From contig JBGQCF010000005.1 of assembly GCA_041495205.1 (NCBI GenBank), positions 9,343 to 73,342 on the forward strand: DNA of 64,000 nt. The letters run 5' to 3'. The notes beneath the pieces are model-generated. The model was not told the origin of the DNA and did not search any database. It saw nothing but the letters and a program-made list of their open reading frames with translations. Made by a program: the position numbers and the translations under genes. The stretch is from Gammaproteobacteria bacterium (GTDB lineage Bacteria > Pseudomonadota > Gammaproteobacteria > Burkholderiales > JAHFRG01). Below, piece by piece: positions 1 to 64,000 of this stretch. How positions within the stretch are numbered: position 1 is the first letter of the stretch; every line of letters begins with the position of its first letter.

Positions 1-403
1 CAGCCCCGGCTTTTTTGTGCGCGTGCGCGTGCATGGCAGCGGCACCTATCCGGCGTTGCTGGTTTCAGACGCGGCGATCGGCGCGGACCAGGAGAAAAAG
101 TTTGTTCTGGTCGTGAATGGCGACAACGTGGTGGAATATCGCGCGGTGAAACCGGGCCCTTTTATTGATGGCCTGCGCGTCATCCGTGAGGGGTTGAAAC
201 CCGGCGACTGGGTGATTGTGAATGGCCTGCAGCGTGTGCTCCCAGGGGTCAAGGTGAACACGGAGAAGGTCGCTATGGCGAGCCTCGCGAAAGGGCGTGG
301 TGCGAACGCGGCGGCGACAGACGGCGAAAAATTGCCGCCCAAGAAGCAGGACGATATGGAAAAAGCGACGCCTAAGAAACAGAAAGCGGGAGCTCGTCAG
401 TGA
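1..403 (+). CDS. RND efflux periplasmic adaptor (membrane fusion protein), C-terminal fragment; 5' end lies outside the window
   Basis: The ORF is open to the window edge. The adaptor-like C-terminus reads ...GDWVIVNGLQRVLPGVKV.... Its stop overlaps the permease start (GTGA at 400-403). Confidence 0.7.
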   Translation, partial: SPGFFVRVRVHGSGTYPALLVSDAAIGADQEKKFVLVVNGDNVVEYRAVKPGPFIDGLRVIREGLKPGDWVIVNGLQRVLPGVKVNTEKVAMASLAKGRGANAAATDGEKLPPKKQDDMEKATPKKQKAGARQ

Positions 404-3400
404 AGTTCGCGCACTTTTTCATTGACCGGCCGATTTTCGCCGCGGTCCTATCGATTATTTTCGTGCTTGTCGGCACCATCGCGCTGTTCCAGCTGCCGGT
501 GGCGCAACTCCCCAATGTCGCTCCGCCCACGATCGTGGTCAACGCGAGCTACCCCGGCGCCAACGCTGTGACGGTGGCCCAAACCGTGGCGACTCCCATC
601 GAGCAGGAAGTGAATGGGGTCGAAAACATGCTTTACATGTCGTCGCAGTCCACCAGCGACGGGCAGATGAACCTCACCGTCACGTTCAATCTCGGTACCG
701 ATCTCAACCAGGCACAGGTGCTGGTGCAAAACCGGGTGGCGATCGCGGAACCGAGACTTCCGGCGGAAGTGCGGCAGAACGGCATCACCACCAAGAAGCG
801 CTCCCCCGATCTCACCATGGTGGTGCATCTGCTGTCGCCGGACAATACCTACGACCAGCTCTACGTGGGGAACTACGCTTATCTGCAGCTGAAGGACGTG
901 CTGGCGCGCGTCCCCGGCGTGGGTGACGTGCTGGTGTTCGGCGCGCGCGACTACAGCATGCGCATCTGGCTTGACCCAGGCAAAGTGGCGCAACGAAACC
1001 TGACCGCTACCGACGTCGTCAACGCCATCAGAGAGCAGAACGTGCAGGTAGCGGCAGGCGTCATCAACCAGCCGCCGGCGCCGAATACTCACGAGCTTCA
1101 GCTCACGGTCAACACCCTGGGCCGGCTGTGGACCGAAGAGCAGTTCGGCGACATCATCATCAAGTCCGGCAACGAGGGCGAGGTCACGCATCTGCGCGAC
1201 ATCTCACGCATTGAGCTTGCCGCGCGCGACTACTCCGTCAACAGCTACCTCGGCGGCAAGCCCGCCGCTGCGCTGGTGATATTCCAGCTTCCTGGCACTA
1301 ATTCGCTGGAGACTGCCAAGGCGGTGCGCGCCACCATGCAGAAACTCAAAGAGCGCTTCCCCAAGGGCCTCGACTACCGCATCGTTTACGACACCACGCT
1401 TTTCGTCCAGGAATCCATTCGCGCGGTGATTGAGACACTGATCGGGGCTATCCTTCTGGTGGTGATGGTGGTGATCGTGTTTCTGCAGACCTGGCGCGCT
1501 TCCATCATCCCCTTGCTTGCGGTGCCGGTCTCCCTTATTGGCACCTTCGCCGCCATGGCGGCGTTCGGGTTTTCGCTCAACAACTTGTCGCTGTTCGGGC
1601 TGGTGCTCGCAATCGGCATCGTGGTGGACGATGCCATCGTGGTGGTGGAGAACGTCGAGCGCAACATCGCGCTGGGGCTTACTCCGAGGGAGGCCACATT
1701 CAAGGCGATTGACGAGGTGGCCGGGCCGGTGATTGCGGTCGCGGTGGTGCTCGCCGCCGTGTTTGTCCCCACCGCATTCATCAGCGGATTGAACGGCCAG
1801 TTTTACCGCCAGTTCGCACTGACCATCGCGGTGTCTACCGTGATTTCCGCCTTCAATTCTCTCACGCTGAGCCCCGCCTTGTGCGCGCTGCTGTTGCAAC
1901 CGCATGGCGCAAAAAAGGATTGGTTCACACGTTTTCTGGACCGCATCCTCGGCTGGTTTTTCCATTCATTCAACTGGGCGTTTGAACGCAGCAGAAACGG
2001 GTACACGCGCGTGGTCGCGCGTGTGATCAGGATGAGCGCCATCATGCTGGTCATTTATGCGGGGCTGCTTGGCGCCACCTGGCTGGGCTTTGCCAAAGTG
2101 CCCACCGGCTTCATCCCATCCCAGGATCAGGGCTACCTCATCACCTACATTCAACTTCCCGACGCGGCCTCGCTTGCGCGCACCGACGCGGTGGTGCAAC
2201 GCGTGGCGGCCATTGCGCGCGAAAACCCCGGCGTGCTCAACACCGTGGAATTTGCTGGATTCGGCGTGGTGAGTTTTGCCAATACGTCCAATACAGCGAG
2301 CATTTTTTTGCCGCTCAAGCCGTTTGCCGAGCGCGAGCACGATCCTAATCTCTCGGGCGAGAAAATCGCTGCCACGCTGCGCGAAAAATTGAGCGTGATC
2401 CAGGACGCGTTCGTTGGCGTGTTCTTACCGCCTCCGGTGCGCGGCGTGAGCACACTGGGGGGCTTCAAGATGCAGATTCAGGACCGGGGCGGTGCCGGCC
2501 TGCAAGCGCTGCAGGCGGCCGCGCAAAAACTCGCGGATGCCGCCAATCATCAGCCCGAACTGCAAGGCGTGTTCACCAGCTTCCGCGCCAACACGCCTCA
2601 GCTCTACCTGGATGTGGACCGCACCAAGGCCAAATCCATGCAGGTGCCATTGAGCGATGTTTTCAGCACGCTGCAGATTTATCTGGGCTCGCTCTACGTC
2701 AATGATTTCAATTTGTTCGGCCGCACCTACCAAGTCAGGGTGCAGGCGGACGCGCCGTTCCGCTTGAGCGCGGATGACATTCGTTTGCTCAAGACGCGCA
2801 ATGTCAAGGGCGACATGGTGCCATTGGGCACGCTGGTATCGGTCAAGGAAACGACCGGTGCGGACCGGGTGACGCGCTACAACCTGTTTCCCGCCGCGGA
2901 ACTGAACGGCAACACCGCACCCGGCTTGAGCTCCAGCCAGGCCATCGGAATCATGGATAATCTCGCAAAGAAAGAACTGCCCAGGGAATTCGGCACTGAA
3001 TGGACCGAACTGATCTTCCAGCAGATTCTCGCGGGCAACAGCGCCATCGTCATCTTTCCGCTGTCGGTGGTGTTCGTCTTCCTGGCGCTCGCTGCCTTGT
3101 ATGAAAGCTGGTCATTGCCGCTCGCGATTATTCTCATCGTGCCGATGTGTTTGTTGTTCGCCATCACCGGCGTGTGGCTGCGGGGATTCGACAATAACAT
3201 CTTCACCCAGATCGGCTTCGTAGTGCTGGTGGGTCTCGCCTGCAAGAACGCGATTTTGATCGTTGAATTCGCCAAGCAGCACCAGGACCGGGGGATGAAC
3301 CGGTTCGATGCCGCAATCGAAGCATGCAAGCTGCGCCTGCGACCCATCCTGATGACGTCTTTTGCCTTCATCTTCGGTGTTCTGCCGCTGGTATTTTCCG

Positions 3401-3618
3401 TAGGGGCCGGCGCAGAAATGCGCCAGGCATTGGGGACGGCGGTATTCAGCGGCATGCTGGGTGTGACGTTTTTTGGAATATTTTTGACTCCCGTGTTCTA
3501 TGTGGTGATCCGCAAGTTTGTCGAGCGGCGCGAGGCGCGGCTGGCGATTGCCGCCGCTACGCAGGCAGGTGGCGCGGCCCGCGATGGAGCGCCCGCCGCC
3601 AAACACGAGCCCGAATAA
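400..3618 (+). CDS. RND (HAE1/AcrB-MexB type) efflux permease
   Basis: The 1072 aa ORF starts MKFAHFFIDRPIFA, has a 12-TM architecture with two large periplasmic loops, and shows typical AcrB-family blocks (VVDDAIVVVENVER, ACKNAILIVEFA). Confidence 0.95.
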   Translation: MKFAHFFIDRPIFAAVLSIIFVLVGTIALFQLPVAQLPNVAPPTIVVNASYPGANAVTVAQTVATPIEQEVNGVENMLYMSSQSTSDGQMNLTVTFNLGTDLNQAQVLVQNRVAIAEPRLPAEVRQNGITTKKRSPDLTMVVHLLSPDNTYDQLYVGNYAYLQLKDVLARVPGVGDVLVFGARDYSMRIWLDPGKVAQRNLTATDVVNAIREQNVQVAAGVINQPPAPNTHELQLTVNTLGRLWTEEQFGDIIIKSGNEGEVTHLRDISRIELAARDYSVNSYLGGKPAAALVIFQLPGTNSLETAKAVRATMQKLKERFPKGLDYRIVYDTTLFVQESIRAVIETLIGAILLVVMVVIVFLQTWRASIIPLLAVPVSLIGTFAAMAAFGFSLNNLSLFGLVLAIGIVVDDAIVVVENVERNIALGLTPREATFKAIDEVAGPVIAVAVVLAAVFVPTAFISGLNGQFYRQFALTIAVSTVISAFNSLTLSPALCALLLQPHGAKKDWFTRFLDRILGWFFHSFNWAFERSRNGYTRVVARVIRMSAIMLVIYAGLLGATWLGFAKVPTGFIPSQDQGYLITYIQLPDAASLARTDAVVQRVAAIARENPGVLNTVEFAGFGVVSFANTSNTASIFLPLKPFAEREHDPNLSGEKIAATLREKLSVIQDAFVGVFLPPPVRGVSTLGGFKMQIQDRGGAGLQALQAAAQKLADAANHQPELQGVFTSFRANTPQLYLDVDRTKAKSMQVPLSDVFSTLQIYLGSLYVNDFNLFGRTYQVRVQADAPFRLSADDIRLLKTRNVKGDMVPLGTLVSVKETTGADRVTRYNLFPAAELNGNTAPGLSSSQAIGIMDNLAKKELPREFGTEWTELIFQQILAGNSAIVIFPLSVVFVFLALAALYESWSLPLAIILIVPMCLLFAITGVWLRGFDNNIFTQIGFVVLVGLACKNAILIVEFAKQHQDRGMNRFDAAIEACKLRLRPILMTSFAFIFGVLPLVFSVGAGAEMRQALGTAVFSGMLGVTFFGIFLTPVFYVVIRKFVERREARLAIAAATQAGGAARDGAPAAKHEPE

Positions 3619-5094
3619 ATGAAAAACATTAACGTGGCGGGCAGACCCAAATTTTCCGGATTCGTGGATTTTTCAGGGCTGCTTCGCCTGGTGAGCACTG
3701 CATATGTAGTGGCCTTGGCGGGCTGTGCGCTGGTCGGGCCTGATTACAAGAAGCCGGATATGCCGGTCGAAGAGGACTTTGCCAATGCAAACCAGGAAGG
3801 GGTGACTACGGCAAACGCTGAAGCCGCCTGGTGGAAAGGATTCAACGACGAGAACCTCAACCGCTATATTGAAGCCGCGATTTCCGCCAATCATGATTTG
3901 CGCATCGCCACGGCAAACCTGCTGGAAGCGCGGGCACTCCAGGTTCAGGTGGGTTACGATCGCTTTCCGACTGTAACTGCAGCAGCCAGCTATACCAAGG
4001 AGCGCGCAGCCAGGGACGCAACACTTCCCGGCTCGTCACGCAATAGCGGGCTTTTCCAAGCCGGTTTCGATGCGTTCTGGGAGCTTGATTTCTTCGGACG
4101 CGTGCGCCGTAACATCGAGGCTGCGACAGCGGACGTCGAGGCGGCGGAGGCGTCGCGCCGTGACGTGATGGTGAGCCTCATCGCCGAGGTCGCCCGGAAC
4201 TACTTCGAGTTGCGGGGCGAGCAGAACCAGCTGCAGGTGGCCGGGGACAATGCGAAAAACCAGCAGGAAACCCTGGATCTCACCCTCGCGGTGCTGGAAG
4301 GAGGACGGGGCACTGAACTCGATACCGCCAATGCGCGACAGCAGTTAAACACTACGCTTGCCACCATTCCACTACTTGAAGCGTCTGTCCGACGCACTAT
4401 ATATAGACTCAGCGTGCTGACCGGCCAGCCGCCGCAAGCGCTGGTCGCGGAGCTCGATGAACCTGTGCCGCTGCCTGAGTACAGCGGACCGGTTGCGCTC
4501 GGACATCCTGAAGACTTGCTGCGGCGGCGTCCCGATATCCGGGTTGCTGAAAGAAGCCTGGCGGCTGCCACGGCGCGCGTCGGGGTGGCGGTTGCCGATC
4601 TTTTCCCCCGCGTCACCTTTAATGGCAGCGTTGGATACGAAGCTCATAATCTGTCCGGGCTCGGCAGGAGCGGCAGCGATACTTATTCCATCATTCCCTC
4701 GATCAGTTGGGCGGCGTTCAACCTGGGAAGGGTGCGTGCCGGAATACGGGCTGCGGATGCGCGCACGGAAGCCAATCTTGCGTTTTACGAAAAAACCGTG
4801 CTGACCGCGCTGGAGGAAACCGAGGACGCACTCGTCAACTTCGGACGCGAGCGCGTGAGGCGCGATTATCTGCGGGCGGCAGCGGCGGCCAGCAGGGAAG
4901 CAGCGGCACTTTCGCGACAGCGCTACCAGGAAGGAATTGCCACCTTCTTGACTGAACTAGATGCCGAGCGCAGGCTGCTTGATACCGAGCAGCAGTTGGC
5001 GCAGAGCGAAACCAGCACTGCGACCGCGCTGGTGGCCGTTTATAAGGCGCTGGGTGGGGGTTGGGAAATCGAGCAGCCGCTTGCCGCGCAGTAA
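3619..5094 (+). CDS. RND efflux outer-membrane factor lipoprotein (NodT/OprM family)
   Basis: The 491 aa ORF has its ATG directly after the permease stop codon. It carries a lipobox (LAGC) followed by the PDYKKP motif and TolC-like coiled repeats. Confidence 0.9.
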   Translation: MKNINVAGRPKFSGFVDFSGLLRLVSTAYVVALAGCALVGPDYKKPDMPVEEDFANANQEGVTTANAEAAWWKGFNDENLNRYIEAAISANHDLRIATANLLEARALQVQVGYDRFPTVTAAASYTKERAARDATLPGSSRNSGLFQAGFDAFWELDFFGRVRRNIEAATADVEAAEASRRDVMVSLIAEVARNYFELRGEQNQLQVAGDNAKNQQETLDLTLAVLEGGRGTELDTANARQQLNTTLATIPLLEASVRRTIYRLSVLTGQPPQALVAELDEPVPLPEYSGPVALGHPEDLLRRRPDIRVAERSLAAATARVGVAVADLFPRVTFNGSVGYEAHNLSGLGRSGSDTYSIIPSISWAAFNLGRVRAGIRAADARTEANLAFYEKTVLTALEETEDALVNFGRERVRRDYLRAAAAASREAAALSRQRYQEGIATFLTELDAERRLLDTEQQLAQSETSTATALVAVYKALGGGWEIEQPLAAQ

Positions 5095-5306
5095 GTCGTT
5101 TAGTAATCCGCACAAGAAGTTTGGTCTTGTTTCGCTTATCCCGCACTTTTGAAAATTCAAACCGGCTGTTCCTCCGACAAATGAGCTGGCGGGTTGATTT
5201 ACCGGCTTTAGCACCAATTTAAAAGAAACTTGAGTTGAAGCGGCGAAGTAAGCATGTCTGGGGAAATCGGATCAGAAATGTAATTTACAGAAACGTTGCA
5301 GCGCCT

Positions 5307-6608
5307 TCACAGGGATCTCAAGAATTCAAGCAGCGCTTCGCGATCCGGGGTGGAAAGCCCCTGGAAGTTGCGGGTCACCGTGCTTGCTTCACCGCGGTGT
5401 CGCTGGATCGCATCGGAAAACGTGACCGATGCGCCGTCGTGCATCAATCGAGTCCGCAGCCTCACACCCCACAGAGGCGCCGTGCGCACCTTGTTTCGCG
5501 TGGCCTGCATGCGCTCAAGTGAGAAGTTCTTCCAGGAAATTTTGTACGCGTTGCGACCATAGTGTTCATCCATCGCCATGACTATCCCGTCGCCTGTTCC
5601 CACGTTGTGCAACAGAAAATCCGAGAACGGATGAAACGTTTTTTCTCCCAGTGCGTCGGGAATTTCAAAAGTGCCGCCGTTGATCATCGTTCCCGCCCGC
5701 GCGGTCGTTAGAGTGCGTGCGTGACAGGTGGAGCAGCCGACTCTGTCGAATAGCTTTGATCCCCGCTTCACTTTCAGGGTCTCCGCGAGCACGCTGTCGC
5801 GCGCCGGAGTTTTGGTGGCGCGGATAAAACGGGCAAACTTGTCCACATCATCCAACCCGTCGGCCCCGGCAGTATTGTTGGGTTCGGGCGCCGTATTGCA
5901 GAGATTGGTGACTTCGTCGGGAAACAGCCGGCTGGTGATGCCCATTTCATTCAGGTAGGCATCGCCGGAGAACGACAACAGGCTTGCTTGCTGATTCTTC
6001 CAGCCGAACCGTCCGACACCTGTGTGCCCGGGAGCTTCGACGATAGGAACGCGAAGCACCTGGCCGCAGATTTTCCCGTGGGTGCTTCGACACTGCTTGC
6101 GTGCAAGCTCAATCAGGGTCTGATCAGCGACAGCTTCAACGAACCCGTCGCCCAGAAGGTTAAGCGAGATGCGGGTTGTGCGGATGGTTTCGGATTGGGG
6201 CACGCGTTCATGAATTTCCGTATCAGGAAAATCCTCATTCGGACAGATGGCGCGGTCATTCACCAGCGATCGGCCGGTGATGATTTCGGCGCCCCGGGCA
6301 ATAGGAATCCTTGGATTTCGGAAGCGACCGTCCGGTCCGAGATGGCCGACGCGCAATTCCGTAATCTGGCTCGCGCTGCCCGATTTCGGATCCTGATGAC
6401 ACTCGCGGCAGGACTGCGCGTTGTAGAGAGGACCCAGGCCGTCCTCTACGGTCTCGACCTCGTCAAAATTTTCCTGGTCAGCCTGGTGAGTGGCCTCATC
6501 CACCATGCCGTTGCTCTTATCGTCAAATCCGGCAGGCGCTTCTGAAGGCAGTTGGGCGATCGAAGTAAGAGCAAGACATAGACCGGCAATCGCTAGCACG
6601 ATTTTCAT
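5307..6608 (-). CDS. Secreted di-haem c-type cytochrome / putative peroxidase (DUF1111-like)
   Basis: The 433 aa ORF has an N-terminal signal peptide and two CxxCH haem-binding motifs (CRECH, CSTCH). The overall pattern matches my recollection of the DUF1111 family. Confidence 0.7.
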   Translation of the reverse strand: MKIVLAIAGLCLALTSIAQLPSEAPAGFDDKSNGMVDEATHQADQENFDEVETVEDGLGPLYNAQSCRECHQDPKSGSASQITELRVGHLGPDGRFRNPRIPIARGAEIITGRSLVNDRAICPNEDFPDTEIHERVPQSETIRTTRISLNLLGDGFVEAVADQTLIELARKQCRSTHGKICGQVLRVPIVEAPGHTGVGRFGWKNQQASLLSFSGDAYLNEMGITSRLFPDEVTNLCNTAPEPNNTAGADGLDDVDKFARFIRATKTPARDSVLAETLKVKRGSKLFDRVGCSTCHARTLTTARAGTMINGGTFEIPDALGEKTFHPFSDFLLHNVGTGDGIVMAMDEHYGRNAYKISWKNFSLERMQATRNKVRTAPLWGVRLRTRLMHDGASVTFSDAIQRHRGEASTVTRNFQGLSTPDREALLEFLRSL

Positions 6609-6813
6609 GGGTTTGCTCCATTACTGCGACCAAGGGTCATGGTCATGGAAGTGTGCCGCTCGTGGTTGGGGGTGGGACGGCAGTCTGTTGGGTAAATTAC
6701 ATGGTTTTGGTTTTTGAGTCAACGCGGGAAGGTTCGACACAGAGCGATAAAATGAGGTCGAAGACAAATTAATTTTGTTTTGAACTGATATTATAACGGG
6801 CATTTGGCAATCT

Positions 6814-7344
6814 TTGTTTCACATTCCCAGAGAGTCTGTGCCTTTTGCCTATTACAAACGGTTAAACAGAGCGCAACAGCGGATTTACCGCCGCAGCGAC
6901 GGGATTCGTTCAATTCAGTTGCCGGAAACACGTTTTGATTCCTTGCTTGAGGCGCTTGAAAACAACCTCAAGTGCGATCAAACCAAGGAAGTGGAAACCG
7001 TTTGCCAGCGTATCCTCGACCGGTTGAATGCAGCGCTAAACGTCTCTGCGGCGCGGGTTAAGGTTTACGCAACGCGGCCCCACGGGCGATGGGGCGAACT
7101 CCAAGGTCTTTACACTCCGGCTGATGACCGCGATTTGGCGCAAATCGAGGTCTGGATGCGCACCGCACAGCGCCGGCAGGTCGTGGCTTTCCGAACCTTC
7201 TTGAGAACATTGTTGCACGAGCTTTGCCATCATCTGGATTACGAATTGCTGAAGCTGCCGGAGAGTTTTCACACCGAGGGCTTTTACCAACGTGAGTCGA
7301 GCCTGTTAAATCAACTCGCTCCACAGAAGCAAACAGTTGTCTAA
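6814..7344 (+). CDS. Hypothetical protein with an HExxH zinc-metalloprotease-type motif (SprT-like?)
   Basis: The 176 aa ORF contains the motif LLHELCHHLD. The TTG start is uncertain. Confidence 0.45.
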   Translation: MFHIPRESVPFAYYKRLNRAQQRIYRRSDGIRSIQLPETRFDSLLEALENNLKCDQTKEVETVCQRILDRLNAALNVSAARVKVYATRPHGRWGELQGLYTPADDRDLAQIEVWMRTAQRRQVVAFRTFLRTLLHELCHHLDYELLKLPESFHTEGFYQRESSLLNQLAPQKQTVV

Positions 7345-7390
7345 AATATTACTTTTACTACGGGTTCTCTCCCTTGGGTAAATAGATAGA

Positions 7391-7870
7391 TTGGCCGAGT
7401 TGGAAAAAATAAGGGTTCTTTTTATCTGCACGGGCAATATCTGCCGCTCGCCCACCGCGGAAGCGGTGTTCCGTCGGCGCATTCAGCAAGCGGGTCTAGA
7501 ACATGCCTTCAGCGCGGATTCGGCGGGTACCCACGATTTCAATCTCGGCAGTGCTCCTGACGTGCGGGCACAGGCAGCGGCGGAGCACAGGGGTTATGGC
7601 ATGGAAGGAATGCATGCGCGCCAGGTGACGATGGATGATTTCGAAACTTTTAATTTCATACTGGTGATGGATAAAAGCAATCTGGCGATATTGAAAAAGG
7701 CGTGCCCGCCGGAATCCCTGCACAAGCTCACGTTGGTCACGCAATTCAGCAGCAATTACCCGGGCTGGGAAATTCCCGACCCCTATTCGGGCGACAGCCT
7801 TGCTTTCGAGCGGGTACTGGACATGCTGGAGGATGCAGTGGAAGGTCTGGTCAAGCGCCTGAGCCGGTAG
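7391..7870 (+). CDS. Low-molecular-weight protein-tyrosine phosphatase
   Basis: The protein carries the P-loop CTGNICRS (C-X5-R-S) near the N-terminus and a DPY motif (IPDPYSG). Its 159 aa length is typical of the family. Confidence 0.85.
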   Translation: MAELEKIRVLFICTGNICRSPTAEAVFRRRIQQAGLEHAFSADSAGTHDFNLGSAPDVRAQAAAEHRGYGMEGMHARQVTMDDFETFNFILVMDKSNLAILKKACPPESLHKLTLVTQFSSNYPGWEIPDPYSGDSLAFERVLDMLEDAVEGLVKRLSR

Positions 7871-7888
7871 CTCGAAAGCCAGGTTTGC

Positions 7889-8497
7889 TTAAACGGGCTT
7901 GGGCAATTGGCGCACGAATTGCTCGATACCGCGCAACAACATTTCCACCGCGATCGCGGTCAGGATCAAACCCATCAAGCGCTGAAAAGCCTGAACGACG
8001 GGCTCGCCGACGAGCCGGCTGATGCGCTCGGCGAAAACGAGCACCGAGGTTGAAATGCCGAGTGCGAGGCTGAGCGCGGTTATCCAATCAGCGATGCGCT
8101 CGGGTTCTCTGGAAACCAGCAGCAATACCGTTGCGAGCGCCGAAGGACCGGCAATCGAGGGAATCGCGAGCGGAACGATGAAAGGCTCCCGGTCCATCTT
8201 GTCGCCGAAAATTCCGCCGGGGTGATGGAATATCATGCGCAGCGCGATCAAAAACAAAATCACGCCACCGGCGATTCCGAGCGAGCTTTGCGAAAGATTC
8301 AGCACGCGCATGAAAGGTGCGCCGACGAACATGAAGGCGAGCAGCACCACATAAGCGATGGCGCATTCCCTGAGAATGATGCCGAGCCTGCGCGAGCCTT
8401 CGGTATTGGCCAGCGCTGCAACAAACACCGGGATATTACCGAACGGATCAACCACCAGCAGCAACACAATGGTGGCTGAGACGAAGGAAATATCCAT
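7889..8497 (-). CDS. MarC-family (UPF0056) integral membrane protein
   Basis: The 202 aa polytopic membrane ORF has the N-terminal block VVDPFGNIPVF that is typical of the MarC family. Confidence 0.75.
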   Translation of the reverse strand: MDISFVSATIVLLLVVDPFGNIPVFVAALANTEGSRRLGIILRECAIAYVVLLAFMFVGAPFMRVLNLSQSSLGIAGGVILFLIALRMIFHHPGGIFGDKMDREPFIVPLAIPSIAGPSALATVLLLVSREPERIADWITALSLALGISTSVLVFAERISRLVGEPVVQAFQRLMGLILTAIAVEMLLRGIEQFVRQLPKPV

Positions 8498-8512
8498 GGA
8501 ACGGTTATGGCC

Positions 8513-10933
8513 TTACTTGCGGGTTTCCACCTGCACCAGCGGCTCATCTTCGCTCGAAGTCTGGGCAGGTCTGATGCGCGGCGGCCTTGGCGGCGCTTCG
8601 GGAGCTTCTGTTTCACCCGTTGTTACTTTGGCTTTTTCCGGGCTGGTTTCGATTTGCACCAGATCGCCCGCTTCGTTGGCCTGGTATAGGTCGGCGAGAA
8701 TTTTTGCCGGTGTTGCAGCCTCATTGACCACAACGCTATCCTGTGCCCTGTGAACAGGCGTGGACTCGGCATGAACCTCGACAGCAGGGATCACCTCGCT
8801 TGCGGGCTTCGTCTCGTTGAATTGCTGCTGAGGCGCTTCCCTGAGTTGCATCTGCGCCGTTTCTGCGACTGCTGCTGTTGCCGGCGCGGTTATCACAGGT
8901 TTAGGTGGCTGCCGTACTGGCGCGGCGTAGCTTTCTTTGCGCTCACCGCGCTCGCGCTTGCCGCCCCGCCTGCCGCGTTTGCCCCTGTGTTCACCCATCT
9001 CTTGCGGTGAATCAGGTCTCTCTGTTTTGGCCACCGCGGCTTCCGGTTTGGGCTCGGGGCGTTGCTGTCGCGGTCTTTGACCCGGTTGGTTCTCAGTCCG
9101 GTCAACCGAGCGTTGCCGTTCAGGCTGGAATCCTCTTGTCGCGGGTTCGCTTCCAGCACGGCTTCTTTGCCTGGCATGCTGTTCGAAGCGCTCGCGCCGC
9201 CTGCCGCGCATGGGTTGCCGCGTTTTGGGCTGCGCTATTTCTTTCGTCTTTTCCTCCCGTTTGAACCAGGCGAGGATTTTTGAAATCAGCGTGGGCTTGG
9301 CTGGAAGAATCACTGGGGCAGGTTGTCCGAGTGTAATTCCTTGTACCGCTGCCTCCTGGCGCACGGGTTTGGTTTCTTGTCCTGGCTTGGCTGCTTCGGC
9401 TTCTGCAGCAGGCGCTTCCACCATTTTGTAGCTCGCTGCCGGTTCGGCCTGTGCGAGTTCATCGTGGCGTAAGCGGGATATATTGTAGTTTGGTGTCTCC
9501 AGATGGATGTTCGGTATCAGCACCACGTTGACCCGAAGACGCGATTCAATGCTGTGGATTTCCGCGCGCTTTTCATTGAGCAGAAAAGTCGCAACATCGA
9601 CCGGCACCTGGGCGTAAATCGCGGCGCTGTTTTCCTTCATCGCTTCTTCCTGAAGGATTCTAAGGATGTGCAGTGCGGTTGACTCGGTGCCGCGGATGTG
9701 GCCGGTGCCGTGGCAACGCGGGCAGGGCATATGGCTGGTTTCACCTAATGACGGCTGCAGGCGCTGGCGCGACAGTTCCATGAGGCCGAAACGCGAAATC
9801 TTGCCCATCTGCACGCGCGCACGGTCATAGCGTAGCGCTTCACGCAGACGGTTTTCCACTTCGCGCTGACTGCGCTGGATTTCCATATCTATGAAATCAA
9901 TCACGATGAGGCCGCCCAAGTCGCGCAGGCGCAGTTGGCGTCCGATTTCATCCGCTGCCTCGATGTTGGTATGCAGCGCCGTTTGTTCGATATCCGTTCC
10001 GCGCGTGGCGCGCGCCGAGTTCACGTCTATTGAAACCAATGCCTCGGTGTGGTCTATGACGATGGCGCCGCCGGACGGCAGGAGAACCTGGCGTGCAAAC
10101 GCGGTCTCGATCTGATGCTCGATCTGAAAGCGCGAGAACAGCGGCACATCGTCTTTGTAAAGCTTGATGCGGTTAACATTGCTCGGCATCACATGGCTCA
10201 TGAACTGCCTGGCCTGATCGTAGATGCCCTCAGTGTCAATCAAAATTTCGCTGATCTCGGGATGGAAATAATCGCGAATGGCGCGTACCACCAGACTGCT
10301 TTCCAGGTAAATCAGAGAAGGGGCTTTTTCCTTTTTGGCGGCGTTTTCTATCGCCTCCCATAACTGCAACAGGTAATTTAAATCCCATTGCAATTCTTCG
10401 AAACTTCTGCTGATGCCGGCGGTGCGGCCGATGATGCTCATGCCCTGGGGCACGTTGAGTTGCGCCATTATGTCGCGCAATTCATTACGCTCTTCGCCCT
10501 CCACACGCCGTGACACTCCTCCGCCTCGGGGATTATTAGGCATCAGCACCAGATAGCGGCCCGCAAGACTGATGAAGGTGGTGAGCGCGGCGCCTTTGCT
10601 GCCGCGTTCATCCTTGTCCACCTGAATGATCAGTTCCTGCCCTTCGCGCAGCACGTCCTGTATGCGCGCGCGCGCCGGGTCGATGTTTTCTCCGGACTGG
10701 AAATAAGAGCGGGCGACTTCCTTAAAGGGGAGGAACCCGTGCCGTTCGCCGCCGTAGTCAACAAAGGCGGCTTCCAAGCTGGGCTCGATGCGGGTGATGG
10801 CACCCTTGTAGATATTGCTTTTGCGTTGCTCCTTGCCTGCGGATTCTATATCGAGGTCAATGAGCTGTTGACCATCGACTATCGCGACGCGCAACTCCTC
10901 GGCTTGCGTCGCGTTAAACAACATGCGTTTCAT
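8513..10933 (-). CDS. rne: Ribonuclease E
   Basis: The N-terminus MKRMLFNATQAEELRVAIVDGQ and the S1/DNase-I-like catalytic half are followed by a Zn-link (CPRCHGTG) and an Arg/Pro/Glu-rich scaffold tail. The start is placed at the conserved MKRML, 24 nt inside the listed ORF. Confidence 0.95.
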   Translation of the reverse strand: MKRMLFNATQAEELRVAIVDGQQLIDLDIESAGKEQRKSNIYKGAITRIEPSLEAAFVDYGGERHGFLPFKEVARSYFQSGENIDPARARIQDVLREGQELIIQVDKDERGSKGAALTTFISLAGRYLVLMPNNPRGGGVSRRVEGEERNELRDIMAQLNVPQGMSIIGRTAGISRSFEELQWDLNYLLQLWEAIENAAKKEKAPSLIYLESSLVVRAIRDYFHPEISEILIDTEGIYDQARQFMSHVMPSNVNRIKLYKDDVPLFSRFQIEHQIETAFARQVLLPSGGAIVIDHTEALVSIDVNSARATRGTDIEQTALHTNIEAADEIGRQLRLRDLGGLIVIDFIDMEIQRSQREVENRLREALRYDRARVQMGKISRFGLMELSRQRLQPSLGETSHMPCPRCHGTGHIRGTESTALHILRILQEEAMKENSAAIYAQVPVDVATFLLNEKRAEIHSIESRLRVNVVLIPNIHLETPNYNISRLRHDELAQAEPAASYKMVEAPAAEAEAAKPGQETKPVRQEAAVQGITLGQPAPVILPAKPTLISKILAWFKREEKTKEIAQPKTRQPMRGRRRERFEQHARQRSRAGSEPATRGFQPERQRSVDRTENQPGQRPRQQRPEPKPEAAVAKTERPDSPQEMGEHRGKRGRRGGKRERGERKESYAAPVRQPPKPVITAPATAAVAETAQMQLREAPQQQFNETKPASEVIPAVEVHAESTPVHRAQDSVVVNEAATPAKILADLYQANEAGDLVQIETSPEKAKVTTGETEAPEAPPRPPRIRPAQTSSEDEPLVQVETRK

Positions 10934-11281
10934 TTTATGCTCTCCCGCGCTCTGCACGGGCAGGGCAAACCCTTACGCGTCTATAATGGCGTTTATGTAT
11001 CGAGTATTCGTCATGTGCTCGTCATAATTTCGAATCGGCTGAAACGGACGGACAATTCACTCAACGGGTTTGTCAGTAAAATCCTGTTATCTATTTAGCT
11101 CAGGACTTAAAAATCTGCTCGGAGCGCGTATCTCGGTTGCTCTCGCTACTTTAATGTGGTGAGCGAAGTTAACCAGTTATCAGGTTTTGTCAATGTGTTC
11201 AAGCACTTGGTGCTGAACATGGGACCGGATGACGGTTTCCGCACCGGCCTGGGAAAACCATGAATTTCAAGTATAAGCAAA
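10934..11281 (-). promoter_or_regulatory. Long rne leader / divergent rne-rluC control region
   Basis: This is a 348 bp non-coding spacer between the divergent rne and rluC genes. E. coli rne has a long autoregulatory 5' UTR in the same position, but I did not verify the structure here. Confidence 0.35.
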
Positions 11282-12244
11282 ATGCGTGATTTAAGCAAAG
11301 CATCTGTTTCCTGGAGGAGCATCGGCGAGGACAGCGAAAACCAACGCATAGACAATTACTTGGCGAAGGTTTTAAAAGGAGTTCCTAAAAGCCACATTTA
11401 CCGCATACTGCGCGGCGGCGAAGTGCGGGTAAACAGCAAGCGCGTCGGGCCGACTTACCGCTTGCAGGTCGGCGATAAACTGCGCATTCCTCCTGTGCGT
11501 ACCGCCAAACGAACACCACAAGATACCGCACCGCGCTCCAACCTGCTGCTGGAGGTATTATTTGAAGATGATAGCCTGCTCGCCATCAACAAACCTAGTG
11601 GCATTGCGGTGCACGGAGGAAGCGGGGTCAGCAGCGGAATTGTCGAGCTTTTACGCATGCGCGAGCCTAAACCGAGATTTCTGGAGTTGGTGCATCGCTT
11701 GGACCGCGATACTTCTGGCATCCTGCTGCTCGCAAAAAAACGCAGCGCACTCACCACGCTCCATCAAATGCTCCGCGCGGGAGAAGTTGAAAAGCGCTAC
11801 CTGGTACTGGTCAAGGGTAGGTGGCTCAATCAAAAGCAGAGTGTCAGGCTTCCCTTGCATAAATATGTGACGGCATCCGGCGAGCGGCGCGTTGCCGTGA
11901 AAACAGGCGGGCAGGCCGCGCATACGCTGTTTTTTCTGCGCCAAAACTGGCAGGAGTTCAGCTTGCTTGAAGCGGAACTTAAAACCGGACGTACCCATCA
12001 GATCCGCGCGCATCTTGCGCATCTGGGCTTCCCCATTCTTGGTGACCCTAAGTATGGCGATTATGCATTGAATCGCGAACTGGCGAAGCGGGGCCTCAAG
12101 CGCATGTTCCTGCATGCCTGCAAGCTGGTGGTCAAACATCCCGCAAGTGGAGCAGTTTTGCAGCTGGAAGCGCCTCTCCCTGAAGACTTGCAGCGGTTTA
12201 TCGACAATCTGGAGGAGCACCGTGCTGAGCCAAGCAAAGGCTGA
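11282..12244 (+). CDS. rluC: 23S rRNA pseudouridine synthase RluC
   Basis: The protein has an S4 domain (RIDNYLAKVLKGVPKSHIYRILRGGEVRVN) and a RluA-family catalytic block (HRLDRDTSG). It lies divergent from rne, as in E. coli. Confidence 0.9.
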   Translation: MRDLSKASVSWRSIGEDSENQRIDNYLAKVLKGVPKSHIYRILRGGEVRVNSKRVGPTYRLQVGDKLRIPPVRTAKRTPQDTAPRSNLLLEVLFEDDSLLAINKPSGIAVHGGSGVSSGIVELLRMREPKPRFLELVHRLDRDTSGILLLAKKRSALTTLHQMLRAGEVEKRYLVLVKGRWLNQKQSVRLPLHKYVTASGERRVAVKTGGQAAHTLFFLRQNWQEFSLLEAELKTGRTHQIRAHLAHLGFPILGDPKYGDYALNRELAKRGLKRMFLHACKLVVKHPASGAVLQLEAPLPEDLQRFIDNLEEHRAEPSKG

Positions 12245-12911
12245 AACGGCCTTGAAGCCAAAGCGTTTTGAACTTTTGGTATTCGATTGGGACGGCACAT
12301 TAACGGATTCGGCGGACCTTATCGTGGCCTCGATGCAGGTCGCGTGTATCGATTTTGGTTTGCCGGTTCCCGATGCCAGGCAAGTGCGGCATATTATCGG
12401 CCTGGGATTCAGGGAAGCGCTGGCGCATTTACTTCCGGAGCTTCCCGTGAGTGATTACCCGCGATTGGCGGAGCGTTACCGCTATCATTTTCTTTCCAGG
12501 GATGCACCAATACCGGTTTTCCCGGGAGCCATTGAAACCATCCAAAAATTACACTCAGCGGGTTTTCTGCTTGCGGTGGCGACCGGCAAAAGCCGCAAAG
12601 GGCTGAGCCGGGATTTTCATGAGACCGGGCTGGGGCAGTATTTTCACGCTTCGCGCTGTGCCGATGAGTGTTTCTCCAAACCACATCCCGCCATGCTGCT
12701 CGAGCTGATTGAGGAATTGCAAGTTGCAGCGGACAAAACGCTGATGATCGGCGACACCACTCACGATTTGCAGATGGCGCGAAGTGCCGGAGTGGCTTCG
12801 CTCGCCGTCGGTTATGGCGCCCATTCCAAGGAAAGCCTGCTTGCGCTTTCCCCTCTTGCCTGCGTAATCGATACCCGGGAGTTGCAGCAATGGCTGAAAA
12901 CACACGCGTGA
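12222..12911 (+). CDS. HAD-superfamily phosphatase (phosphoglycolate phosphatase-like)
   Basis: HAD motif I is present (FDWDGTLTDS), along with motif IV (GDTTHD). I chose the GTG start at 12222, which overlaps the end of rluC, rather than the long upstream ORF extension. Confidence 0.8.
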   Translation: MLSQAKAETALKPKRFELLVFDWDGTLTDSADLIVASMQVACIDFGLPVPDARQVRHIIGLGFREALAHLLPELPVSDYPRLAERYRYHFLSRDAPIPVFPGAIETIQKLHSAGFLLAVATGKSRKGLSRDFHETGLGQYFHASRCADECFSKPHPAMLLELIEELQVAADKTLMIGDTTHDLQMARSAGVASLAVGYGAHSKESLLALSPLACVIDTRELQQWLKTHA

Positions 12912-13521
12912 TTTGCGATAGCCGGGACCTTGCCGATCGCGGCAAAGGGGTGCGTTTCAATCTCGAGCGTTCGGGCGGGACTTTCCCCGCTTTTGTTATT
13001 CGCTATCATGGCACGGCCTAGGAACCTCTGATTAAGTCCCACGCGGTTGCGACGGTGGCTTTCCGGGATGGGATGCGCGAAGCGAGGCGCAGCTAAGGGT
13101 CATTCCCCTTGGCAAGCCGAGCGACAAAGCAGACCGCCTGGACAAGCCCCGTCCCTCCGGGTTGCGGCAAAATGCGGCGTCTGCGTCGTTGCGCTCCTTG
13201 GCTTCGTAGGCTCAACTACGACCTTCGTCGCGCGCCTTGCATTCATCCGCATTTTGCCAGCAACGCAACCCGCGGAGGACCTAATCAGAGGTTCCTTATG
13301 CCTATTTGAACCGCTGCGCCCATATGGGCGTGGAACTGGACTGGCACGGGGGTGAATTTTTCGATAGTTCCGGGTTATACTTGGTATGTTGTACGCATGG
13401 CGCTACTTACCTTCCGGAAACCGGTCAATGTGTGGCCGGGCCGTGTAAAGGCGGTGAGTTGGAGCGTCTCGCTGTAGAAGAGAAAAACGGCAAGGTTTAC
13501 GTGATTATCCGAAGAGGCTAG
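12890..13521 (+). pseudogene. Small Rieske [2Fe-2S] protein gene split by a 276 bp MITE insertion
   Basis: The N-terminal 43 codons (MAENTRVICDS...FVIRYHGTA) run into a TAG formed at the insertion junction. Beyond the element the same frame resumes as YAYLNRCAHMG...LVCCTHGA, which holds both Rieske ligand motifs. Removing 13021-13298 restores one ~118 aa ORF. Confidence 0.8.
13021..13296. mobile_element. MITE copy A (non-autonomous element with ~19-20 bp terminal inverted repeats and a TA duplication)
   Basis: The termini are GGAACCTCTGATTAAGTCC and GGACCTAATCAGAGGTTCC(T). The element is flanked by TA at 13019-13020 and 13297-13298 and has no coding capacity. It is about 90% identical by eye to 51019-51295. 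Confidence 0.8.
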
Positions 13522-13523
13522 AT

Positions 13524-14471
13524 ATGCCGGAAAACAACAGCCCCGATAGTAACTGGGAACGTCAAGTTCTAGAAAAGCTCGCGCTTTCGGCACTGCAAGA
13601 GCAGCGCAGGGCGCGCCATTGGAGTATTTTTTTCAAGCTATTGTCGTTTATCTGGCTGTTCGGCTTGCTGTTTCTCGCCGTAGGCTGGATAGGCAAAAAA
13701 GAAGTGCCGCTTTCAGGCAAGCACACCGCGCTGGTTGAGCTCGAGGGAATTATCGCGCCCGGCACTGAAGGCAGCGCCGAGAACATTAATTCCGGGCTGC
13801 AGCAGGCTTTTAAAGACAAGAACACGCAAGGCGTCATTCTGCGCATTAACAGCCCGGGTGGCAGCCCGGTGCAGGCGGGTAGCATCAACGATGAGATACG
13901 CAGGTTGCGCGCAAAGTATCCCAATATCCCGCTGTATGCGGTGGTGGAAGACGTCTGTGCATCGGGTGGTTATTACGTCGCTGTGGCTGCCGACAAAATT
14001 TTTGTGAACAAGGCAAGCATCATCGGCTCGATTGGCGTGCTGATGGACGCTTTTGGGTTTACCGGGACCATGGAAAAACTTGGTATAGAGCGCCGCCTGT
14101 TTACCGCAGGAGAAAACAAGGGGTTTCTCGATCCATTCTCGCCGTTGAATCCTGAACAGAAAGACTATGCGCAGAAAATGCTTAACGAAATTCACCAGCA
14201 GTTTATACAAGTAGTACGCCAGGGCAGGGGCAAGCGCTTAAAGGAAACCCCGGACATATTCAGCGGCCTGGTATGGACCGGGCAAAAGAGCATTGAGCTT
14301 GGCTTGGCTGACGCCATGGGCAGTGTGGATTATGTGGCGCGGGAAGTGATTAAGGCGGAAAACGTGGTGGATTTTACCCTACATGAGAGCGTGGTCGAAC
14401 GCTTTTCGCGGCGCTTTGGCGGCGCCATGGCCAAGGCGCTGTTCGACAGCCCGCGCTGGGCTTTGCACTAG
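13524..14471 (+). CDS. sppA: Signal peptide peptidase SppA (36K type)
   Basis: The 315 aa ORF has an N-terminal TM segment and S49-family blocks (INSPGGSPVQ, CASGGYYVA). Confidence 0.9.
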   Translation: MPENNSPDSNWERQVLEKLALSALQEQRRARHWSIFFKLLSFIWLFGLLFLAVGWIGKKEVPLSGKHTALVELEGIIAPGTEGSAENINSGLQQAFKDKNTQGVILRINSPGGSPVQAGSINDEIRRLRAKYPNIPLYAVVEDVCASGGYYVAVAADKIFVNKASIIGSIGVLMDAFGFTGTMEKLGIERRLFTAGENKGFLDPFSPLNPEQKDYAQKMLNEIHQQFIQVVRQGRGKRLKETPDIFSGLVWTGQKSIELGLADAMGSVDYVAREVIKAENVVDFTLHESVVERFSRRFGGAMAKALFDSPRWALH

Positions 14472-15178
14472 CCGGCGTAAAGCAGAAACACTGTCGGCCG
14501 TTTATTGATTTCCGGTAGCTTGCTTTTCCACTCGCTGATGCGTTTGGTAGTGATGCTCTCGCTCGCGAGAGTGATATCGGTGGCCAGACACAACAGGGTG
14601 GTTTCGCGGCAGGTTTCAAGCAGGCTTTGCAGCAGCTTGCGGTTGCGGTAAGGCGCTTCGATGAAAATTTCCGTCTGATCCAGTGCTTTCGAAGTCTTTT
14701 CCAGTTCCGCAATCTTTTTTATTCTTTCCTCGCTGCTAACTGGCAGGTAGCCGTGAAAGGCAAAGCGCTGCCCGTTCAGTCCTGAAGCCATCAGCGCGAG
14801 CAGGATGGCTGAAGGGCCGACCAACGGCACCACCCTGATGCGATTTGCGTGAGCCAACTTTACCAAATCGGCGCCGGGGTCGGCTACTGCGGGGCAACCG
14901 GCTTCTGACATCAAGCCTACGTTTTTTCCTGAAAGCAGCGGCTTGAGTAGATCTGTAAGTTCCTCAGGTCGGGTATGCTCGTTGAGAACCAGGAGCTTAA
15001 TCTGCTGCAGCGGCGTGGAAAGTTCTAAACTCGCCAGATATTGTCTTGCGGTTTTGGCATTTTCCACAATAAAAGTGTCGAGGGTGGCGACAATACGCTT
15101 GACTCCCTCCGGCACCGCCACGGAAATATCACCGTGGCCGAGTGGAGCAGGGACGAGATACAAAATGCCAGGCTGCAT
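14468..15178 (-). CDS. SAM-dependent methyltransferase of the tetrapyrrole-methylase fold (RsmI-like paralog)
   Basis: The 236 aa ORF begins GILYLVPAPLG and shows the blocks SEAGCPAVADPG and PGPSA-like (LVGPSAILLAL). Confidence 0.7.
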   Translation of the reverse strand: MQPGILYLVPAPLGHGDISVAVPEGVKRIVATLDTFIVENAKTARQYLASLELSTPLQQIKLLVLNEHTRPEELTDLLKPLLSGKNVGLMSEAGCPAVADPGADLVKLAHANRIRVVPLVGPSAILLALMASGLNGQRFAFHGYLPVSSEERIKKIAELEKTSKALDQTEIFIEAPYRNRKLLQSLLETCRETTLLCLATDITLASESITTKRISEWKSKLPEINKRPTVFLLYAG

Positions 15179-15182
15179 GGGC

Positions 15183-15767
15183 CTAGATGACCTCCAGCCC
15201 TTCGTTTTTCAGCATGTCCACCAATGCGATAAGCGGCAGTCCGATTAGTGCCCAGGGGTCGTCGCCTTGCATGGCTTCAATCAGCGCGATCCCCAAGCCT
15301 TCGGTTTTGGCGCTTCCACCGCAATGATAGGGCTGTTCTTTGACGAGGTAGCTGGCAATTTGCGCATCGCTTAAACGGCGAAAGCGCACGCGGTAAGGGA
15401 TGACCTGGATTTGGGTGTTGCCGGTTGCCGCGTTGAGCAGGCACACCGCGGTGTAAAACATCGCGATTTTGCCGCGTAATAATTGCAATTGCTTAAATGC
15501 GTTTTCATGGGTGTAAGGCTTGCCAAGCTGCGCGCCTTCCAGCGTTGCAACCTGGTCACAGCCGATAATCAGTGCTTGCGGCCACTGTCTGGCTGCTGCG
15601 GCCGCTTTCGATTGAGCGAGACGTGCGGCGGTTTGTTCTGGCAATTCGCCATGCAAAGGCGTTTCATCCACATTCGGCGCAACGGTGGAAAAGGGGATGT
15701 GCAGGCGCTCGAGCAACTCGCGGCGGTAAGCGGAAGTCGAAGCCAGAACCAGCTGCGGAAGGCTCAA
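15183..15767 (-). CDS. maf: Maf-family nucleoside triphosphate pyrophosphatase (YceF-like)
   Basis: The 194 aa ORF has the block [17 protein letters not shown]. It is adjacent and divergent to yceD-rpmF-plsX, as in many proteobacteria. The start codon is TTG. Confidence 0.85.
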
Positions 15768-15822
15768 AGTTTTCTCCTATGTTTTTGACACGAAACTGTA
15801 AAAATAATATCATGCGCGCCTT

Positions 15823-16323
15823 ATGTCTGAACAGATCGTGCTTGATAGCCTTGAATTTTCACGAAGCGCTGAAGTTTTACGTGGTAAAATAGCAACTGCA
15901 AAGCTGCGCCGCCTGCGCGATTATTTGTTTTCCGCTGACGGTGTCATCGAGTATGAGTTGAGCGGAGCGGTGGACGCGGAGGGGAAATCACTGCTGCATC
16001 TGGCGATCAGAGGCAAGCTTTACCTGAAATGCCAGCGCTGCCTCGGGGAGTTGGCGCATGATTTAGACCTGGTTTCGGATCTATTGCTGATCGAGGACGA
16101 AAAAGAATTCCCTGAAGTTACCGAAGAGAACGAGGCCGTGGATTGTATTTTGGCCGAAGCGGAAATGGATGTATTGGCTTTGCTCGAGGAAGAAATCATA
16201 TTGAAGCTGCCGATTTCCCCCAGGCATGAAACGGCCGCATGCAGCATGACCAAGCGTGCCGGCGGTGAAGCCGCCCAATCAGTTTTCGCGCTTCTTGCGG
16301 CGCTTAAAAAATCTGCAAAGTAA
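15823..16323 (+). CDS. yceD: YceD (DUF177) large-subunit rRNA accumulation protein
   Basis: The 166 aa ORF sits directly upstream of rpmF and has the CxxC pair (CQRCL) and acidic C-terminal half typical of DUF177. Confidence 0.85.
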
Positions 16324-16337
16324 ACGAGGAGTTTGTT

Positions 16338-16517
16338 ATGGCAGTTCAGCAAAACAAAAAGTCTCCGTCAAAACGCGGCATGCACCGCGCCCATGACTTT
16401 TTGGCCAACCCGCCGCTGGCGGTTGAGCCGACCACCGGCGAAGTGCATTTGCGCCATCACATCAGCCCCAACGGCTATTACCGCGGCAAAAAAGTAGTAC
16501 CCAGCAAGGGCGAATAA
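16338..16517 (+). CDS. rpmF: 50S ribosomal protein L32
   Basis: This 59-codon ORF is missing from the ORF track because it is under 60 aa. It reads [20 protein letters not shown]...[17 protein letters not shown] and has a GAGGAG Shine-Dalgarno upstream. Confidence 0.95.
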
Positions 16518-16556
16518 CCGTTTTCTTTCCTTGGCGCACCCCTGCCAGCACCGGTA

Positions 16557-17573
16557 ATGGATATCACGGTAGCCATTGATTGCATGGGCGGCGACCATGG
16601 TCCGCACGTCACGGTGCCTGCGGCAGTAAAATTCCAGCGGCGATATCCTGATGCCCATATTGTTCTGGTGGGTTTGCGCGAGCTTGTTGAACCTGAACTG
16701 CACGCGGCCCATCTCGAGATCAACCCGAGATTACGAATCCATCACGCCAGCGAAGTGGTGACCATGGATGAGCCACCGGCGCAGGCGCTGCGCGGCAAAA
16801 GAGATTCCTCGATGCGAGTGGCAGTCAATCTGGTCAAGAGCGGTGAAGCCCAGGCCTGCGTGAGCGCGGGGAACACCGGTGCATTGATGGCGATTTCCCG
16901 GTTTGTCCTGAAAACCTTGCCCGGTATCGAGCGCCCGGCCATCGCCTCCATCCTGCCTACGCTTCAGGGGCGCACCTGTGTGCTCGACCTGGGAGCGAAT
17001 GTTGAATGCACCCCGCAGCATCTGCTGCAATTCGGCATTATGGGCGCGACACTGATGGCCTCAGTTGAGCATATCGCAAAACCCAGCGTGGGATTGCTCA
17101 ATATCGGCGAAGAAGACATCAAAGGCAGCGAGGTGGTGAAACAGGCGGCGGAATTGCTGCGCAACAGCGGCCTCAATTTTTATGGCAACATCGAGGGCGA
17201 TGATATTTACAAGGGCACGACTGACGTCGTGGTTTGCGATGGTTTCGTTGGCAACGTGGCCCTCAAAACCTCGGAAGGACTGACGCAGATGCTGGCTACA
17301 TTTTTGCGCAACGAATTCAAGCGCAACATATTTACCAGTCTGGCCGGATTGATCGCGCTCCCGGTGATCAATGCTTATAAGCGTCGCGTTGATCCTCGCC
17401 GTTACAACGGCGCCAGCCTGCTGGGTTTACGCGGCATTGTGGTGAAAAGCCACGGCGATGCCGACAGTTTTGCATTTGAATTTGCTATTGAACGCGCGGC
17501 AGAAGAGGTGCGCAACGGCGTTTTGCGGCGCATCAGCGAACGCATGGCGCTGATTCACGAAGGGCTCGCCTGA
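16557..17573 (+). CDS. plsX: Phosphate acyltransferase PlsX
   Basis: The 338 aa ORF carries the blocks [11 protein letters not shown] and [12 protein letters not shown] and sits in the conserved rpmF-plsX-fabH order. Confidence 0.95.
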
Positions 17574-18529
17574 TGTATTCCCGCATTGCAGGCAGCGGCA
17601 GCTATCTCCCCGAAAAAATCCTTACCAACCGCGACCTCGAGGCCCTGGTGGACACCTCGGACGAGTGGATTGTCTCGCGTACCGGAATCCGCCAGAGGCA
17701 CATTGCGGCGGAAGACGAAAAAGCCAGTGACCTTGCGCTTCATGCCAGCAAGAATGCCATGCGTGCGGCACAAGTTGCGCCCGGTGACATTGATTTAATC
17801 ATCGTCGCCACCAGCACTCCCGACATGATTTTCCCGAGCACCGCATGTATCTTGCAGGCGAAACTGGGAATTAAAAACTGCCCGGCATTTGATGTACAGG
17901 CAGTGTGCAGCGGTTTCGTATACGCGCTTGCCACGGCTGATTTGTTCATCCGCTTCGGGCAATCCCATTGCGCGTTGGTGGTGGGCACCGAAGTATATTC
18001 ACGCATCCTCGACTGGTCCGACCGCGGCACATGTGTTTTATTCGGCGATGGCGCCGGGGCGATAATTGCCAAACCGAGTAAAACGCCGGGGATCATTTCC
18101 ACCCGTTTGCATGCGGATGGCAGCTACTACAAGGTTTTGTCGGTTCCGGGTAGTGTCAGCAATGGAAAAGTCGTGGGTAACGCGCATGTGGTAATGGAGG
18201 GCAATACGGTGTTCAAATTTGCCGTCAAGGTTATGTGTGAAATGGTGGATGAAGCCTTGACTGCAAACAATTTCAAAAAAAGTGATGTCAACTGGCTGAT
18301 TCCACATCAGGCGAATATCCGCATCATTGAGGCTGCTGCGAAGAAGCTGGGTTTAAGTATGGATCGGGTGGTGGTAACGGTGGATCGTCATGCCAACACT
18401 TCTGCTGCTTCGATTCCGCTTGCGCTGGACTGCGCGGTCCAGGACGGGCGCATCAAGGCGGGTGAACTTATTCTGATGGAAGGAGTGGGGGGCGGCTTTA
18501 CTTGGGGTTCGGTATTGTTGCGCTGGTAA
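17573..18529 (+). CDS. fabH: 3-oxoacyl-ACP synthase III
   Basis: The 318 aa ORF has the active-site Cys context ([15 protein letters not shown]) and the HQAN and GGGFTWG blocks. Confidence 0.95.
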
Positions 18530-18536
18530 AACAAAC

Positions 18537-19466
18537 ATGAAGTTTGCATTCGTATTTCCAGGGCAGGGTTCTCAATCGGTTGGTATGATGCGCGGTTATG
18601 CGGATATGTCCGTGGTGCGTGAAACATTTGAGGAAGCCTCGCATATCCTTGATCAGGATTTGTGGGCGCTAGCCGAAAACGGCCCGGAATCCGCATTGAA
18701 CATGACGGTTAACACGCAGCCGCTGATGCTGGTCGCAGGTATTTCCGTATACCGCGCCTGGGAAAGCCTGGGCGGCGCAGAGCCGGCGCTGCTGGCAGGC
18801 CATAGTTTGGGAGAATACACTGCCCTGGTAGCGAGCGGCGCGATAAGCTTTGCAGATGCCTTGCCGCTGGTGCGGTTTCGGGCTGAAGCGATGCAACAAG
18901 CGGTACCTGAAGGCACGGGCGGGATTGCCGCAATTCTCGGACTGGAGGAAAAACAAGTGCGCGAGCTATGCCTTGAGGCGGCGCAGGGTGAGGTGCTGGA
19001 AGCCGTAAATTTCAACTCCCCGGAACAAGTGGTGATAGCAGGACATAGAGCGGCCGTATTGCGCGGCATGGAAGCGGCTAAAGCCAGAGGTGCGAAGCGC
19101 ACCGTTATGCTGCCGATGAGTGTGCCTGCCCATTGTTCCCTTATGCGGGACGCTGCAAACCAGCTCAGGCAACGCTTGCAATCACTAACACTTAAGACAC
19201 CGCGAATTCCGGTGCTGCATAATGCGGACGTCAATATCCATACAGAGTCGCAGGCAATCAAGGATGCTTTGGTGCGACAGCTTTATAATCCGGTGCACTG
19301 GGTGGAAACCATTCAGGCTTTGGTGCGAAAAGGTATTACCCATATCGCCGAATGCGCGCCCGGCAAAGTCCTGGCTGGTTTGAACAAGCGCATAGCCGCC
19401 AACCTGGAAGTGATGGCATTGATTGACAGCAACACCCTGAAACAGGCTTTGTCTGTGATGGTTTAG
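18537..19466 (+). CDS. fabD: Malonyl-CoA:ACP transacylase
   Basis: The 309 aa ORF begins FVFPGQGSQ and has the GHSLGEY active-site motif. Confidence 0.95.
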   Translation: MKFAFVFPGQGSQSVGMMRGYADMSVVRETFEEASHILDQDLWALAENGPESALNMTVNTQPLMLVAGISVYRAWESLGGAEPALLAGHSLGEYTALVASGAISFADALPLVRFRAEAMQQAVPEGTGGIAAILGLEEKQVRELCLEAAQGEVLEAVNFNSPEQVVIAGHRAAVLRGMEAAKARGAKRTVMLPMSVPAHCSLMRDAANQLRQRLQSLTLKTPRIPVLHNADVNIHTESQAIKDALVRQLYNPVHWVETIQALVRKGITHIAECAPGKVLAGLNKRIAANLEVMALIDSNTLKQALSVMV

Positions 19467-19502
19467 AGTGCATTTACCACGGGCTTGACCAATAGTCTCT
19501 GT

Positions 19503-20246
19503 ATGATTTTAGACAAGCATATTGCGTTAGTTACCGGAGCGAGCCGCGGCATCGGCCAAGGCATCGCTATGGAACTGGGCAGGCAAGGCGCGACCGTAAT
19601 CGGCACGGCCACCAGAGAAAGCGGTGCTGAAGCGATCAGCGGCTATCTTGCGGCAAACCATTTCCAGGGTACGGGACTGGTTTTGAATGTAAATGATGGC
19701 GACAGAATTGAACAACTGGTCGCGGAGACCCGGCAGCGTTATGGTGCAATTTCGATCCTGGTGAATAATGCCGGGATCACCCGCGACAATCTGTTGCTGC
19801 GCATGAAAGACGAAGAGTGGGATGAAATAATGTCCATCAACCTGAAATCGGTATTCAGGCTAAGCCGGGCGGTGCTGCGCGACATGGTGAAAGTGCGCTA
19901 TGGACGTATCATCAGTATCACTTCCGTTTCAGGGGTAATGGGCAATGCCGGGCAAACCAATTATTCGGCGGCCAAAGCCGGAATCGCGGGTTTTAGCAAG
20001 GCTCTGGCGCGCGAAGTGGCGAGCCGCAATATCACCGTCAACTGCGTTGCGCCCGGATTTATAGACACCGACATGACGCGCTCATTAAGCGAGGCGCAGC
20101 TGAAGGCGCTGACGCTGCATGTGCCGCTGGGCAGGCTGGGACGAGTGGAGGAGGTGGCTGCGGCGGTCGTATTCCTGGCCTCTCCTAGTGCAGGATACAT
20201 AACCGGTTGCTCGCTGCATGTGAACGGCGGCATGTACATGGATTAA
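19503..20246 (+). CDS. fabG: 3-oxoacyl-ACP reductase
   Basis: This is an SDR with the TGASRGIG, NNAG and YSAAK motifs. The start is set at the ATG that gives ~248 aa. Confidence 0.95.
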   Translation: MILDKHIALVTGASRGIGQGIAMELGRQGATVIGTATRESGAEAISGYLAANHFQGTGLVLNVNDGDRIEQLVAETRQRYGAISILVNNAGITRDNLLLRMKDEEWDEIMSINLKSVFRLSRAVLRDMVKVRYGRIISITSVSGVMGNAGQTNYSAAKAGIAGFSKALAREVASRNITVNCVAPGFIDTDMTRSLSEAQLKALTLHVPLGRLGRVEEVAAAVVFLASPSAGYITGCSLHVNGGMYMD

Positions 20247-20381
20247 CTGAACGTTTCAATTTCGATTTTATAATTAGGGCAAATTTGGTAAAATGCCACA
20301 GTTTGTGAAAGATTAGCACACCGTTTCAGTTGCATTTAGATTCAGTTGTCTTGACCACCACAGGAACAGAAGGGGGTTTAG

Positions 20382-20618
20382 ATGGAAAACATAGAGCAGC
20401 GCGTTAAGAAAATTGTTGCCGAACAGTTGGGTGTTAACGAAACCGAAGTCAAGAACGAGTCGTCATTCGTAGATGATCTTGGCGCCGATTCGCTGGATAC
20501 GGTGGAGCTGGTGATGGCGCTGGAAGAGGAATTTGAATGCGAAATCCCTGATGAAGAAGCGGAAAAAATCACCACCGTGCAGCAGGCCACAGAATACATC
20601 AAGACCCACCTCAACTGA
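20382..20618 (+). CDS. acpP: Acyl carrier protein
   Basis: The 78 aa ORF has the [20 protein letters not shown] phosphopantetheine-site motif. Confidence 0.97.
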
Positions 20619-20655
20619 TCTTCCCCGCCCCTAATCTTTTGCACCTGGAGTAATC

Positions 20656-21894
20656 TTGTCCAGACGCAGAGTCGTCGTTACCGGCCTCGGCATTGTTTCA
20701 CCTGTCGGAATAGGCGTCGCCGAAAACTGGAAAAACATTTTGTCGGGGAAATCGGGGATCACCAGGATCACCCGTTTTGACCCTTCGGCATTCAGCTCCC
20801 AGATTGCCGGCGAAGTGAAAGGTTTTGACCCCGGTCAATATCTCTCGGTCAAGGAAATCCGACGGATGGACACGTTTATTCATTATGGACTGGCCGCGGG
20901 TATCGAGGCGATCAAGGATTCCGGCATCGAGATCACCCCGCAAAATGCCGAGCGCATCGGCGTCAACATCGGCTCCGGTATCGGCGGCCTGCCGATGATC
21001 GAAAACTCTCACAGCGAATTACTGAGAGGCGGCCCGCGTAAAATTTCGCCGTTTTTCATTCCCGGTACTATCATCAACATGATTTCGGGCAATCTTTCCA
21101 TTATGTTTGGACTGAAAGGCCCCAATTTGGCCATCGTCACAGCGTGTACCACCGCCACGCATTGTGTTGGTGACTCGGGGCGCCTGATCGAATACGGCGA
21201 TGCCGACATCATGGTCGCCGGCGGCGCCGAATCTACGATAACCGAGCTGGCCATCGGCGGTTTTTCAGCCGCAAGGGCGCTCAGCACGCGCAATGACGAC
21301 CCGCTCACCGCCAGCAGGCCCTGGGATGTGGGGCGCGATGGTTTCGTGTTGGGGGAGGGCGCAGGGGTGTTGGTGCTCGAAGAAATGGAGCATGCCAAAA
21401 AGCGCGGCGCGCGCATTTATGCCGAACTCGCGGGCTTTGGCATGAGCGCGGATGCGTATCACATGACTGCGCCTTGTGCAGACGGCGATGGCGCTGCGCG
21501 CTGCATGCTCAACGCCTTGCGCAACTCGGGTATTAATGCCGACCAGGTTAATTACGTCAATGCCCACGGCACTTCCACTCCGTTGGGCGATATCGCCGAG
21601 ACCGTGGCGATCAAGCGTTGTTTTGGCGAGCATGCGCGTAAACTAGCCGTGAGTTCCACCAAATCCATGACCGGGCATCTTCTGGGCGCCGCCGGCGGTG
21701 TGGAAGCGATATATTCGACGCTAAGCATACTTCATCAGGTTGCGCCTCCCACTATCAATATCTTTGAACAGGATCCGCAATGCGACCTGGATTACGTTCC
21801 CAATACCGCGCGTAACATGAAAATTGAAGTCGCGTTGTCAAACTCATTCGGCTTCGGCGGCACCAACGGTACTTTGGTATTCCGCAAAGTCTAG
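20656..21894 (+). CDS. fabF: 3-oxoacyl-ACP synthase II
   Basis: The 412 aa ORF has the active-site Cys context (VTACTTATH) and the HGTSTP and GHLLGAAG blocks. Confidence 0.95.
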
Positions 21895-21978
21895 CAGCGC
21901 CGCATTCTGCGGCTTTCGGTTAAACTGCAAGCTTGCTGTTCCTTGGTCCCCAAGCCGCGGTGCTTGGTGCTGATCCTT

Positions 21979-22803
21979 ATGGTACTGATAAACGGTCTTC
22001 AATCTAATTTTTTGAGCGCATACGACCGCGGACTTGCCTACGGCGACGGTGTATTCCGCACTTTGCGAGTGATCCAGGGAAGAGCGCATTGCTGGCGACG
22101 CCACTACCAAAAACTTCAGTCCGATTGCCAGGTGTTGGGCCTCGCTTGTCCAAGCCACTCCGTGCTGAGCACAGAACTTAACCGGATTGCATTGGAAGAA
22201 CCGGAATGCGTGCTGAAAATCATTATCACCCGCGGTTCGGGTCAGCGCGGCTACCGCGTGACTGCGGGCATGCCACCTACCCGCATCATTATTACCAGCC
22301 CGCTTCCCGAGTATCCGCCAAGCTATTACGAGCGAGGTGTCAGTCTGCGTGTATGTGATTTAAGATTGAGCTGGCAGTCCCGTCTTGCCGGAATCAAGCA
22401 CCTTAACCGCTTGGAAAACGTAATGGCCAGGCGGGAGTGGGATGACGCGTCTGTTCCCGAAGGGTTGCTTCTCGATAGCGAAGGCTTTGTTATCGGCGGA
22501 ACCATGACTAACTTGTTTATGCTCAAAGGCAATGAACTATGGACACCCGATCTGACACGATGCGGTGTAGCCGGTGTACAGCGCAAACGTGTTCTGGAAC
22601 GGGCAGCCACCTCAGGCATTCCTTGCGCTGAGCGTCATATTTTATTGGTGCAGTTATTGCAGGCAAATGAAATTTTTCTTACCAACAGTGTGATCGGCGT
22701 GTGGCAGGTTGGAGAAATAGGGCAAAACCGATGGGAGCCAGGCGCTTTCACGCCCAAGGTCAGGCAGTGGCTTAACGAACCCTGTGATGAAACGCCTAAT
22801 TAG
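21979..22803 (+). CDS. pabC: Aminodeoxychorismate lyase
   Basis: This is a class IV aminotransferase fold with the blocks DRGLAYGDGVF and IKHLNRLENV. It follows fabF, as in Pseudomonas. The start is set at the internal ATG (MVLINGL). Confidence 0.8.
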   Translation: MVLINGLQSNFLSAYDRGLAYGDGVFRTLRVIQGRAHCWRRHYQKLQSDCQVLGLACPSHSVLSTELNRIALEEPECVLKIIITRGSGQRGYRVTAGMPPTRIIITSPLPEYPPSYYERGVSLRVCDLRLSWQSRLAGIKHLNRLENVMARREWDDASVPEGLLLDSEGFVIGGTMTNLFMLKGNELWTPDLTRCGVAGVQRKRVLERAATSGIPCAERHILLVQLLQANEIFLTNSVIGVWQVGEIGQNRWEPGAFTPKVRQWLNEPCDETPN

Positions 22804-23806
22804 AGCCCTGTTGTTTCTTGCGTTAGCGGTTTTCGCAACGGCAGCGGGCTGGTTGATTTATTATGCCGATACACCGCTGCAATTGCCGCGCACGCCTTTG
22901 GAATTCAGCTTGAAGCAGGGTTCCAGCCTGCGTAACGGTGCGAAACAGCTGACTGAAATCGGGGTTCTGGACCACCCATGGAGTTTTATTGTCATGGCAA
23001 GGGTTTTGGGCAAAGCGGGGGAAATCAAGGCAGGCAACTACGAATTCACCAACAATCTAACCCCTTACCGGTTGCTCACCAAGCTCACCAAAGGCGATGT
23101 CACGATGAAGGAAATCGCTTTCATCGAGGGCTGGACGTTCAATCAGTTGCGCAAAGTGCTTGACGATTATCCGGGAATCCGGCATGACAGCGCGAACCTC
23201 AGCGACGAGGAGATATTAAAGCGCATCGGTGCCACCGAAAATTCTGCTGAAGGGCTGTTTTTCCCTGATACTTATTTCTTTAATGACGGCATGAGCGATC
23301 TCACGATACTCAAACGCGCTTATCGAACCATGGAATCCAACCTCGCCACGGTTTGGGAAACGCGTGCCAAAGATTTGCCGTTTTCGGATACTCACCAAGC
23401 GCTGATCATGGCCTCTATTGTGGAAAAAGAGACCGCTCAAGCCGCCGAGAGGCGCATGGTTGCCGCAGTGTTAATAAACCGCCTGAGACTGGGCATGAAG
23501 TTGCAGGCGGATCCCACGGTGATTTATGGCCTGGGTGATAAGTTTGACGGAAATTTGCGCAAGCGCGATTTGACCTGGGATACGATTTATAACACTTATA
23601 CCCGCGAAGGCTTGCCGCCGACGCCCATCGCCCTGCCAGGGTTCGCCTCGATCCAGGCCACACTCAATCCTGCCGACACCAAGGCCCTGTATTTTGTCTC
23701 CAGGGGCGACGGCACATCGCACTTTTCGGAGTCGCTGGAGGAGCACAACCGCGCCGTGACAAAATATCAAAAAAGCGGCCGCCACAATCGGGGCAACGGA
23801 GATTAA
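22787..23806 (+). CDS. mltG: Endolytic murein transglycosylase MltG (YceG)
   Basis: The protein has an N-terminal TM segment and YceG blocks (ASIVEKET, DPTVIYG, YNTYTREGLPPTPIA). Confidence 0.9.
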   Translation: MKRLIRALLFLALAVFATAAGWLIYYADTPLQLPRTPLEFSLKQGSSLRNGAKQLTEIGVLDHPWSFIVMARVLGKAGEIKAGNYEFTNNLTPYRLLTKLTKGDVTMKEIAFIEGWTFNQLRKVLDDYPGIRHDSANLSDEEILKRIGATENSAEGLFFPDTYFFNDGMSDLTILKRAYRTMESNLATVWETRAKDLPFSDTHQALIMASIVEKETAQAAERRMVAAVLINRLRLGMKLQADPTVIYGLGDKFDGNLRKRDLTWDTIYNTYTREGLPPTPIALPGFASIQATLNPADTKALYFVSRGDGTSHFSESLEEHNRAVTKYQKSGRHNRGNGD

Positions 23807-23809
23807 GAC

Positions 23810-24442
23810 TTGAATTCACCACGGCAAAACACCAAAGGCAGATTCATCACCCTCGAAGGCATAGACGGCGCGGGCAAAAGCACGCACTTGTCCTGGATCG
23901 CCGAGCAGTTGCGGGTGCGTTGCCCCGAAGTGGTGGTGACTCGCGAGCCGGGCGGCACGCCATTAGGAGAAAAACTGAGAGAAGTTCTGCTCAAACAGAC
24001 TATGCACCCTGAAACCGAAACACTAATCATATTTGCAGCGCGGCGAGAGCATCTGGATAAAGTAATCCTTCCCGCGTTGACGCGCGGCGCATGGGTGATT
24101 GCAGACCGTTTCAGCGATGCCACCTTTGCTTATCAGGGTGGGGGCAGGGGGGTGTCACCGGATAAACTGGAAATTTTGGAACGATGGATACAGCAGGGGT
24201 TGCAACCCGATCTTACTCTGCTGTTTGACGTGCCAGTGGCGATTGGCAAAAAGCGGCTTTCCGGTAACGCGAGGTTTGATCGTTTTGAGCGCGAGCAAGA
24301 AGTATTCTTTGAGAATGTGCGCTCGGCCTATCTAGAGCGTGCCGCACGCTACCCGCGGCGATTTCGGGTGATTGATGCCTCACAAAGCATGGAGCAAGTT
24401 AAGAAACAACTCAAACAAATAATTACATCATATTGTTTATGA
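23810..24442 (+). CDS. tmk: Thymidylate kinase
   Basis: The P-loop reads [14 protein letters not shown] and a DRF block is present. The start codon is TTG. Confidence 0.9.
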
Positions 24443-25473
24443 ATATATATCCTTGGCAAGAGAATATCTGGAGGCAGCTCGTTTCGCAACTGAGGAGTTG
24501 GCCAAACGCATTCCTCTTGAAAGGCCGCAGCGGTATCGGCAAGCTCGATTTCGCGCGCGCTATGTCGCAGTACCTGCTGTGTGAAGCCCGGCTGCCCTCC
24601 TTAGCCGTATGCGGTAAGTGCCAGGGGTGTTTGTGGTTTGCGAATGGCAACCACCCCGACTTTCGCTTGCTGGAACCGGCGGCTTACAGCGAACATGCCG
24701 AAGAAACCGATACCGACGAAAAGACAAGGAACACCGAGAAAAAAACCGGCAATCAAATCAGTATTGAGCAAATCCGGGAGTTGGATGATTTCATCAACCT
24801 TACCAGTCATCGCAATGGCTACAAGGTGATTCTGATTCATCCTGCGGAGGCAATGAATCCACATGCGGCAAACGCGCTTTTGAAAACCCTGGAAGAGCCG
24901 CCTGGTAATACCTTGTTCATCCTGGTTTCGCACAAGCCGCAGCGCTTGCTGCCGACCATAGTCAGCCGCTGCCGTAGTGTGGCGATGCCGGTTCCGGGGA
25001 GGGAGGCAGCGCTCATGTGGCTAGTGCAACAGAGTGTCAACGAACCGGATATCGTTTTAGCGCAAGCCGGTTACGCGCCACTTGCCGCGTTGGAGATCAG
25101 TAAAGGAGAAAGCCAGGAGCACCGCATGGAGTTCCTGCAACAGATCAGCGCTGCCAAGCTAAATCCTCTTTCGCTCGCAGAAAGCGCCCAGCAATACCCG
25201 CTTTCAGATATTATCAATTGGCTGCAAAAATGGATTTGCGACTTAACATACTGCAAATTTGCCGGCAAAGTCCGTTATCATTTGGATTTCGCGGACAAAC
25301 TGCAAAAGCTGGCTGAAAGTGCGAACGCTTTGAATCTGGTGCGTTATTACCGGGAACTCCTGGAGGCGCAGCGCGCGGTGCGGCATCCGTTGAATACCCG
25401 GCTGGTGCTGGAGCAGCTGGCGATATCGTATTGCAGATGGGTGCTTAATACAGAGAGGGTGGGGAATGAGTGA
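24439..25473 (+). CDS. holB: DNA polymerase III delta-prime subunit
   Basis: The protein begins YPWQ, has a degenerate P-loop (GRSGIGK), a Zn module (CGKCQGC) and the block LKTLEEPP. Confidence 0.85.
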
Positions 25474-25834
25474 TACGCAAAAATCTCAGGCAGCAGTGCG
25501 GCCTGGAGTGCTTTCCTTGAATATCAAGGAAAAATCTGCGCTGTACGCGGCGTACATGTCTTCTTTGAAAGGTGGAGGAATTTTTATCCCCACCAACAAA
25601 AGTTACCACATCGGCGATGACGTGTTCATGCTGTTGAGCCTCTTGGGAGATCCCAACAAGTTACCAGTGGCCGGACGCGTGGTGTGGATCACGCCGGCAG
25701 GAACCCAGGGCAACAAGGTGCAGGGCATAGGCGTGCAGTTCAACAGCGACGACAGCGGAACCGCGGCGCGCGTCAAAATAGAAGGATTGTTGGGCGGTTA
25801 TCTGCATTCCAGCCGGCCTACGCATACGATGTAA
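25466..25834 (+). CDS. pilZ: PilZ domain protein (type IV pilus PilZ-like)
   Basis: The 122 aa ORF lies downstream of holB as in Pseudomonas and has the block PVAGRVVWITP...GIGVQF. Confidence 0.75.
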   Translation: MSDTQKSQAAVRPGVLSLNIKEKSALYAAYMSSLKGGGIFIPTNKSYHIGDDVFMLLSLLGDPNKLPVAGRVVWITPAGTQGNKVQGIGVQFNSDDSGTAARVKIEGLLGGYLHSSRPTHTM

Positions 25835-25858
25835 TACCGGGCTTGCCCACCCTATAGC

Positions 25859-26623
25859 ATGTTTGTTGATTCCCACTGCCACATCAATTTCCCTGAATTT
25901 GCCGGCAAGGTTCCCGAAGTTCTGGAGAAAATGCGCGAGAACGAGGTGAGCCACGCATTGTGCGTCAGTGTGAATTTCCCCGAATTTCCCGAGGTGCGCG
26001 CCCTGGCCGAGCAATATCCAAATATCTATGCTTCGATTGGCGTGCACCCGGACTACGAGGAGGAAGGGGAGATCACGGTTGAAGATTTGCTGACGCGCAC
26101 CCACCATCCCAAAGTCATCGCCATCGGTGAAACCGGTTTGGATTACTATCGGCTGAAAGGTGACCTGGAATGGCAGAAAACACGTTTCCGCAACCATATC
26201 CGTGCAGCCAGGCAATGCGGCAAACCCCTCATCGTCCACATGCGCGAAGCTGCCGATGACACCCTGCAAATCATGGAACAGGAAGGTGCTGGCGAAATCG
26301 GCGGGGTCATGCACTGCTTTACCGGAAGCTGGGAAACCGCCCAAGCCGCCATGGCTATGGGTTTCTACATCTCGTTTTCCGGCATCGTGACTTTTAAGAA
26401 CGCTGCTGGACTTAGGGAAGTCGCGGTGAAAGTGCCGCTTGAGCGTATGCTGATCGAGACCGATTCTCCTTATCTTGCGCCGGTGCCACACCGCGGCAAA
26501 ACTAATGAACCTGCCTTTGTGCGCCATGTAGCTGAAGAAATTGCCCGTCTGCGTAACTTGTCTGTTGAAGAAGTAGGCAGGGCCACCACGCAAAACTTTT
26601 TCAAGCTTTTCAGGCTGCAATAA
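25859..26623 (+). CDS. tatD: TatD-family metal-dependent hydrolase
   Basis: The 254 aa ORF carries the blocks DSHCH, GETGLDY and ETDSPYL. Confidence 0.9.
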   Translation: MFVDSHCHINFPEFAGKVPEVLEKMRENEVSHALCVSVNFPEFPEVRALAEQYPNIYASIGVHPDYEEEGEITVEDLLTRTHHPKVIAIGETGLDYYRLKGDLEWQKTRFRNHIRAARQCGKPLIVHMREAADDTLQIMEQEGAGEIGGVMHCFTGSWETAQAAMAMGFYISFSGIVTFKNAAGLREVAVKVPLERMLIETDSPYLAPVPHRGKTNEPAFVRHVAEEIARLRNLSVEEVGRATTQNFFKLFRLQ

Positions 26624-26867
26624 AGCCTTAAAGAAGCGTCCCCATCGGATTATCTTCGATGCCGACGGCCCGAAAAGGACTTCGTATAATGTATATTATG
26701 TTAAATTATTATTGTTCAGCCCGAAACAGCAGCTTGCATAATCTTCCTCAAGTAGAATAAAGCCCCTTCTTCTTAAATTATTATCGTCTTGGTCTTCAAA
26801 AAGCAGTTGTAATGCTAAGCCAAATATAAGGATAATTTCCGTACTGCTCATATACTTCAGCTCTAAT

Positions 26868-27689
26868 TTATCCGACAAGAACCACTGGACAGTCGATCTC
26901 GTTGAGCAAAGTGGCGAAGCCCTCGCCTTCGCGGAAGCGCCTATCGCCGTTGAGGACCAACACACCGGCGCCCTCTCGCCGCACCGCCGTAGCAAGATCC
27001 TCTACCCCTGCGTAAGTGATGCACTGGCAAGCGGCCGAGGTGATTCCTGCGTGCGCCAGCAGAACCTTTGCCTCGCTTGCGCGCGAGGAGAACTCATCTG
27101 CAGTAGATGCAAGTACCAGCAATCTCAATTCCAGGCTGCCCGATAGCGCCAGTCGTTGCGCCAATTCCAATGCCCGGTGTGAACTAGCCGAACCATCGTA
27201 TACCGCCACGACCGGGCGAGATTCCCGAGTGGGCCGGGTTAGACCCGGCAACGTTTCAACCAGCAAATACCCCAGCGACCGCATTCCCATTCGCGCGCGA
27301 TTGCCCAGTACGACAAGATCGAGTTCACCGGCCAAGGCGAACAACTCGTCGGCAATCTGGCCGCGTGCGATGTGAAACGACCAACGCAGCTGCAACCGGG
27401 CGGCCGTCTCGGCGAGCAGGTGCTGTGCTTCTTCCGCCTCACGGCGCAAGGCCTGCTCCACATCCTCCAATGCGATGGTGCGCGAATCAGGAGACAAAAA
27501 CCCGAGTTCGCGCGTGAAAGGCAGGCTGCCAACCCGCAACAAATTGATGTCCTCGACGAATAGTCCCGCCAATTCGGCATCCAGTTCGGCAGCCAAGGCG
27601 GCGGCTGTCGCCAGCGCCGTCCTGCTGCGCGGCGAAACATCCAGTGCGAGCAGCACCTTGCCGATTCTAGGGTTGTCCTGCATCGCCAT
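26868..27689 (-). CDS. Tandem universal stress protein (USP) domain protein
   Basis: The 273 aa ORF has two USP-like halves (VLLALDVSPRS... and VVAVYDGSASSHRAL...). Its start overlaps the stop of the Lon-like gene by 23 nt. Confidence 0.65.
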   Translation of the reverse strand: MAMQDNPRIGKVLLALDVSPRSRTALATAAALAAELDAELAGLFVEDINLLRVGSLPFTRELGFLSPDSRTIALEDVEQALRREAEEAQHLLAETAARLQLRWSFHIARGQIADELFALAGELDLVVLGNRARMGMRSLGYLLVETLPGLTRPTRESRPVVAVYDGSASSHRALELAQRLALSGSLELRLLVLASTADEFSSRASEAKVLLAHAGITSAACQCITYAGVEDLATAVRREGAGVLVLNGDRRFREGEGFATLLNEIDCPVVLVG

Positions 27690-30114
27690 CCTCGTGTGCG
27701 TGTGCGCCTTTGCTTAAACCGGTGTCCTCCCTGCCATAGGCGCGCCGGAGTTCGGCCAATTGCTTTAAGCGGTCCGCCACTCTGCGGTTGACGCTACCTT
27801 CTGGAAAATGTCCCTGGAGATCAGCCTCGCCCGCAGTCAAGCCGGTCAGCATTTCTATGGCCTGGTCCACGGTTTCCACCGGGTAGATGTGAAAGCGCCC
27901 GGCTGCAGCTGCATCCACTACGTCCCGTCGCAACATCAGGTGTGGCACGTTAGTGGCCGGGATGAGTACGCCCTGATCACCGCTCAGGCCACGTTTGCTG
28001 CAAATGTCGAAAAATCCCTCGATTTTCTCGTTCACCGCACCGATTGCCTGCACTCGTCCGAACTGATCTACCGAGCCGGTCACCGCCAGCGACTGTCGTA
28101 TCGGCTGGCCGGACAGTGAGGATAACAGTGCGCACAATTCCGCCACCGAAGCGCTATCACCTTCCACCGGACCGTAGGTCTGCTCGAACACAAGACTGGC
28201 TGACAGCGACAGCGGCAGCTCAGCGGCATAGCGCGAGGCGAGGAAGGAGGTGAGAATCAGCACGCCCTTGGAATGGATTGCACCGCCCAGCTTGACCTCA
28301 CGTTGGATATCGATCAACTCACCGCTACCCAGGCGGGTGGCAGCCGTGATGCGGGACGGCTGTGCAAAGGCAAATTGGCCAAGCTGGTATACCGAGAGAC
28401 CATTGACCTGTCCCACCTGGTCGCCTGACGTGTCTATCAACAGCGTGCCGCGTAAGATGGCTTCGTACGAACGATCGCGCAACCGGTCAGCACGGTGAAT
28501 CTGCGCTTCGATCGCCCGTTCGACATTCTCGCGCGCCACCGCTTTCTGGCCACCCTGCCCCGCCCAGTAGAAAGCCTCACGCACAAGGTCGGCCAGGCTT
28601 TCCATGTGGGTCGAGAGCTTCTCAGTATCCTCGGCACGGCGGGCGCAGTGCTCGATCACGCGCGCCACGGCTCCGCGATCGAACGGCAGCAGCCCTTCCT
28701 TGCGAGCCACCGTGGCGATCAACCGAGCATACAGAAGGTCGTTTTCCTCGCTGCGCGGTACCTCATCCTCGAAGTCAGCCGCGACCTTGAACAATTCCAC
28801 GAACTCCGGATCGTATTCGGCTAACAGGTAATACAACAATCGATCGCCCAGCAGGACTACCTTGACGTCCAGCGGAATCGGTTCCGGCTCCAGCGAAACG
28901 GTGCTGACCAGGCTGTACATTTGGCCAAGCGACTCGATGCGGATCTCGCGCGTGGACAAGGCACGCTTCAGCGCTTCCCAGGAAAACGGCTGCGTAATCA
29001 GCTTGAACGAATCCAGCAGCAAATAGCCACCGTTGGCCAAGTGCAGCGCACCGGGCTTTATCAACAGGAAATTAGTTACCAACGCACCCATTTGAGAAAG
29101 GTGCTCCACTCGTCCAATCAGGTTCTGGTAGGTCGGATGCTCCTCGTCGATAATCGGTACGCCACGCTGGTCGCCATGATCTACCAGCAAGTTGACCTGG
29201 AAGCGGCTGAGATCGGCACGCTCCGACAGTCCCATCAAAGCCGCGCCTAAAGATTCCTCCTTGGGCTGGCGGAAATCGTTCATGTTCTCGATGATGTTTT
29301 GCTGTACCTCGTCCAAATATGTCCGTACTGCCTGGAAATCGGCGTACTCGCTTCGTAGGGCATTGATCAAGTGCCCCACCGCGAACAGGACGGCCTCCTC
29401 CTTGAGCTTGCGCACGCGCTCAAAGCGCTCCCGCCGCCAGCGCGGCGCTTGATGGAGCATTTTTTCCAGCATTTCCTGCAAATTTCCGGTGTCGCGCTCG
29501 ATACGCTCCTTTTCGTCTTGCGGCAATTTGGAGAAGTCTTCCGGACTGATCACCTCGCCATCTTTGGTTGGGGCAAATGAGAAGCCATTAGGAGTGCGTA
29601 GCAGGACAATGCCACGCTTGGCAGCTACGTCGCCGACTTCCTCGAACGCCTTGGTCTGCTGCCCGCCAAATTCTTCGTTGATCTGATTGAGCCGGCGACG
29701 GTACTCCTCGCCCTCGAACACAGTAGGGATAATCGAGCACAAGTCTTCTACCAGTTGCTGCATGTGGGTGCGTAGCTTCGCCCCCATTCCTGCTGGCAGA
29801 TGGATAGCGCGCGGCTTATGGGGTTGGGAAAAATTATTAACGTAGCACCAGTCAAACGGGCGGGCCTCTCCAGCTATGCGCTGCTTGAGCAGTTGTCGCA
29901 TCAGGGTGCGCTTGCCGCTGCCACTCGGTCCCATGACGTAGAGGTTGTAGCCCTCGCGGCGCATGCCGATGCCGAACTGTGCAGCATCTACGGCACGTAC
30001 TTGTCCGATGATCTCGGTAAGGTCCTCGAGTTCCGCGGTAGTTTCGAAAGGGAACTTGGCGGGATCGCAGCGCCGGTAAAGACGTTCTGCCACCAATGGT
30101 TTGAAATTGCTCAT
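27667..30114 (-). CDS. Lon-like protease with an N-terminal AAA+ ATPase module (AAA_32/LonC-like architecture)
   Basis: The 815 aa ORF has a Walker A motif (GPSGSGKRT). The C-terminal Lon protease domain has the Ser motif VEGDSAS and a downstream Lys (AVNEKIEGF). Confidence 0.85.
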   Translation of the reverse strand: MSNFKPLVAERLYRRCDPAKFPFETTAELEDLTEIIGQVRAVDAAQFGIGMRREGYNLYVMGPSGSGKRTLMRQLLKQRIAGEARPFDWCYVNNFSQPHKPRAIHLPAGMGAKLRTHMQQLVEDLCSIIPTVFEGEEYRRRLNQINEEFGGQQTKAFEEVGDVAAKRGIVLLRTPNGFSFAPTKDGEVISPEDFSKLPQDEKERIERDTGNLQEMLEKMLHQAPRWRRERFERVRKLKEEAVLFAVGHLINALRSEYADFQAVRTYLDEVQQNIIENMNDFRQPKEESLGAALMGLSERADLSRFQVNLLVDHGDQRGVPIIDEEHPTYQNLIGRVEHLSQMGALVTNFLLIKPGALHLANGGYLLLDSFKLITQPFSWEALKRALSTREIRIESLGQMYSLVSTVSLEPEPIPLDVKVVLLGDRLLYYLLAEYDPEFVELFKVAADFEDEVPRSEENDLLYARLIATVARKEGLLPFDRGAVARVIEHCARRAEDTEKLSTHMESLADLVREAFYWAGQGGQKAVARENVERAIEAQIHRADRLRDRSYEAILRGTLLIDTSGDQVGQVNGLSVYQLGQFAFAQPSRITAATRLGSGELIDIQREVKLGGAIHSKGVLILTSFLASRYAAELPLSLSASLVFEQTYGPVEGDSASVAELCALLSSLSGQPIRQSLAVTGSVDQFGRVQAIGAVNEKIEGFFDICSKRGLSGDQGVLIPATNVPHLMLRRDVVDAAAAGRFHIYPVETVDQAIEMLTGLTAGEADLQGHFPEGSVNRRVADRLKQLAELRRAYGREDTGLSKGAHAHEDGDAGQP

Positions 30115-30254
30115 TGTTCTCTTTACATTGCGCGTATATCTGGTGAATCAAATAAATGTGCTGCTGCAATACGTATTGCTTTGCAGGTTGCCCATTCACG
30201 GCTTTTATATATCGTACCGTAATATTGGCATATTGATGGCAATCGCGTCCGGAG

Positions 30255-31289
30255 TCATGCGCTCCGCATTGCGATCAAGATCCCGGTGCCGCAACTCGCC
30301 GTCTCAAAGCGCACCGGCAGAAATTGTTCGATCAACCAAATCGTAGTTTGTGCGTGACTGCTCAGGGAACGTGCCGTAACCCGTGACGCTCCGCCGGCGA
30401 GCGCCAGGTAGATCAGAAGCTGATCGCTGGCATGTATGTCGAGCGCCACTCCGGCGCCTAGATCAGCAGCCAGTTCAGCTCCCGCCTCCTTGCCGAGTTG
30501 TTCGGCGCGCACGCCGCGCTGCGCCACACGCCCGGCACCGAAAACACTGCGCTCAGTTTCAGCCCACAGCACGATTGCTCCACCTTGGCCGTATGCTTGA
30601 TCATTGCCTAGCACTTGCGTCTTGATGGTCGACTCGGTAACGCCAAACCTTCGCAATGGCTCGATTGCGGCGCTGCGCATGCGCTCGACAATATGCCCCG
30701 GCAAATTCACGACATGAGCATTGCCAGACAACGCTTTCAGTTTCCCGGCGCAATCGAGTTGCAGCGCGTGCAGCGTGCCCGGATCGACAACAACCTCAAC
30801 CTCGCCACCGCCGCGCGGATAATATCCACGCCGCTGCAACTCGCCGCGCACCCGGGCCCCCATCCTGCCTAACAAAGCCAGCAACACGTGTTGAAAATAA
30901 TCGAATGGCGGCGCCGCTCGTACGTCAGTGCCACCGATTATGCGAACACGCACGCGCTCGCCGCTGTGGATCATCGCCGGCAACAGCGCCTGCAGCACCA
31001 GCGTAACACTGCCCGCAGTGCCGACGTCAAATTGAAAATCTCCGCCGCGCAGACGGCGCGGGCGAAACGCCAGCCGTTGCGCTTTCAGCGCGAGTCCGTC
31101 GACCTCGGCATCGCACAGCGCGGCAACTGCGTTTACCGCGGTCAGATGCTGCGCGGCAAGCCCCGGATTCGCACGCTTGGCGCGAACGTTCGTAATGGTG
31201 ACCGTGGTGCCAGTAATAGCAGCGAGCGCGACCGCCGTGCGTACCAGTTGTCCGCCGCCTTCGCCGTAGCAGCCGTCGATTTCGAGCAT
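30255..31289 (-). CDS. rtcA: RNA 3'-terminal phosphate cyclase
   Basis: The 344 aa ORF has the N-terminal block GEGGGQLVRTAVALAA and the adenylylatable His context (DIHASDQLLIYLALAGG). Confidence 0.9.
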   Translation of the reverse strand: MLEIDGCYGEGGGQLVRTAVALAAITGTTVTITNVRAKRANPGLAAQHLTAVNAVAALCDAEVDGLALKAQRLAFRPRRLRGGDFQFDVGTAGSVTLVLQALLPAMIHSGERVRVRIIGGTDVRAAPPFDYFQHVLLALLGRMGARVRGELQRRGYYPRGGGEVEVVVDPGTLHALQLDCAGKLKALSGNAHVVNLPGHIVERMRSAAIEPLRRFGVTESTIKTQVLGNDQAYGQGGAIVLWAETERSVFGAGRVAQRGVRAEQLGKEAGAELAADLGAGVALDIHASDQLLIYLALAGGASRVTARSLSSHAQTTIWLIEQFLPVRFETASCGTGILIAMRSA

Positions 31290-31503
31290 TTCAACCTCAA
31301 CACATCCTAACCGGGGTTCGAAGAATTTTGCGCCAGGGAATCGAAGGCCTTGAAGCGGCCATCACCCTGCAGACTCGGATCCGCTCGGCACAAGGGATTG
31401 TTGTCACCCGTCATCCTGGTCCAGCAAACCTCGGACCTCGCCCTCGGCCACATCGTGACCGGCGCCCGCGCCGCTTCGAGGCACTGAGCCGGAGCCGTTG
31501 TGG

Positions 31504-31512
31504 TGCTAAAAT
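31504..31512 (+). promoter_or_regulatory. Candidate extended -10 promoter element (TGcTAAAAT) for the MBL hydrolase gene
   Basis: A TGCTAAAAT motif lies 29 nt upstream of the ATG at 31541. No clear -35 element or Shine-Dalgarno sequence was seen. Confidence 0.3.
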
Positions 31513-31540
31513 CTGTAAACCATACTCAGTCGCATCGCAC

Positions 31541-32560
31541 ATGAAGCCAATCTTTCACCCGATGCTGGCAAATGGTCCGTTCGGGGACCCGGGCCTGTAT
31601 GTCGACTTTTTGTTTGAAAAACGCGCCCTGATGTTCGATCTGGGCGATCTCCGGGCGCTGGCACCGCGCAAGATCCTGCGCGTGAGCGACGTGTTTGTGT
31701 CGCACACGCATATGGACCACTTCATCGGCTTCGACTGGCTGCTCCGAATCTGTCTCGGCCGCGAGCATATGATGCGGCTTTACGGCCCGCCCGGATTCCT
31801 GGCTCAGGTGGCAAGCAAGCTCGGGGCGTACACCTGGAACTTGGTCGAGCGCTACGACACCGATTTCTCGCTCGAAGCGACCGAGATTCACCCCTCCGGC
31901 ATGGCGCGGCGCGCCCGCTTCCGTTGCCGGGCGGCGTTCCGGCGCGAACGTGAGCAAGAACTGCGAATAGATGACGTTCTGCTCGACGAGCCAGGGTTCC
32001 GGGTGCGCTGCGCGTTGCTCGATCACGGCACGCCGTGCCTTGGTTTCGCCCTTGAGGAAAAACAACACGTCAACGTCTGGAAGGACCGCCTCGAAGCGCT
32101 CGGCTTTCCGACCGGGCCGTGGCTGCAGGAACTCAAGGATGCGGTGCTCGCCAACGAGCCGGATGCGACACCGTTTCGGGTATGGTGGAGGACGCAAGGA
32201 GCTGTGCACGAGGAATTTTTCCCGCTCGGCGAACTCAGGCGGCGCATCCTCGAAGTCGTGCCCGGCCAGAAAATCGCATACATTACCGATGCCGCATACC
32301 ACCCGTCCAATGCCGCGTACATCGCGGCGTTGGCGGCGGGCGCTGACTTGTTGTTCATCGAAGCGCCGTTTCTCGCCGCCGATGCCGAACGCGCCGCGCA
32401 GAAGTACCATTTGACCGCACAACAGGCTGGGATCCTTGCTCGCGCCGCCAGCGTGAAAGCCGTGATCCCGTTCCATTTTTCGCCGCGCTATAGTGACCGC
32501 GAGGTCCAATTGCGCGACGAAATTGCAGATGCCTTTGCCGGGAACCCTGTGCCGCGCTGA
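31541..32560 (+). CDS. Metallo-beta-lactamase-fold hydrolase (RNase Z / PhnP-like)
   Basis: The 339 aa ORF starts at MKPIFHP and has the motif VSHTHMDH with downstream His/Asp blocks. The upstream part of the listed ORF (31328-31540) is an Arg/Pro-rich, non-coding-looking extension. Confidence 0.8.
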   Translation: MKPIFHPMLANGPFGDPGLYVDFLFEKRALMFDLGDLRALAPRKILRVSDVFVSHTHMDHFIGFDWLLRICLGREHMMRLYGPPGFLAQVASKLGAYTWNLVERYDTDFSLEATEIHPSGMARRARFRCRAAFRREREQELRIDDVLLDEPGFRVRCALLDHGTPCLGFALEEKQHVNVWKDRLEALGFPTGPWLQELKDAVLANEPDATPFRVWWRTQGAVHEEFFPLGELRRRILEVVPGQKIAYITDAAYHPSNAAYIAALAAGADLLFIEAPFLAADAERAAQKYHLTAQQAGILARAASVKAVIPFHFSPRYSDREVQLRDEIADAFAGNPVPR

Positions 32561-32583
32561 TGCATGACAGCCAGTACACAGCC

Positions 32584-32865
32584 TCAGTGGTCTTCCAGCC
32601 TGGGAATGCTTTCCTCGGCGGGCTCTCCGGTCTCGGGATCGATCCAGTCTGCAATCCCAGCGTCCGCCTCGGCTTCCTCGAGAGTCTCACCTGGTTCGAC
32701 TTCGGAATTGTCCCGATACTGCATGTCCTGGATCGCTTCGATCAGACCCGGAAATGGACCTGATTCATCACCACCGCTCTTGGACTGCCAGTAGAACCCA
32801 TCAGGGCGCTCGATAATGCGCGTCTTGTCGTAATCTGGGGGCGTTTCAGGAATGATATGGGTCAT
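32584..32865 (-). CDS. Hypothetical small acidic protein
   Basis: The 93 aa ORF has a strongly acidic C-terminal half. Its ATG overlaps the stop of the upstream small ORF (ATGA). Confidence 0.5.
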   Translation of the reverse strand: MTHIIPETPPDYDKTRIIERPDGFYWQSKSGGDESGPFPGLIEAIQDMQYRDNSEVEPGETLEEAEADAGIADWIDPETGEPAEESIPRLEDH

Positions 32866-33092
32866 GTTACAGCTCCTTGCTGCGCTGGATAAATGACATC
32901 ACCGAAATCTATAGGCATAGGCGACCGTGGTCGCCTGCGGGAACTCGCCGCCCCAATGGTGGCAAAGCTCATGATGTTGTGCCGCTTAAGCTGTTCCAGG
33001 GTAGACGCCTTGCGTGCGTGGTTCATTTCTTGCCTCCTTGCCACTGCCTGCAGCAGCGGTACATGGATGGATTCGGCTTTGCCTTTTTTCAT
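32862..33092 (-). CDS. Hypothetical small basic protein
   Basis: The 76 aa Arg/Lys-rich ORF has a 4-nt ATGA overlap with the downstream acidic ORF, which suggests translational coupling. Confidence 0.35.
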   Translation of the reverse strand: MKKGKAESIHVPLLQAVARRQEMNHARKASTLEQLKRHNIMSFATIGAASSRRRPRSPMPIDFGDVIYPAQQGAVT

Positions 33093-33456
33093 TATCTACT
33101 TGCAGGACGATGGACATTTTGATCCATATCAATCGCGCGCCCCCGGCTATAACCGGCAGTCGCGAAGCGAGCCGGACGACTTGACCGGTCTATCTCAGTC
33201 CAAATTCAAACAGAATGTTGCGTGGAAACGGACCGGGGCTTCGCGTTGCAGATGCTGGTAAATTAGACACCGGAGCCTCAATTAGCGTCTTATTTAGGTA
33301 CTTACCGCGCGACACCCAGAACGAGCAATACTATGCCCAAGGTAATCAGCCACTTGCTCACACCGCGTTCTTTTCGACAATGGTAATGGTGTTTAAATAT
33401 TATCGCGCTTAACTTCAAGACGTCCCAACGCAAATCGCAATGGCATCGAGCCAAAC

Positions 33457-34023
33457 CTAAACCCGATGCCTACTTTCACCCTGCGTAACACCTCCGGCGA
33501 TTATATGCGCAGTGCGCAACGGTTCCGGAATCAAACTATGGACCGCGAAACGCCGCAGCAGGTTTTCGGTTTCCGCAAGGGAACTGCCACGGCGCTGGAC
33601 GTAAACCCCGGCTACGTGTTCCATTGGTCCGGCGCGCTCGATAAGCTGCCATTTGCGCTTTCCTCCCGGCACATGGCTTAGCAGCGCGCGGCGGATCGCC
33701 TCCAGGTTCGGCCTGCGGCGGGTTACCAGAATTACTGGAATGCCCAGCGCCGCGTGAAGCGCGTCCAGGTCGACTACATTGAATCCTGCGAGCGCAATCC
33801 CCTGCAGCAGCACAGCGTGAGTCTGGGACCGGAAACGCGAGTGTCGCACCAAATCAGTCAATACCTTGGTGGAATTTACTCCGTCGCGCCGAACCTTGCC
33901 GGAGAGCACGGCGTCCAGCCGCAGTCCCGCATACACTGCCCCTACTACCAGCACATTCCCGCGGTAATTCTGATCAAAGGGGGCATCATCAAAACCGATA
34001 ATGTGTGTAAGGCGCCTCGACAT
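33457..34023 (-). CDS. DUF99 / UPF0215-like protein (mostly archaeal family with a nuclease-like fold)
   Basis: The 188 aa ORF has the N-terminal block IIGFDDAPF and the blocks LQGIALAGFNVVD and EPLRTAHIIA. I assigned the family from memory. Confidence 0.6.
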   Translation of the reverse strand: MSRRLTHIIGFDDAPFDQNYRGNVLVVGAVYAGLRLDAVLSGKVRRDGVNSTKVLTDLVRHSRFRSQTHAVLLQGIALAGFNVVDLDALHAALGIPVILVTRRRPNLEAIRRALLSHVPGGKRKWQLIERAGPMEHVAGVYVQRRGSSLAETENLLRRFAVHSLIPEPLRTAHIIAGGVTQGESRHRV

Positions 34024-34266
34024 GTGATAGAGCAGCGTAACTGGCTTGTTTGTACCAAGTTAATCGTTAATCTCAACTTAACGAAAAGGAATAGGTCACG
34101 TCAAGAAAAGGATTAGGCCGCCACTAGATTGCAGTCCAGCATAAACATTCCCTCTGGCTTATTTTGCACGTCTCATGGAGTGAAGGAGAGATTAACAAGC
34201 AGTTTTCAGCCCTGGAAGTGCATTAAACTATAAATCAACAATGTGCTGAACAAATCACGTCTAAAA

Positions 34267-34995
34267 ATGCGCGGGATAATTTACGTTGGTACAAGCGGCT
34301 GGACTTACGACGCGTGGAAGGACGGCTTTTATGCCGGCATCCCGCGCAGCGCATGGCTGAAATACTATACCCAACACTTTCATGCAGTCGAAGTGAACGC
34401 CACCTTCTATCACCAACTCAGACAGAGCACCTTCGCTAAGTGGGCGGAAACAACCCCTCCCGATTTCCGGTTCGCGATCAAGGGCCACCGCTACTTGACA
34501 CATGTCTTGAAGCTGGAAGTTTCTCGAGAAGTTTTTTTGCGGCAAATGCAAGCCGTTAAGCCCTTGGGCAAACAGCTCGCTGTGATGCTTTGGCAGCTAC
34601 CCGCCGGACTGAAGTGCGATCCACTACGCTTGGAGCGATTCGCGCGTATGCTTGATACTTGGCAGGAGACCCGTCATGCTTTGGAATTCAGGCACCAATC
34701 GTGGTTCGACGAGCCTACTGCGGAGTGCCTGCGGCGTCACCGTCTCGCTGCCTGCCAATCGGACGCAGCGGATTGGCCTTTGTGGGACGCCGTGACGACT
34801 GATCTGGTCTACGTGAGGCTGCACGGGCACCGCATCACATATGAATCCAGCTATGCTGCTCGGCAACTCGCCGATTGGGCAAAACGCATCCGGCGTTGGT
34901 CGATGGAAGGGCGCGACGTGCACATTTACTTTGATAATACCGATGCCGGGCACGCTCCGCGCGATGCGCAGCGTCTGGTCGCATCGCTGGCTTGA
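34267..34995 (+). CDS. DUF72 (YecE/UPF0759) family protein
   Basis: The protein carries the blocks IYVGTSGWTYDAWKDGFY, VEVNATFY and YFDN. The start is set at the ATG rather than the upstream GTG. Confidence 0.85.
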   Translation: MRGIIYVGTSGWTYDAWKDGFYAGIPRSAWLKYYTQHFHAVEVNATFYHQLRQSTFAKWAETTPPDFRFAIKGHRYLTHVLKLEVSREVFLRQMQAVKPLGKQLAVMLWQLPAGLKCDPLRLERFARMLDTWQETRHALEFRHQSWFDEPTAECLRRHRLAACQSDAADWPLWDAVTTDLVYVRLHGHRITYESSYAARQLADWAKRIRRWSMEGRDVHIYFDNTDAGHAPRDAQRLVASLA

Positions 34996-35019
34996 TTGCG
35001 CCGGAGCGGCATGCTCGCG

Positions 35020-36120
35020 TTAATTCCAGCGCAATAGAAAAGTATCATCCGCTTGTCGCTCTACCCGTGTACCGAGCTTCATGCCTTCGCGGTTCAGGCA
35101 CTCGAATAACCAAAGCATGCCCTCCTCGGGTGCGCGGTTAACGCGGAAGCGGCGAATCTGGGTCGGAGTGGCAGTGAATTGCAGCAGCCTGCCGGTGGAA
35201 GCATCCACAACCGGGAAGTACATCAGCGAGAGATCGGCCCTGTAGCTCTCGTGCCCGCCGATACCTTCGTAGTCATTTAGGAAATCACCGCAGCCGTAAA
35301 TGATTGGCCTTTCCCGGTAGACTTCGATACCCTTTACGTGGTGCGAGGAATGGCCGTGTACCACATCTATTCCAGCGGTGTCGATGAGGCGATGCGCAAA
35401 TGCGCGCTCTTCGTACGACACATCAAAAATCCAATTGCCGCCCCAGTGGATGGAAAACACGGCTATGTCTCCTGCCTTCTTTTCGCTAAATATCCGTCGC
35501 GCGATTATGCCCACAGTATGCTCGGAAAAATCCTTCAGGAAATTAACGCCGGAACGCTCTTTCGTTGCCGCCCATTCGCCAGCTACACCACTGCTCTCCA
35601 TTGCAAAGGCGAATACAAGCACCCTTCCCTTGTTAGCCACCTCGATACGCGCCGGCGCCGCCGCTTCCTCTTGGTTGCGCCCCGCTCCGGCAGTACGCAG
35701 GCCTGCTCGGTGCAGTGTATCTAGAGATTCGGTCAGTCCACTACGCCCCCAGTCCAGCATGTGATTGTTGGCCAATACACAGCAATCGGGTTTTGCGGCG
35801 GTGAGGCAAGGTATATTCGCGGGACTCATGCGGTAATGGATACCCTTTCCTGGCCAGGCGTCTTTGCTTGACGTAACAGAGGTCTCCAAATTGATTATGC
35901 GCACATCCGGCCGAACGCGTTCGAACTCCATCAAGGCATCGCCCCAAATGTAAGCAAAATCGACAGGCTTCTTGAAAGTTCCGCTAGCGCGCTCGGCCAA
36001 CTCCACGTAGTCAGTCGCCGAGCGCACGTATGGCTCGAAAAGATGCGGCTGGCTTGGGTGCGGCAGTATCTGGTCCACACCCCGACCAGTCATAACGTCG
36101 CCACACAGAAATAACATCAT
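35020..36120 (-). CDS. CapA/PGA_cap-family metallophosphoesterase (orphan; no capB or capC nearby)
   Basis: The protein carries the blocks LCGDVMTGRG, LANNHMLDWG, FSIHWGGNW and VHGHSSHH. The start is set at the ATG (MMLFLCGD). Confidence 0.8.
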   Translation of the reverse strand: MMLFLCGDVMTGRGVDQILPHPSQPHLFEPYVRSATDYVELAERASGTFKKPVDFAYIWGDALMEFERVRPDVRIINLETSVTSSKDAWPGKGIHYRMSPANIPCLTAAKPDCCVLANNHMLDWGRSGLTESLDTLHRAGLRTAGAGRNQEEAAAPARIEVANKGRVLVFAFAMESSGVAGEWAATKERSGVNFLKDFSEHTVGIIARRIFSEKKAGDIAVFSIHWGGNWIFDVSYEERAFAHRLIDTAGIDVVHGHSSHHVKGIEVYRERPIIYGCGDFLNDYEGIGGHESYRADLSLMYFPVVDASTGRLLQFTATPTQIRRFRVNRAPEEGMLWLFECLNREGMKLGTRVERQADDTFLLRWN

Positions 36121-36264
36121 GGGAACGGGCGAAATTACTCCGCACTGGCCGCTCGGTGCCACGCCGGGTTGACTTCCGCACTGGAGTTTGATGCTGTATT
36201 CGCAGGTTCTTCCACTGCTTCAGCATCCAGGGCATTCTTCTGAGTGTTTGCGGGCACATTCATG

Positions 36265-37149
36265 TTACGTGGTCGTTCCCTGAGCGTAAAATCCGTGGCA
36301 TTCCTGCTCACGCCCGCGAACCACCCTCTTGCCAACCAGCGGCCCACGCGTCTCTGTAACAACGGTGCATTGGCGTTCCACGTGGTCGGTATCATAGAAA
36401 TAAAGGACAACCCAATCGCGAAGTCTTCCAAGTTTGTGTGCCAAAGCCGTGTTCGAGTAGAGTGCTGTAAAGTGCCACTCTCCGCGCTCGGTATGAAGTA
36501 CCGGCAACCAAGCTTCATTCTTGGGGTTGAATCGCTTCGGTGTGATTTTAGGCAAATGCCCTGATGCGGCTTTATCACGGTATTCACGGTCTATGTCCAG
36601 CAGCGTTTCAACCGGGGGCTCATGAGCCTTCTCGTTTACGAGACGCGGCCGTCGCGTTCTCACGCGGCCAAGCATTTTATCCAGAATAGCACGCCATGCA
36701 GCTGCGCGCCTTGAGCCTATGCCGGGAACGCTTTCGAGCCTTCCGTCATGGGCGGCTGATTCCAGCTCTTCGAGGGTATCGATATGCAAGGTATCGTGAA
36801 TTCGCTTGGCTAGCTCCGGCCCCATGCCTGGGACTGACTGAAACAGGGCCGCAGGGTCGGTGGTTCCACGCAGGCGTTCCAATTGGCCCCACCGTTCTGT
36901 AACCAGAATTTCTGCTATCGCAGAGGCAATGCCTTTACCAATGCCGGGAAGCGCATCGAGACCTTCAACTCCCTCCGCTCCAAATATGTCGCGCACGCTT
37001 CGGGGAAGATGCGCGATCGTATCGGCTGCCTTGCGATAAGCGTTCACACGGAACGGATTGGCGCCCTGACTGCGAAGGAGATCCGCTGCCTCGCGTAGTT
37101 TGTCGGCGATCTGTTGATTCTCCGACCACGATGTTTCGGCTTGGGTCAT
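36265..37149 (-). CDS. Helix-hairpin-helix DNA-binding protein resembling the N-terminal (8 kDa/fingers) part of family X polymerases, without a polymerase palm
   Basis: The 294 aa ORF has three HhH-type GIG motifs (LPGIGKGIA, VPGMGPELA, VPGIGSRRA). No GSxRRG...DxD nucleotidyltransferase motif is present. I do not recognise the ~130 aa C-terminal domain. Confidence 0.65.
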   Translation of the reverse strand: MTQAETSWSENQQIADKLREAADLLRSQGANPFRVNAYRKAADTIAHLPRSVRDIFGAEGVEGLDALPGIGKGIASAIAEILVTERWGQLERLRGTTDPAALFQSVPGMGPELAKRIHDTLHIDTLEELESAAHDGRLESVPGIGSRRAAAWRAILDKMLGRVRTRRPRLVNEKAHEPPVETLLDIDREYRDKAASGHLPKITPKRFNPKNEAWLPVLHTERGEWHFTALYSNTALAHKLGRLRDWVVLYFYDTDHVERQCTVVTETRGPLVGKRVVRGREQECHGFYAQGTTT

Positions 37150-37243
37150 TCGAGCGACGGGATACTCAGCTAAGTTGTTACATGATTATATTTGTTTTTG
37201 TTGCTCCAACGGCCAAATAGTGGTTCGAGGCGCCAGCCTGAGG

Positions 37244-37249
37244 TATAAT
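37244..37249 (+). promoter_or_regulatory. Candidate -10 hexamer (TATAAT) upstream of the DUF4124 gene
   Basis: A perfect TATAAT lies 75 nt upstream of the ATG at 37324, but the -35 element is weak. Confidence 0.3.
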
Positions 37250-37323
37250 TTCCAAAAGCCTGATACTTCCAGGCAGCCCACTCCTTCAGATTGCGCGCCC
37301 GGTCCTCTCGTTAAGCTCCTGCC

Positions 37324-37857
37324 ATGAAACGAAACGCTTTACCATTACTGATCTGCCTGCTGCCCGCCGTCGCCCTTGCTCAGACCGTGTACGAATCAAA
37401 AGATAAGGAAGGCCCGGTGTTCACGGACACACCGAGTCCAAGCGCCCAGCCGGTCGATCTCCCACCTGCCAACGTCATCGACACCCCGACACTGGCGCAG
37501 CAGCAACCCGTCAGCCAGCCTGCTAACCCGGGCTACACGGCGGTCGCCATTCTTTCACCGCAGGAGCAGGGTACCGTGCATACCAATACTGGTGAGTTTC
37601 AAGTCAGCCTCGCTCTCACCCCGGCGCTGCAGAGCGGCAACGCTATTAGCGTATCCTTAGACGGGACAACGTTGCCCACGCTGCGAAACTCTATGCAGTT
37701 CGACATCACGCCCGACGAATGGAAGAGCGCAGCCAAGGACAATGTTCTGCATGAGCTTGAAGTTGCTGTATTGGACGGTTCGGGCAACACCCTGATCACT
37801 GCAGACCCGGTGAAGTTCTATGTACACCGCGCCTTCATCCGCCGGCAAGAGCGTTGA
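37324..37857 (+). CDS. Secreted DUF4124-like protein
   Basis: The protein has a signal peptide followed by VYESKDKEGPVFTDTP, which is typical of a DUF4124 N-terminus. Confidence 0.6.
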   Translation: MKRNALPLLICLLPAVALAQTVYESKDKEGPVFTDTPSPSAQPVDLPPANVIDTPTLAQQQPVSQPANPGYTAVAILSPQEQGTVHTNTGEFQVSLALTPALQSGNAISVSLDGTTLPTLRNSMQFDITPDEWKSAAKDNVLHELEVAVLDGSGNTLITADPVKFYVHRAFIRRQER

Positions 37858-37939
37858 CAACCGGCGTTAGCGGACTCTGGCGGAGAGCGGGAGCGATGAG
37901 ACAGGACTTACGGATCGCGGCCAAAAGCTCGCCATATCG

Positions 37940-38206
37940 GGGAAGCCTCTGGGGTGATTCTCGATGGAATAGCGGCGATTGTGCGGCGAGTCGTCGTCAG
38001 CGTCGCTAGGCCCGTATTCTGCGCCGAGGTTCGTCGGAGACGCTGCCTGGTAGTCGCGACGGGTACTACGAATGGAAAACAACTGGCCCGCCCGTAAGCC
38101 CCCCTACTTCTTTACCATGACGGATGGACAACCCTTTTTGCTATGGCCGGGATGTGGGATTGCTGTGAACGCGAACGTGACCGGATCGAAACGTTTGCGT
38201 TAATAG
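37940..38206 (+). pseudogene. Decayed SOS-response-associated peptidase (SRAP/YedK-family) gene fragment
   Basis: Three frames together spell SRAP-like blocks: LWGDSRW.., SVARPVFCAEVRRRRCLVVATG, GYYEWK, KPPYFFTMTDGQPF and FAMAGMWDCCERERDRIETFALI. The blocks are interrupted by frameshifts and stops, and the N-terminal Cys2 region is missing. Confidence 0.5.
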
Positions 38207-38225
38207 ATGTTGCTAGTTGCAGATT

Positions 38226-38316
38226 TGGTGCCCGGAGCCGGAGTCGAACCGGCACGGGCTGGTTAGAGCCCGAGGGATTTTAAGTCCCTTGTGTCTACCA
38301 ATTCCACCATCCGGGC
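38226..38316 (-). tRNA. leuZ: tRNA-Leu (anticodon UAA), encoded CCA end
   Basis: The sequence folds as a cloverleaf with a long variable arm and the anticodon loop CTTAAAA. It is close to E. coli leuZ. Confidence 0.9.
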
Positions 38317-38366
38317 ATAAAAGTGATTCTACTAGACCCTAAGAAGCAAGTTCCGGTGAGCTTAAT

Positions 38367-38440
38367 GACACAAGGGACTACGTCCCTTTTCGTCGCAGCT
38401 CAGACTCCTCGCTGCGATCTACCAATTCCACCATCCTGGG
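38367..38440 (-). repeat. tRNA-Leu-derived fragments (5' acceptor/D-arm copy plus an inverted 13-mer)
   Basis: Region 38418-38440 repeats the first ~22 nt of the tRNA-Leu (19 nt identical: TCTACCAATTCCACCATCC on the + strand). Region 38367-38379 (GACACAAGGGACT) is the inverted copy of 38283-38295 inside the tRNA. No T-arm is present, so this is not a functional tRNA. Confidence 0.6.
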
Positions 38441-38459
38441 TATGAAGCTCAAACTTGTT

Positions 38460-38533
38460 TGGAGGCGGGGGTCGGAATTGAACCGGCGTCCACGGCTTTG
38501 CAGGCCGCTGCATGACCACTCTGCCACCCCGCC
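38460..38533 (-). tRNA. cysT: tRNA-Cys (anticodon GCA), encoded CCA end
   Basis: The 74 nt sequence has the acceptor stem GGCGGGG/CCCCGCC and the anticodon loop CTGCAAA. There is one C-A mismatch in the T stem. Confidence 0.85.
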
Positions 38534-38638
38534 ACTTTTACGGACATTAAAAACTAAAAAGGAAAACGAAGTTTTAGTGGAGGCCACCTTTCGGGTTATG
38601 CCGTAGCTAAAACACTTCATCTTCGTTTCATTTGGAAT

Positions 38639-38714
38639 TGGAGCGGGAAACGAGGCTCGAACTCGCGACCTCAACCTTGGCAAGGTTGCGCTCTACCAAC
38701 TGAGCTATTCCCGC
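38639..38714 (-). tRNA. glyW: tRNA-Gly (anticodon GCC), encoded CCA end
   Basis: The 76 nt sequence is nearly identical in pattern to E. coli glyW (GCGGGAATAGCTCAGTTGGTAGAGC...TTGCCAA...). Confidence 0.92.
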
Positions 38715-38764
38715 AAAAAACTGAGTGTGCATTATAGGAGTCTGCTCACTAAAGTCAAGGATGC

Positions 38765-39358
38765 TCACCCGCGTTTCAACGCCTGCGGCATAGCTTTTTT
38801 CAGATAGTAGGCCATTGACCACAAAGTCAAAATTGCCGCAATGTAAATGCACCAGGTGCCGATCAATTGGGCGTTCAGCATCCACGGCAAAGTATCGTGA
38901 TAAAGCAGCAGCAAAATTGCGGCCATTTGCGAAATCGTTTTGATTTTGCCGAGAAAGGACACCGCCACGCTTTTGGCGGCGCCAATTTTTGCCATCCATT
39001 CGCGCAGTGCGGAAACTGCGATTTCGCGGCCGATGATGATGAAAGCGATCAGCACATCCACGCGGCTGCTCCCGTCTTGATTATCTTTGAGCGAGACCAA
39101 GATAATCAACGCGGCTACTACCATAAGCTTGTCGGCGACCGGGTCGAGAAACGCACCAAAAGCCGAGGTTTGGTTGAGCGTGCGCGCGAGATAGCCGTCA
39201 AGCCAGTCGCTGATCGCGGCGACGGCAAAAATTGCCGTCGCCAGCTGATTTTTATGATGCATGGCCAGCGCGGCATCGGAAAGATAGAAGATCCCGATAA
39301 ACAGCGGAATCAGAAGAATCCGCAGCCAAGTGATGAGAATGGGTATGTTGAATGGCAT
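38765..39358 (-). CDS. pgsA: CDP-diacylglycerol--glycerol-3-phosphate 3-phosphatidyltransferase
   Basis: The 197 aa ORF has the CDP-alcohol phosphatidyltransferase motif (DGYLAR...GAFLDPVADK) and sits in the uvrC-pgsA-tRNA order. Confidence 0.9.
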   Translation of the reverse strand: MPFNIPILITWLRILLIPLFIGIFYLSDAALAMHHKNQLATAIFAVAAISDWLDGYLARTLNQTSAFGAFLDPVADKLMVVAALIILVSLKDNQDGSSRVDVLIAFIIIGREIAVSALREWMAKIGAAKSVAVSFLGKIKTISQMAAILLLLYHDTLPWMLNAQLIGTWCIYIAAILTLWSMAYYLKKAMPQALKRG

Positions 39359-39366
39359 GGGGTGCG

Positions 39367-41166
39367 CTAATGCAGCTCGCGATAGATAATTTCGGCCAGT
39401 TTGCGGCTGATGCCCTCCACCATCGCGAGGTCGTCCACACTCGCCACAAGCACGCCCCTTAGTCCGCCAAACCGCGCTAGCAGTTTTTGCCGGCGCTTCG
39501 CGCCCACACCGTCGATTTTTTCCAGTGAAGACGTAACGCGCGCCTTGGCGCGCCTGGCGCGGTGACCCTGAATCGCGAAGCGGTGTGCTTCATCGCGGAT
39601 ATGTTGAATCAGATGCAACCCGACATTGTCGCCTGCCAATTGTAGCGGTTTTTCATCTCCCGGGAAAATCAGTTGTTCCAAACCCGGCTTGCGTTCTTCG
39701 CCTTTTGCCACGCCGATTAAATAAATATCATTCAGGCCTAGCTCCGCCAGAATTTCTTTAGCTGCATTCACTTGCCCTTTGCCGCCATCAACCAGTAACA
39801 GATCTGGTACTTTGCCCTCGCCCGCCGATATTTTACGGTAGCGCCGCGCCAATACTTCGCGCATGGCCGCGACATCATCACCCGGTGTGATGCCTTCGAT
39901 ATTGTAACGGCGGTATTCGCCGCTTTGCATGGAAAGATTATCAAACACCACGCACGAACCTATGGTGGCTTCGCCCATGGTGTGGCTGATGTCGAAACAT
40001 TCGATGCGCTGTACACTCGCGGGCAGTCCCAGAACTTGCAGCAGGGTCTGCAGCCGCGCTTCCTGTGTAGCCTGACTGCTGTATTTTTGCTCGACGGCGA
40101 GAGTCGCGTTTTGCATCGCCATATTGAGCCAAACGCGCCGTTCCCCAACCGGCCTTGAGAAGATTTGCACTTTATGCCCTGCATAGCCGCTTAACGCTGT
40201 TTCCGGCGCGTCTTTGGCTATCGGTTGGTTGACAATAATGGTTTGAGGAGCTTTGCGGCCTAGATAATGCTGCAGCAGGAATGCTTCCAGCGCGGCCGCC
40301 GGCTCATACCCTTCCGCATTCTGCGGGAAAAAGCTTTTGTCCCCCAGATGCCTGCCGCCCCTTACCATTACCACATTGACACACAGCAATCCAGAGCGGG
40401 CAACACAAGCCACGATGTCCGCATCCACCTCGTTATGGCTGCTCACAAACTGTTTTTCCTGGATTGTGCGCAGCGACTGGATTTGATCGCGATAAAGCGC
40501 TGCCATTTCGTATTGCCGCTCATCGGCCGCATCCTGCATTTTCTGCGTGAGTATTTGCAAAACTCGGTTTTGTTTGCCCTGCAAAAACAGCAATGCGTTA
40601 TCCACGTCAGCGCGGTATGTCGCTTCGTCAATCAAGTTCACGCAAGGCGCGGTACAGCGCCTGATTTGATATAGCAGGCATGGGCGGGAGCGGTTAGCAA
40701 ATGCGCTGTCTTCGCAGGTGCGGATGCGGAAGACTTTCTGCAGCAGCTGAATGCTCTCCCTTACCGCCCAGGCATTCGGGTAAGGGCCGAAGTATCGATT
40801 TTTCTTGTCCAGCGCTCCACGGTGAAACCCGAGGCGTGGGAAGCGGTGCTTGCTTAATACGATATACGGATATGATTTATCATCTCTGAACAATATGTTA
40901 TATCTTGGAGTTAAACTTTTTATTAAGTTGTTTTCGAGGAGCAGCGCCTCAGCCTCAGAACGGGTTACCGTGGTCTCGATCTCCGTGACTTGCGATACCA
41001 TCAACTGGGTGCGCGGAGCAAGCGAGGTTTTCTGAAAGTACGATGAAACACGCTTTTTAAGGTCACGCGCTTTGCCGGCATAAATCACCTCCCCTGCCGC
41101 GTTCAGCATGCGGTACACCCCGGGCAAATGAGGCAGTCCGGAAATCATTTCCTTGGCGTTAAACAT
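39367..41166 (-). CDS. uvrC: Excinuclease ABC subunit C
   Basis: The 599 aa ORF has an N-terminal GIY-YIG domain ([18 protein letters not shown]), a UvrBC domain and a C-terminal HhH. Confidence 0.95.
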
Positions 41167-41248
41167 GCTCTTTAAAACCTAGGCTCAGCTTCATTCATCC
41201 AGCGGCTTCTCGGCTATTGCCCAATTTACGCAGCGAAGCTGCTTAAAA

Positions 41249-41917
41249 TCAGGTTTCCTTTTGCATTAAGAGTTGATGGCTGATGCGGGCAAAGACTGCT
41301 TCGAACATTTGCTGGGTCAGGCGTCTGGTCTGGGTATTATAACGGCTGCAGTGATAGCTATCGTATAAGGTGAGGCCATTTGGCAGAGCATGCACTGAGT
41401 CGTGAGCAAACAGGAAATCCTTTATCTTGAGGCCCAAGGCTTTCAGCACGGCGCGATGCGCAATCGTTCCTAAAGCAAGCACCGCGGAACCTTTATCCAT
41501 GACTTTAATTTCGCGAGCCAAATATTTGTTGCAAATTAACATTTCATCATTATTTGGCTTGTTGTTTGGAGGCAGGCATTTGACTGCGTTAGTGACGCGA
41601 CAGGCAATAAGCTGCAAACCGTCATGGCTGTCGGTCGAATAGGGCTGATTGGCAAAATCGAAACGGTGCAACGTCTGGTAGAGCAATATTCCGGCGTAAT
41701 CGCCGGTAAACGGGCGGCCGGTGCGGTTTGCCCCATGCATTCCCGGCGCTAATCCGACAATCAGCAGTTTTGCGTGCGCGTCGCCAAACGCCGGGACGGG
41801 CATTGCGTAATAATCCGGGTAATCGCGCTTGACTTGATCGAGATAGCGTGCAAGCCGTGGGCAATCCCTGCATTCCAGACAGAAACCGGCATCGGTTGGT
41901 TTTCTTTTCATCTTCAC
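41249..41917 (-). CDS. Uracil-DNA glycosylase superfamily protein (family 5/UDGb-like, Fe-S type)
   Basis: The protein has the motif VGLAPGMHGANRTGRPFTGD and an N-terminal Cys cluster (CLECRDCPRL). Confidence 0.8.
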   Translation of the reverse strand: MKMKRKPTDAGFCLECRDCPRLARYLDQVKRDYPDYYAMPVPAFGDAHAKLLIVGLAPGMHGANRTGRPFTGDYAGILLYQTLHRFDFANQPYSTDSHDGLQLIACRVTNAVKCLPPNNKPNNDEMLICNKYLAREIKVMDKGSAVLALGTIAHRAVLKALGLKIKDFLFAHDSVHALPNGLTLYDSYHCSRYNTQTRRLTQQMFEAVFARISHQLLMQKET

Positions 41918-41961
41918 TCTATAGTAAAATCACTCTTTTTCGAAGGGCGAACGCTAGGCTT

Positions 41962-42528
41962 ATGTCCAAAGTTCTTGCAACCGAAATCAGGGCCGGCAGT
42001 CTGATCGAATTTGATAAGCGCGTATGGCGCGTGCTTAAATGCTATCACGTCCATGTAGGTGGCCGCGGTGGTGCTTTCATGCAGGTGGAAATGAAGGATA
42101 TAGAAAGCGGTACCAAGCTTAATCAACGCTTCCGCACCGATGAGAAAGTTGAGCGCGCTTATGTTGAAAGCAGGGAAATGGAATATCTGTATAACGATGG
42201 CGGCAGCCTGGTGTTCATGGACAAGGGAAATTACGAGCAACTCAGCTTATCTGCAGATTTTCTCGAGGGGCAGGTGCAATACCTGCTGCCTAATACCGGC
42301 GTTCAAATGAACTTCCACAATGATCGGGTAATCGGCCTGCAACTGCCTCCAAGCGTGGTGCTGACCATTACCGAAACTGAGCCGAACCTGAAAGGCGCGA
42401 CCGCGACCAGCTCATATAAACCCGCCAAGACTGAAACCGGATTGATCGTAATGGTTCCGCCGTTTGTTCTTGAAGGCGAAAAAATAAAGATCAACACCGA
42501 TTCCGGCGAGTATATCGAAAGAGTATAA
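41962..42528 (+). CDS. efp: Elongation factor P (variant with Arg at the loop tip)
   Basis: The 188 aa ORF starts at MSKVLATEIRAG and has the C-terminal block ATSSYKPAKTETGLIVMVPPF. The beta3-beta4 loop reads HVGGRGGAF. Confidence 0.85.
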   Translation: MSKVLATEIRAGSLIEFDKRVWRVLKCYHVHVGGRGGAFMQVEMKDIESGTKLNQRFRTDEKVERAYVESREMEYLYNDGGSLVFMDKGNYEQLSLSADFLEGQVQYLLPNTGVQMNFHNDRVIGLQLPPSVVLTITETEPNLKGATATSSYKPAKTETGLIVMVPPFVLEGEKIKINTDSGEYIERV

Positions 42529-42565
42529 CCTCTTCGATCTTGCACCAAGACGAGTGTCCGCGCGT

Positions 42566-43462
42566 TTATTTTGGATGGATGCGGATGGAACTCGTATAGC
42601 GCTGCTCCTGTTGGACTTCCGGCTGCAGCGTGACGTGGTCAATATCAAATTGCCGGTGCAGCATGATTTGCGCGGACTCGAGTATTTTCGGCCAGACATT
42701 GAGATCACGCACTTCCAAATGAGCGGAGAGCGCTATTCTGCCGGATGCCAATGTCCAGATATGCAGGTCATGCACCGAGCGCACGCCTTCAATTCCCGCC
42801 ATCTGTTGCCCCACTGATTCCATTTGTAAATTGGGCGGCACCCCTTCCATCAGCACATGCAATGCTTCGCGGAACAGACTGAGCGTGGAAAACAGGATGA
42901 GCCCGGCCACCACCAGCGACAGAATCGGGTCTACCGGCATCCAGCCGGTAAAGTAAATCACCGCGCCGGCAATCAATGCCGAAACCGAGCCGAGCAGATC
43001 GCCCATCACATGCAGCAGCGCGGCGCGCAAATTGAGCGTCTGCTCACCACGGCTCAATAGCAGCGCTACAAGTATGTTGACGATAAGTCCGATAGCGGCA
43101 ATCGCCATCACCGCCGCGCCCGCAACGGGTTGCGGCTGACGCAACCTTGCCACCGCTTCCACTACGATGAATAAAATCACCAGCAACATGATAAGGCCGT
43201 TTAACAGGGCGGCGATGATTTCGGCGCGCAATAAGCCATAGGAGTGACGGCGGGTCGGTGGGCGTTTCGCCACCCAGCTGGCGAATGCGGTAAGGCCTAG
43301 CGTTATACAATCGGAAAACATGTGGCCGGCATCGCTCAACAACGCCAGGGAGCCTGACCACCAGCCGCCCGTGGCTTCTACCAGCGCAAAGGCGAAGGTA
43401 ATCAGCAATGCCCAGCGCATGCGCCGGCTTGTTTCCCGGGAATGAGTATTATGAGGTTCCAT
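42566..43462 (-). CDS. Cation diffusion facilitator (CzcD/ZitB-type) metal efflux protein
   Basis: The 298 aa ORF has 6 TM segments, HxxxD-type sites (DAGHMFSD, HVMGD) and a C-terminal cytoplasmic domain. Confidence 0.85.
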   Translation of the reverse strand: MEPHNTHSRETSRRMRWALLITFAFALVEATGGWWSGSLALLSDAGHMFSDCITLGLTAFASWVAKRPPTRRHSYGLLRAEIIAALLNGLIMLLVILFIVVEAVARLRQPQPVAGAAVMAIAAIGLIVNILVALLLSRGEQTLNLRAALLHVMGDLLGSVSALIAGAVIYFTGWMPVDPILSLVVAGLILFSTLSLFREALHVLMEGVPPNLQMESVGQQMAGIEGVRSVHDLHIWTLASGRIALSAHLEVRDLNVWPKILESAQIMLHRQFDIDHVTLQPEVQQEQRYTSSIRIHPK

Positions 43463-44543
43463 CCGTGCTCCCGCCGCTCAAGGCGAGATCTCCGCTGCGC
43501 AATCCGATGCTTGCAACCAAGTGCACGGCTTTAGCGTAATAAGCATCTTCGCGCAGCCGCAACAGCGAACCAGGCTGCGGCCTGCCGTGCAGCTGCGCCA
43601 GCCGGGCCAAGCTCACCGGGGGCATTTCCCAGAGCAAGCCATCCAGCAATTCATCTGACGCTGTCGGATTATTATTGCATGCCAGCACCATGTCGCAGCC
43701 GGCGTTAAGTGCCGCATACGCGCGCTGTATGATACCTCCAGCGACACTTGCGCCTTCCATGCTTAAATCATCGCTGAAAACCGCGCCTTCAAACCCAAGC
43801 CGTTTGCGCAGAACGTCCTTGAGCCAGATGCTGGAGAAGCCCGCAGGGAGTTTGTCCACTTTGGGATAGATGACATGCGCCGGCATGATTGCGCTCAAGC
43901 CGTAATCTATCATTTGCGTGAAAGGCAGCAAGTCCTGCATTTCCATATCCTGCAGGCTGCGCTCATCTACCGGCAGCTCGAGATGGGAGTCCGCCGCGAT
44001 GAAACCATGCCCTGGAAAATGCTTGCCTACCGCCGCCATTCCGCCTTGCTTAAGTCCCAGCATCAGGTTGTGCGCCAATTCGGCTATCGCCTGCGGGTCG
44101 CTATGAAAAGCACGGTCACCGATGACGCTGCTTGCACCGTGATCCACATCCAGCACCGGGGTAAAGCTTAGGTCCACGCCACAAGCGCGCAATTCTGCAG
44201 CCAGCACAAACCCGGTCATGTGAGCAAGGTCTTTGGCATGCTGCGCGTGCGTGTCCCATATTTTACCCAGCTCGCGCATTGCCGGAAGCCGTGTAAAGCC
44301 GTCGCGGAAGCGCTGTACCCTCCCCCCTTCGTGGTCTACTCCGATTAGCAGGTGCGGGTTGCGCAAGGCGTGAATATCCGCGGTAAGCTCGGCAAGCTGC
44401 GGCGGCGACTGATAATTGCGACTGAACAGAATCACCCCGCCTGTCAGCGGCTTCAGCAGGCGTTCTTCCTCCTCGGGCAGGAGTTGCGGTCCGCCGATAT
44501 CCAGCATCACCGGCCCGAGCGGCATCATGGCAGCGGTTTTCAT
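43449..44543 (-). CDS. nagZ: Beta-N-acetylhexosaminidase NagZ (GH3)
   Basis: The protein carries the blocks IGVDHEGGRVQRF, KHFPGHG and FSDDLSM. The exact start is uncertain. Confidence 0.9.
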   Translation of the reverse strand: MKTAAMMPLGPVMLDIGGPQLLPEEEERLLKPLTGGVILFSRNYQSPPQLAELTADIHALRNPHLLIGVDHEGGRVQRFRDGFTRLPAMRELGKIWDTHAQHAKDLAHMTGFVLAAELRACGVDLSFTPVLDVDHGASSVIGDRAFHSDPQAIAELAHNLMLGLKQGGMAAVGKHFPGHGFIAADSHLELPVDERSLQDMEMQDLLPFTQMIDYGLSAIMPAHVIYPKVDKLPAGFSSIWLKDVLRKRLGFEGAVFSDDLSMEGASVAGGIIQRAYAALNAGCDMVLACNNNPTASDELLDGLLWEMPPVSLARLAQLHGRPQPGSLLRLREDAYYAKAVHLVASIGLRSGDLALSGGSTDGTS

Positions 44544-44920
44544 GGCTGCTCTAATATCACCATGGCACAGGCTAGGTTGTTTTCATCGCTCAGGCTGAGA
44601 TGATGGCGCCCAATGTTGCGTTCTTTAAGGTAGCGCTCGAGCGCCGGATGGAAACGCAATTCCGGCTTTCCCAAATCATCATGTGCAACGCTGATATGGC
44701 TCAGGATAACGGGATAGCAGAAGCCGCATCCAACGGCTTTGGCAAAAGCCTCTTTTGCCGCAAAACTGTTGGCCAGGAAAGCGGCAGGCCGTTTGCTGGC
44801 GGCGAACTCCTGCAGTTCGATATGCGTCAGGACCCTTTTTGCAAAACGCCCCCCGTATTTTTCCAGGAGACGGGATGTCCGCCTCATTTCCACTAGGTCG
44901 ATGCCAATCCCGTATATCAC
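44540..44920 (-). CDS. acpS: Holo-ACP synthase
   Basis: A GTG start gives [11 protein letters not shown], the typical AcpS N-terminus, and forms a GTGA overlap with the pdxJ stop. Confidence 0.85.
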
Positions 44921-45642
44921 CGTGCCGCCCTGAGTATGATAGTCTTCATTTCCCTCACCGCCCGCTGCCATCCTGAAAACAGGGCATAAGCAACTATGGC
45001 ATGGCCGATATTGAGTTCAGCGATGTGCGGGAGCGCCGCGATTTTCTGTACATTCTGGTAATGCAATCCATGGCCGGCATTAATCTGTAATCCCAGCTTG
45101 TTGCCGTAAGCCGCAGCGGCGCGTATGCGCTCAAGCTCTTTTTTTTGCTTGCCTGCGGTGGAGGCGTCGGCATAATGCCCTGTATGGATTTCAACATCGG
45201 GCGCCCCAGCGGCTTTTGCGGCCTCCAGTTGCCCGAGATCGGGGATGATGAATAGCGAAACACGCACCCCGGCATCTGCCAGAAGCATGCAGGCGTCCTT
45301 GATGCGCCTGAAATGCTTGAGCACATCGAGACCGCCTTCTGTGGTGAGCTCCAGGCGTCGTTCCGGAACTAGGCAGGCATGCTGTGGGCGTATGCGCCGT
45401 GCAAACTGCAGCATCTCCCTGGTGGCCGCCAGTTCAAGGTTCATCGGAACATGCAATTTCTTGCGCAGCACTACAACATCTTTGTCCTGAATGTGCCTGC
45501 GGTCTTCACGCAGGTGCAGGGTAATGGTGTCGGCCCCTGCTTTTTCCGCAAGCAGCGCCGCCTGGACTGGATCGGGATAAGTGGTCCCGCGCGCTTGCCG
45601 CAGCGTGGCAACGTGATCGATGTTAACACCCAGCCGTATCAT
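44917..45642 (-). CDS. pdxJ: Pyridoxine 5'-phosphate synthase
   Basis: The 241 aa ORF carries the blocks [24 protein letters not shown] and ELNIGHA. Confidence 0.95.
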
Positions 45643-45695
45643 TTTATCTTGGGCAAAAGTTGAATTATATCTGTATTAACGGCGGCTCAGTCGGC

Positions 45696-46448
45696 TTAGA
45701 AATGCTGCAGGTCCTTGAGCAGCTGGCGGGTGTGCAGTGTTTGGTTGCCCAGATAATGGTTGATCAGGAGGCGCATTAAAGCCTTGCTCTGTTGCAAGGT
45801 CAGCGGATCGCTGTAATCATCCAGCGCCATGTCCAAGAGCGTTTTTCCCAGAAACCGAAACTCATCCTGAGCGCCGTCAGCCAATACCGGCCCGTGCTCG
45901 ATGACATAGCGGTAGTAATGATCCGGTTTGACTGCTGCGCCGGTTTCCGTGTCGCGCTCCAAAGTCAGGGCGTAGCCCAGTTCTTTTAGCAGGCCGATTT
46001 CAAAGCGGCGCAATACCGCGGCGAGATTGTTTTGCGCGCCCAGCGCGAGCAGTGTTTGCTGGTAATAATTGAACAAGCGCTCATGTGGATCATCGCGCGG
46101 CAGTAACTTGAGCAGCAGCTCGTTCAGATAAAACCCGCAAAGCAGCGCCATGCCGACAAGCCGGGGCGGCCCTGCCTGCCATTCCGCGCGCCGCAAGGTG
46201 CGCAGCTCTGATTTGCCGGACCAGGACAGCAACAGTGGCTGGAATGCCAGCAGCACGCCCCGGAGCATTGATTTTGGCCGCCGCGCCCCGCGCGCCACCA
46301 ACGCCAGGCGGCCGAAATTTTGGGCAAATATTTCCACGACCAGGCTGGTTTCGCGAAACGGGTAGCTATGCAGAATAAAAGCAGGCTGCGAATCCTGTAT
46401 ACCCTTTTCCTGCCCGCTCATAGGGATTGCCTGCCCCGTATCACTCAT
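45696..46448 (-). CDS. recO: DNA repair protein RecO
   Basis: The 250 aa ORF has the block [13 protein letters not shown] and sits in the era-recO-pdxJ order. Confidence 0.9.
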
Positions 46449-47328
46449 AACCCAGTTTTTTCAAGGCCTGCGCATCATCCGCCCAGCCGCTTTTTACTTT
46501 GACCCAGACTTGCAAAAACACCTTACCGCCGAATAACTTTTCCATATCCTCGCGCGCCTGGGTGGCGATTGCCTTCAGCTTTTCCCCCTTGGCCCCAATG
46601 ATGATGGCTTTCTGACTGGACTTGTCAACAATAATCGAAGCCTGAATGCGGCGCAGGCCTCGCTCGAATGCAAATTCATCAATTACCACGCTTACCGCAT
46701 AAGGGACTTCTTCGCCTAGCTGCCTGAAAAGTTTTTCCCTGATCGACTCCGCTGCAAGAAAGCGTTCGTTGCGATCAGTGATTTCATCGGCCGGGTAAAG
46801 CGGGGGGTTTTCGGGCAAAAACTCGCGCACCGTCTGCAGCAATTCCTTGAGTTGCAGGTTTTTCTGCGCGCTCACCGGCACAATGGCTGCAAAATGGTGC
46901 TCCTTGGATACTTTCTCGATGAACGGCAATAGTTGTTTTTTGTCGGCGAGCTTGTCAATTTTATTGATCACCAGCAGCGTAGGATGACTGGAAAGCAGTT
47001 TCAACACCTGGCGATCGCGGCCATTAAACTGCAAAGCGTCGATCACCAGCAGCACGGCGTCAACATCCTGAAGACTTTGTACAACGGACCGGTTCATGGC
47101 CCGGTTGAGCGCGTTATGGTACTTTGTCTGAAATCCGGGAGTATCGACAAAAACATACTGCGCGTCGTCGTGGGTCAGTATGCCGGTGATGCGGTGACGG
47201 GTGGTTTGCGGTTTACGCGAAGTAATGCTGATTTTCTGGCCCACCAGGCGGTTGAGCAAGGTGGATTTACCGACATTGGGACGTCCGACAATGGCAATCA
47301 AGCCTGCGCGAAAAGAAGCGCTCGCCAT
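46441..47328 (-). CDS. era: GTPase Era
   Basis: The protein has G1 (GRPNVGKST), G3 (DTPG), G4 (NKID) and a C-terminal KH domain. Confidence 0.95.
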
Positions 47329-47329
47329 G

Positions 47330-48001
47330 CTATGCGTTGCTGGCGAGCTGATACGCTTGCCTTGCCGCGTCCTGCTCGGCGCTGCGGCGGTTGGTTCCCG
47401 AACCTGAAGCGCGGATTTTCAATTCAGGGATGAAGCACTCCACGCGGAAATATTGCTGATGCGGCTCGCCTTCGGTGGAAACCACGCTGTATTGGGGCAG
47501 CGCGAGTTTTTTGCTCTGCAGCAGCTCCTGCAGCATGGTTTTGGCGTCCTTGCCCGGTTTCTGGGGGTCTATTTCCCCTAACAGCGAGGCGTACAGGGTA
47601 TGAATGACTTGTTCTGTACGCTCAAAACCGCCATCCAGGAACACCGCAGCAATCAGCGCTTCCAAAGCATCGGCAAGAATCGAGGGGCGGCGAAAGCCGT
47701 TGCTTTTAAGCTCCCCTTCCCCTAGCAGCACATGTTCTCCGAGGTTCAGCCGTTGCGCCAATTCAAACAAAGTCTGCTGATTGACCAGGTTGGCGCGCAG
47801 CCTGGAAAGCTCGCCTTCGCTGAGGTTGGGGAAACGCTGGAACAAAGCGTGAGCGATGATGCAATTGAGTATGCTGTCGCCCAAATATTCCAGACGCTCG
47901 TTGTTGGGAACGCCGTAACTGCGATGAGTTAAAGCCTGACGCAGAAGCTCCGGCTTGGCGAATGCATAGCCGAGCTGTCGGCAAACGCTTTGGCTATCCA
48001 T
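47330..48001 (-). CDS. rnc: Ribonuclease III
   Basis: The protein has the signature ERLEYLGDS and a C-terminal dsRBD. Confidence 0.95.
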
Positions 48002-48015
48002 TTATCTGTTGCCGG

Positions 48016-48378
48016 TTATCTCCGTTTTGCCGTGGATGCTTGAAAATCAATGCAGGCCGTAATGTTGGCGACCAGAGGAATTTTTACCGAGTAGTCTGCA
48101 ATAATCGCCGACTCGTTGCCTTGCTTGACAATTTCCAGGTCTTCGCCTCTGACCGCGTTGATATTATCAATCATCGCGCGCTTGTCGAACAGGTTACGAA
48201 TCTCCTTGGCAGTAGCGGTTTGCAAGTCCAATTCCTTGGCTATGGCGTCCACCGCTTTCTGCACGTAAAAGTACTCGATATAAGACGGCAGTATCTTGAA
48301 CACGAGCAATGCCGCGAAGATCAACACAATCGTCAATGTCAGAAAACCTGACATGGTTATACCCTGCTCTCGTTTCAT
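48016..48378 (-). CDS. DUF4845-like small membrane-anchored protein
   Basis: The 120 aa ORF has one N-terminal TM segment and lies between lepB and rnc, as in many beta- and gamma-proteobacteria. Confidence 0.6.
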   Translation of the reverse strand: MKREQGITMSGFLTLTIVLIFAALLVFKILPSYIEYFYVQKAVDAIAKELDLQTATAKEIRNLFDKRAMIDNINAVRGEDLEIVKQGNESAIIADYSVKIPLVANITACIDFQASTAKRR

Positions 48379-48387
48379 GTAACCTCC

Positions 48388-49191
48388 CTATTCGACAGAT
48401 TGGCCAATGCGCTTCAGGTTATCAAAATTCCACCAGATCATAAACGCCTTGCCGACTATGTTTTGTTGCGGCACAAAGCCCCAATAGCGGCTGTCGCTGC
48501 TGCTGTCCCGGTTGTCGCCGAGCATGAAATAGTGTCCTGCGGGAACAGTGCAGTTGAAACCTTCTTCATTGTAGACGCAATTCTCGCGAAACGGGAATTG
48601 CCGCACCCCGCCGGTTTGAACCGCCGGCACCTCGGATTGGATGAGAATCGGGTGCAGACGGCCACCGAGGTTTTCGGTAAAACGTTTCGCCACAACGAAA
48701 TTCAAGCCTGATTCAACGTAATTGTACTCCCCGCCGGGCACGGCTTTCACCGCTGCGCCGTTAATCCACAATTGCTTGTTGCGGTAAACAATTTTATCTC
48801 CTGGCAGGCCGACTACACGCTTGATGTAATCCAGAGACGGGTTTTCCGGATAGCGGAAAACCATAACTTCTCCGCGCTTAGGCTCGTTGATGTCCAGGAC
48901 CTTGAGATTGATGACCGGCAAGCGGATGCCATAAGTGTATTTGTTAACCAGGATGAAATCTCCCACAAGCAGGGTCGGAATCATGGAACCGGATGGAATC
49001 TTGAAAGGTTCAACAAGAAAAGAGCGCAGAAGGAATACCACCAGTATCACCGGGAAAAAACTTTTGGGGTATTCCACCCACCACGGCTCCGCGCTTTTGG
49101 GCCGGCGCCGCGCTCTAAGCCAGAAATGGTCAAGCAGCCCGATGCCGCCGGTGACGATCAGGAGAAGGAACATGATAAGCGCGAAATTCAT
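48388..49191 (-). CDS. lepB: Signal peptidase I
   Basis: The protein has the Ser box (IPSGSMIPTL), the Lys box (YIKRVVGLPGD) and the block GDNRDSSSDSRYWG. Confidence 0.95.
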   Translation of the reverse strand: MNFALIMFLLLIVTGGIGLLDHFWLRARRRPKSAEPWWVEYPKSFFPVILVVFLLRSFLVEPFKIPSGSMIPTLLVGDFILVNKYTYGIRLPVINLKVLDINEPKRGEVMVFRYPENPSLDYIKRVVGLPGDKIVYRNKQLWINGAAVKAVPGGEYNYVESGLNFVVAKRFTENLGGRLHPILIQSEVPAVQTGGVRQFPFRENCVYNEEGFNCTVPAGHYFMLGDNRDSSSDSRYWGFVPQQNIVGKAFMIWWNFDNLKRIGQSVE

Positions 49192-50981
49192 TATTTCTCC
49201 ACTTGCAAAATCGCCAGAAAAGCTTCCTGGGGGATTTCAACATTGCCGACCTGTTTCATCCGCTTTTTGCCGGCCTTTTGCTTTTCAAGCAATTTCTTCT
49301 TGCGCGTGACGTCTCCGCCATAGCATTTCGCCAGCACATTCTTGCGCATTGCCTTGACGGTTTCCCTGGCTATGATATGCGAGCCTATTGCCGCCTGCAC
49401 CGCCACTTCGAACATCTGCCGCGGGATTAATTCGCGCATTTTTACGGCGAGCTCGCGCCCCCGGTATTGGCTGGTGGAGCGGTGCACAATCAGCGACAAT
49501 GCGTCAACTCTGTCACCGTTGATTAAGATATCCAGTTTGACAACGTCGGCGCTACGGAACTCCTTGAACTCATAATCGAGGGAGGCATAGCCGCGGCTTA
49601 CCGACTTGAGCTTGTCGAAGAAATCCATGACCACTTCATTGAGCGGCAGCTCGTAAGTCAGCATCACCTGCCGGCCCATGTATTGCATATTTTTCTGCAC
49701 GCCGCGCTTTTCGATGCACAACGTGATTACCGAACCGACATAATCCTTCGGCACCAGGATGGTGGCGGTGATAATGGGCTCGCGGATTTCCTCGATTTTC
49801 GAAGAATCGGGCATTTTAGACGGATTCTCGATTTCCATGACCGTGCCATCGCGCAACAGCACCTGGTAGATCACAGTGGGCGCGGTGGTAATCAACGCCA
49901 TTCCGTATTCGCGTTCCAGCCGCTCCTGCACGATATCCAGGTGCAGCAACCCCAGGAAGCCGCAGCGGAAGCCGAATCCCAAAGCCTGAGAGGTTTCCGG
50001 TTCATAATGCAGCGACGCGTCGTTGAGCTGCAGTTTCTCAAGAGCATCGCGCAGCGCGTTATACTCGTTGGAATCCACCGGGAAAAGGCCGGCAAAAACC
50101 TGCGGTTTGATTTCCTTGAATCCAGGCAATGCCTGTTTGGCCGGGTTGCTGGCCAGCGTTATCGTGTCGCCGACCTTGGCGGCCTTGAGTTCCTTGATGC
50201 CGGCTATGACAAACCCCACCTCTCCTGCGGATAATGCATCCTTGAGTTTGGCTTTTGGGGTAAACACGCCCACCTGTTCGCACGTGTAACCCGCCTGCGT
50301 GGACATCAGCAGTATCTTGTCCTTGGGTTTGAGCACCCCGTCCACCACCCGAACCAGTATCACGACGCCGACATAATTGTCGAACCAGGAATCGATGATT
50401 AGAGCCTTGAGCGGAGAGTCGACGCTGCCTTTGGGCGGCGGAATGCGGCGGATCACCGCATCCAGAATATCTTCCACACCCTGGCCGGTCTTGGCGCTGG
50501 CATGTACCGCGTCTTTTGCGGCAATGCCGATGATGTCCTCGATTTCCTCGATGACGCGCTCCGGTTCAGCGGAAGGCAGGTCTATTTTGTTCAGCACCGG
50601 CACCACTTCAACTCCCTGCTCTATCGCAGTGTAGCAATTGGCCACGGTCTGGGCTTCCACGCCTTGCGAGGCATCCACCACCAGCAGCGCCCCTTCGCAT
50701 GCGGCAAGAGAGCGCGATACTTCGTATGAGAAATCCACATGCCCGGGTGTATCGATCAGGTTTAAAAGATATGTCCGGCCATCGCGTGCCCGGTAGTTGA
50801 GCGCCGCGGTTTGCGCCTTGATGGTAATACCGCGTTCGCGCTCCAGCTCCATCGAATCCAGCACCTGCGGTCCCATCTCGCGCTCGCTCAAGCCCCCGCA
50901 GATTTGAATGATACGGTCCGCAAGCGTGGATTTCCCGTGATCAATGTGGGCAATGATGGAAAAATTGCGGATGTGATCCAT
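49191..50981 (-). CDS. lepA: Translation elongation factor 4 (LepA)
   Basis: The 596 aa ORF begins [20 protein letters not shown] and has the LepA-specific C-terminal domain. Confidence 0.97.
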
Positions 50982-50986
50982 GCGTC

Positions 50987-51013
50987 AAAAAAAAAGGCAC
51001 TGCCGTGCCCTTT
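50987..51013 (-). terminator. Candidate intrinsic terminator (GGCAC-GGCA-GTGCC hairpin plus U9)
   Basis: The minus strand reads AAAGGGCACggcaGTGCCTTTTTTTTT. The U tract ends 5 nt before the lepA ATG. Confidence 0.5.
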
Positions 51014-51018
51014 GCCTA

Positions 51019-51295
51019 AGGAACCTCTGATTAAGTCCCGCGCGGTTGCGACGGTGGCTTTCCGGGACGGTATGCGCGAAGCAAGACGCAGCCAAGGGTT
51101 AATCTCCTTGGCAAGCCGAGCGACAAAGCAGACCGCCCGGACAAGCCCTGTCCCTCCGGGTTGCGGTAAAATGCGGCGTCTGCGTCGTTGCGCTCCTCGG
51201 TGTCGTAGTCCTGGCTACGACCTTCGTCGCGCGCCTTGCATCCATCCGCATTTTGCCAGCAACGCAATCCGAGGAGGACTTAATCGGAGATTCCC
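51019..51295. mobile_element. MITE copy B (same family as 13021-13296)
   Basis: The termini are AGGAACCTCTGATTAAGTCC and GGACTTAATCGGAGATTCCC. The element is flanked by TA at 51017-51018 and 51296-51297 and lies in the mucD-lepA spacer. Confidence 0.8.
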
Positions 51296-51424
51296 TACAA
51301 ACAAAGTTTAATTTTAGCGGATTTTGGGATTGCCGTGTGGGTGTTGCCCAGTAAGCTCGGGCAACGCGCCAATCATGTCATGGCAAAGGCTGCAAGCACT
51401 GCCTGCCCAATACCGTGGTGGTTT

Positions 51425-52804
51425 TTAATTGCCATCGATGCGCAAGGGGATGTACAAGGCATTGTCACTGCGCCGCACCAGCAATGCGATATTGCGCCCT
51501 TTATCATATTTACCGATCAATTGGCTGAATTGATCGACCGATTTTACGTCCTGGTTATTAACAGCCAGAATGATGTCGCCGCGGCGTATCCCGGCGCGTG
51601 CCGCAGTACCCTGCACATCTTCAACCAGTATTCCGCCGCGAATTCCAAGCTCGCTGCGCTGGTCCGCAGTAAGGTCGCTCAAAGTTATTCCCAGGCGGTT
51701 GTCGGGCGTCTTGCCGTGCTTGCTGGAACGCTGAGCTACTTTTTCATCCGCCGGGATTTCACCAATCGTCAATGAAATATCCTTACTCGCGCCTTTGCGC
51801 CAAATCTGTACCGTCACTTTTGATCCCGGCTTTGTCGAACCCACAATGCGCGGGAGATCAGCCGAGCTATTGACCGTTTTGTCGTCGAATTTAAGAATCA
51901 CGTCGCTGGGCTCGAGGCCTGCTTTGTCAGCGGGGCTGCCTTTTTCCACGGAATTGATGAGCGCGCCCACCGGCTTGCTCAGGCCAAACGAATCGGCGAG
52001 CTCTTTCGTCACTTCCTGAATCACCACGCCGATGCGTCCGCGACTTACCTTGCCGGTGGTGCGCAATTGCTCGGTGATGTCCATTGCCACGTCAATCGGG
52101 ATGGCAAACGACAAGCCCATGAATCCGCCGGTGCGGCTGTAAATCTGTGAATTGATGCCGACGACTTCACCTTTCAGATTAAACAACGGCCCCCCTGAGT
52201 TGCCGGGGTTGATCGCGACGTCGGTCTGGATAAAGGGAACGAAATTTTCCTGAGGCAGCGATCGCCCCTTGGCGCTGACAATGCCCGCGGTCACGCTGTT
52301 CTCGAAACCGAAAGGCGAACCGATAGCCACTACCCATTCCCCAACCTTGAGTTTTGCCGGGTCCCCCAGAGTCACTTTGGGGAGACCTGTTGCGTCGATT
52401 TTGAGTAACGCAACGTCGGTGCGGCGGTCGCTGCCTATGACCTTGGCTTTAAATTCGCGCTTGTCGGTCAATTTAACCGTCACCTCATCAGCATCGGACA
52501 CCACGTGCGCGTTGGTGAGAAGATAACCGTCAGAACTGATGATGAAACCCGAGCCGAGGGATTTCGATTCAAACTCGCGAGGCACGGGTGGGGCGAAGCG
52601 CTTGAAGAATTCGTAGAAAGGATCGTCTTCGGAAAACGGCAGCTGGGGGATTCCCTGCTGGGCTTGCACGGTTTGCGTGGTGCTGACGTTAACCACGGCC
52701 GGCCCCTGCTTTTCCGCCAATTCGGTAAAATCGGGCAAATCCTTGGCTAGAACAGGCGCGATAAACGAAGTAAAAAAGACAAACGCCAAAAACAGTTTTT
52801 TCAT
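51425..52804 (-). CDS. mucD: Periplasmic serine endoprotease DegP/MucD (Do family)
   Basis: The protein has a signal peptide, the catalytic blocks TNAHV and GNSGGPLF, and two PDZ domains. Confidence 0.9.
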   Translation of the reverse strand: MKKLFLAFVFFTSFIAPVLAKDLPDFTELAEKQGPAVVNVSTTQTVQAQQGIPQLPFSEDDPFYEFFKRFAPPVPREFESKSLGSGFIISSDGYLLTNAHVVSDADEVTVKLTDKREFKAKVIGSDRRTDVALLKIDATGLPKVTLGDPAKLKVGEWVVAIGSPFGFENSVTAGIVSAKGRSLPQENFVPFIQTDVAINPGNSGGPLFNLKGEVVGINSQIYSRTGGFMGLSFAIPIDVAMDITEQLRTTGKVSRGRIGVVIQEVTKELADSFGLSKPVGALINSVEKGSPADKAGLEPSDVILKFDDKTVNSSADLPRIVGSTKPGSKVTVQIWRKGASKDISLTIGEIPADEKVAQRSSKHGKTPDNRLGITLSDLTADQRSELGIRGGILVEDVQGTAARAGIRRGDIILAVNNQDVKSVDQFSQLIGKYDKGRNIALLVRRSDNALYIPLRIDGN

Positions 52805-52900
52805 TGATTCACTTCCTTGTCTCGTTTAAAACCATCAGCGCTGCATTGGGAAGAATTATAGAGTATCCCGGAACAGAAAACGGTTTGCGGGCGTAGGCGT

Positions 52901-53872
52901 CTATTTGCCGGTGTAGTACACTGAATTGCCGATTTGCATTACGGTCATTGCCGGGGCTTCGCCCAACACTGTGATCTGGTATTCGTCCACGGGTTTGGTA
53001 TAAATATTCAGCGCGCCACGTTTTGACAGCCCGTTTAAAGGCTTAGCTCCGGAATTGAGCGGTTCGATGAATACCGACACCGCCGCCAACCCGTCAGAGT
53101 AAACGATATGCGAAATCGGCGCCGGCTTGCCGCTGATCATGCGCTTGACTTCCATGATTTTCCTGAATCCTGCGGGTGGGCTTTTGAGAGTCCATCCGGT
53201 TTCTGTGGACATCGGCCCGGGCTGCCCGGCGCGGTCATAACGCCAGCCCGCGGCTTTGGCTGGGTATTTCGGTTTAAGCATTTCCTCATCTATCGGCCCG
53301 CCGATATTTAGCTGTGTAAACGAAAATTGCTCCACCACTTCGTTTTTTTCGTCCAGCATGCTGGCTTTTAGCAGCAAGCCCGAATTGATATCCGCCCAAA
53401 AGCGGTGCCCGTAGCGCAGGCCGTCCTTGGGTTGCAGCACCAACCCCTGGCAATCGAACCCTGCAATGCGCTCCTGCTCGCCTTTTTTAATCACATAACT
53501 TTCGCCGAGGTTGCTTAAATACTCGGGAAGCAAGGCTGGGAAAGCCTTAGCCGCCTTGCGTTTCTCCACTTTCACGGTTTTGCTTTCCGGCAAAAAACAT
53601 TGCACTTCGTCGTTGTTGCGAATAATCTCGCGCGGCAGACCGTCCATGATTTCAAGTTTTTCGTGCTCACCGGAACCGTCCACCGCATGCACAATTCGGG
53701 AGGTTTCAACATGGTTGCCGTATTGGTAGATGAAAGTGCCGCTGTAATTCAATTGATGCGCGGCGGAAGCGATTTTCTGCAGCCACGCCAGGACGTCATC
53801 AGAAGGCGCGGGACTGTCCGCCAGCAGGGTTGGGGGCCAGGCTAGGAACAGGCTGAGCAGCAGGACTCTCAT
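52901..53872 (-). CDS. mucB: Sigma-E regulatory protein RseB/MucB
   Basis: The 323 aa ORF has a signal peptide and the block YSGTFIYQYGNHVETSRI. Its start forms an ATGA overlap with the rseA stop. Confidence 0.85.
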   Translation of the reverse strand: MRVLLLSLFLAWPPTLLADSPAPSDDVLAWLQKIASAAHQLNYSGTFIYQYGNHVETSRIVHAVDGSGEHEKLEIMDGLPREIIRNNDEVQCFLPESKTVKVEKRKAAKAFPALLPEYLSNLGESYVIKKGEQERIAGFDCQGLVLQPKDGLRYGHRFWADINSGLLLKASMLDEKNEVVEQFSFTQLNIGGPIDEEMLKPKYPAKAAGWRYDRAGQPGPMSTETGWTLKSPPAGFRKIMEVKRMISGKPAPISHIVYSDGLAAVSVFIEPLNSGAKPLNGLSKRGALNIYTKPVDEYQITVLGEAPAMTVMQIGNSVYYTGK

Positions 53873-54384
53873 CGGTTGGTTTCCGGGGCACCGTCCGAAA
53901 CTGTGCGTACGTAAGGCGCGACACCTTGTATCGTTGTGCTGGGTGAAAATTCCTGGTGGGCTAACAAGTATTCGTTGACATTGCTGTTGAGAGGATATCT
54001 GGGTAGGCTGGCCAAGGCTGCGGCATTGGATTGTTGGGTGGCCGCAAGGTTGTCTTTGGCCTTGTCGGTATTGTTTTGCAGGACTACCCAGGCCACCATG
54101 GCCACTGCGGCGAGCGAAGCGGCGATCGACAGTGCCGCGATCTTGGTTTTATGCAGCAGAGGACGGCGCGGCGCCAGGATAACCGGTTCCAGAGCCAGTT
54201 TTTCCTTGATGCGTTTGCCGAATTCTGCGGAAACGATGCCGGTTTGCCGCATCACGTCGCCAATCAGATGATAACCAAACCAGACATCGCGCAGCTCTTC
54301 ATCTTGCTTGAGTCTGGAAATCGCAGTAGCTGCGTCTTCCCGGTCCAGTTCACCGTCCATCAAGGCCGATATATCGTGTTTCAT
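53869..54384 (-). CDS. rseA: Anti-sigma-E factor RseA/MucA
   Basis: The start is set at MKHDISALMDGELD, the typical RseA N-terminus, directly after the rpoE stop. A central TM segment is present. Confidence 0.75.
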   Translation of the reverse strand: MKHDISALMDGELDREDAATAISRLKQDEELRDVWFGYHLIGDVMRQTGIVSAEFGKRIKEKLALEPVILAPRRPLLHKTKIAALSIAASLAAVAMVAWVVLQNNTDKAKDNLAATQQSNAAALASLPRYPLNSNVNEYLLAHQEFSPSTTIQGVAPYVRTVSDGAPETNR

Positions 54385-54386
54385 AA

Positions 54387-54986
54387 TCACCACCTCTTGT
54401 CTTTGCTGGTGCCGAGCATCGGCCGAAGTTTCTCGGCTATCGCCTCGCGCGCCCGAAAAATCCGCGAACGCACGGTGCCAATGGGGCAACTCATGATTGA
54501 TGCAATATCCTCGTAACTCAGTCCTTCAATTTCACGCAGCGTAATCGCGGTTCTAAGCTCGTCAGGCAGCTCTTGCAGCGTTTGGTTCACTGTGTTGGCT
54601 ATCTGCTTGCTCATCAACTCGTTCTCGGGCGTATTCAGGTCCTTGAGTTGCTCGCCATCCTCAAAATTCTCCGCGTCCGCGATATCAAACTCTGTCGTGG
54701 TCGGCGCACGCCGCCGCATGGCCACCAGATAGTTCTTCGCGGTATTGATGCCGATCCGGTACAGCCAGGTATAGAACGCGCTGTCGCCCCGGAACGACGG
54801 CAAAGCACGGTACGCCTTGATAAATGCTTCTTGCGTGACATCCTCGATTTCTGCGGCGTCACGTATGAAGCGGGATAACAGCCTTCCCAGTTTGCGCTGG
54901 TATTTGGCCACCAGCAACTCAAAGGCATGTTTGTCTCCGTGTTGTGCGCGTTCGACCAGCTGCTGGTCGATTTCACGATCACCCAT
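54387..54986 (-). CDS. rpoE: ECF sigma factor RpoE/AlgU
   Basis: The 199 aa ORF carries the blocks DQQLVERAQHGDKHAFELLV and DVTQEAFIKAYRAL and a region 4 HTH. Confidence 0.95.
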   Translation of the reverse strand: MGDREIDQQLVERAQHGDKHAFELLVAKYQRKLGRLLSRFIRDAAEIEDVTQEAFIKAYRALPSFRGDSAFYTWLYRIGINTAKNYLVAMRRRAPTTTEFDIADAENFEDGEQLKDLNTPENELMSKQIANTVNQTLQELPDELRTAITLREIEGLSYEDIASIMSCPIGTVRSRIFRAREAIAEKLRPMLGTSKDKRW

Positions 54987-55124
54987 GTGCAGCGATTCCC
55001 TGAATACCGCTCGTTATACTTGCAGACGCTGTAGCTTGCCATACGATCAATTTCTGGCAGCGGGCTAGTATACCTTACTTAGTTCAGTTCGCTCCCAAGG
55101 AAGCGCACACCAACACCTAGCCCT

Positions 55125-55152
55125 AAAGACAACCCCCCGGTTTAATAGTTCA
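55125..55152 (-). promoter_or_regulatory. Candidate sigma-E-type promoter (GAACTA-N16-TCTTTA) upstream of rpoE
   Basis: The minus strand reads GAACTAttaaaccggggggttgTCTTTA, which resembles the GAACTT-N16/17-TCTGA consensus. The -10 match is imperfect. Confidence 0.3.
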
Positions 55153-55235
55153 GTTTGGGTTAGGGTTATTCAAGCCCGGCACGCTGCGGCTGTCATGCCG
55201 GCTCTGTTATAGTAGGGCTTGTTTTAAATTGAGGA

Positions 55236-56849
55236 GTGAAATTGCAGCGCTTTGATGTGGTGATCATTGGCAGCGGGCTCGCCGGCCTCACGGCGGCGCT
55301 CAACCTCGCTGACCGCAAAAAAATCGGGCTGATTACCAAGAAAGCCCTGATTGACGGGGCCAGCAGCTGGGCACAGGGGGGAATTGCCGCGGTGTTGGGC
55401 GATGATGACTCGATTGCAGAGCATATTAGGGATACCCTGATCGCCGGCGCCGGCCTGTGCGATGAAACGGTGACACGTTATGTGGTGGAACACGGTCGTG
55501 GCAGCGTACAGTGGCTGATCAGCCAGGGGGTGCAGTTCACTCGTGACGCGGAGAGCGACAGCGGCTATCACCTCACCCGCGAAGGCGGCCATAGCCACCG
55601 CCGGGTGATCCATGCCGCCGACGCCACCGGGCATGTGGTGCAGACCACCCTGGAAGCCAAAGTCAAAGCCCATCCCAATATAATCGTGTTCGAGCACCAT
55701 ATCGCAGTGGACCTTATTAGCGGCAGGAAAATCGGGATTCCCGACAACCGCTGCTATGGCGTGTACGTGCTGGACAGCCTTGCCGATAAGGTCAAAACCA
55801 TCGCCGCCGACCACACCGTGCTGGCGACAGGCGGAGCAGGCAAAGTTTATCTCTACACCACCAGCCCGGACACCGCGACCGGGGATGGCATCGCCATGGG
55901 TTGGCGCGCCGGCTGCCGCATCGCCAACATGGAATTCATCCAGTTCCACCCTACCTGCCTTTACCACCCGCATGCCAAGTCATTCCTCATTTCAGAAGCA
56001 GTGCGCGGCGAAGGCGGGATTCTACGCCTGCCTGACGGCACACGCTTCATGCCCGCGCATGATGAGCGCGCCGAGCTTGCGCCGCGCGATATTGTGGCGC
56101 GCGCCATAGACTTCGAGATGAAAAAACGCGGACTGGATTGCGTCTACCTGGATATTTCGCACAAGCCGGCGGATTTTATAGTCGAGCACTTCCCCACCAT
56201 CCATGCCCGTTGCCTGGAACTGGGTATAGACATGACCCGCGAGCCGATACCGGTGGTGCCTGCAGCGCACTATATCTGCGGCGGCGTGGTCGCCGACCGC
56301 CATGGACGCACCGATTTGCCCGGCCTGTACGCGGTTGGGGAAACAGCGCATACCGGCATGCACGGCGCAAATCGGCTCGCCAGCAATTCGCTTTTGGAAT
56401 GCCTGGTATTCGGCCAGGCTGCGGCAAGCGATATCCTGGAGCAACCCTCAAAGCCGCGAGTTAGCCTGCCGGAATGGGACGAAAGCCGGGTCACCGACGC
56501 CGATGAGGAAATCGTGATATCCCACAACTGGGACGAGCTGCGCCGCTTCATGTGGGACTACGTCGGCATTGTGCGCACCAGCAAGCGTCTGGAGCGGGCG
56601 CAGCACCGCATCCGGTTGTTGCATGAAGAAATCAACGAGTACTATGCCAATTTCAGGGTGAGTGGGGATTTGCTGGAATTACGTAACTTGGTGATGACCG
56701 CCGACCTCATTGTGCAAAGCGCCATACTGCGTCATGAAAGCCGCGGCCTGCATTTCAGCCGCGATTACCCCACAGCTCTGCCAGAAGCGCGCAATACAGT
56801 GCTGCAGCAAAAAACCGAGGCTGTCAGTCAAGCGCTTAGGGCTATATAG
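55236..56849 (+). CDS. nadB: L-aspartate oxidase
   Basis: The 537 aa ORF has an FAD-binding N-terminus ([13 protein letters not shown]) and the blocks HPT and RGEGG. It lies divergent from rpoE, as in Pseudomonas. Confidence 0.95.
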
Positions 56850-57273
56850 GCCCGGGCTTGTATTTCCAGCGCAGCAAAACGCGGAGTTTGCGAAAATCTT
56901 CGGAGTTGATCGCGTCGGGAAGAATCACCACATGCCTCGCCAGCCGCTCGCCATGGGCTTTGAGATTCAATACCGTAAGCGAAGCGGATACATAGCTGGT
57001 AGGAAGCAAAATACCGTCTAGCCGCCTCCCATTACGTGTTTCGATCACGCAAGTGCAATCTTCCCCTGTTTCCAGCGCGATTATCGAGTTTGGCGCGGCA
57101 AGCCGGGCATTGCGTTCGAGATAAAACACAAAACTGGTGCAGAAAGCCAGAATGGCAGCTACTTTCAGCCATATCGGCAGCGGCAGAACCAGGAACAGCC
57201 CTATCGCAATCGCATGAACTGCGCTAAGCAATAGAGTCAGATACACGGAAGGTTTAAGCCGGATGTTGAGCAT
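56842..57273 (-). CDS. YgfX/CptA-like (DUF1434) inner-membrane protein
   Basis: The 143 aa ORF starts at MLNIRLKPS, has two N-terminal TM helices, and ends with the block [17 protein letters not shown], comparable to E. coli YgfX DSMDEAEWRDLRRILL. Confidence 0.5.
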
Positions 57274-57334
57274 TCTGTTTTGCCGCAGCGTCAGCAAGAT
57301 GCAGCCGGGTTTCGTCCAGCGTCGCAATCGCGAT

Positions 57335-57354
57335 GGAGTTAATCAGAGGTTCCT
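57335..57354. repeat. Solo terminal inverted repeat of the MITE family
   Basis: GGAGTTAATCAGAGGTTCCT followed by TA matches the right terminus of copy A (GGACCTAATCAGAGGTTCCT-TA). No internal element sequence is adjacent. Confidence 0.6.
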
Positions 57355-57417
57355 TAATTGTAATAAGCGCGCAAATCGTATATTTTACAGATTCCATGTT
57401 TTACACGCAGTACAACC

Positions 57418-58242
57418 ATGCCGAATAAACGCACGGCCTTTTTCATTTCCGACCGCACCGGCATCACGGTGGAGATGCTCGGGCACAGCCTGCTTACCCA
57501 GTTTGACGGGGTCGAGTTCAAGCAGATTACGATACCGTTCGTGGATACGAAGGAAAAAGCCAGGGAAGCCGCAAACCATATCAATGAAGTCGGACACGCC
57601 GAAGGCAGTTCTCCACTGGTATTCAGCACGCTGGTCAATCCTGAAATCAGCGCCGTGGTTGCGGCTGCAAACGCCTTGTTCATGGATTTTTTCCAGGTTT
57701 TTACCGGTCCGCTGGAAAATGCGCTTGGCGTTAAATCCTCGCACACTATCGGCCGCTCGCACAGCTTCAGCAACAGCTACGATTACCAGTCGCGCATAGA
57801 AGCCGTGAACTATGCTTTGGGTCACGATGACGGGGTGTCCACCCGTGACCTGAACCAGGCCGATTTGATTTTGATAGGCGTATCGCGCTGCGGCAAAACC
57901 CCGACGTGCCTGTACCTGGCTTTGCTGTTCGGCATCCGTGCCGCCAATTACCCGTTATTACTCGAAGATTTCAGTTCGATGACCCTGCCCGCGCAGCTTA
58001 AACCATTCCGCCACAAGCTCTACGGGCTGACCATTAATCCGGAGCGTCTGCAGCATATCCGTAATGAACGCAAGCCGGGCAGCCGCTATGCCACACTCGC
58101 CAACTGCCAATTCGAAATCAAGGAGGCGGAAGCGCTGATGCGCCAAGAAGGGATTCATTACCTCGATACTACGACCAAATCTATTGAAGAAATCGCCACG
58201 ACTATTTTGCATAAGTCGAATTTAGAGCGGCATATTTATTAG
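57418..58242 (+). CDS. ppsR: PEP synthetase regulatory protein (bifunctional kinase/pyrophosphorylase, DUF299)
   Basis: The 274 aa ORF begins FFISDRTGITVE and has a P-loop (GVSRCGKTPT). Confidence 0.9.
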   Translation: MPNKRTAFFISDRTGITVEMLGHSLLTQFDGVEFKQITIPFVDTKEKAREAANHINEVGHAEGSSPLVFSTLVNPEISAVVAAANALFMDFFQVFTGPLENALGVKSSHTIGRSHSFSNSYDYQSRIEAVNYALGHDDGVSTRDLNQADLILIGVSRCGKTPTCLYLALLFGIRAANYPLLLEDFSSMTLPAQLKPFRHKLYGLTINPERLQHIRNERKPGSRYATLANCQFEIKEAEALMRQEGIHYLDTTTKSIEEIATTILHKSNLERHIY

Positions 58243-58248
58243 CCCCAA

Positions 58249-59034
58249 TTAGTCGTTCTTTTCATCTTGCCTGATTTTTTCAAACAGACAGATTGCTGCG
58301 GCGGCGGCGGCATTCAGCGATTCCATTGTTCCCGGCATCGGTATCCTGATGCGCTCGTGGGCGGATTTCAGAAGTTGCGCTGATACCCCTGACCCTTCAT
58401 TGCCGATGATAAAAGCGATCGGCCCGCGGCAATCCGTCTGATACAGCGATTTCTTCGCATTTGGGTCGGTTGCGATGATTTTGCCTTTGAATTGTTTTAC
58501 CACGGCCAGCAGATCAGCATCCTCGAAAATCAACAGCCGGAAATGCGCGCCCATGGCGGCGCGCAGGGTTTTGGGTGACCATGCAAAGGCGCAGTTTTTC
58601 GAAAGAAACGCGCAGTCCACTCCCGCTGCTGCGGCTGAGCGCAGTATCGAACCCAGGTTTCCTGCATCCTGGATATTTTCCAGCAACACACAGAAGCGGA
58701 TTTTAGCAGGCTGCCCAGTGAGTACCGGGGCATTGATGATGGCAAGGATCCCGGCCGGTGAGACAACGGGGGAAATTTCATTGAACAGGGAATCAGGCAG
58801 TTCAAACGGATCAAGTCCGGGGATTTGCCGCAGCAGGCTTTGTATCTCGTTGTGCTTCATGCCGCTGGTGCTGACGACCACGGATTCCGGCACGCCGAAC
58901 ACCGAGCAGTAAGCAGACACCAGATGAGGGCCGTCAAGCAACGCTTTGCCGGTTTTTCTTCTTGCCCTGGATGAATGCGCGAGCTTCGAAAGCGACCTGA
59001 ACAGCGCGTTGTTGCGCGAGACGATGTGCTTCAC
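58249..59034 (-). CDS. TrmH/SpoU-family RNA 2'-O-methyltransferase
   Basis: SpoU motifs are present (NIQDAGNLGSILRSAAA, IIGNEGSGV, ESLNAAAAAAI). A GTG start at 59034 lies 7 nt downstream of the preceding gene's stop. Confidence 0.8.
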   Translation of the reverse strand: MKHIVSRNNALFRSLSKLAHSSRARRKTGKALLDGPHLVSAYCSVFGVPESVVVSTSGMKHNEIQSLLRQIPGLDPFELPDSLFNEISPVVSPAGILAIINAPVLTGQPAKIRFCVLLENIQDAGNLGSILRSAAAAGVDCAFLSKNCAFAWSPKTLRAAMGAHFRLLIFEDADLLAVVKQFKGKIIATDPNAKKSLYQTDCRGPIAFIIGNEGSGVSAQLLKSAHERIRIPMPGTMESLNAAAAAAICLFEKIRQDEKND

Positions 59035-59041
59035 GGGCCAG

Positions 59042-60346
59042 TTATTGCGGCTCGATGGCGCAGGTGCGGAAACCGCCGAACACGTCGCGCCGATCCGGCG
59101 TATAAAAATTACGCCAGCTGTTGCGCAACAGCCTCGCGCGAGTGGCGAAGCATCCGCCACGCAGTACTTTATGGTTGCCGAACCACGGTGCGGAATATTC
59201 CTTGTAAGGATCGGCTACGAACCCGGGATAAGGCAGAAACCAGTCGGCAGTCCATTCCCAGACATTACCCATCATTTGCCTTAAACCCCATGCGCTGTCG
59301 CCTTCCGGAAAAGCGTTAACGGAAGCGCTGCCCGCGGTGAAGCCGTCAAGGTTGGCATGTTTGCCAGCACGCTGATCGTTTCCCCAGGGGTAGCGCCGCT
59401 TGAGCGCGGTGTTGCCGGGCGCCGTTGCCGCTGCCATTTCCCATTCCGCCTCGGTGGGAAGACGCCGTTTAGCCCAGCGGCAATATGCTTCCGACTCGAA
59501 CCAGTTGACGTGGATGACTGCGTTGTGGGGCGGCAGTAAAACCCATTCATTGAAATGGCGCAACAGCCATGCGCCGTCTTTTTTGACCCAATACGCCGGG
59601 GCGTCCGCATGCGCGTCTTGCCTCCATCGCCAGCCCTGCTCCGACCACAGTTCACGGCGCTGGTAGCCGTCATCGCCTATGAACGAGACGAATTCGTCGT
59701 TGCTCACCGCGGTGCGCGAGATCCGGAAAGGCTTGACTTCGATTTCGTGCGCCCATTTTTCATTGTCGAATACAAACCCATCCTGAGGCGTTGCGCCCAG
59801 CATCATGGTTCCCGCGGATACCGCCACATCTTTAACGTAATCACCCTGTGTAATCGCTATTTGGGAAGGACTGGCAAACTTGGGCTTGGAATAACCGAGT
59901 GTTTGCCGGGTGTAGTAAAGCGCCTCTCCGTGCATGTCTTCATGAAACAACGCAAGGTGGGCAAAATAATCGAGGCTGTCATCTCCCCGCTGTAATTTAT
60001 CGAGCACGCGCTGCAATACCTCTTCCAGGTAAGCAAGTGTCTGATCGAGACCAGGTAACGACAGGCCCCAACGCGTGTCATGCGCAACCGTGGCCGAATC
60101 ATAAAGTGCATCGGCATGCGGCAGGATAGACGGGGTCAACGCCCCAGAGCCGCTGAAACGCAGGCACCAATACTCCTGGAACCATCCGACATGCCCTAGC
60201 TCCCACAATGGCGGATTGACAATGGCAAGTCTCGGCCCGAGCCATTGATTGCCGTTAAGATCGCTAACTAGCGCCAATGTGCGTTTTCTGGAGTCGCACA
60301 GTTGCTGGCCGAGATCCGCCTCATGCTGTGATGAAGGTGCGTTCAT
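59042..60346 (-). CDS. EgtB-family sulfoxide/selenoxide synthase-like protein (DinB-like N-domain plus FGE-sulfatase C-domain); SenA candidate
   Basis: The 434 aa ORF has an N-terminal DinB-type helical region. The C-terminal FGE-type blocks are NVWEWT, YPG and VLRGGCFATR. Confidence 0.75.
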   Translation of the reverse strand: MNAPSSQHEADLGQQLCDSRKRTLALVSDLNGNQWLGPRLAIVNPPLWELGHVGWFQEYWCLRFSGSGALTPSILPHADALYDSATVAHDTRWGLSLPGLDQTLAYLEEVLQRVLDKLQRGDDSLDYFAHLALFHEDMHGEALYYTRQTLGYSKPKFASPSQIAITQGDYVKDVAVSAGTMMLGATPQDGFVFDNEKWAHEIEVKPFRISRTAVSNDEFVSFIGDDGYQRRELWSEQGWRWRQDAHADAPAYWVKKDGAWLLRHFNEWVLLPPHNAVIHVNWFESEAYCRWAKRRLPTEAEWEMAAATAPGNTALKRRYPWGNDQRAGKHANLDGFTAGSASVNAFPEGDSAWGLRQMMGNVWEWTADWFLPYPGFVADPYKEYSAPWFGNHKVLRGGCFATRARLLRNSWRNFYTPDRRDVFGGFRTCAIEPQ

Positions 60347-60416
60347 CGAGTGCCGTGCCTTCTGATATAGTTTGAGACCCCTGATGGTTCCCTTATTATC
60401 ACAAGTTTATACCCGC

Positions 60417-61370
60417 ATGAACATCGTCATCATTACTCCCGCCGCCGCGCCTGCCCTGGGTGGTAACCGCAATACCGCGCAAAGATGGGGGCGTTACCTG
60501 AGGCGGTCCGGCCACCGTGTGAAGGTTCAAACCGCGTGGGACGAGCGCCCCGCCGACCTGCTGATCGCTTTGCATGCGCGCAAGAGCCATGACTCAATCA
60601 AACGCTTGGTCAGCCGCATGCCGCAGACGCCCTTGGTAGTTTGCCTTACCGGCACCGATTTGTACCGCGACATAAGAACCGATGCATCGGCGCAGGAGTC
60701 GCTGCGATTGGCGACACGTATTGTCGTACTGCAGGAAATTGCATTACACGAACTTTCAGCGAACGCGCGGAGAAAAGCACGGGTCATCTACCAATCCGCA
60801 AAACCCATTAAACCTGCAGCACCGCTCAAAAACAGCTTTGAAGTTTCTGTGATTGGCCATTTGCGCGAGGAAAAAGACCCTTTTCGCTGCGCCATGGCGC
60901 TGAGCTATTTACCACAAAGCTCTCGCATCCGCATTTGCCACATGGGCCGAGCGATGAGCGCCGAAATGGAAAGGCAAGCACTGCAGTGGATGGAACTTGA
61001 TCCGCGTTACCGCTGGATGGGAGAAATCCCGCACTGGCAGGTGCGCAAACGGCTTGCGCGCTGCCGCGCCATGGTCATCAGCTCACGCATGGAAGGCGGC
61101 GCCAACGTGATTTCGGAAGCGCTGATGGCGCACGTGCCGGTTATCGCGTCGCACATTCCGGGGAACAAAGGCATGCTGGGAGAAGACTATAGCGGCTATT
61201 ATCCAGTGGAAGACGAACGCAAGCTCGCCATGCTGCTGCAACGGCTGGAGACTGACCGCGGTTTTTGCGCTGCACTCAAAAAACAATGCGCGGCGCGCTT
61301 GCCGTTAGTACAGGAAAAGCGCGAAGCAGCAAGCCTTGAGAAGCTCCTGAAGGAGATCAGACGGCAGTGA
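60417..61370 (+). CDS. Glycosyltransferase resembling selenosugar synthase SenB (TIGR04348-type)
   Basis: The 317 aa ORF starts at MNIVIITPA and carries the blocks GGNRNTAQRW, LTGTDLYRDI, GHLREEKDP and SRMEGGANV. I assigned the family from memory. It lies divergent from the EgtB-like gene. Confidence 0.55.
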   Translation: MNIVIITPAAAPALGGNRNTAQRWGRYLRRSGHRVKVQTAWDERPADLLIALHARKSHDSIKRLVSRMPQTPLVVCLTGTDLYRDIRTDASAQESLRLATRIVVLQEIALHELSANARRKARVIYQSAKPIKPAAPLKNSFEVSVIGHLREEKDPFRCAMALSYLPQSSRIRICHMGRAMSAEMERQALQWMELDPRYRWMGEIPHWQVRKRLARCRAMVISSRMEGGANVISEALMAHVPVIASHIPGNKGMLGEDYSGYYPVEDERKLAMLLQRLETDRGFCAALKKQCAARLPLVQEKREAASLEKLLKEIRRQ

Positions 61371-61812
61371 TTTGGCCGAGGGCGGCCACAGCGATATTGA
61401 TCAGGCCCAAGGTTAAATTAATTGCGACCATGATGCGAATCTGGTTCAGCGCGGCACCCGCGGTTGTCCAGTCTTGTGCCGCGATTGAGCGCTGCAAGCG
61501 GCGAAACGGCGCGAAATACACATGCGCGAAAATCAGCATCATGATTAGGCCTATCAGCAGCATTGCATAGACATGCAGCGGCGCGCTCATACCGCCCGCT
61601 TGCCACATCATGTATGAACCGCTGCCGAGAATCAGCGCCACCGCGAGCCACACCCAGAAAAAGAAACGCTGCAGCACCCCCTGCCACAGTTTCAACCTTT
61701 GTGGCGGCTCGAGCTGCTGCGCTACGACCGGGCGCAATGCCAGGTAGGCAAAAAACATTCCGCCCACCCATACTACAACCCCTAAAACATGCAAAAGCCT
61801 GGTTACAGCCAT
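61357..61812 (-). CDS. Small 4-TM membrane protein (CopD-like)
   Basis: The 151 aa ORF begins LHVLGVVVWVGGMFF and has four predicted TM helices. Confidence 0.45.
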   Translation of the reverse strand: MAVTRLLHVLGVVVWVGGMFFAYLALRPVVAQQLEPPQRLKLWQGVLQRFFFWVWLAVALILGSGSYMMWQAGGMSAPLHVYAMLLIGLIMMLIFAHVYFAPFRRLQRSIAAQDWTTAGAALNQIRIMVAINLTLGLINIAVAALGQITAV

Positions 61813-61815
61813 AAT

Positions 61816-62394
61816 TTACGCACTTGCCTTAACAAGAGCTTTCACCGGCGCAAAGCTGCGGCGGTGAATTGCGCACACGCCGTGAGCCTGCAACGCCGCA
61901 AGATGCCGCGAAGTCGGATAACCTTTGTGCCGGTCAAAACCATATTGCGGAAAACGCAGGTGCAGTGCAAGCATTTCCGCGTCCCGCGCGGTTTTAGCCA
62001 GAATCGAGGCCGCCATGATTTCAGGAATTTTACTGTCCCCCTTGACGATGGCGCGTGTCGGAAATTTGAGCCGCGGGCAATGCAAGCCGTCAACTAACAC
62101 TTCAGCGGGTTCCAGTGAAAGGTTTTCTACGGCGCGCTTCATCGCAAGCAAGCTGGCTTGCAGGATGTTTAACCGGTCAATTTCTTCCACGCTTGCCGAG
62201 GCGATTGCCCAGGCGAGCGCGCAGCACTTGATTTCCGAAGCGAGTTGTTCGCGTCTTGCGGCACTCAATTGCTTGGAATCGGCCAGGCCGATGATCTTGC
62301 TCTGTGGATTCAACACTACGCAGGCGGCAAATACCGGGCCGGCAAGCGGCCCCCGCCCTGCTTCATCCACCCCGCAGATCAGCCATTGGCTCAC
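61816..62394 (-). CDS. rnhB: Ribonuclease HII
   Basis: The protein has the motif [14 protein letters not shown]. The GTG start at 62394 is preceded by AGGGGG. The upstream ATG at 62442 would overlap lpxB by 80 nt. Confidence 0.85.
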
Positions 62395-63562
62395 TTGCCA
62401 CCCCCTGGCTTTCAAGATACGGCAATATGGCCAGCGCTGCACGTTCTCCCGTATTTTGCTTCAACACGGCATGAATGGCGCTGAATTTCCTGCGCAGCCG
62501 CTCTGTCACAGTCTTGTCTGCCAGCAGGTTAAGCAGGGCTTGCGACAGGTTTTCCGGGGTCGCGTCGCCTTGCAGGATTTCCGGAACGATGAATTCGCCC
62601 GCCAGAATGTTGGGCAGTCCTACGAAAGGCAGGTAGTACTTGTTCTTGACCATGTGAAAGCTGAGGTTATTGGCCTTGTAGGTGACGACCATGGGACATT
62701 TGAGAAGCAGCGCTTCCAGCGTGGCCGTGCCGGAAGCCACCAGCGCAACATCAGCAACAGTCAATGCGTGGTGCGCGTGGCCGAATAATATAGTCAGTGG
62801 CAAATCCTGCGCTTGGTTGCGGTACAAGGCGTTTGTAAACTGGTCATGCGTCTCGCGGCTGAGCAACGGTACTAAAAAATGCACACCGGCCAGCGCCTGC
62901 GAGATGAGCTTTGCGGTCGCAATAAAGGTGTCCGCCATGTAATGCAATTCATTTTGTCTGCTCCCCGGCAACAGCGCGATGACTTTGGCGTTAGGCAGCC
63001 GCCGCATTTGCTCCCTGGCTGCTTCGCGGTCAGGCACATCCGGCAGCATTTCGGCAAGCGGGTGGCCAACATAAGTCACCGGTATCCCGGCTTTCTCGTA
63101 TAGAGGCGGCTCGAAAGGAAATAATGCCAGCATGTGCGATACCGCGCGCTTGATCTTATGAATGCGCTCACCGCGCCAAGCCCAGATTGCAGGGCTTACA
63201 TAATGAATCGTAGGAATGCCGCGTTTTTTAAGTCTTTCCTCCAGGCCGAGATTGAAGTCAGGCGAGTCGACCCCGATCAAAAGGTGCGGGCGGTGCTGCA
63301 AGAAGTAATTGCACAGCTTACGGCGGATCCAGGCGATTTGCGGCAGACGCCGCAAGACTTCCATATAACCATGGACCGCAAGCTTTTCCATGGGAAAAAG
63401 CGAATGCAAGCCTGCTGCCTGCATTTTAGGCCCCCCAATGCCGATGAATTGCGCTTGCGGCAGACAGGTTTTCAAGGCGCTAATGAGGTGGCTGCCGAGC
63501 TGGTCGCCTGAAGCTTCAGTAGCAACTATTCCGATACTGGGGCGGGTTTGATGCGCGAGCAT
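62363..63562 (-). CDS. lpxB: Lipid-A-disaccharide synthase
   Basis: The 399 aa ORF has the blocks GEASGD-like (TEASGDQLG) and SGTATLE and sits in the lpxA-lpxB-rnhB order. Confidence 0.95.
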
Positions 63563-63571
63563 TGGGCAGTG

Positions 63572-64000
63572 TTAGCGGATGACCCCGCGCTGGCTTTGTT
63601 CAAGAAATTCGACCAGTATGCGCAGCTCGGGGCATTGTGGCAGCTCTCCTGCAATCTCCCGTTTCGCTTGGTCCAGTGTTAGCCCGGATTTGTACAAGGT
63701 CTTGTAAGCGCGCTTGATGCCGGCTATGGCATCGGCTGCGAATCCGCGCCGCTTCAGCCCCTCGGAATTAATGCCGTGAGGCTTGGCGATGTTTCCGGAA
63801 GCAGTGACATAGGGGGGAACGTCTTGTCTCACAATGCTTCCGGCGCCCAGCATGCTGTGGGCGCCGATATGGCAAAATTGATGAATGCCTACGAGTCCAC
63901 CGAGCACCGCATAGTCGCCTACATGAATATGGCCGGCCAGATGCACGTTATTGGCGAAAATGGTGTGGCTGCCGATCTGGCAGTCATGCGCCAAGTGCAC
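63572..64000 (-). CDS. lpxA: UDP-N-acetylglucosamine acyltransferase LpxA, C-terminal part (5' end outside the window)
   Basis: Hexapeptide repeats are followed by the LpxA C-terminal helical domain (GINSEGLKRRGF...AYKTLY). The ORF is open to the window edge. Confidence 0.9.
   Translation of the reverse strand: MHLAHDCQIGSHTIFANNVHLAGHIHVGDYAVLGGLVGIHQFCHIGAHSMLGAGSIVRQDVPPYVTASGNIAKPHGINSEGLKRRGFAADAIAGIKRAYKTLYKSGLTLDQAKREIAGELPQCPELRILVEFLEQSQRGVIR

Follow-up and report, generated by a model that had tools for sequence, protein, structure and literature searches.

The window analysed here, the whole stretch of 64,000 nucleotides, contained the four genes described in the initial annotation, each present with the same coordinates in the open reading frame (ORF) listing. 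Searches with Pfam and NCBIfam profiles, the HMM check proposed in that annotation, confirmed all four family assignments. The 23-nt overlap of the Lon and USP genes and the 140-bp gap between rtcA and the Lon gene followed from the coordinates, and the divergent spacer measured 251 bp rather than 250 bp. The core of the locus was as follows.

26868..27689, minus strand: tandem USP-like protein, 273 aa; first 23 nt shared with the end of the LonC gene
27667..30114, minus strand: LonC-subfamily Lon-like protease, 815 aa; Pfam LonC_helical, AAA_32, LonB_AAA-LID, Lon_C
30115..30254, minus strand: rtcA-LonC spacer with an MJ1316 vestige and a palindrome
30255..31289, minus strand: RtcA, RNA 3'-terminal phosphate cyclase, 344 aa; TIGR03399
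31290..31540, no strand: divergent spacer between rtcA and the MBL gene, 251 bp; alignment A4
31541..32560, plus strand: RNase Z-like metallo-beta-lactamase (MBL) hydrolase, 339 aa, NCBIfam PRK02126 subfamily; NF002558

RtcA scored 400 bits against TIGR03399 (cut-off 250), contained the Pfam domains RTC and RTC_insert, and matched PDB entry 4O89 (260 bits) and E. coli RtcA (217 bits). Its catalytic histidine is H312 within LSSHAQTTIW, which aligned with H308/309 of E. coli and H307 of P. horikoshii. The H-x-x-DQL motif, earlier taken as the adenylylation site, was a misassignment, as its histidine has no counterpart in E. coli. Stand-alone rtcA genes are common (PMC3854526).

The spacer between rtcA and the LonC gene retained approximately 30 nt (about 30225-30254) of the 5' end of an MJ1316 gene, which was detected by tblastn with the MJ1316 ORF of locus L082 (E=3e-4) and supported when the DNA was aligned to the junctions between rtcA and MJ1316 in L082 and L165. 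RtcA-MJ1316 operons were found in L165, L168, L169 and L172. An apparent FNR half-site after rtcA was rejected, being a vestige of MJ1316 coding sequence. The same spacer held a perfect 14-bp palindrome, GCAATACGTATTGC, at 30166-30179, which occurred once in the window; its proximal 75 nt were semi-conserved relative to L001, L166 and L167, and no terminator-like site was found in it. The divergent spacer on the other side of rtcA was homologous to those of other loci with divergent MBL and RtcA genes (L162, L165, L081 and L083; alignment A4) and contained a GC-rich inverted repeat at 31460-31473. Searches of this spacer for sigma-54 -24/-12 sites, FNR-like sites and Rfam families gave no match, and its fold z-score was -0.03.

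The MBL gene was assigned a start at 31541, rather than that of the longer ORF 31328-32560, since, within that ORF, the NCBIfam match spans residues 72-407. The protein matched Lactamase_B_2 and the NCBIfam "ribonuclease Z" profile NF002558 (465 bits, cut-off 315), and scored 118 bits against the RNase_Z equivalog TIGR02651, below its cut-off of 293. The HTHMDH motif reported earlier was present, and the metal ligands H55, H57, D59, H60, H162, D250 and H312 were invariant in alignment A2, as was the exosite motif PxGPWL. The arm region aligned with that of B. subtilis RNase Z, and the HEAT motif was altered to IEAP. Among 80 metagenomic loci, the MBL gene adjoined RtcA, MJ1316, archease or RtcB in 18 (8/39 where both flanks were available), in divergent, co-directional upstream, downstream and convergent arrangements. 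An association of this MBL family with Rtc-type RNA-repair genes was thus borne out across several architectures.

The closest solved relatives of the Lon-like protein were MtaLonC and TTC1975 (317 bits), with the match spanning only residues 297-760. The Ser-Lys protease dyad (GDSAS...NEK) noted earlier was present, with S654 and K697 invariant across family alignment A1, and the LonC insertion was found as CSKRGLSG. The Walker A motif had been called intact, which is an overstatement, as GPSGSGKRT has an arginine where GxxxxGK[S/T] requires Ser/Thr. In addition, the Walker B-like GYLLLDS lacked the catalytic glutamate, as does GYLILDA of MtaLonC, a protein without ATPase activity (PMC3391209). 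As these motifs match those of the ATPase-dead MtaLonC, no ATPase activity is predicted: the Lon-like protein probably cannot hydrolyse ATP, and its description as an ATP-dependent protease is unsupported.

The downstream gene had been annotated as a tandem, nucleotide-sensing USP. Its N-terminal half matched PF00582 (36 bits), whereas its C-terminal half reached 20.2 bits, below the cut-off of 24. The top PDB match was the tandem USP TTHA0350, covering both halves (E=0.014). Inspection of the sequence showed the G-2x-G-9x-G[S/T] ATP motif to be absent from both halves, so the motifs do not support nucleotide sensing. The proposed link between the Lon and USP genes was well founded: of 69 informative loci, 33, from beta- and gammaproteobacteria with Lon identity 52-85%, had a USP homolog immediately after Lon in the same orientation. 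LonC-USP is a conserved, overlapping gene pair.

On the other side of the MBL gene lay a second series of features.

32584..32865, minus strand: sm93, acidic protein, 93 aa, no family; recurring neighbour of MBL and of archease-RtcB
32862..33132, minus strand: putative class II FNR/Anr-type promoter, then a 54-codon ORF, then sm93
33457..34023, minus strand: Endo_dU (DUF99) homolog; PF01949, 196 bits
34243..37149, no strand: syntenic remainder of the block, assigned by Pfam
34243-34995, plus strand: DUF72 (Pfam)
35020-36162, minus strand: PGA_cap (Pfam)
36265-37149, minus strand: HhH/PolX-N-like protein, 294 aa (Pfam)

No Pfam or NCBIfam match was obtained for sm93, whose family comprised 232 representative clusters; it adjoined MBL in L083 and L162-L165 and archease-RtcB in L003, L058 and L176. 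Upstream of it, an FNR box, TTGATCCATATCAA, at 33119-33132 was the sole exact match in the window. With a -10 element GATAAT at 33091-33096, the sequence reads as a putative promoter of class II geometry. The 54-codon ORF (33026->32862), which has no Pfam match, was preceded by an AAGGAGG Shine-Dalgarno sequence and joined sm93 through an ATGA overlap. In the nearest relatives Endo_dU lay directly upstream of rtcA, with the order Endo_dU-RtcA-LonC-USP in L166, L173, L174 and L175. The order of the DUF72, PGA_cap and HhH/PolX-N-like genes was kept in L173/L174, and PGA_cap and a full-length PolX recurred downstream of LonC-USP in Thiobacillus loci.

The earlier report that RtcB and RtcR were absent held across the window: tblastn of the 64 kb found neither, and no GAFTGA motif was present. 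Archease gave no tblastn match in the window, and HPF-CSD, Hsp70-like and BCAM0308 genes were likewise not found there. The region was bounded by the housekeeping clusters fab-tmk-holB-tatD and tRNA-pgsA-uvrC. These flanks, and the lack of integrase, transposase, phage or other mobility genes in the window, argue against the suggested horizontal acquisition. The raised GC content offered in its favor was real but small (genes 0.58-0.62 versus flanks 0.52-0.56); it lay mostly in first codon positions, and about 9% of other 1-kb windows reached 0.59. The MBL gene had the highest GC3 (0.74). A role in anti-phage defence had also been raised, with PADLOC as a proposed check, and this gave no significant match in the window; a BrxL match reached only E=0.0047 and 13 bits.

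Comparison of 80 genomic loci encoding relatives of the Lon-like protein showed rtcA directly upstream in one (L001) and the MBL gene within 5 kb in two. Adjacency of RtcA and LonC(-USP) was confined to loci in which Lon was at least 84% identical (L001, L166/167, L173/174 and L175), and these had no MBL gene at this position; in L175 (Lon 94%, RtcA 93% identical) it is Endo_dU, not MBL, that adjoins rtcA. Conversely, close RtcA relatives (77-82%) were found in sm93-MBL<>RtcA loci without LonC. The four-gene arrangement was seen only in the window. Other arrays placed RtcB upstream of the protease: archease-RtcB-AlaDH-LonC-USP in L176/L058, archease-RtcB-pncA-pncB-LonC-USP in Gallionellaceae and Thiobacillus, and RtcB-LonC in L030, all of them co-directional with short gaps. 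Within one bacterial order, then, Rtc genes are repeatedly located upstream of LonC-USP (RtcA in the window and archease-RtcB in sister clades), and a looser link through stress response is possible. In the more distant contigs L170, L110 and L113, LonC lay near RtcA or MBL, which may point to a functional tie and not just to synteny. All these locus frequencies are rough, as the loci share phylogenetic history and are not independent, and as many of the contigs are short.

Together, these data make it probable that the locus is two independently conserved units that have been joined, not a new four-part system. One unit would be the LonC-type protease and a degenerate tandem USP-like protein, the two being coupled in translation. 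By comparison with MtaLonC and TTC1975, the protease may bind nucleotide, probably without hydrolysing ATP, and could act as an energy-independent protease or chaperone for unfolded proteins under stress, with the USP-like protein as its presumed partner or regulator. The other unit would be a stand-alone RtcA and a divergently transcribed RNase Z-like MBL. RtcA is expected to convert RNA 3'-phosphate (or 2'-phosphate) ends to 2',3'-cyclic phosphate, and the MBL most likely trims or de-cyclises the 3' ends of damaged tRNA or RNA to 3'-OH for rebuilding, so that the two would form a ligase-free end-healing route. The models for this trimming are tRNase ZS/ELAC1 and rice TMS5; tRNase ZS and TMS5 are reported to strip 2',3'-cyclic phosphate from tRNA, which fits a partnership of the MBL with RtcA. 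We envisage that the units became neighbours in one shallow betaproteobacterial clade, where MJ1316 was lost after rtcA. This strain alone has the MBL+sm93 cassette placed between Endo_dU and rtcA. On this reading the region is a part of the chromosome in which genes for stress and nucleic-acid maintenance are rearranged, and is neither a defence system nor a mobile island.

The initial annotation had instead proposed a self-contained, horizontally acquired module that combines RNA-end modification with ATP-dependent proteolysis in a toxin-like or anti-phage role. All four genes are adjacent with intact catalytic residues, G+C is slightly raised, GC3 is highest in the MBL, and BrxL-type Lon-like proteins occur in defence systems, although the BrxL match here was that of 13 bits. 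This proposal is nevertheless very improbable and is largely refuted by the missing conserved linkage: the set was found nowhere else, relatives with 84-94% identical Lon had no MBL there, and rtcA and MBL accompanied Lon in 1/71 and 2/80 loci. The PADLOC result, the missing integrase, transposase and phage genes, LonC motifs that predict no ATPase and a USP without an ATP-binding motif all point the same way. The results give no support to a dedicated module for RNA modification plus proteolysis or for defence. It is also improbable, if less so, that the MBL simply serves the organism as its housekeeping RNase Z, maturing tRNA 3' ends, and that its adjacency to rtcA is functionally meaningless. 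Its NCBIfam family name, its conserved exosite and zinc ligands and the roughly 80% of MBL loci without an Rtc partner suit such a role; what speaks against it is an Rtc-type partner within 3.5 kb in 18/80 loci, in at least four architectures and with RtcA identities of 39-82%, which is far above chance for single-copy genes, together with the equivalog score of 118 versus 293 and the change of HEAT to IEAP.

A further reading, doubtful but the likeliest of these rivals, is a co-regulated maintenance regulon. One stress-induced transcriptional programme would then cover LonC-USP together with an RNA-repair "slot" that either RtcA or archease-RtcB can fill, optionally accompanied by sm93 and the RNase Z-like MBL. 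Its trigger would perhaps be low oxygen or growth arrest, its task to preserve the translation apparatus, and adjacency would be functionally meaningful though not obligatory. Such a programme is consistent with the co-directional, tightly spaced RtcB or RtcA genes upstream of LonC-USP in several clades, with recurring stress or hibernation neighbours (HPF-CSD, Hsp70/DnaJ, the lxa_BCAM0308 family and, in L170, a BON-domain protein), and with the Burkholderia lxa locus, which is low-oxygen induced, USP-rich and carries an Anr/FNR-like motif (PMC3721108). The putative promoter upstream of sm93 has a perfect FNR box in class II geometry. Across 2.05 Mb of related loci, 19 exact FNR boxes were counted versus about 2 expected from a uniform-composition estimate, some of them 90-175 bp upstream of RtcA, MBL, HPF-CSD or Lon. 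However, no FNR box or other shared motif was found in the window upstream of rtcA, MBL or LonC, the HPF-CSD, Hsp70-like and BCAM0308 genes are missing from it, and the linkage, being limited to proteobacterial orders that are related, can be put down to common descent. We retain the two joined units as the best explanation.

The two units can be set beside several known systems. The protease shares with MtaLonC of Meiothermus taiwanensis and TTC1975 of Thermus thermophilus its domain order, the Ser-Lys dyad, the LonC-specific CX3GLX(G/E) insertion, the Walker A-like GPxxxGK and the Walker B-like GYL(I/L)LD without glutamate; unlike them, it belongs to a mesophilic proteobacterium and its gene is paired by overlap with that of a tandem USP-like protein. 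The latter has the two-domain layout and approximate length (~270 aa) of tandem-type USPs (T. thermophilus TTHA0350; the UspE class), but the similarity is marginal, the second domain falls below the Pfam cut-off and in each half the ATP-binding motif has been deleted or has degenerated. The MBL has the fold, HxHxDH motif, full zinc ligand set and flexible-arm GP motif of the short-form RNase Z enzymes (B. subtilis RNase Z, E. coli RNase BN, human ELAC1/tRNase ZS and rice TMS5). It differs from them in its separate NCBIfam subfamily (PRK02126) below the RNase_Z equivalog cut-off, its IEAP in place of HEAT and its linkage, in roughly a fifth of loci, to Rtc genes.

As in the rtcR-rtcBA operon of E. 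coli and Salmonella, a bona fide RtcA with its catalytic histidine is encoded here. Unlike that operon, the 64 kb contain no RtcB, RtcR/CARF activator or sigma-54 promoter, and RtcA is partnered by the RNase Z-like MBL, with MJ1316 as an ancestral partner. Sister genomes have the same two genes, MBL and sm93, immediately ahead of archease-RtcB, and the archease-RtcB array occupies the slot upstream of LonC-USP; in the window RtcA takes that slot, without ligase or archease. [quoted passage not shown] One of its signature families, lxa_BCAM0308, is found in the Thiobacillus counterparts of this neighbourhood and has no homolog in the window. The FNR/Anr-type regulatory motif of the lxa locus is paralleled by the perfect FNR box upstream of sm93. 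The lxa table lists a Zn protease but no LonC, RtcA or RNase Z. The likeness of the locus to the window is thematic only.

The four open reading frames of the locus were all present in the ORF list at the positions reported by the initial annotation, and the HMM searches it had called for supported its family assignments (RTC and RTC_insert, AAA_32 and Lon_C, Usp in the N-terminal half only, and Lactamase_B_2; Pfam and NCBIfam). Several of its details were corrected, and the observation as a whole was confirmed in part.

Genes of the locus and its flanks (window coordinates, strand, assignment)
26868-27689, minus strand, USP-like protein, 273 aa (ORF list)
27667-30114, minus strand, LonC-type protein, 815 aa (ORF list)
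30255-31289, minus strand, rtcA (ORF list, TIGR03399)
31328-32560, plus strand, long ORF of the MBL protein, start placed at 31541 (ORF list, NCBIfam)
32584-32865, minus strand, sm93, acidic protein of 93 aa
Left flank, fabG-fabF-pabC-mltG-tmk-holB-pilZ-tatD
Right flank, DUF4124, tRNA-Leu/Cys/Gly, pgsA, uvrC, UDG

The stop of the LonC gene overlaps the start of the USP-like gene by 23 nt, and 140 bp separate rtcA from the 815-aa gene downstream of it. The MBL start was placed at 31541, giving a divergent spacer of 251 bp, because the NCBIfam match covers only residues 72-407 of the ORF at 31328-32560.

Analyses of related loci indicated that two gene pairs, LonC-USP and RtcA-MBL, are real and conserved. 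The proposal that all four genes form one module was not borne out, as their linkage was not conserved across Lon-, MBL- or RtcA-centred loci. The Lon-like family had at least 8000 matches, and genomes were scanned with a 13-sequence alignment from which the best 80 loci (50-84% identity) were taken. Neighbours were identified by tblastn with the window proteins and representatives of neighbour clusters, together with a codon-position GC filter; this replaced a clustering of longest-ORF neighbours, whose result is contaminated by antisense shadow ORFs in GC-rich DNA. Among these best 80 loci, which like those of the MBL scan below are phylogenetically non-independent and include many short contigs, a co-directional USP homolog lay directly downstream of LonC in 33 of the 69 with enough flank, and the LonC-USP loci spanned Thiobacillus, Gallionellaceae, Methylobacillus, Hydrogenophilus, Thiohalomonas and Nevskia. 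In the same set, one locus only (L001, 84% identity) had rtcA directly upstream of Lon, two (L014, L023) had it 6-9 kb downstream, and the MBL gene was within 5 kb of Lon in two (L010, L013). These adjacency counts indicate that the four-gene set is not a conserved unit. RtcB was found upstream of Lon in eight of the best 80 loci, usually in the order [MBL]-archease-RtcB-pncA-pncB-LonC-USP, and the array sm93-archease-RtcB-AlaDH-LonC-USP accompanied a 76% identical Lon (L176; also L058). In this bacterial group, LonC-USP repeatedly has an RNA-repair gene on its upstream side.

A scan of metagenomes with the MBL protein (13-sequence alignment; best 80 loci, 50-84% identity) placed RtcA, MJ1316, archease or RtcB within 3.5 kb of the MBL gene in 18 of the best 80 loci, and in 8 of the 39 loci whose flanks were 1.2 kb or longer on each side. 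The arrangements included divergent MBL<>RtcA (L081-L083), co-directional RtcA-MJ1316-MBL (L087, L088 and, with no MJ1316 detected in it, L089), the order MBL-RtcA (L122) and MBL-archease-RtcB with overlapping ends (L104, L109, L125, L127, L140). RtcA identity across the MBL-linked loci was 39-82%. Given that such genes occur no more than once in a genome, the MBL family is strongly, if only partially, associated with Rtc genes. LonC was near the MBL gene in only 2 of these best 80 loci (L110, L113).

Annotated contigs carrying RtcA homologs fell into two types. In type A (L162-L165, L081-L083; RtcA 77-82% identical) the order was [HPF-CSD]-sm93-MBL<>RtcA-[MJ1316], without LonC. In type B (L166/167, L173/174, L175; Lon 84-94% identical) the order was HhH-PGA_cap-DUF72<>Endo_dU-RtcA-LonC-USP beside tatD-pilZ-holB-tmk, which is fully syntenic with the window except that MBL and sm93 are absent. 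The window is a type B locus in which an sm93-MBL cassette has been inserted between Endo_dU and rtcA, and its rtcA<>MBL spacer is homologous to the type A spacers. More distant RtcA homologs (59-64%) were found as RtcA-MJ1316-MBL (L168, L169), RtcA-MJ1316 (L172), RtcA alone (L171) and LonC-DnaJ-Hsp70<>RtcA (L170). Approximately 30 nt after the rtcA stop (30225-30254) show homology to the start of the MJ1316 gene that follows rtcA in L082, L165, L168, L169 and L172; the MJ1316 domain itself is gone from the window locus. Because this vestige of the MJ1316 gene start follows rtcA, we argue that rtcA-MJ1316 is the older arrangement, and the vestige suggests that MJ1316 was deleted when LonC-USP became the downstream neighbour of rtcA.

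Two more distant contigs are independent cases of LonC close to genes of the Rtc neighbourhood: at L110 3459-6949, LonC is divergent from MBL across a 120-bp spacer, and at L170 150-7035, LonC-DnaJ-Hsp70 is divergent from RtcA.

The domain profile of the 815-aa protein (LonC_helical, PF20437, 64 bits; AAA_32, 182; LonB_AAA-LID, 86; Lon_C, 36; Pfam) and its nearest PDB relatives (MtaLonC/TTC1975, 317 bits) place it by sequence in the LonC subfamily. S654 and K697 were invariant in the family alignment and aligned with the Ser-Lys dyad of MtaLonC. The LonC-specific insertion, with the motif CX3GLX(G/E) (PMC3391209), was present as CSKRGLSG at 705-712. The dyad seen in the initial annotation therefore stood, and its intact Walker A did not: in the Walker A-like GPSGSGKRT an Arg follows the Lys where Ser/Thr is required. 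In addition, the Walker B-like GYLLLDS has Ser after D368 and so lacks the catalytic Glu, as does GYLILDA in MtaLonC, with which the window protein shares the dyad, the insertion and this feature. The description of the protease as ATP-dependent was likewise not supported, given scores far under the LonA/LonB equivalog cut-offs (TIGR00764, 140 bits vs 516; TIGR00763, 25 vs 608) and the absence of a canonical Walker B hhhhDE. From these motifs we infer that the LonC homolog probably lacks ATPase activity; MtaLonC binds nucleotide yet shows neither ATPase nor unfoldase activity (PMC3391209, PMC13069640).

The USP-like protein matched the Usp profile PF00582 with 36 bits in its N-terminal half, its C-terminal half scored 20.2 bits, under the Pfam cut-off of 24, and the protein aligned marginally with the tandem USP TTHA0350 across both halves (E=0.014). 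It had been described as nucleotide-sensing; the ATP motif G-2x-G-9x-G[S/T] was found in neither half of the window protein nor in its 23 aligned homologs, and the corresponding region is deleted relative to TTHA0350. To our knowledge, LonC proteases have been characterised biochemically only from Thermus and Meiothermus. By gene neighbourhood, LonC in proteobacteria is conserved together with a translationally coupled USP-like protein, possibly its regulator or adaptor. A USP gene also follows rtcA without LonC in the close relative L082, where at 171-1087 MBL<>RtcA-MJ1316 is followed by a single-domain USP with an ATP-binding motif.

RtcA scored well above its cut-off (TIGR03399, 400 bits vs 250; PF01137, RTC, 266 bits; PF05189, RTC_insert, 70 bits). 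The AMP-accepting His is H312 in LSSHAQTTIW, aligned with H308/309 of E. coli and H307 of P. horikoshii (4O89), and the H-x-x-DQL first taken for the adenylylation site was a misassignment, as the His of HASDQL has no aligned residue in E. coli RtcA. Judged by these residues, the enzyme still looks active. The reported lack of RtcB and RtcR held over the 64-kb window: tblastn gave no match to betaproteobacterial or E. coli RtcB or to archease, and the best match to E. coli RtcR had E=1.7. No GAFTGA motif occurred in six frames of the window, and a pattern scan of 31290-31540 found no sigma-54 -24/-12 element (TGGCAC-N5-TTGCW) at up to 2 mismatches. We therefore rejected a sigma-54 promoter under RtcR control, and the locus differs from the canonical RtcR/sigma-54/rtcBA system, whose adjacent RtcB, RtcR and -24/-12 promoter were not found in the window. 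The lack of these partners near rtcA is unexceptional because, as reported by Das & Shuman, bacterial rtcA and rtcB are usually unlinked (PMC3854526).

The MBL protein exceeded the cut-off of the NF002558 ribonuclease Z subfamily model (465 bits vs 315) and also matched Lactamase_B_2. The RNase Z part of its RNase Z/PhnP-like assignment was upheld in its motifs: the zinc ligands H55, H57, D59, H60, H162, D250 and H312, including HxHxDH, and the flexible-arm (exosite) GP motif P190/G192/P193 were invariant in 13 family members, and the arm aligned with residues 123-180 of B. subtilis RNase Z. In contrast to these features common to RNase Z, the equivalog cut-offs for that enzyme were not reached (TIGR02651, 118 bits vs 293; NF000801, 113 vs 252), nor was that of the PhnP-type model (NF041851, 39 bits vs 400), and only NF002558 passed.

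Taken together, RtcA would make 2',3'-cyclic phosphate ends on RNA, consistent with its established conversion of 3'- or 2'-phosphate ends (PMC3854526, PMC4174438), and the RNase Z-like MBL is best read as trimming or de-cyclising the 3' ends of damaged tRNA/RNA, an activity reported for tRNase ZS/ELAC1 and rice TMS5. In loci that carry MJ1316, recognition of the cyclic end would fall to that protein (PMC6514570). LonC-USP would work as a protease or chaperone independent of energy input, paired with a USP-like protein that would not bind ATP. There is no mechanistic tie between LonC and the RNA enzymes in the data.

The suggestion of anti-phage defence received no backing from PADLOC-DB v2, which gave no significant match: only the Lon-like protein had hits, two marginal ones (mad8, E=0.0024; BrxL, E=0.0047, 13 bits), and the other eight proteins had none. 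Horizontal acquisition had been proposed from GC counts. The G+C of the four genes was 0.58-0.62 vs 0.52-0.56 in the flanks, an excess mostly in the first codon position, and GC3 was 0.65-0.74 vs 0.55-0.67; the higher GC3 of the MBL gene fits a strain-specific MBL insertion. No integrase or transposase was found in the window. We rejected horizontal acquisition of the block, given the small shift mainly at first codon positions, the absence of mobility genes and the synteny of the region in L173/L174, and recent acquisition has no real support. The four-gene module, defence and horizontal-transfer readings are thus not supported, and the false lead of a new four-gene system is stopped here.

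Several neighbouring genes merit description. The sm93 protein had no Pfam or NCBIfam family and no similarity to DUF6763, of which it had been considered a relative; its own family comprised 232 representative clusters, 103 of them at E<=1e-10. It repeatedly adjoins the RNase Z-like MBL gene or directly precedes archease-RtcB (L083, L162-L165, L003, L058, L059, L176), and could be an accessory protein of RNA repair that has so far escaped recognition. The region 33457-37149 has Endo_dU (DUF99) and DUF72 in divergent orientation, then PGA_cap and an HhH protein of 294 aa, a set and order kept in L173/L174. The HhH protein resembles only the N-terminal part of PolX, and in Thiobacillus loci its position beside PGA_cap is occupied by a full-length 574-aa PolX. 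The nearest relatives have Endo_dU directly ahead of rtcA, and L088, L089, L133 and L164 have it beside RtcA or MBL; the only Endo_dU characterised, from archaea, is a dU-specific DNA endonuclease (PMC11585767). Beside sm93-MBL<>RtcA, L164 carries at 9054-12759 a PF04008 "adenosine-specific kinase", Endo_dU, a PF01663 phosphodiesterase, a NudC-type NUDIX and a HIT/DcpS-like protein, a set that suggests chemistry on RNA ends or caps; in L162/L163, too, RtcA is followed by PF04008.

We found no motif common to the four genes. Between rtcA and MBL, the spacer contains a GC-rich inverted repeat, CGGCGC-CC-GCGCCG, at 31460-31473 that is conserved in L162/L083 and has one apparently compensatory change in L165/L081; the spacer had no Rfam match and folded no better than shuffles (z=-0.03). 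A structured RNA or Y-RNA-like element was rejected, as the Rfam gathering threshold yielded three tRNAs only (38.2-38.7 kb) and there was no match at E<=1 in 30000-34300. An FNR-like site just after rtcA, GCGATTGCCATCAA, was rejected as part of a LonC promoter, being a remnant of MJ1316 coding sequence. A perfect 14-bp palindrome, GCAATACGTATTGC, lies at 30166-30179, approximately 55 nt upstream of the LonC start. We rejected a role as shared operator, since the window has a single copy and the relatives retain no more of it than the GCAA/TTGC arms (L166/L167; in part L175).

A perfect FNR/Anr-type box, TTGATCCATATCAA, was found at 33119-33132 (minus strand), with its centre 41.5 bp ahead of a predicted start near 33084, placed from a -10 GATAAT at 33091-33096 on that strand. 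It faces a 54-codon ORF (33026->32862) that has an AAGGAGG Shine-Dalgarno; the stop of this ORF and the start of sm93 share the sequence ATGA. The window held 42 FNR-like sites at up to 2 mismatches vs 24.4 +/- 4.7, a number reached by 0 of 100 shuffles, and 2.05 Mb of related loci held 19 exact boxes vs approximately 2 expected by a uniform-composition estimate, some of them 90-175 bp upstream of RtcA (L087), MBL (L139), HPF-CSD (L108) or Lon (L036). Taken with the lxa-family gene of Thiobacillus-type loci described below, these sites make low-oxygen or growth-arrest control of parts of the neighbourhood plausible; for the four genes themselves they are hints and not evidence. A looser stress regulon embracing the neighbourhood is, in our view, possible though rather unlikely. 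We consider unlikely the broader joint reading of a growth-arrest regulon in bacteria of the Nitrosomonadales/Burkholderiales type, possibly oxygen-sensing through FNR/Anr, that would bundle an energy-independent LonC and its USP-like partner, HPF-CSD ribosome hibernation and an interchangeable RNA-end-healing cassette. That cassette would be RtcA-MJ1316 or archease-RtcB, with the RNase Z-like protein as a tRNA 3'-end cyclic phosphatase and sm93, keeping tRNAs and ribosomes repairable through dormancy.

What we retain is two independently conserved pairs. By gene neighbourhood, the RNase Z-like family recurs in association with RtcA, MJ1316, archease or RtcB, and a stand-alone RtcA gains a testable role, the supply of cyclic ends to a tRNase-Z-type cyclic phosphatase rather than to a ligase. 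A specialist would find neither the RNase Z-Rtc nor the LonC-USP point greatly surprising.

In Thiobacillus and Gallionella loci (L005, L006, L008, L011, L021, L025, L033 and others) a long syntenic block surrounds LonC-USP, in the order lxa_BCAM0308-family (NMD3-like), acidic 166-aa protein, APH+AAA_33 kinase, Prs-like, pncA, pncB, LonC, USP, Hsp70-like, HPF-CSD fusion, PGA_cap and PolX. [quoted passage not shown] If the joint regulon reading is correct, the RtcA and RNase Z-like pair would be a ligase-free bacterial counterpart of eukaryotic ANKZF1/ELAC1/TRNT1 tRNA recycling.

Follow-up and report, generated by a model that had tools for sequence, protein, structure and literature searches.

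A patchwork islet of putative nucleic-acid enzymes in a Burkholderiales genome and its possible ties to low-oxygen stress islands

We analysed four adjacent genes, encoding Endo_dU (DUF99), DUF72, CapA-like (PGA_cap) and HhH proteins, in a 64,000-nucleotide stretch of a Burkholderiales genome (the window). They belong to an islet with the gene order Usp, Lon-like protease, RtcA, RNase Z-like MBL, orf93-orf76, Endo_dU, DUF72, CapA-like and HhH, flanked by the tRNA-Leu/SRAP remnant on one side and tatD on the other (Table 1); three tRNA genes and the pseudogene fragment border it. The boundaries, including the Usp edge, were set by comparison with the closest relative (L015), which revealed that the stretch between DUF4124 and tatD is variable in content. 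All four open reading frames placed here by a preliminary description of the sequence are present, and its domain assignments scored above the curated HMM thresholds and also passed structure checks. The HhH and PGA_cap genes run in the same direction, with PGA_cap 102–144 nt downstream, DUF72 and PGA_cap converge on a 24-nt spacer, and DUF72 and Endo_dU diverge, ~220 nt apart. Since the orientations differ, the quartet must comprise at least three transcription units.

Table 1. Features of the islet and its border (coordinates of the window)
Feature	Position	Strand	Details
Endo_dU (DUF99/UPF0215)	33457-34023	-	188 aa; Pfam PF01949
DUF72 (YecE-like TIM-barrel)	34243-34995	+	250 aa; Pfam PF01904
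CapA/PGA_cap-type metallophosphoesterase, soluble	35020-36162	-	380 aa (366 aa from Met at 36120); Pfam PF09587
HhH protein	36265-37149	-	294 aa; Pfam HHH_8 + HHH_5
SRAP pseudogene fragment	37999-38217	+	stitched peptide vs PF02586
FNR/Anr-type palindrome TTGATCCATATCAA	33119-33132	no strand	perfect match; 27-40 nt upstream of orf76 start codon
orf76-orf93 pair	32584-33092	-	orf93 = small acidic protein; no Pfam match
RNase Z-like metallo-beta-lactamase-fold protein (MBL)	31541-32560	+	339 aa; NCBIfam NF002558
RtcA, RNA 3'-phosphate cyclase	30255-31289	-	TIGR03399; Pfam RTC + RTC_insert
LonB/LonC-like AAA+ protease	27667-30114	-	Pfam LonC_helical, AAA_32, LonB_AAA-LID, Lon_C
Tandem universal stress protein (Usp)	26868-27689	-	273 aa; Pfam Usp, two stretches
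tRNA-Leu	38226-38316		abuts SRAP fragment

The Endo_dU protein matches PF01949 with E 4.6e-58 (196 bits against a cut-off of 32.7) and aligns end to end with AfuEndo_dU (PDB 2qh9; E 7.9e-29). The earlier view of DUF99 as uncharacterised is outdated: the family is a deoxyuridine endonuclease that cleaves 3' of dU, and joint mutation of two critical residues, Afu D10 and H166, abolishes its activity (Li et al., J Biol Chem 2024, PMC11585767). Nor is it mainly archaeal, as had been supposed, for there is a large bacterial clade (5396 cluster representatives at E<=1e-3 and 368 species-level genome stretches match). Afu D10 and H166 align with D12 and H173 of the window protein, and all 15 bacterial homologues compared share D12, D13 and H173. 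By this alignment, the window protein retains both activity-critical residues; it belongs to the bacterial clade and is predicted to be a deoxyuridine endonuclease with an EndoV-like RNase H fold. It shares a Pfam family with archaeal Endo_dU but falls under the NCBIfam equivalog cut-offs, which derive from archaeal proteins. The gene contexts also differ: haloarchaeal Endo_dU lies in a UDG operon, whereas bacterial Endo_dU is found with stress-island genes, EndoV or PEBP. The neighbourhood survey proposed in the preliminary description covered 80 species-level loci and found a very variable context, the commonest neighbour occurring in just 8 and endonuclease V in 6.

DUF72 (PF01904, E 1.1e-69; PDB 1vpq, TM1631, E 5.7e-23) is a full-length member of the DUF72/TM1631/E. 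coli YecE family (1VPQ, 1VPY, 1ZTV); gene callers place its start at 34267, which shortens it to 242 aa. The family has been described as a UVDE/EndoIV-like barrel enriched together with SRAP near polB2, and the DNA repair functions suggested for it come solely from computation (PMC3828134, PMC11791011). The statement that neither DUF72 nor CapA-like proteins have a settled biochemical role outside poly-gamma-glutamate loci stands for DUF72, which has no assigned biochemical function, but not for the CapA-like family, where MslH, a lasso-peptide epimerase, provides a second known activity. The CapA-like protein of the window matches PF09587 (E 1.7e-80), and its GD, NNH and GH/HH metallophosphoesterase-type blocks are invariant across homologues. 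MslH (PDB 8gq9) is its closest solved relative, although the match is weak, consisting of two short stretches (residues 106–159 and 202–285). CapA/PgsA, MslH and the window protein share the PGA_cap metallophosphoesterase-like fold family; the window protein, however, lacks an N-terminal membrane anchor, opening directly at the LFLCGD motif-I strand, and the context of its gene is PolX or RNA-end enzymes instead of capB/capC. As noted earlier, it has no such partner; none was called within ~10 kb (contig gene and Pfam table).

The HhH protein combines two parts. Residues ~10–157 form a PolX-type 8-kDa and fingers module (PF14716 HHH_8, E 2e-23; PF14520 HHH_5, E 8.8e-14), and the family profile matches residues 2–149 of Thermus PolX, its 8-kDa and fingers domains (PDB 3au2; E 1.7e-22). 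No Pfam match to palm, thumb or PHP domains was found in the protein, or to any domain in residues ~160–294, and hhalign against full PolX aligned the N-terminus and nothing else. Pfam, the PDB profile and hhalign thus agree with the initial reading of a PolX-like HhH protein with no palm and an unrecognised C-terminal domain. Relative to bacterial PolX (Thermus 3AU2, Deinococcus 2W9M), the N-terminal module is homologous, but the last 120 residues are a different domain and the equivalents of Pol beta Lys72 and Lys68 are Ala and Gly; the protein accordingly lacks the dRP-lyase lysine. In contrast, the equivalents of Pol beta K35 and Y39 in the 5'-phosphate pocket, R34 and Y38, are invariant in the family. 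The separate C-terminal domain (residues ~176–294), singled out earlier for AlphaFold and Foldseek analysis, was modelled confidently by AF2 (pLDDT 90.7, against 84 for the whole protein) and had no significant Foldseek match in PDB and BFVD, suggesting a new, well-folded domain. It occurs in ~1045 representatives at 50% identity. The HhH protein thus represents a large, unstudied family in which a PolX front end is fused to a novel domain.

The identities of the neighbours RtcA (TIGR03399, 400 bits against a cut-off of 250) and MBL (NF002558, 466 bits against 315; start at 31541, with the mechanical ORF beginning at 31328) were confirmed. Compared with the Rtc RNA repair operon (RtcA-RtcB-RtcR), the window has a bona fide RtcA but no RtcB or RtcR called within 10 kb; RtcA is partnered instead by the RNase Z-like MBL and, in other islands, by MJ1316, a reader of RNA 2',3'-cyclic ends (PMC6514570). 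The small orf93 protein, which recurs in related islands, is not MJ1316. Homologues of orf93 (56–69% identity) adjoin HhH (L014), PGA_cap (L107, L110) and MBL (L089). The decayed SRAP gene was also borne out: its four pieces, in three reading frames, match PF02586 when stitched (E 9.5e-18). As they cover just positions 87–154 of the 214 in the profile, the remnant is a shortened, thrice-frameshifted fragment that has lost its C-terminal part and also its N-terminal part, including the catalytic Cys.

Homologues of the islet genes recur in islands that carry HSP20, Cpn60, USP, HPF, CBS and PRT-DLH-PRPP-synthase genes together with FNR/Anr boxes; such islands are carried by Burkholderiales as well as by other bacteria of soil and water. 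Among 83 PGA_cap loci, PolX or HhH adjoins PGA_cap in 7 (PolX 6, HhH 1), and DLH (8), PRT (8), HPF (5), CBS (5) and nitroreductase (5–6) are further markers. The HhH gene takes the place of full-length PolX beside the CapA-like gene (PolX in L097, L163), and in L169 a Lon-like homologue adjoins PGA_cap and PolX. The suspected link to RtcA and MBL recurs as PGA_cap-MBL-MJ1316-RtcA in L097 (DksA-PolX-PGA_cap-MBL-MJ1316-RtcA-PRT-DLH-PRPP synthase) and L095 (HSP20, FBPase, PGA_cap, hemerythrin, nitroreductase, MBL, MJ1316, RtcA, CBS). Outside the window's clade, HhH homologues occur as PRT-DLH-HSP20-Cpn60-HhH, with Cpn60, PRT, HSP20, PRPP synthase and two Usp genes, as HSP20-CBS-Cpn60-orf93-HhH-PhaC with HPF and Usp farther on, and, on a Burkholderia plasmid, as Crp/Fnr-PAS-HPF-HhH-PRPP synthase-CBS-BON. 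Of the 77 non-clade species with Endo_dU, 7 have the gene within or next to an island of this kind, for example as PRPP synthase|Endo_dU|PRT|PolX (L021), as PRPP synthase|Endo_dU|Cpn60|HSP20 (L063) or with RtcA-MBL adjacent (L053); for DUF72 there is only one such case beyond the clade (L066). Around 70 of the 80 Endo_dU loci, and most PGA_cap loci, have no island marker; many of the contigs behind these counts are short, and related genomes are non-independent samples.

Perfect FNR/Anr boxes are enriched at island loci, with as many as 3 in 13 kb where 0.13 would be expected in 64 kb. The window has a single one (TTGATCCATATCAA), and none lies upstream of a quartet gene. HSP20, Cpn60, HPF, CBS, PRT, DLH, PRPP synthase, MJ1316 and PolX genes are all absent from its 64 kb. 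The Burkholderia cenocepacia lxa locus and DosR-type dormancy regulons share USPs, alpha-crystallin/HSP20, nitroreductase and PHA synthase with the loci related to the window, and CBS, HPF, Crp/Fnr regulators and FNR/Anr boxes are also common to them (PMC3721108). Of this repertoire the window retains just Usp and one FNR box, alongside its nucleic-acid enzymes; conversely, the lxa paper makes no mention of PolX, HhH, CapA-like, RtcA or Endo_dU genes. The B. cenocepacia homologue adjoins no island gene used as query and looks frameshifted.

How, then, are the four genes related? The preliminary description proposed a single DNA/RNA end- or lesion-processing toolkit (a binder, a phosphoesterase and two nuclease-like proteins) working as a unit. 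All four domains are indeed nucleic-acid-related or plausibly so, three related genomes (L010, L016, L017; 76–84% identity) share the order HhH-PGA_cap-DUF72-Endo_dU(-RtcA-Lon-Usp), and a distant gammaproteobacterial locus (L066) has PolX, DUF72 and Endo_dU within 8 kb. The order is, however, confined to the small Burkholderiales clade that includes the window: the quartet is missing from the other 77 of 80 Endo_dU species and from all 83 PGA_cap loci, where neither DUF72 nor Endo_dU was found at all. Only the looser pairings recur in other genomes. L015 has retained Endo_dU but none of its three partners, nor RtcA, MBL or Lon; HhH homologues elsewhere occur with no other quartet gene and stand beside HSP20, Cpn60, HPF and USP genes; and three orientation changes argue against one operon. 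Synteny thus largely refutes a four-gene unit, which we now regard as improbable, while the proteins may well be nucleic-acid enzymes or binders.

Chance juxtaposition of unrelated accessory genes, with no common regulation or pathway, in a recombination-prone islet by a tRNA cluster would account for the varying content among close relatives, the bordering tRNA genes and pseudogene fragment, the variable Endo_dU neighbourhood and the lack of any promoter or terminator signal above chance. It would also fit the Endo_dU segment, whose 94% identity to L015, against ~81% for the flanks, suggests independent exchange. We nevertheless think it unlikely, if far from negligible, because PolX/HhH beside PGA_cap, the PGA_cap-MBL-MJ1316-RtcA grouping and the direct adjacency of Endo_dU to island genes in several unrelated genomes well exceed chance expectation for single-copy genes. 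The invariant R34 and Y38, and the repeated placing of PGA_cap beside full-length PolX and RtcA-MJ1316-MBL RNA-end genes, make it improbable that the CapA-like protein is a CapA/PgsA- or MslH-like peptide or polymer enzyme and HhH a structural or regulatory DNA binder, such as a nucleoid protein of dormant cells; this low probability takes account of the MslH-type epimerases being the only solved or curated PGA_cap relatives, of the missing lyase lysine and polymerase motifs, and of the chaperone and ribosome-hibernation genes that usually adjoin HhH. Anti-phage defence or mobile-element cargo, suggested by the variable location adjoining tRNA genes, the nuclease-like proteins and the Lon-like protease, is very improbable: none of 10 proteins matches any PADLOC model, the ORF list and contig gene table contain no integrase or transposase, and GC content is unremarkable.

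We judge it about evenly balanced whether the quartet consists of genuine, separately transcribed members of a loose gene pool found in low-oxygen/dormancy-type stress islands, not of a dedicated four-part system. On this best reading the window's island would be a reduced, lineage-specific patchwork serving to maintain nucleic acids while cells are not growing. From this we infer candidate activities for the window Endo_dU, the CapA subfamily, DUF72 and the HhH family. The proteins would act in parallel, keeping nucleic acids repairable in non-replicating, oxygen-limited cells. Endo_dU, and possibly the UVDE/EndoIV-like DUF72 too, may cut DNA at damaged sites; the HhH protein may bind the resulting nicks or gaps and then recruit partners or work via its C-terminal domain; the soluble CapA-like metallophosphoesterase could trim blocked ends; and RtcA, MBL and, in other islands, MJ1316 would handle RNA ends. 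Against the end-trimming role, the solved structure nearest to the CapA-like protein belongs to a peptide epimerase and not to a nuclease or phosphatase.

The four open reading frames were found where the preliminary description had placed them, and its domain calls were all upheld by Pfam, with NCBIfam in agreement (see the table). Because of gene orientation, the cluster must comprise at least three transcription units: the HhH and PGA_cap genes follow each other in the same direction with a gap of 102-144 nt, DUF72 is convergent with PGA_cap with 24 nt between them, and Endo_dU is divergent from DUF72, ~220 nt apart. A promoter and terminator scan for operon signals gave results at chance level. 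As in the Rtc RNA repair operon, an RtcA gene is present; however, the RtcB ligase and RtcR regulator families of that operon were absent from the genes called within 10 kb of the cluster. The mechanical reading frame of the RNase Z-like MBL gene opens at TTG 31328 (410 aa), but its real start is ATG 31541 (339 aa), because NF002558 matches residues 72-407 and because of the gene calls on contigs identical to the window (GCA_041476645.1, an uncultured Burkholderiales-like MAG).

Features in and around the four-gene cluster (window positions, except for the last row)
Feature	Position	Strand	Match or remark
RNase Z-like MBL (mechanical ORF)	31328-32560	+	NF002558, 466 bits versus cut-off 315 (NCBIfam)
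orf93	32584-32865	-	small, very acidic; no Pfam match
FNR/Anr-type box	33119-33132		TTGATCCATATCAA; sole perfect match in 64 kb
RtcA	neighbour gene		TIGR03399, 400 bits versus cut-off 250 (NCBIfam)
Endo_dU	33457-34023	-	PF01949, E 4.6e-58 (Pfam)
DUF72	34243-34995	+	PF01904, E 1.1e-69 (Pfam)
PGA_cap / CapA-like	35020-36162	-	PF09587, E 1.7e-80 (Pfam)
HhH protein	36265-37149	-	HHH_8 + HHH_5 (Pfam)
SRAP fragment	37999-38217	+	pieces in three frames; profile positions 87-154 of 214 only
tRNA-Leu(TAA)/tRNA-Cys/tRNA-Gly cluster	38226-38714		directly beside SRAP fragment
uvrC + family-4-like uracil-DNA glycosylase (UDG)	39367-41917		UDG: PF03167, E 2e-25
Gene row in L066	L066:1708-7487		full-length PolX, DUF72, DLH, PRT, isochorismatase-like gene, UDG-superfamily gene (PF03167) in a row; Endo_dU 2.5 kb on

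The family of the first gene, DUF99, had been regarded as uncharacterised and mainly archaeal, and neither statement stands. It has been known since 2024 as Endo_dU, an endonuclease cutting 3' of deoxyuridine, whose bacterial homologues form a clade of their own (PMC11585767), and its bacterial members are numerous (5396 cluster representatives at E<=1e-3; matches in 368 stretches of species-representative genomes). The window protein matches PF01949 with 196 bits (gathering 32.7), residues 6-179 covering profile positions 3-181 of 182, and aligns with the Archaeoglobus enzyme 2QH9 (E 7.9e-29). With the PDB chain's offset of 3 residues taken into account, D12 and H173 align to D10 and H166 of AfuEndo_dU, the residues whose double mutant, D10A/H166A, loses activity (PMC11585767); neither varies across 15 bacterial homologues. 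As its scores fall under both NCBIfam equivalog cut-offs (NF001977, 175 versus 235; NF052283, 49 versus 200), the window protein is, by sequence, a superfamily member outside these equivalog groups.

Endo_dU has no dominant neighbour: PEBP was found in 8 of 80 loci and endonuclease V in 6 of 80. These counts are Pfam-confirmed; de novo ORF clustering around Endo_dU was noisy, with antisense ORFs in GC-rich DNA, and only Pfam-confirmed clusters were used. An example is L089, an Endo_dU locus where nfi (positions 11055-11816; PF04493, E 1.5e-72) adjoins the gene, as it does in five more, so that the genes of the two EndoV-like deamination endonucleases, EndoV and Endo_dU, are neighbours in some genomes. 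Operons of Endo_dU with UDG are reported in haloarchaea (PMC11585767). In the window, uvrC and the UDG gene lie 5-8 kb from Endo_dU, and so do not adjoin it. Among the 80 bacterial loci, screened systematically for the window-type UDG, a match within 10 kb of Endo_dU was seen in L058 only.

The HhH protein is, as had been proposed, a polymerase-less derivative of the PolX N terminus. Residues ~10-157 are homologous to the 8-kDa and fingers region of PolX (3au2, Tth PolX residues 2-149, E 1.7e-22), and an hhalign comparison with full PolX (E 3e-19) aligned the N terminus only, ending at residue 153. The protein stops at residue 294, with no Pfam match to DNA_pol_B_palm, thumb or PHP. Thus, it shares the 8-kDa and fingers HhH with family X DNA polymerases but lacks their palm aspartates, thumb and dRP-lyase nucleophile, as well as the C-terminal PHP phosphoesterase domain of bacterial PolX. 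The nucleophile in Pol beta is Lys72; in an alignment to Pol beta, this position and that of Lys68 are Ala and Gly, respectively, in the HhH protein, and the equivalents of K35 and Y39, R34 and Y38, are invariant.

Pfam gave no match on the last ~130 residues. The AF2 model is confident (pLDDT 84 for the whole protein, 90.7 for residues 176-294 alone) and gives the C-terminal domain an alpha-beta-beta-alpha-beta-beta-beta-alpha topology. Its structure search returned no significant match in PDB (best E 0.3; PUR-alpha and p32 at E ~1) or BFVD (best E 0.1), in keeping with the earlier view of this domain as unrecognised. A likeness seen by eye in the 'YFTGS...HN' region had raised the suspicion that the domain is what remains of the PolX palm and thumb, which was ruled out by the restriction of the hhalign match to the N terminus and by the lack of a PolX match to the C-terminal model. 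The domain is extremely conserved, with many invariant His, Asp and Glu residues; it has ~1045 representatives at 50% identity, nearly always in the same ~300-aa architecture, and there are thousands of full-length homologues at 63-83% identity.

The CapA-like protein (270.6 bits to PGA_cap, cut-off 27) is soluble, with the LFLCGD motif directly at its N terminus; the GD, NNH and GH/HH blocks are invariant in the alignment, and its sole solved relative, a weak match, is the lasso-peptide epimerase MslH. The PGA_cap domain is shared with the CapA/PgsA poly-gamma-glutamate system; in contrast to that system, no adjacent capB/pgsB ligase or capC/pgsC is present. The lack of a capB or capC partner noted earlier was confirmed among the genes called within ~10 kb, and both were likewise absent from the recurrent neighbours of 83 homologous PGA_cap loci. 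DUF72 matches PF01904 over its full length (235 bits, gathering 25.3), and its residues 11-240 match the TM1631 TIM barrel 1vpq (E 5.7e-23). The literature on its function consists of computational proposals only: an EndoIV/UVDE-like DNA-lesion endonuclease, with DUF72 and SRAP enriched near polB2 (PMC3828134, PMC11791011).

We compared the gene order with that of homologous loci. Only the clade to which the window belongs (loci L010/L011, L016 and L017) preserves the order HhH-PGA_cap-DUF72-Endo_dU(-RtcA-Lon-Usp); there, identity to the window is 83% for HhH and 80-84% for Endo_dU. None of 76 other species-level Endo_dU loci has the quartet, and neither DUF72 nor Endo_dU occurs in any of the 83 PGA_cap loci (in 47, flanking sequence reaches 3 kb or more on one side). 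In L015, the closest relative by Endo_dU (96% protein identity), uvrC-pgsA-tRNAs-DUF4124 are followed directly by Endo_dU and then by a tatD-proximal spacer; this order leaves out the HhH, PGA_cap and DUF72 genes from one flank of Endo_dU and the stretch from orf76 to Usp from the other. A single case outside the clade brings DUF72, a PolX-type protein and Endo_dU into one neighbourhood: L066, a gammaproteobacterial MAG, encodes PolX, DUF72, DLH, PRT, a UDG-superfamily gene and Endo_dU within 9 kb. The isochorismatase-like gene of this row is presumably such, from reading its ORF; the UDG-superfamily gene, also found by reading the ORFs of L066, differs from the window UDG. The end- or lesion-processing toolkit of the preliminary description is therefore not a conserved unit, and a strict four-gene version of it, largely refuted by synteny, is very improbable. 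What survives of the proposal is looser links between PolX/HhH, PGA_cap and RtcA/MBL, which do recur.

These links are seen in loci rich in stress genes. Outside the clade, an HhH homologue adjoins PRT-DLH-HSP20-Cpn60 in one locus; another lies with Cpn60, PRT, HSP20, PRPP synthase and two Usp genes; a third is beside HSP20-CBS-Cpn60-orf93, then PhaC, with HPF and Usp farther along; and one on a Burkholderia plasmid accompanies Crp/Fnr, PAS, HPF, PRPP synthase, CBS and BON. One further HhH locus has none of the island genes. PGA_cap loci include DksA-PolX(full length)-PGA_cap-MBL-MJ1316-RtcA-PRT-DLH-PRPP synthase; another with HSP20, FBPase, PGA_cap, hemerythrin, nitroreductase, MBL, MJ1316, RtcA and CBS; and one with PRPP synthase, DksA, DUF155, Usp and HPF. 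PMC6514570, a secondary source, describes MJ1316 as a reader of RNA 2',3'-cyclic ends. Across the 83 PGA_cap loci, DLH and PRT occur eight times each, PolX six times, HhH once, and HPF, CBS and nitroreductase five to six times each. Island-type genes (at least 55% identity) lie within 10 kb of Endo_dU in 7 of 77 species outside the clade, with direct adjacency in L021 (PRPP synthase, Endo_dU, PRT, PolX) and L063 (PRPP synthase, Endo_dU, Cpn60, HSP20); Endo_dU is directly beside RtcA-MBL in L053 and beside MBL in L078.

The FNR/Anr motif, scored as the perfect palindrome TTGATN4ATCAA (expectation 0.13 per 64 kb), is enriched in island loci L012, L014, L095, L097 and L125; several island loci carry two or three perfect boxes, including between RtcA and PRT in L097. 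The one box of the window precedes the orf76-orf93 pair, at 27-40 nt from the start codon of its leading gene, orf76; upstream of the quartet genes no box was found with up to 2 mismatches. Homologues of orf93 (56-69% identity) adjoin HhH in L014, PGA_cap in L107 and L110, and MBL in L089, and orf93 appears to be a conserved part of these islands that has escaped recognition. Because the MJ1316 domain of L095 and L097 is similarly placed, orf93 was compared with it, but the lack of BLASTP or Pfam similarity ruled this identity out.

The most economical reading is that the cluster is a reduced, lineage-specific version of a low-oxygen or dormancy-type stress island, of which the lxa locus of Burkholderia is an example (PMC3721108). 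The gene pool of such islands would include enzymes of nucleic-acid maintenance: PolX, or HhH as its polymerase-less derivative, together with a soluble CapA-like metallophosphoesterase, a Lon-like protease, and RtcA accompanied by RNase Z-like MBL and MJ1316; Endo_dU and DUF72 would be occasional members. From family knowledge, Endo_dU would incise at dU, the HhH protein may bind nicks or gaps, the CapA-like enzyme may trim ends, and DUF72 could incise lesions. Homologues of the window genes sit in full islands elsewhere, whereas of the markers of lxa/Anr-type islands the window contains a single Usp gene and a single perfect FNR/Anr box, with no HSP20, CBS, HPF or others. Since most hallmarks are missing, we give the stress-island reading only an even chance. 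Membership of the B. cenocepacia lxa locus itself was ruled out, the lxa paper making no mention of such genes (PMC3721108), and none of the searched island genes was found near the located B. cenocepacia HhH homologue, which looks frameshifted.

The main rival holds that unrelated accessory genes simply built up by accretion in a variable islet beside tRNA genes. The islet indeed starts at the 3' side of tRNA-Leu, where the SRAP-fragment region takes up ~360 nt in the window versus ~88 nt in L015; no integrase is present there. The decayed SRAP gene reported earlier is real, its stitched pieces matching PF02586 (E 9.5e-18); this profile shows no uninterrupted ORF with the full domain and the N-terminal catalytic Cys, and the piece is a pseudogene fragment. 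With the same associations recurring in other genomes, we regard accretion as possible, though doubtful. A defence system is unlikely, as PADLOC models matched none of 10 proteins.

Three of the four families were already known, one characterised since 2024, and the arrangement is clade-specific. New are the recurrent PolX/HhH-CapA-like-RtcA/MBL/MJ1316 association in FNR-box stress islands and the large HhH family with its structurally unmatched C-terminal domain. As a system the cluster is not surprisingly new, but it gives a useful lead on nucleic-acid repair associated with dormancy. If the stress-island reading is true, four neglected families (bacterial Endo_dU, DUF72, 'orphan' CapA-like phosphoesterases and a polymerase-less PolX derivative) would be tied to one testable physiological setting, in which DNA and RNA are kept repairable in non-growing, oxygen-limited cells. 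Cultured carriers include Burkholderia sp. JP2-270 and Cupriavidus sp. KK10 (HhH) and Methylobacter (Endo_dU). The HhH family deserves a flag of its own (~1000 clusters at 50% identity; a C-terminal domain without Pfam model or structural relative). Speculatively, and on balance improbably, it could be a new DNA-damage factor of dormant cells: a PolX-derived reader of nicks, gaps and 5' ends, linked by its C-terminal domain to a new activity, either catalysis or recruitment, with the CapA-like metallophosphoesterase as end-cleaning partner, replacing the full-length PolX polymerase-plus-PHP arrangement in FNR/Anr-controlled islands.

We noted irregularities in two of the compared loci. In L178 (B. 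cenocepacia CMCC(B)23006, NZ_CP091013.1), the HhH homologue at 12001-12854 is in two pieces in different frames, with the break at ~12243-12249, and is either a frameshifted pseudogene or the product of a sequencing error. In L015, the Endo_dU segment (3966-4670) shares 94% DNA identity with the window (33417-34122), versus 80-82% for the flanking uvrC-pgsA-tRNA and DUF4124 segments; this difference suggests that the Endo_dU gene was recently exchanged between lineages or, possibly, that L015 is a chimeric short contig.
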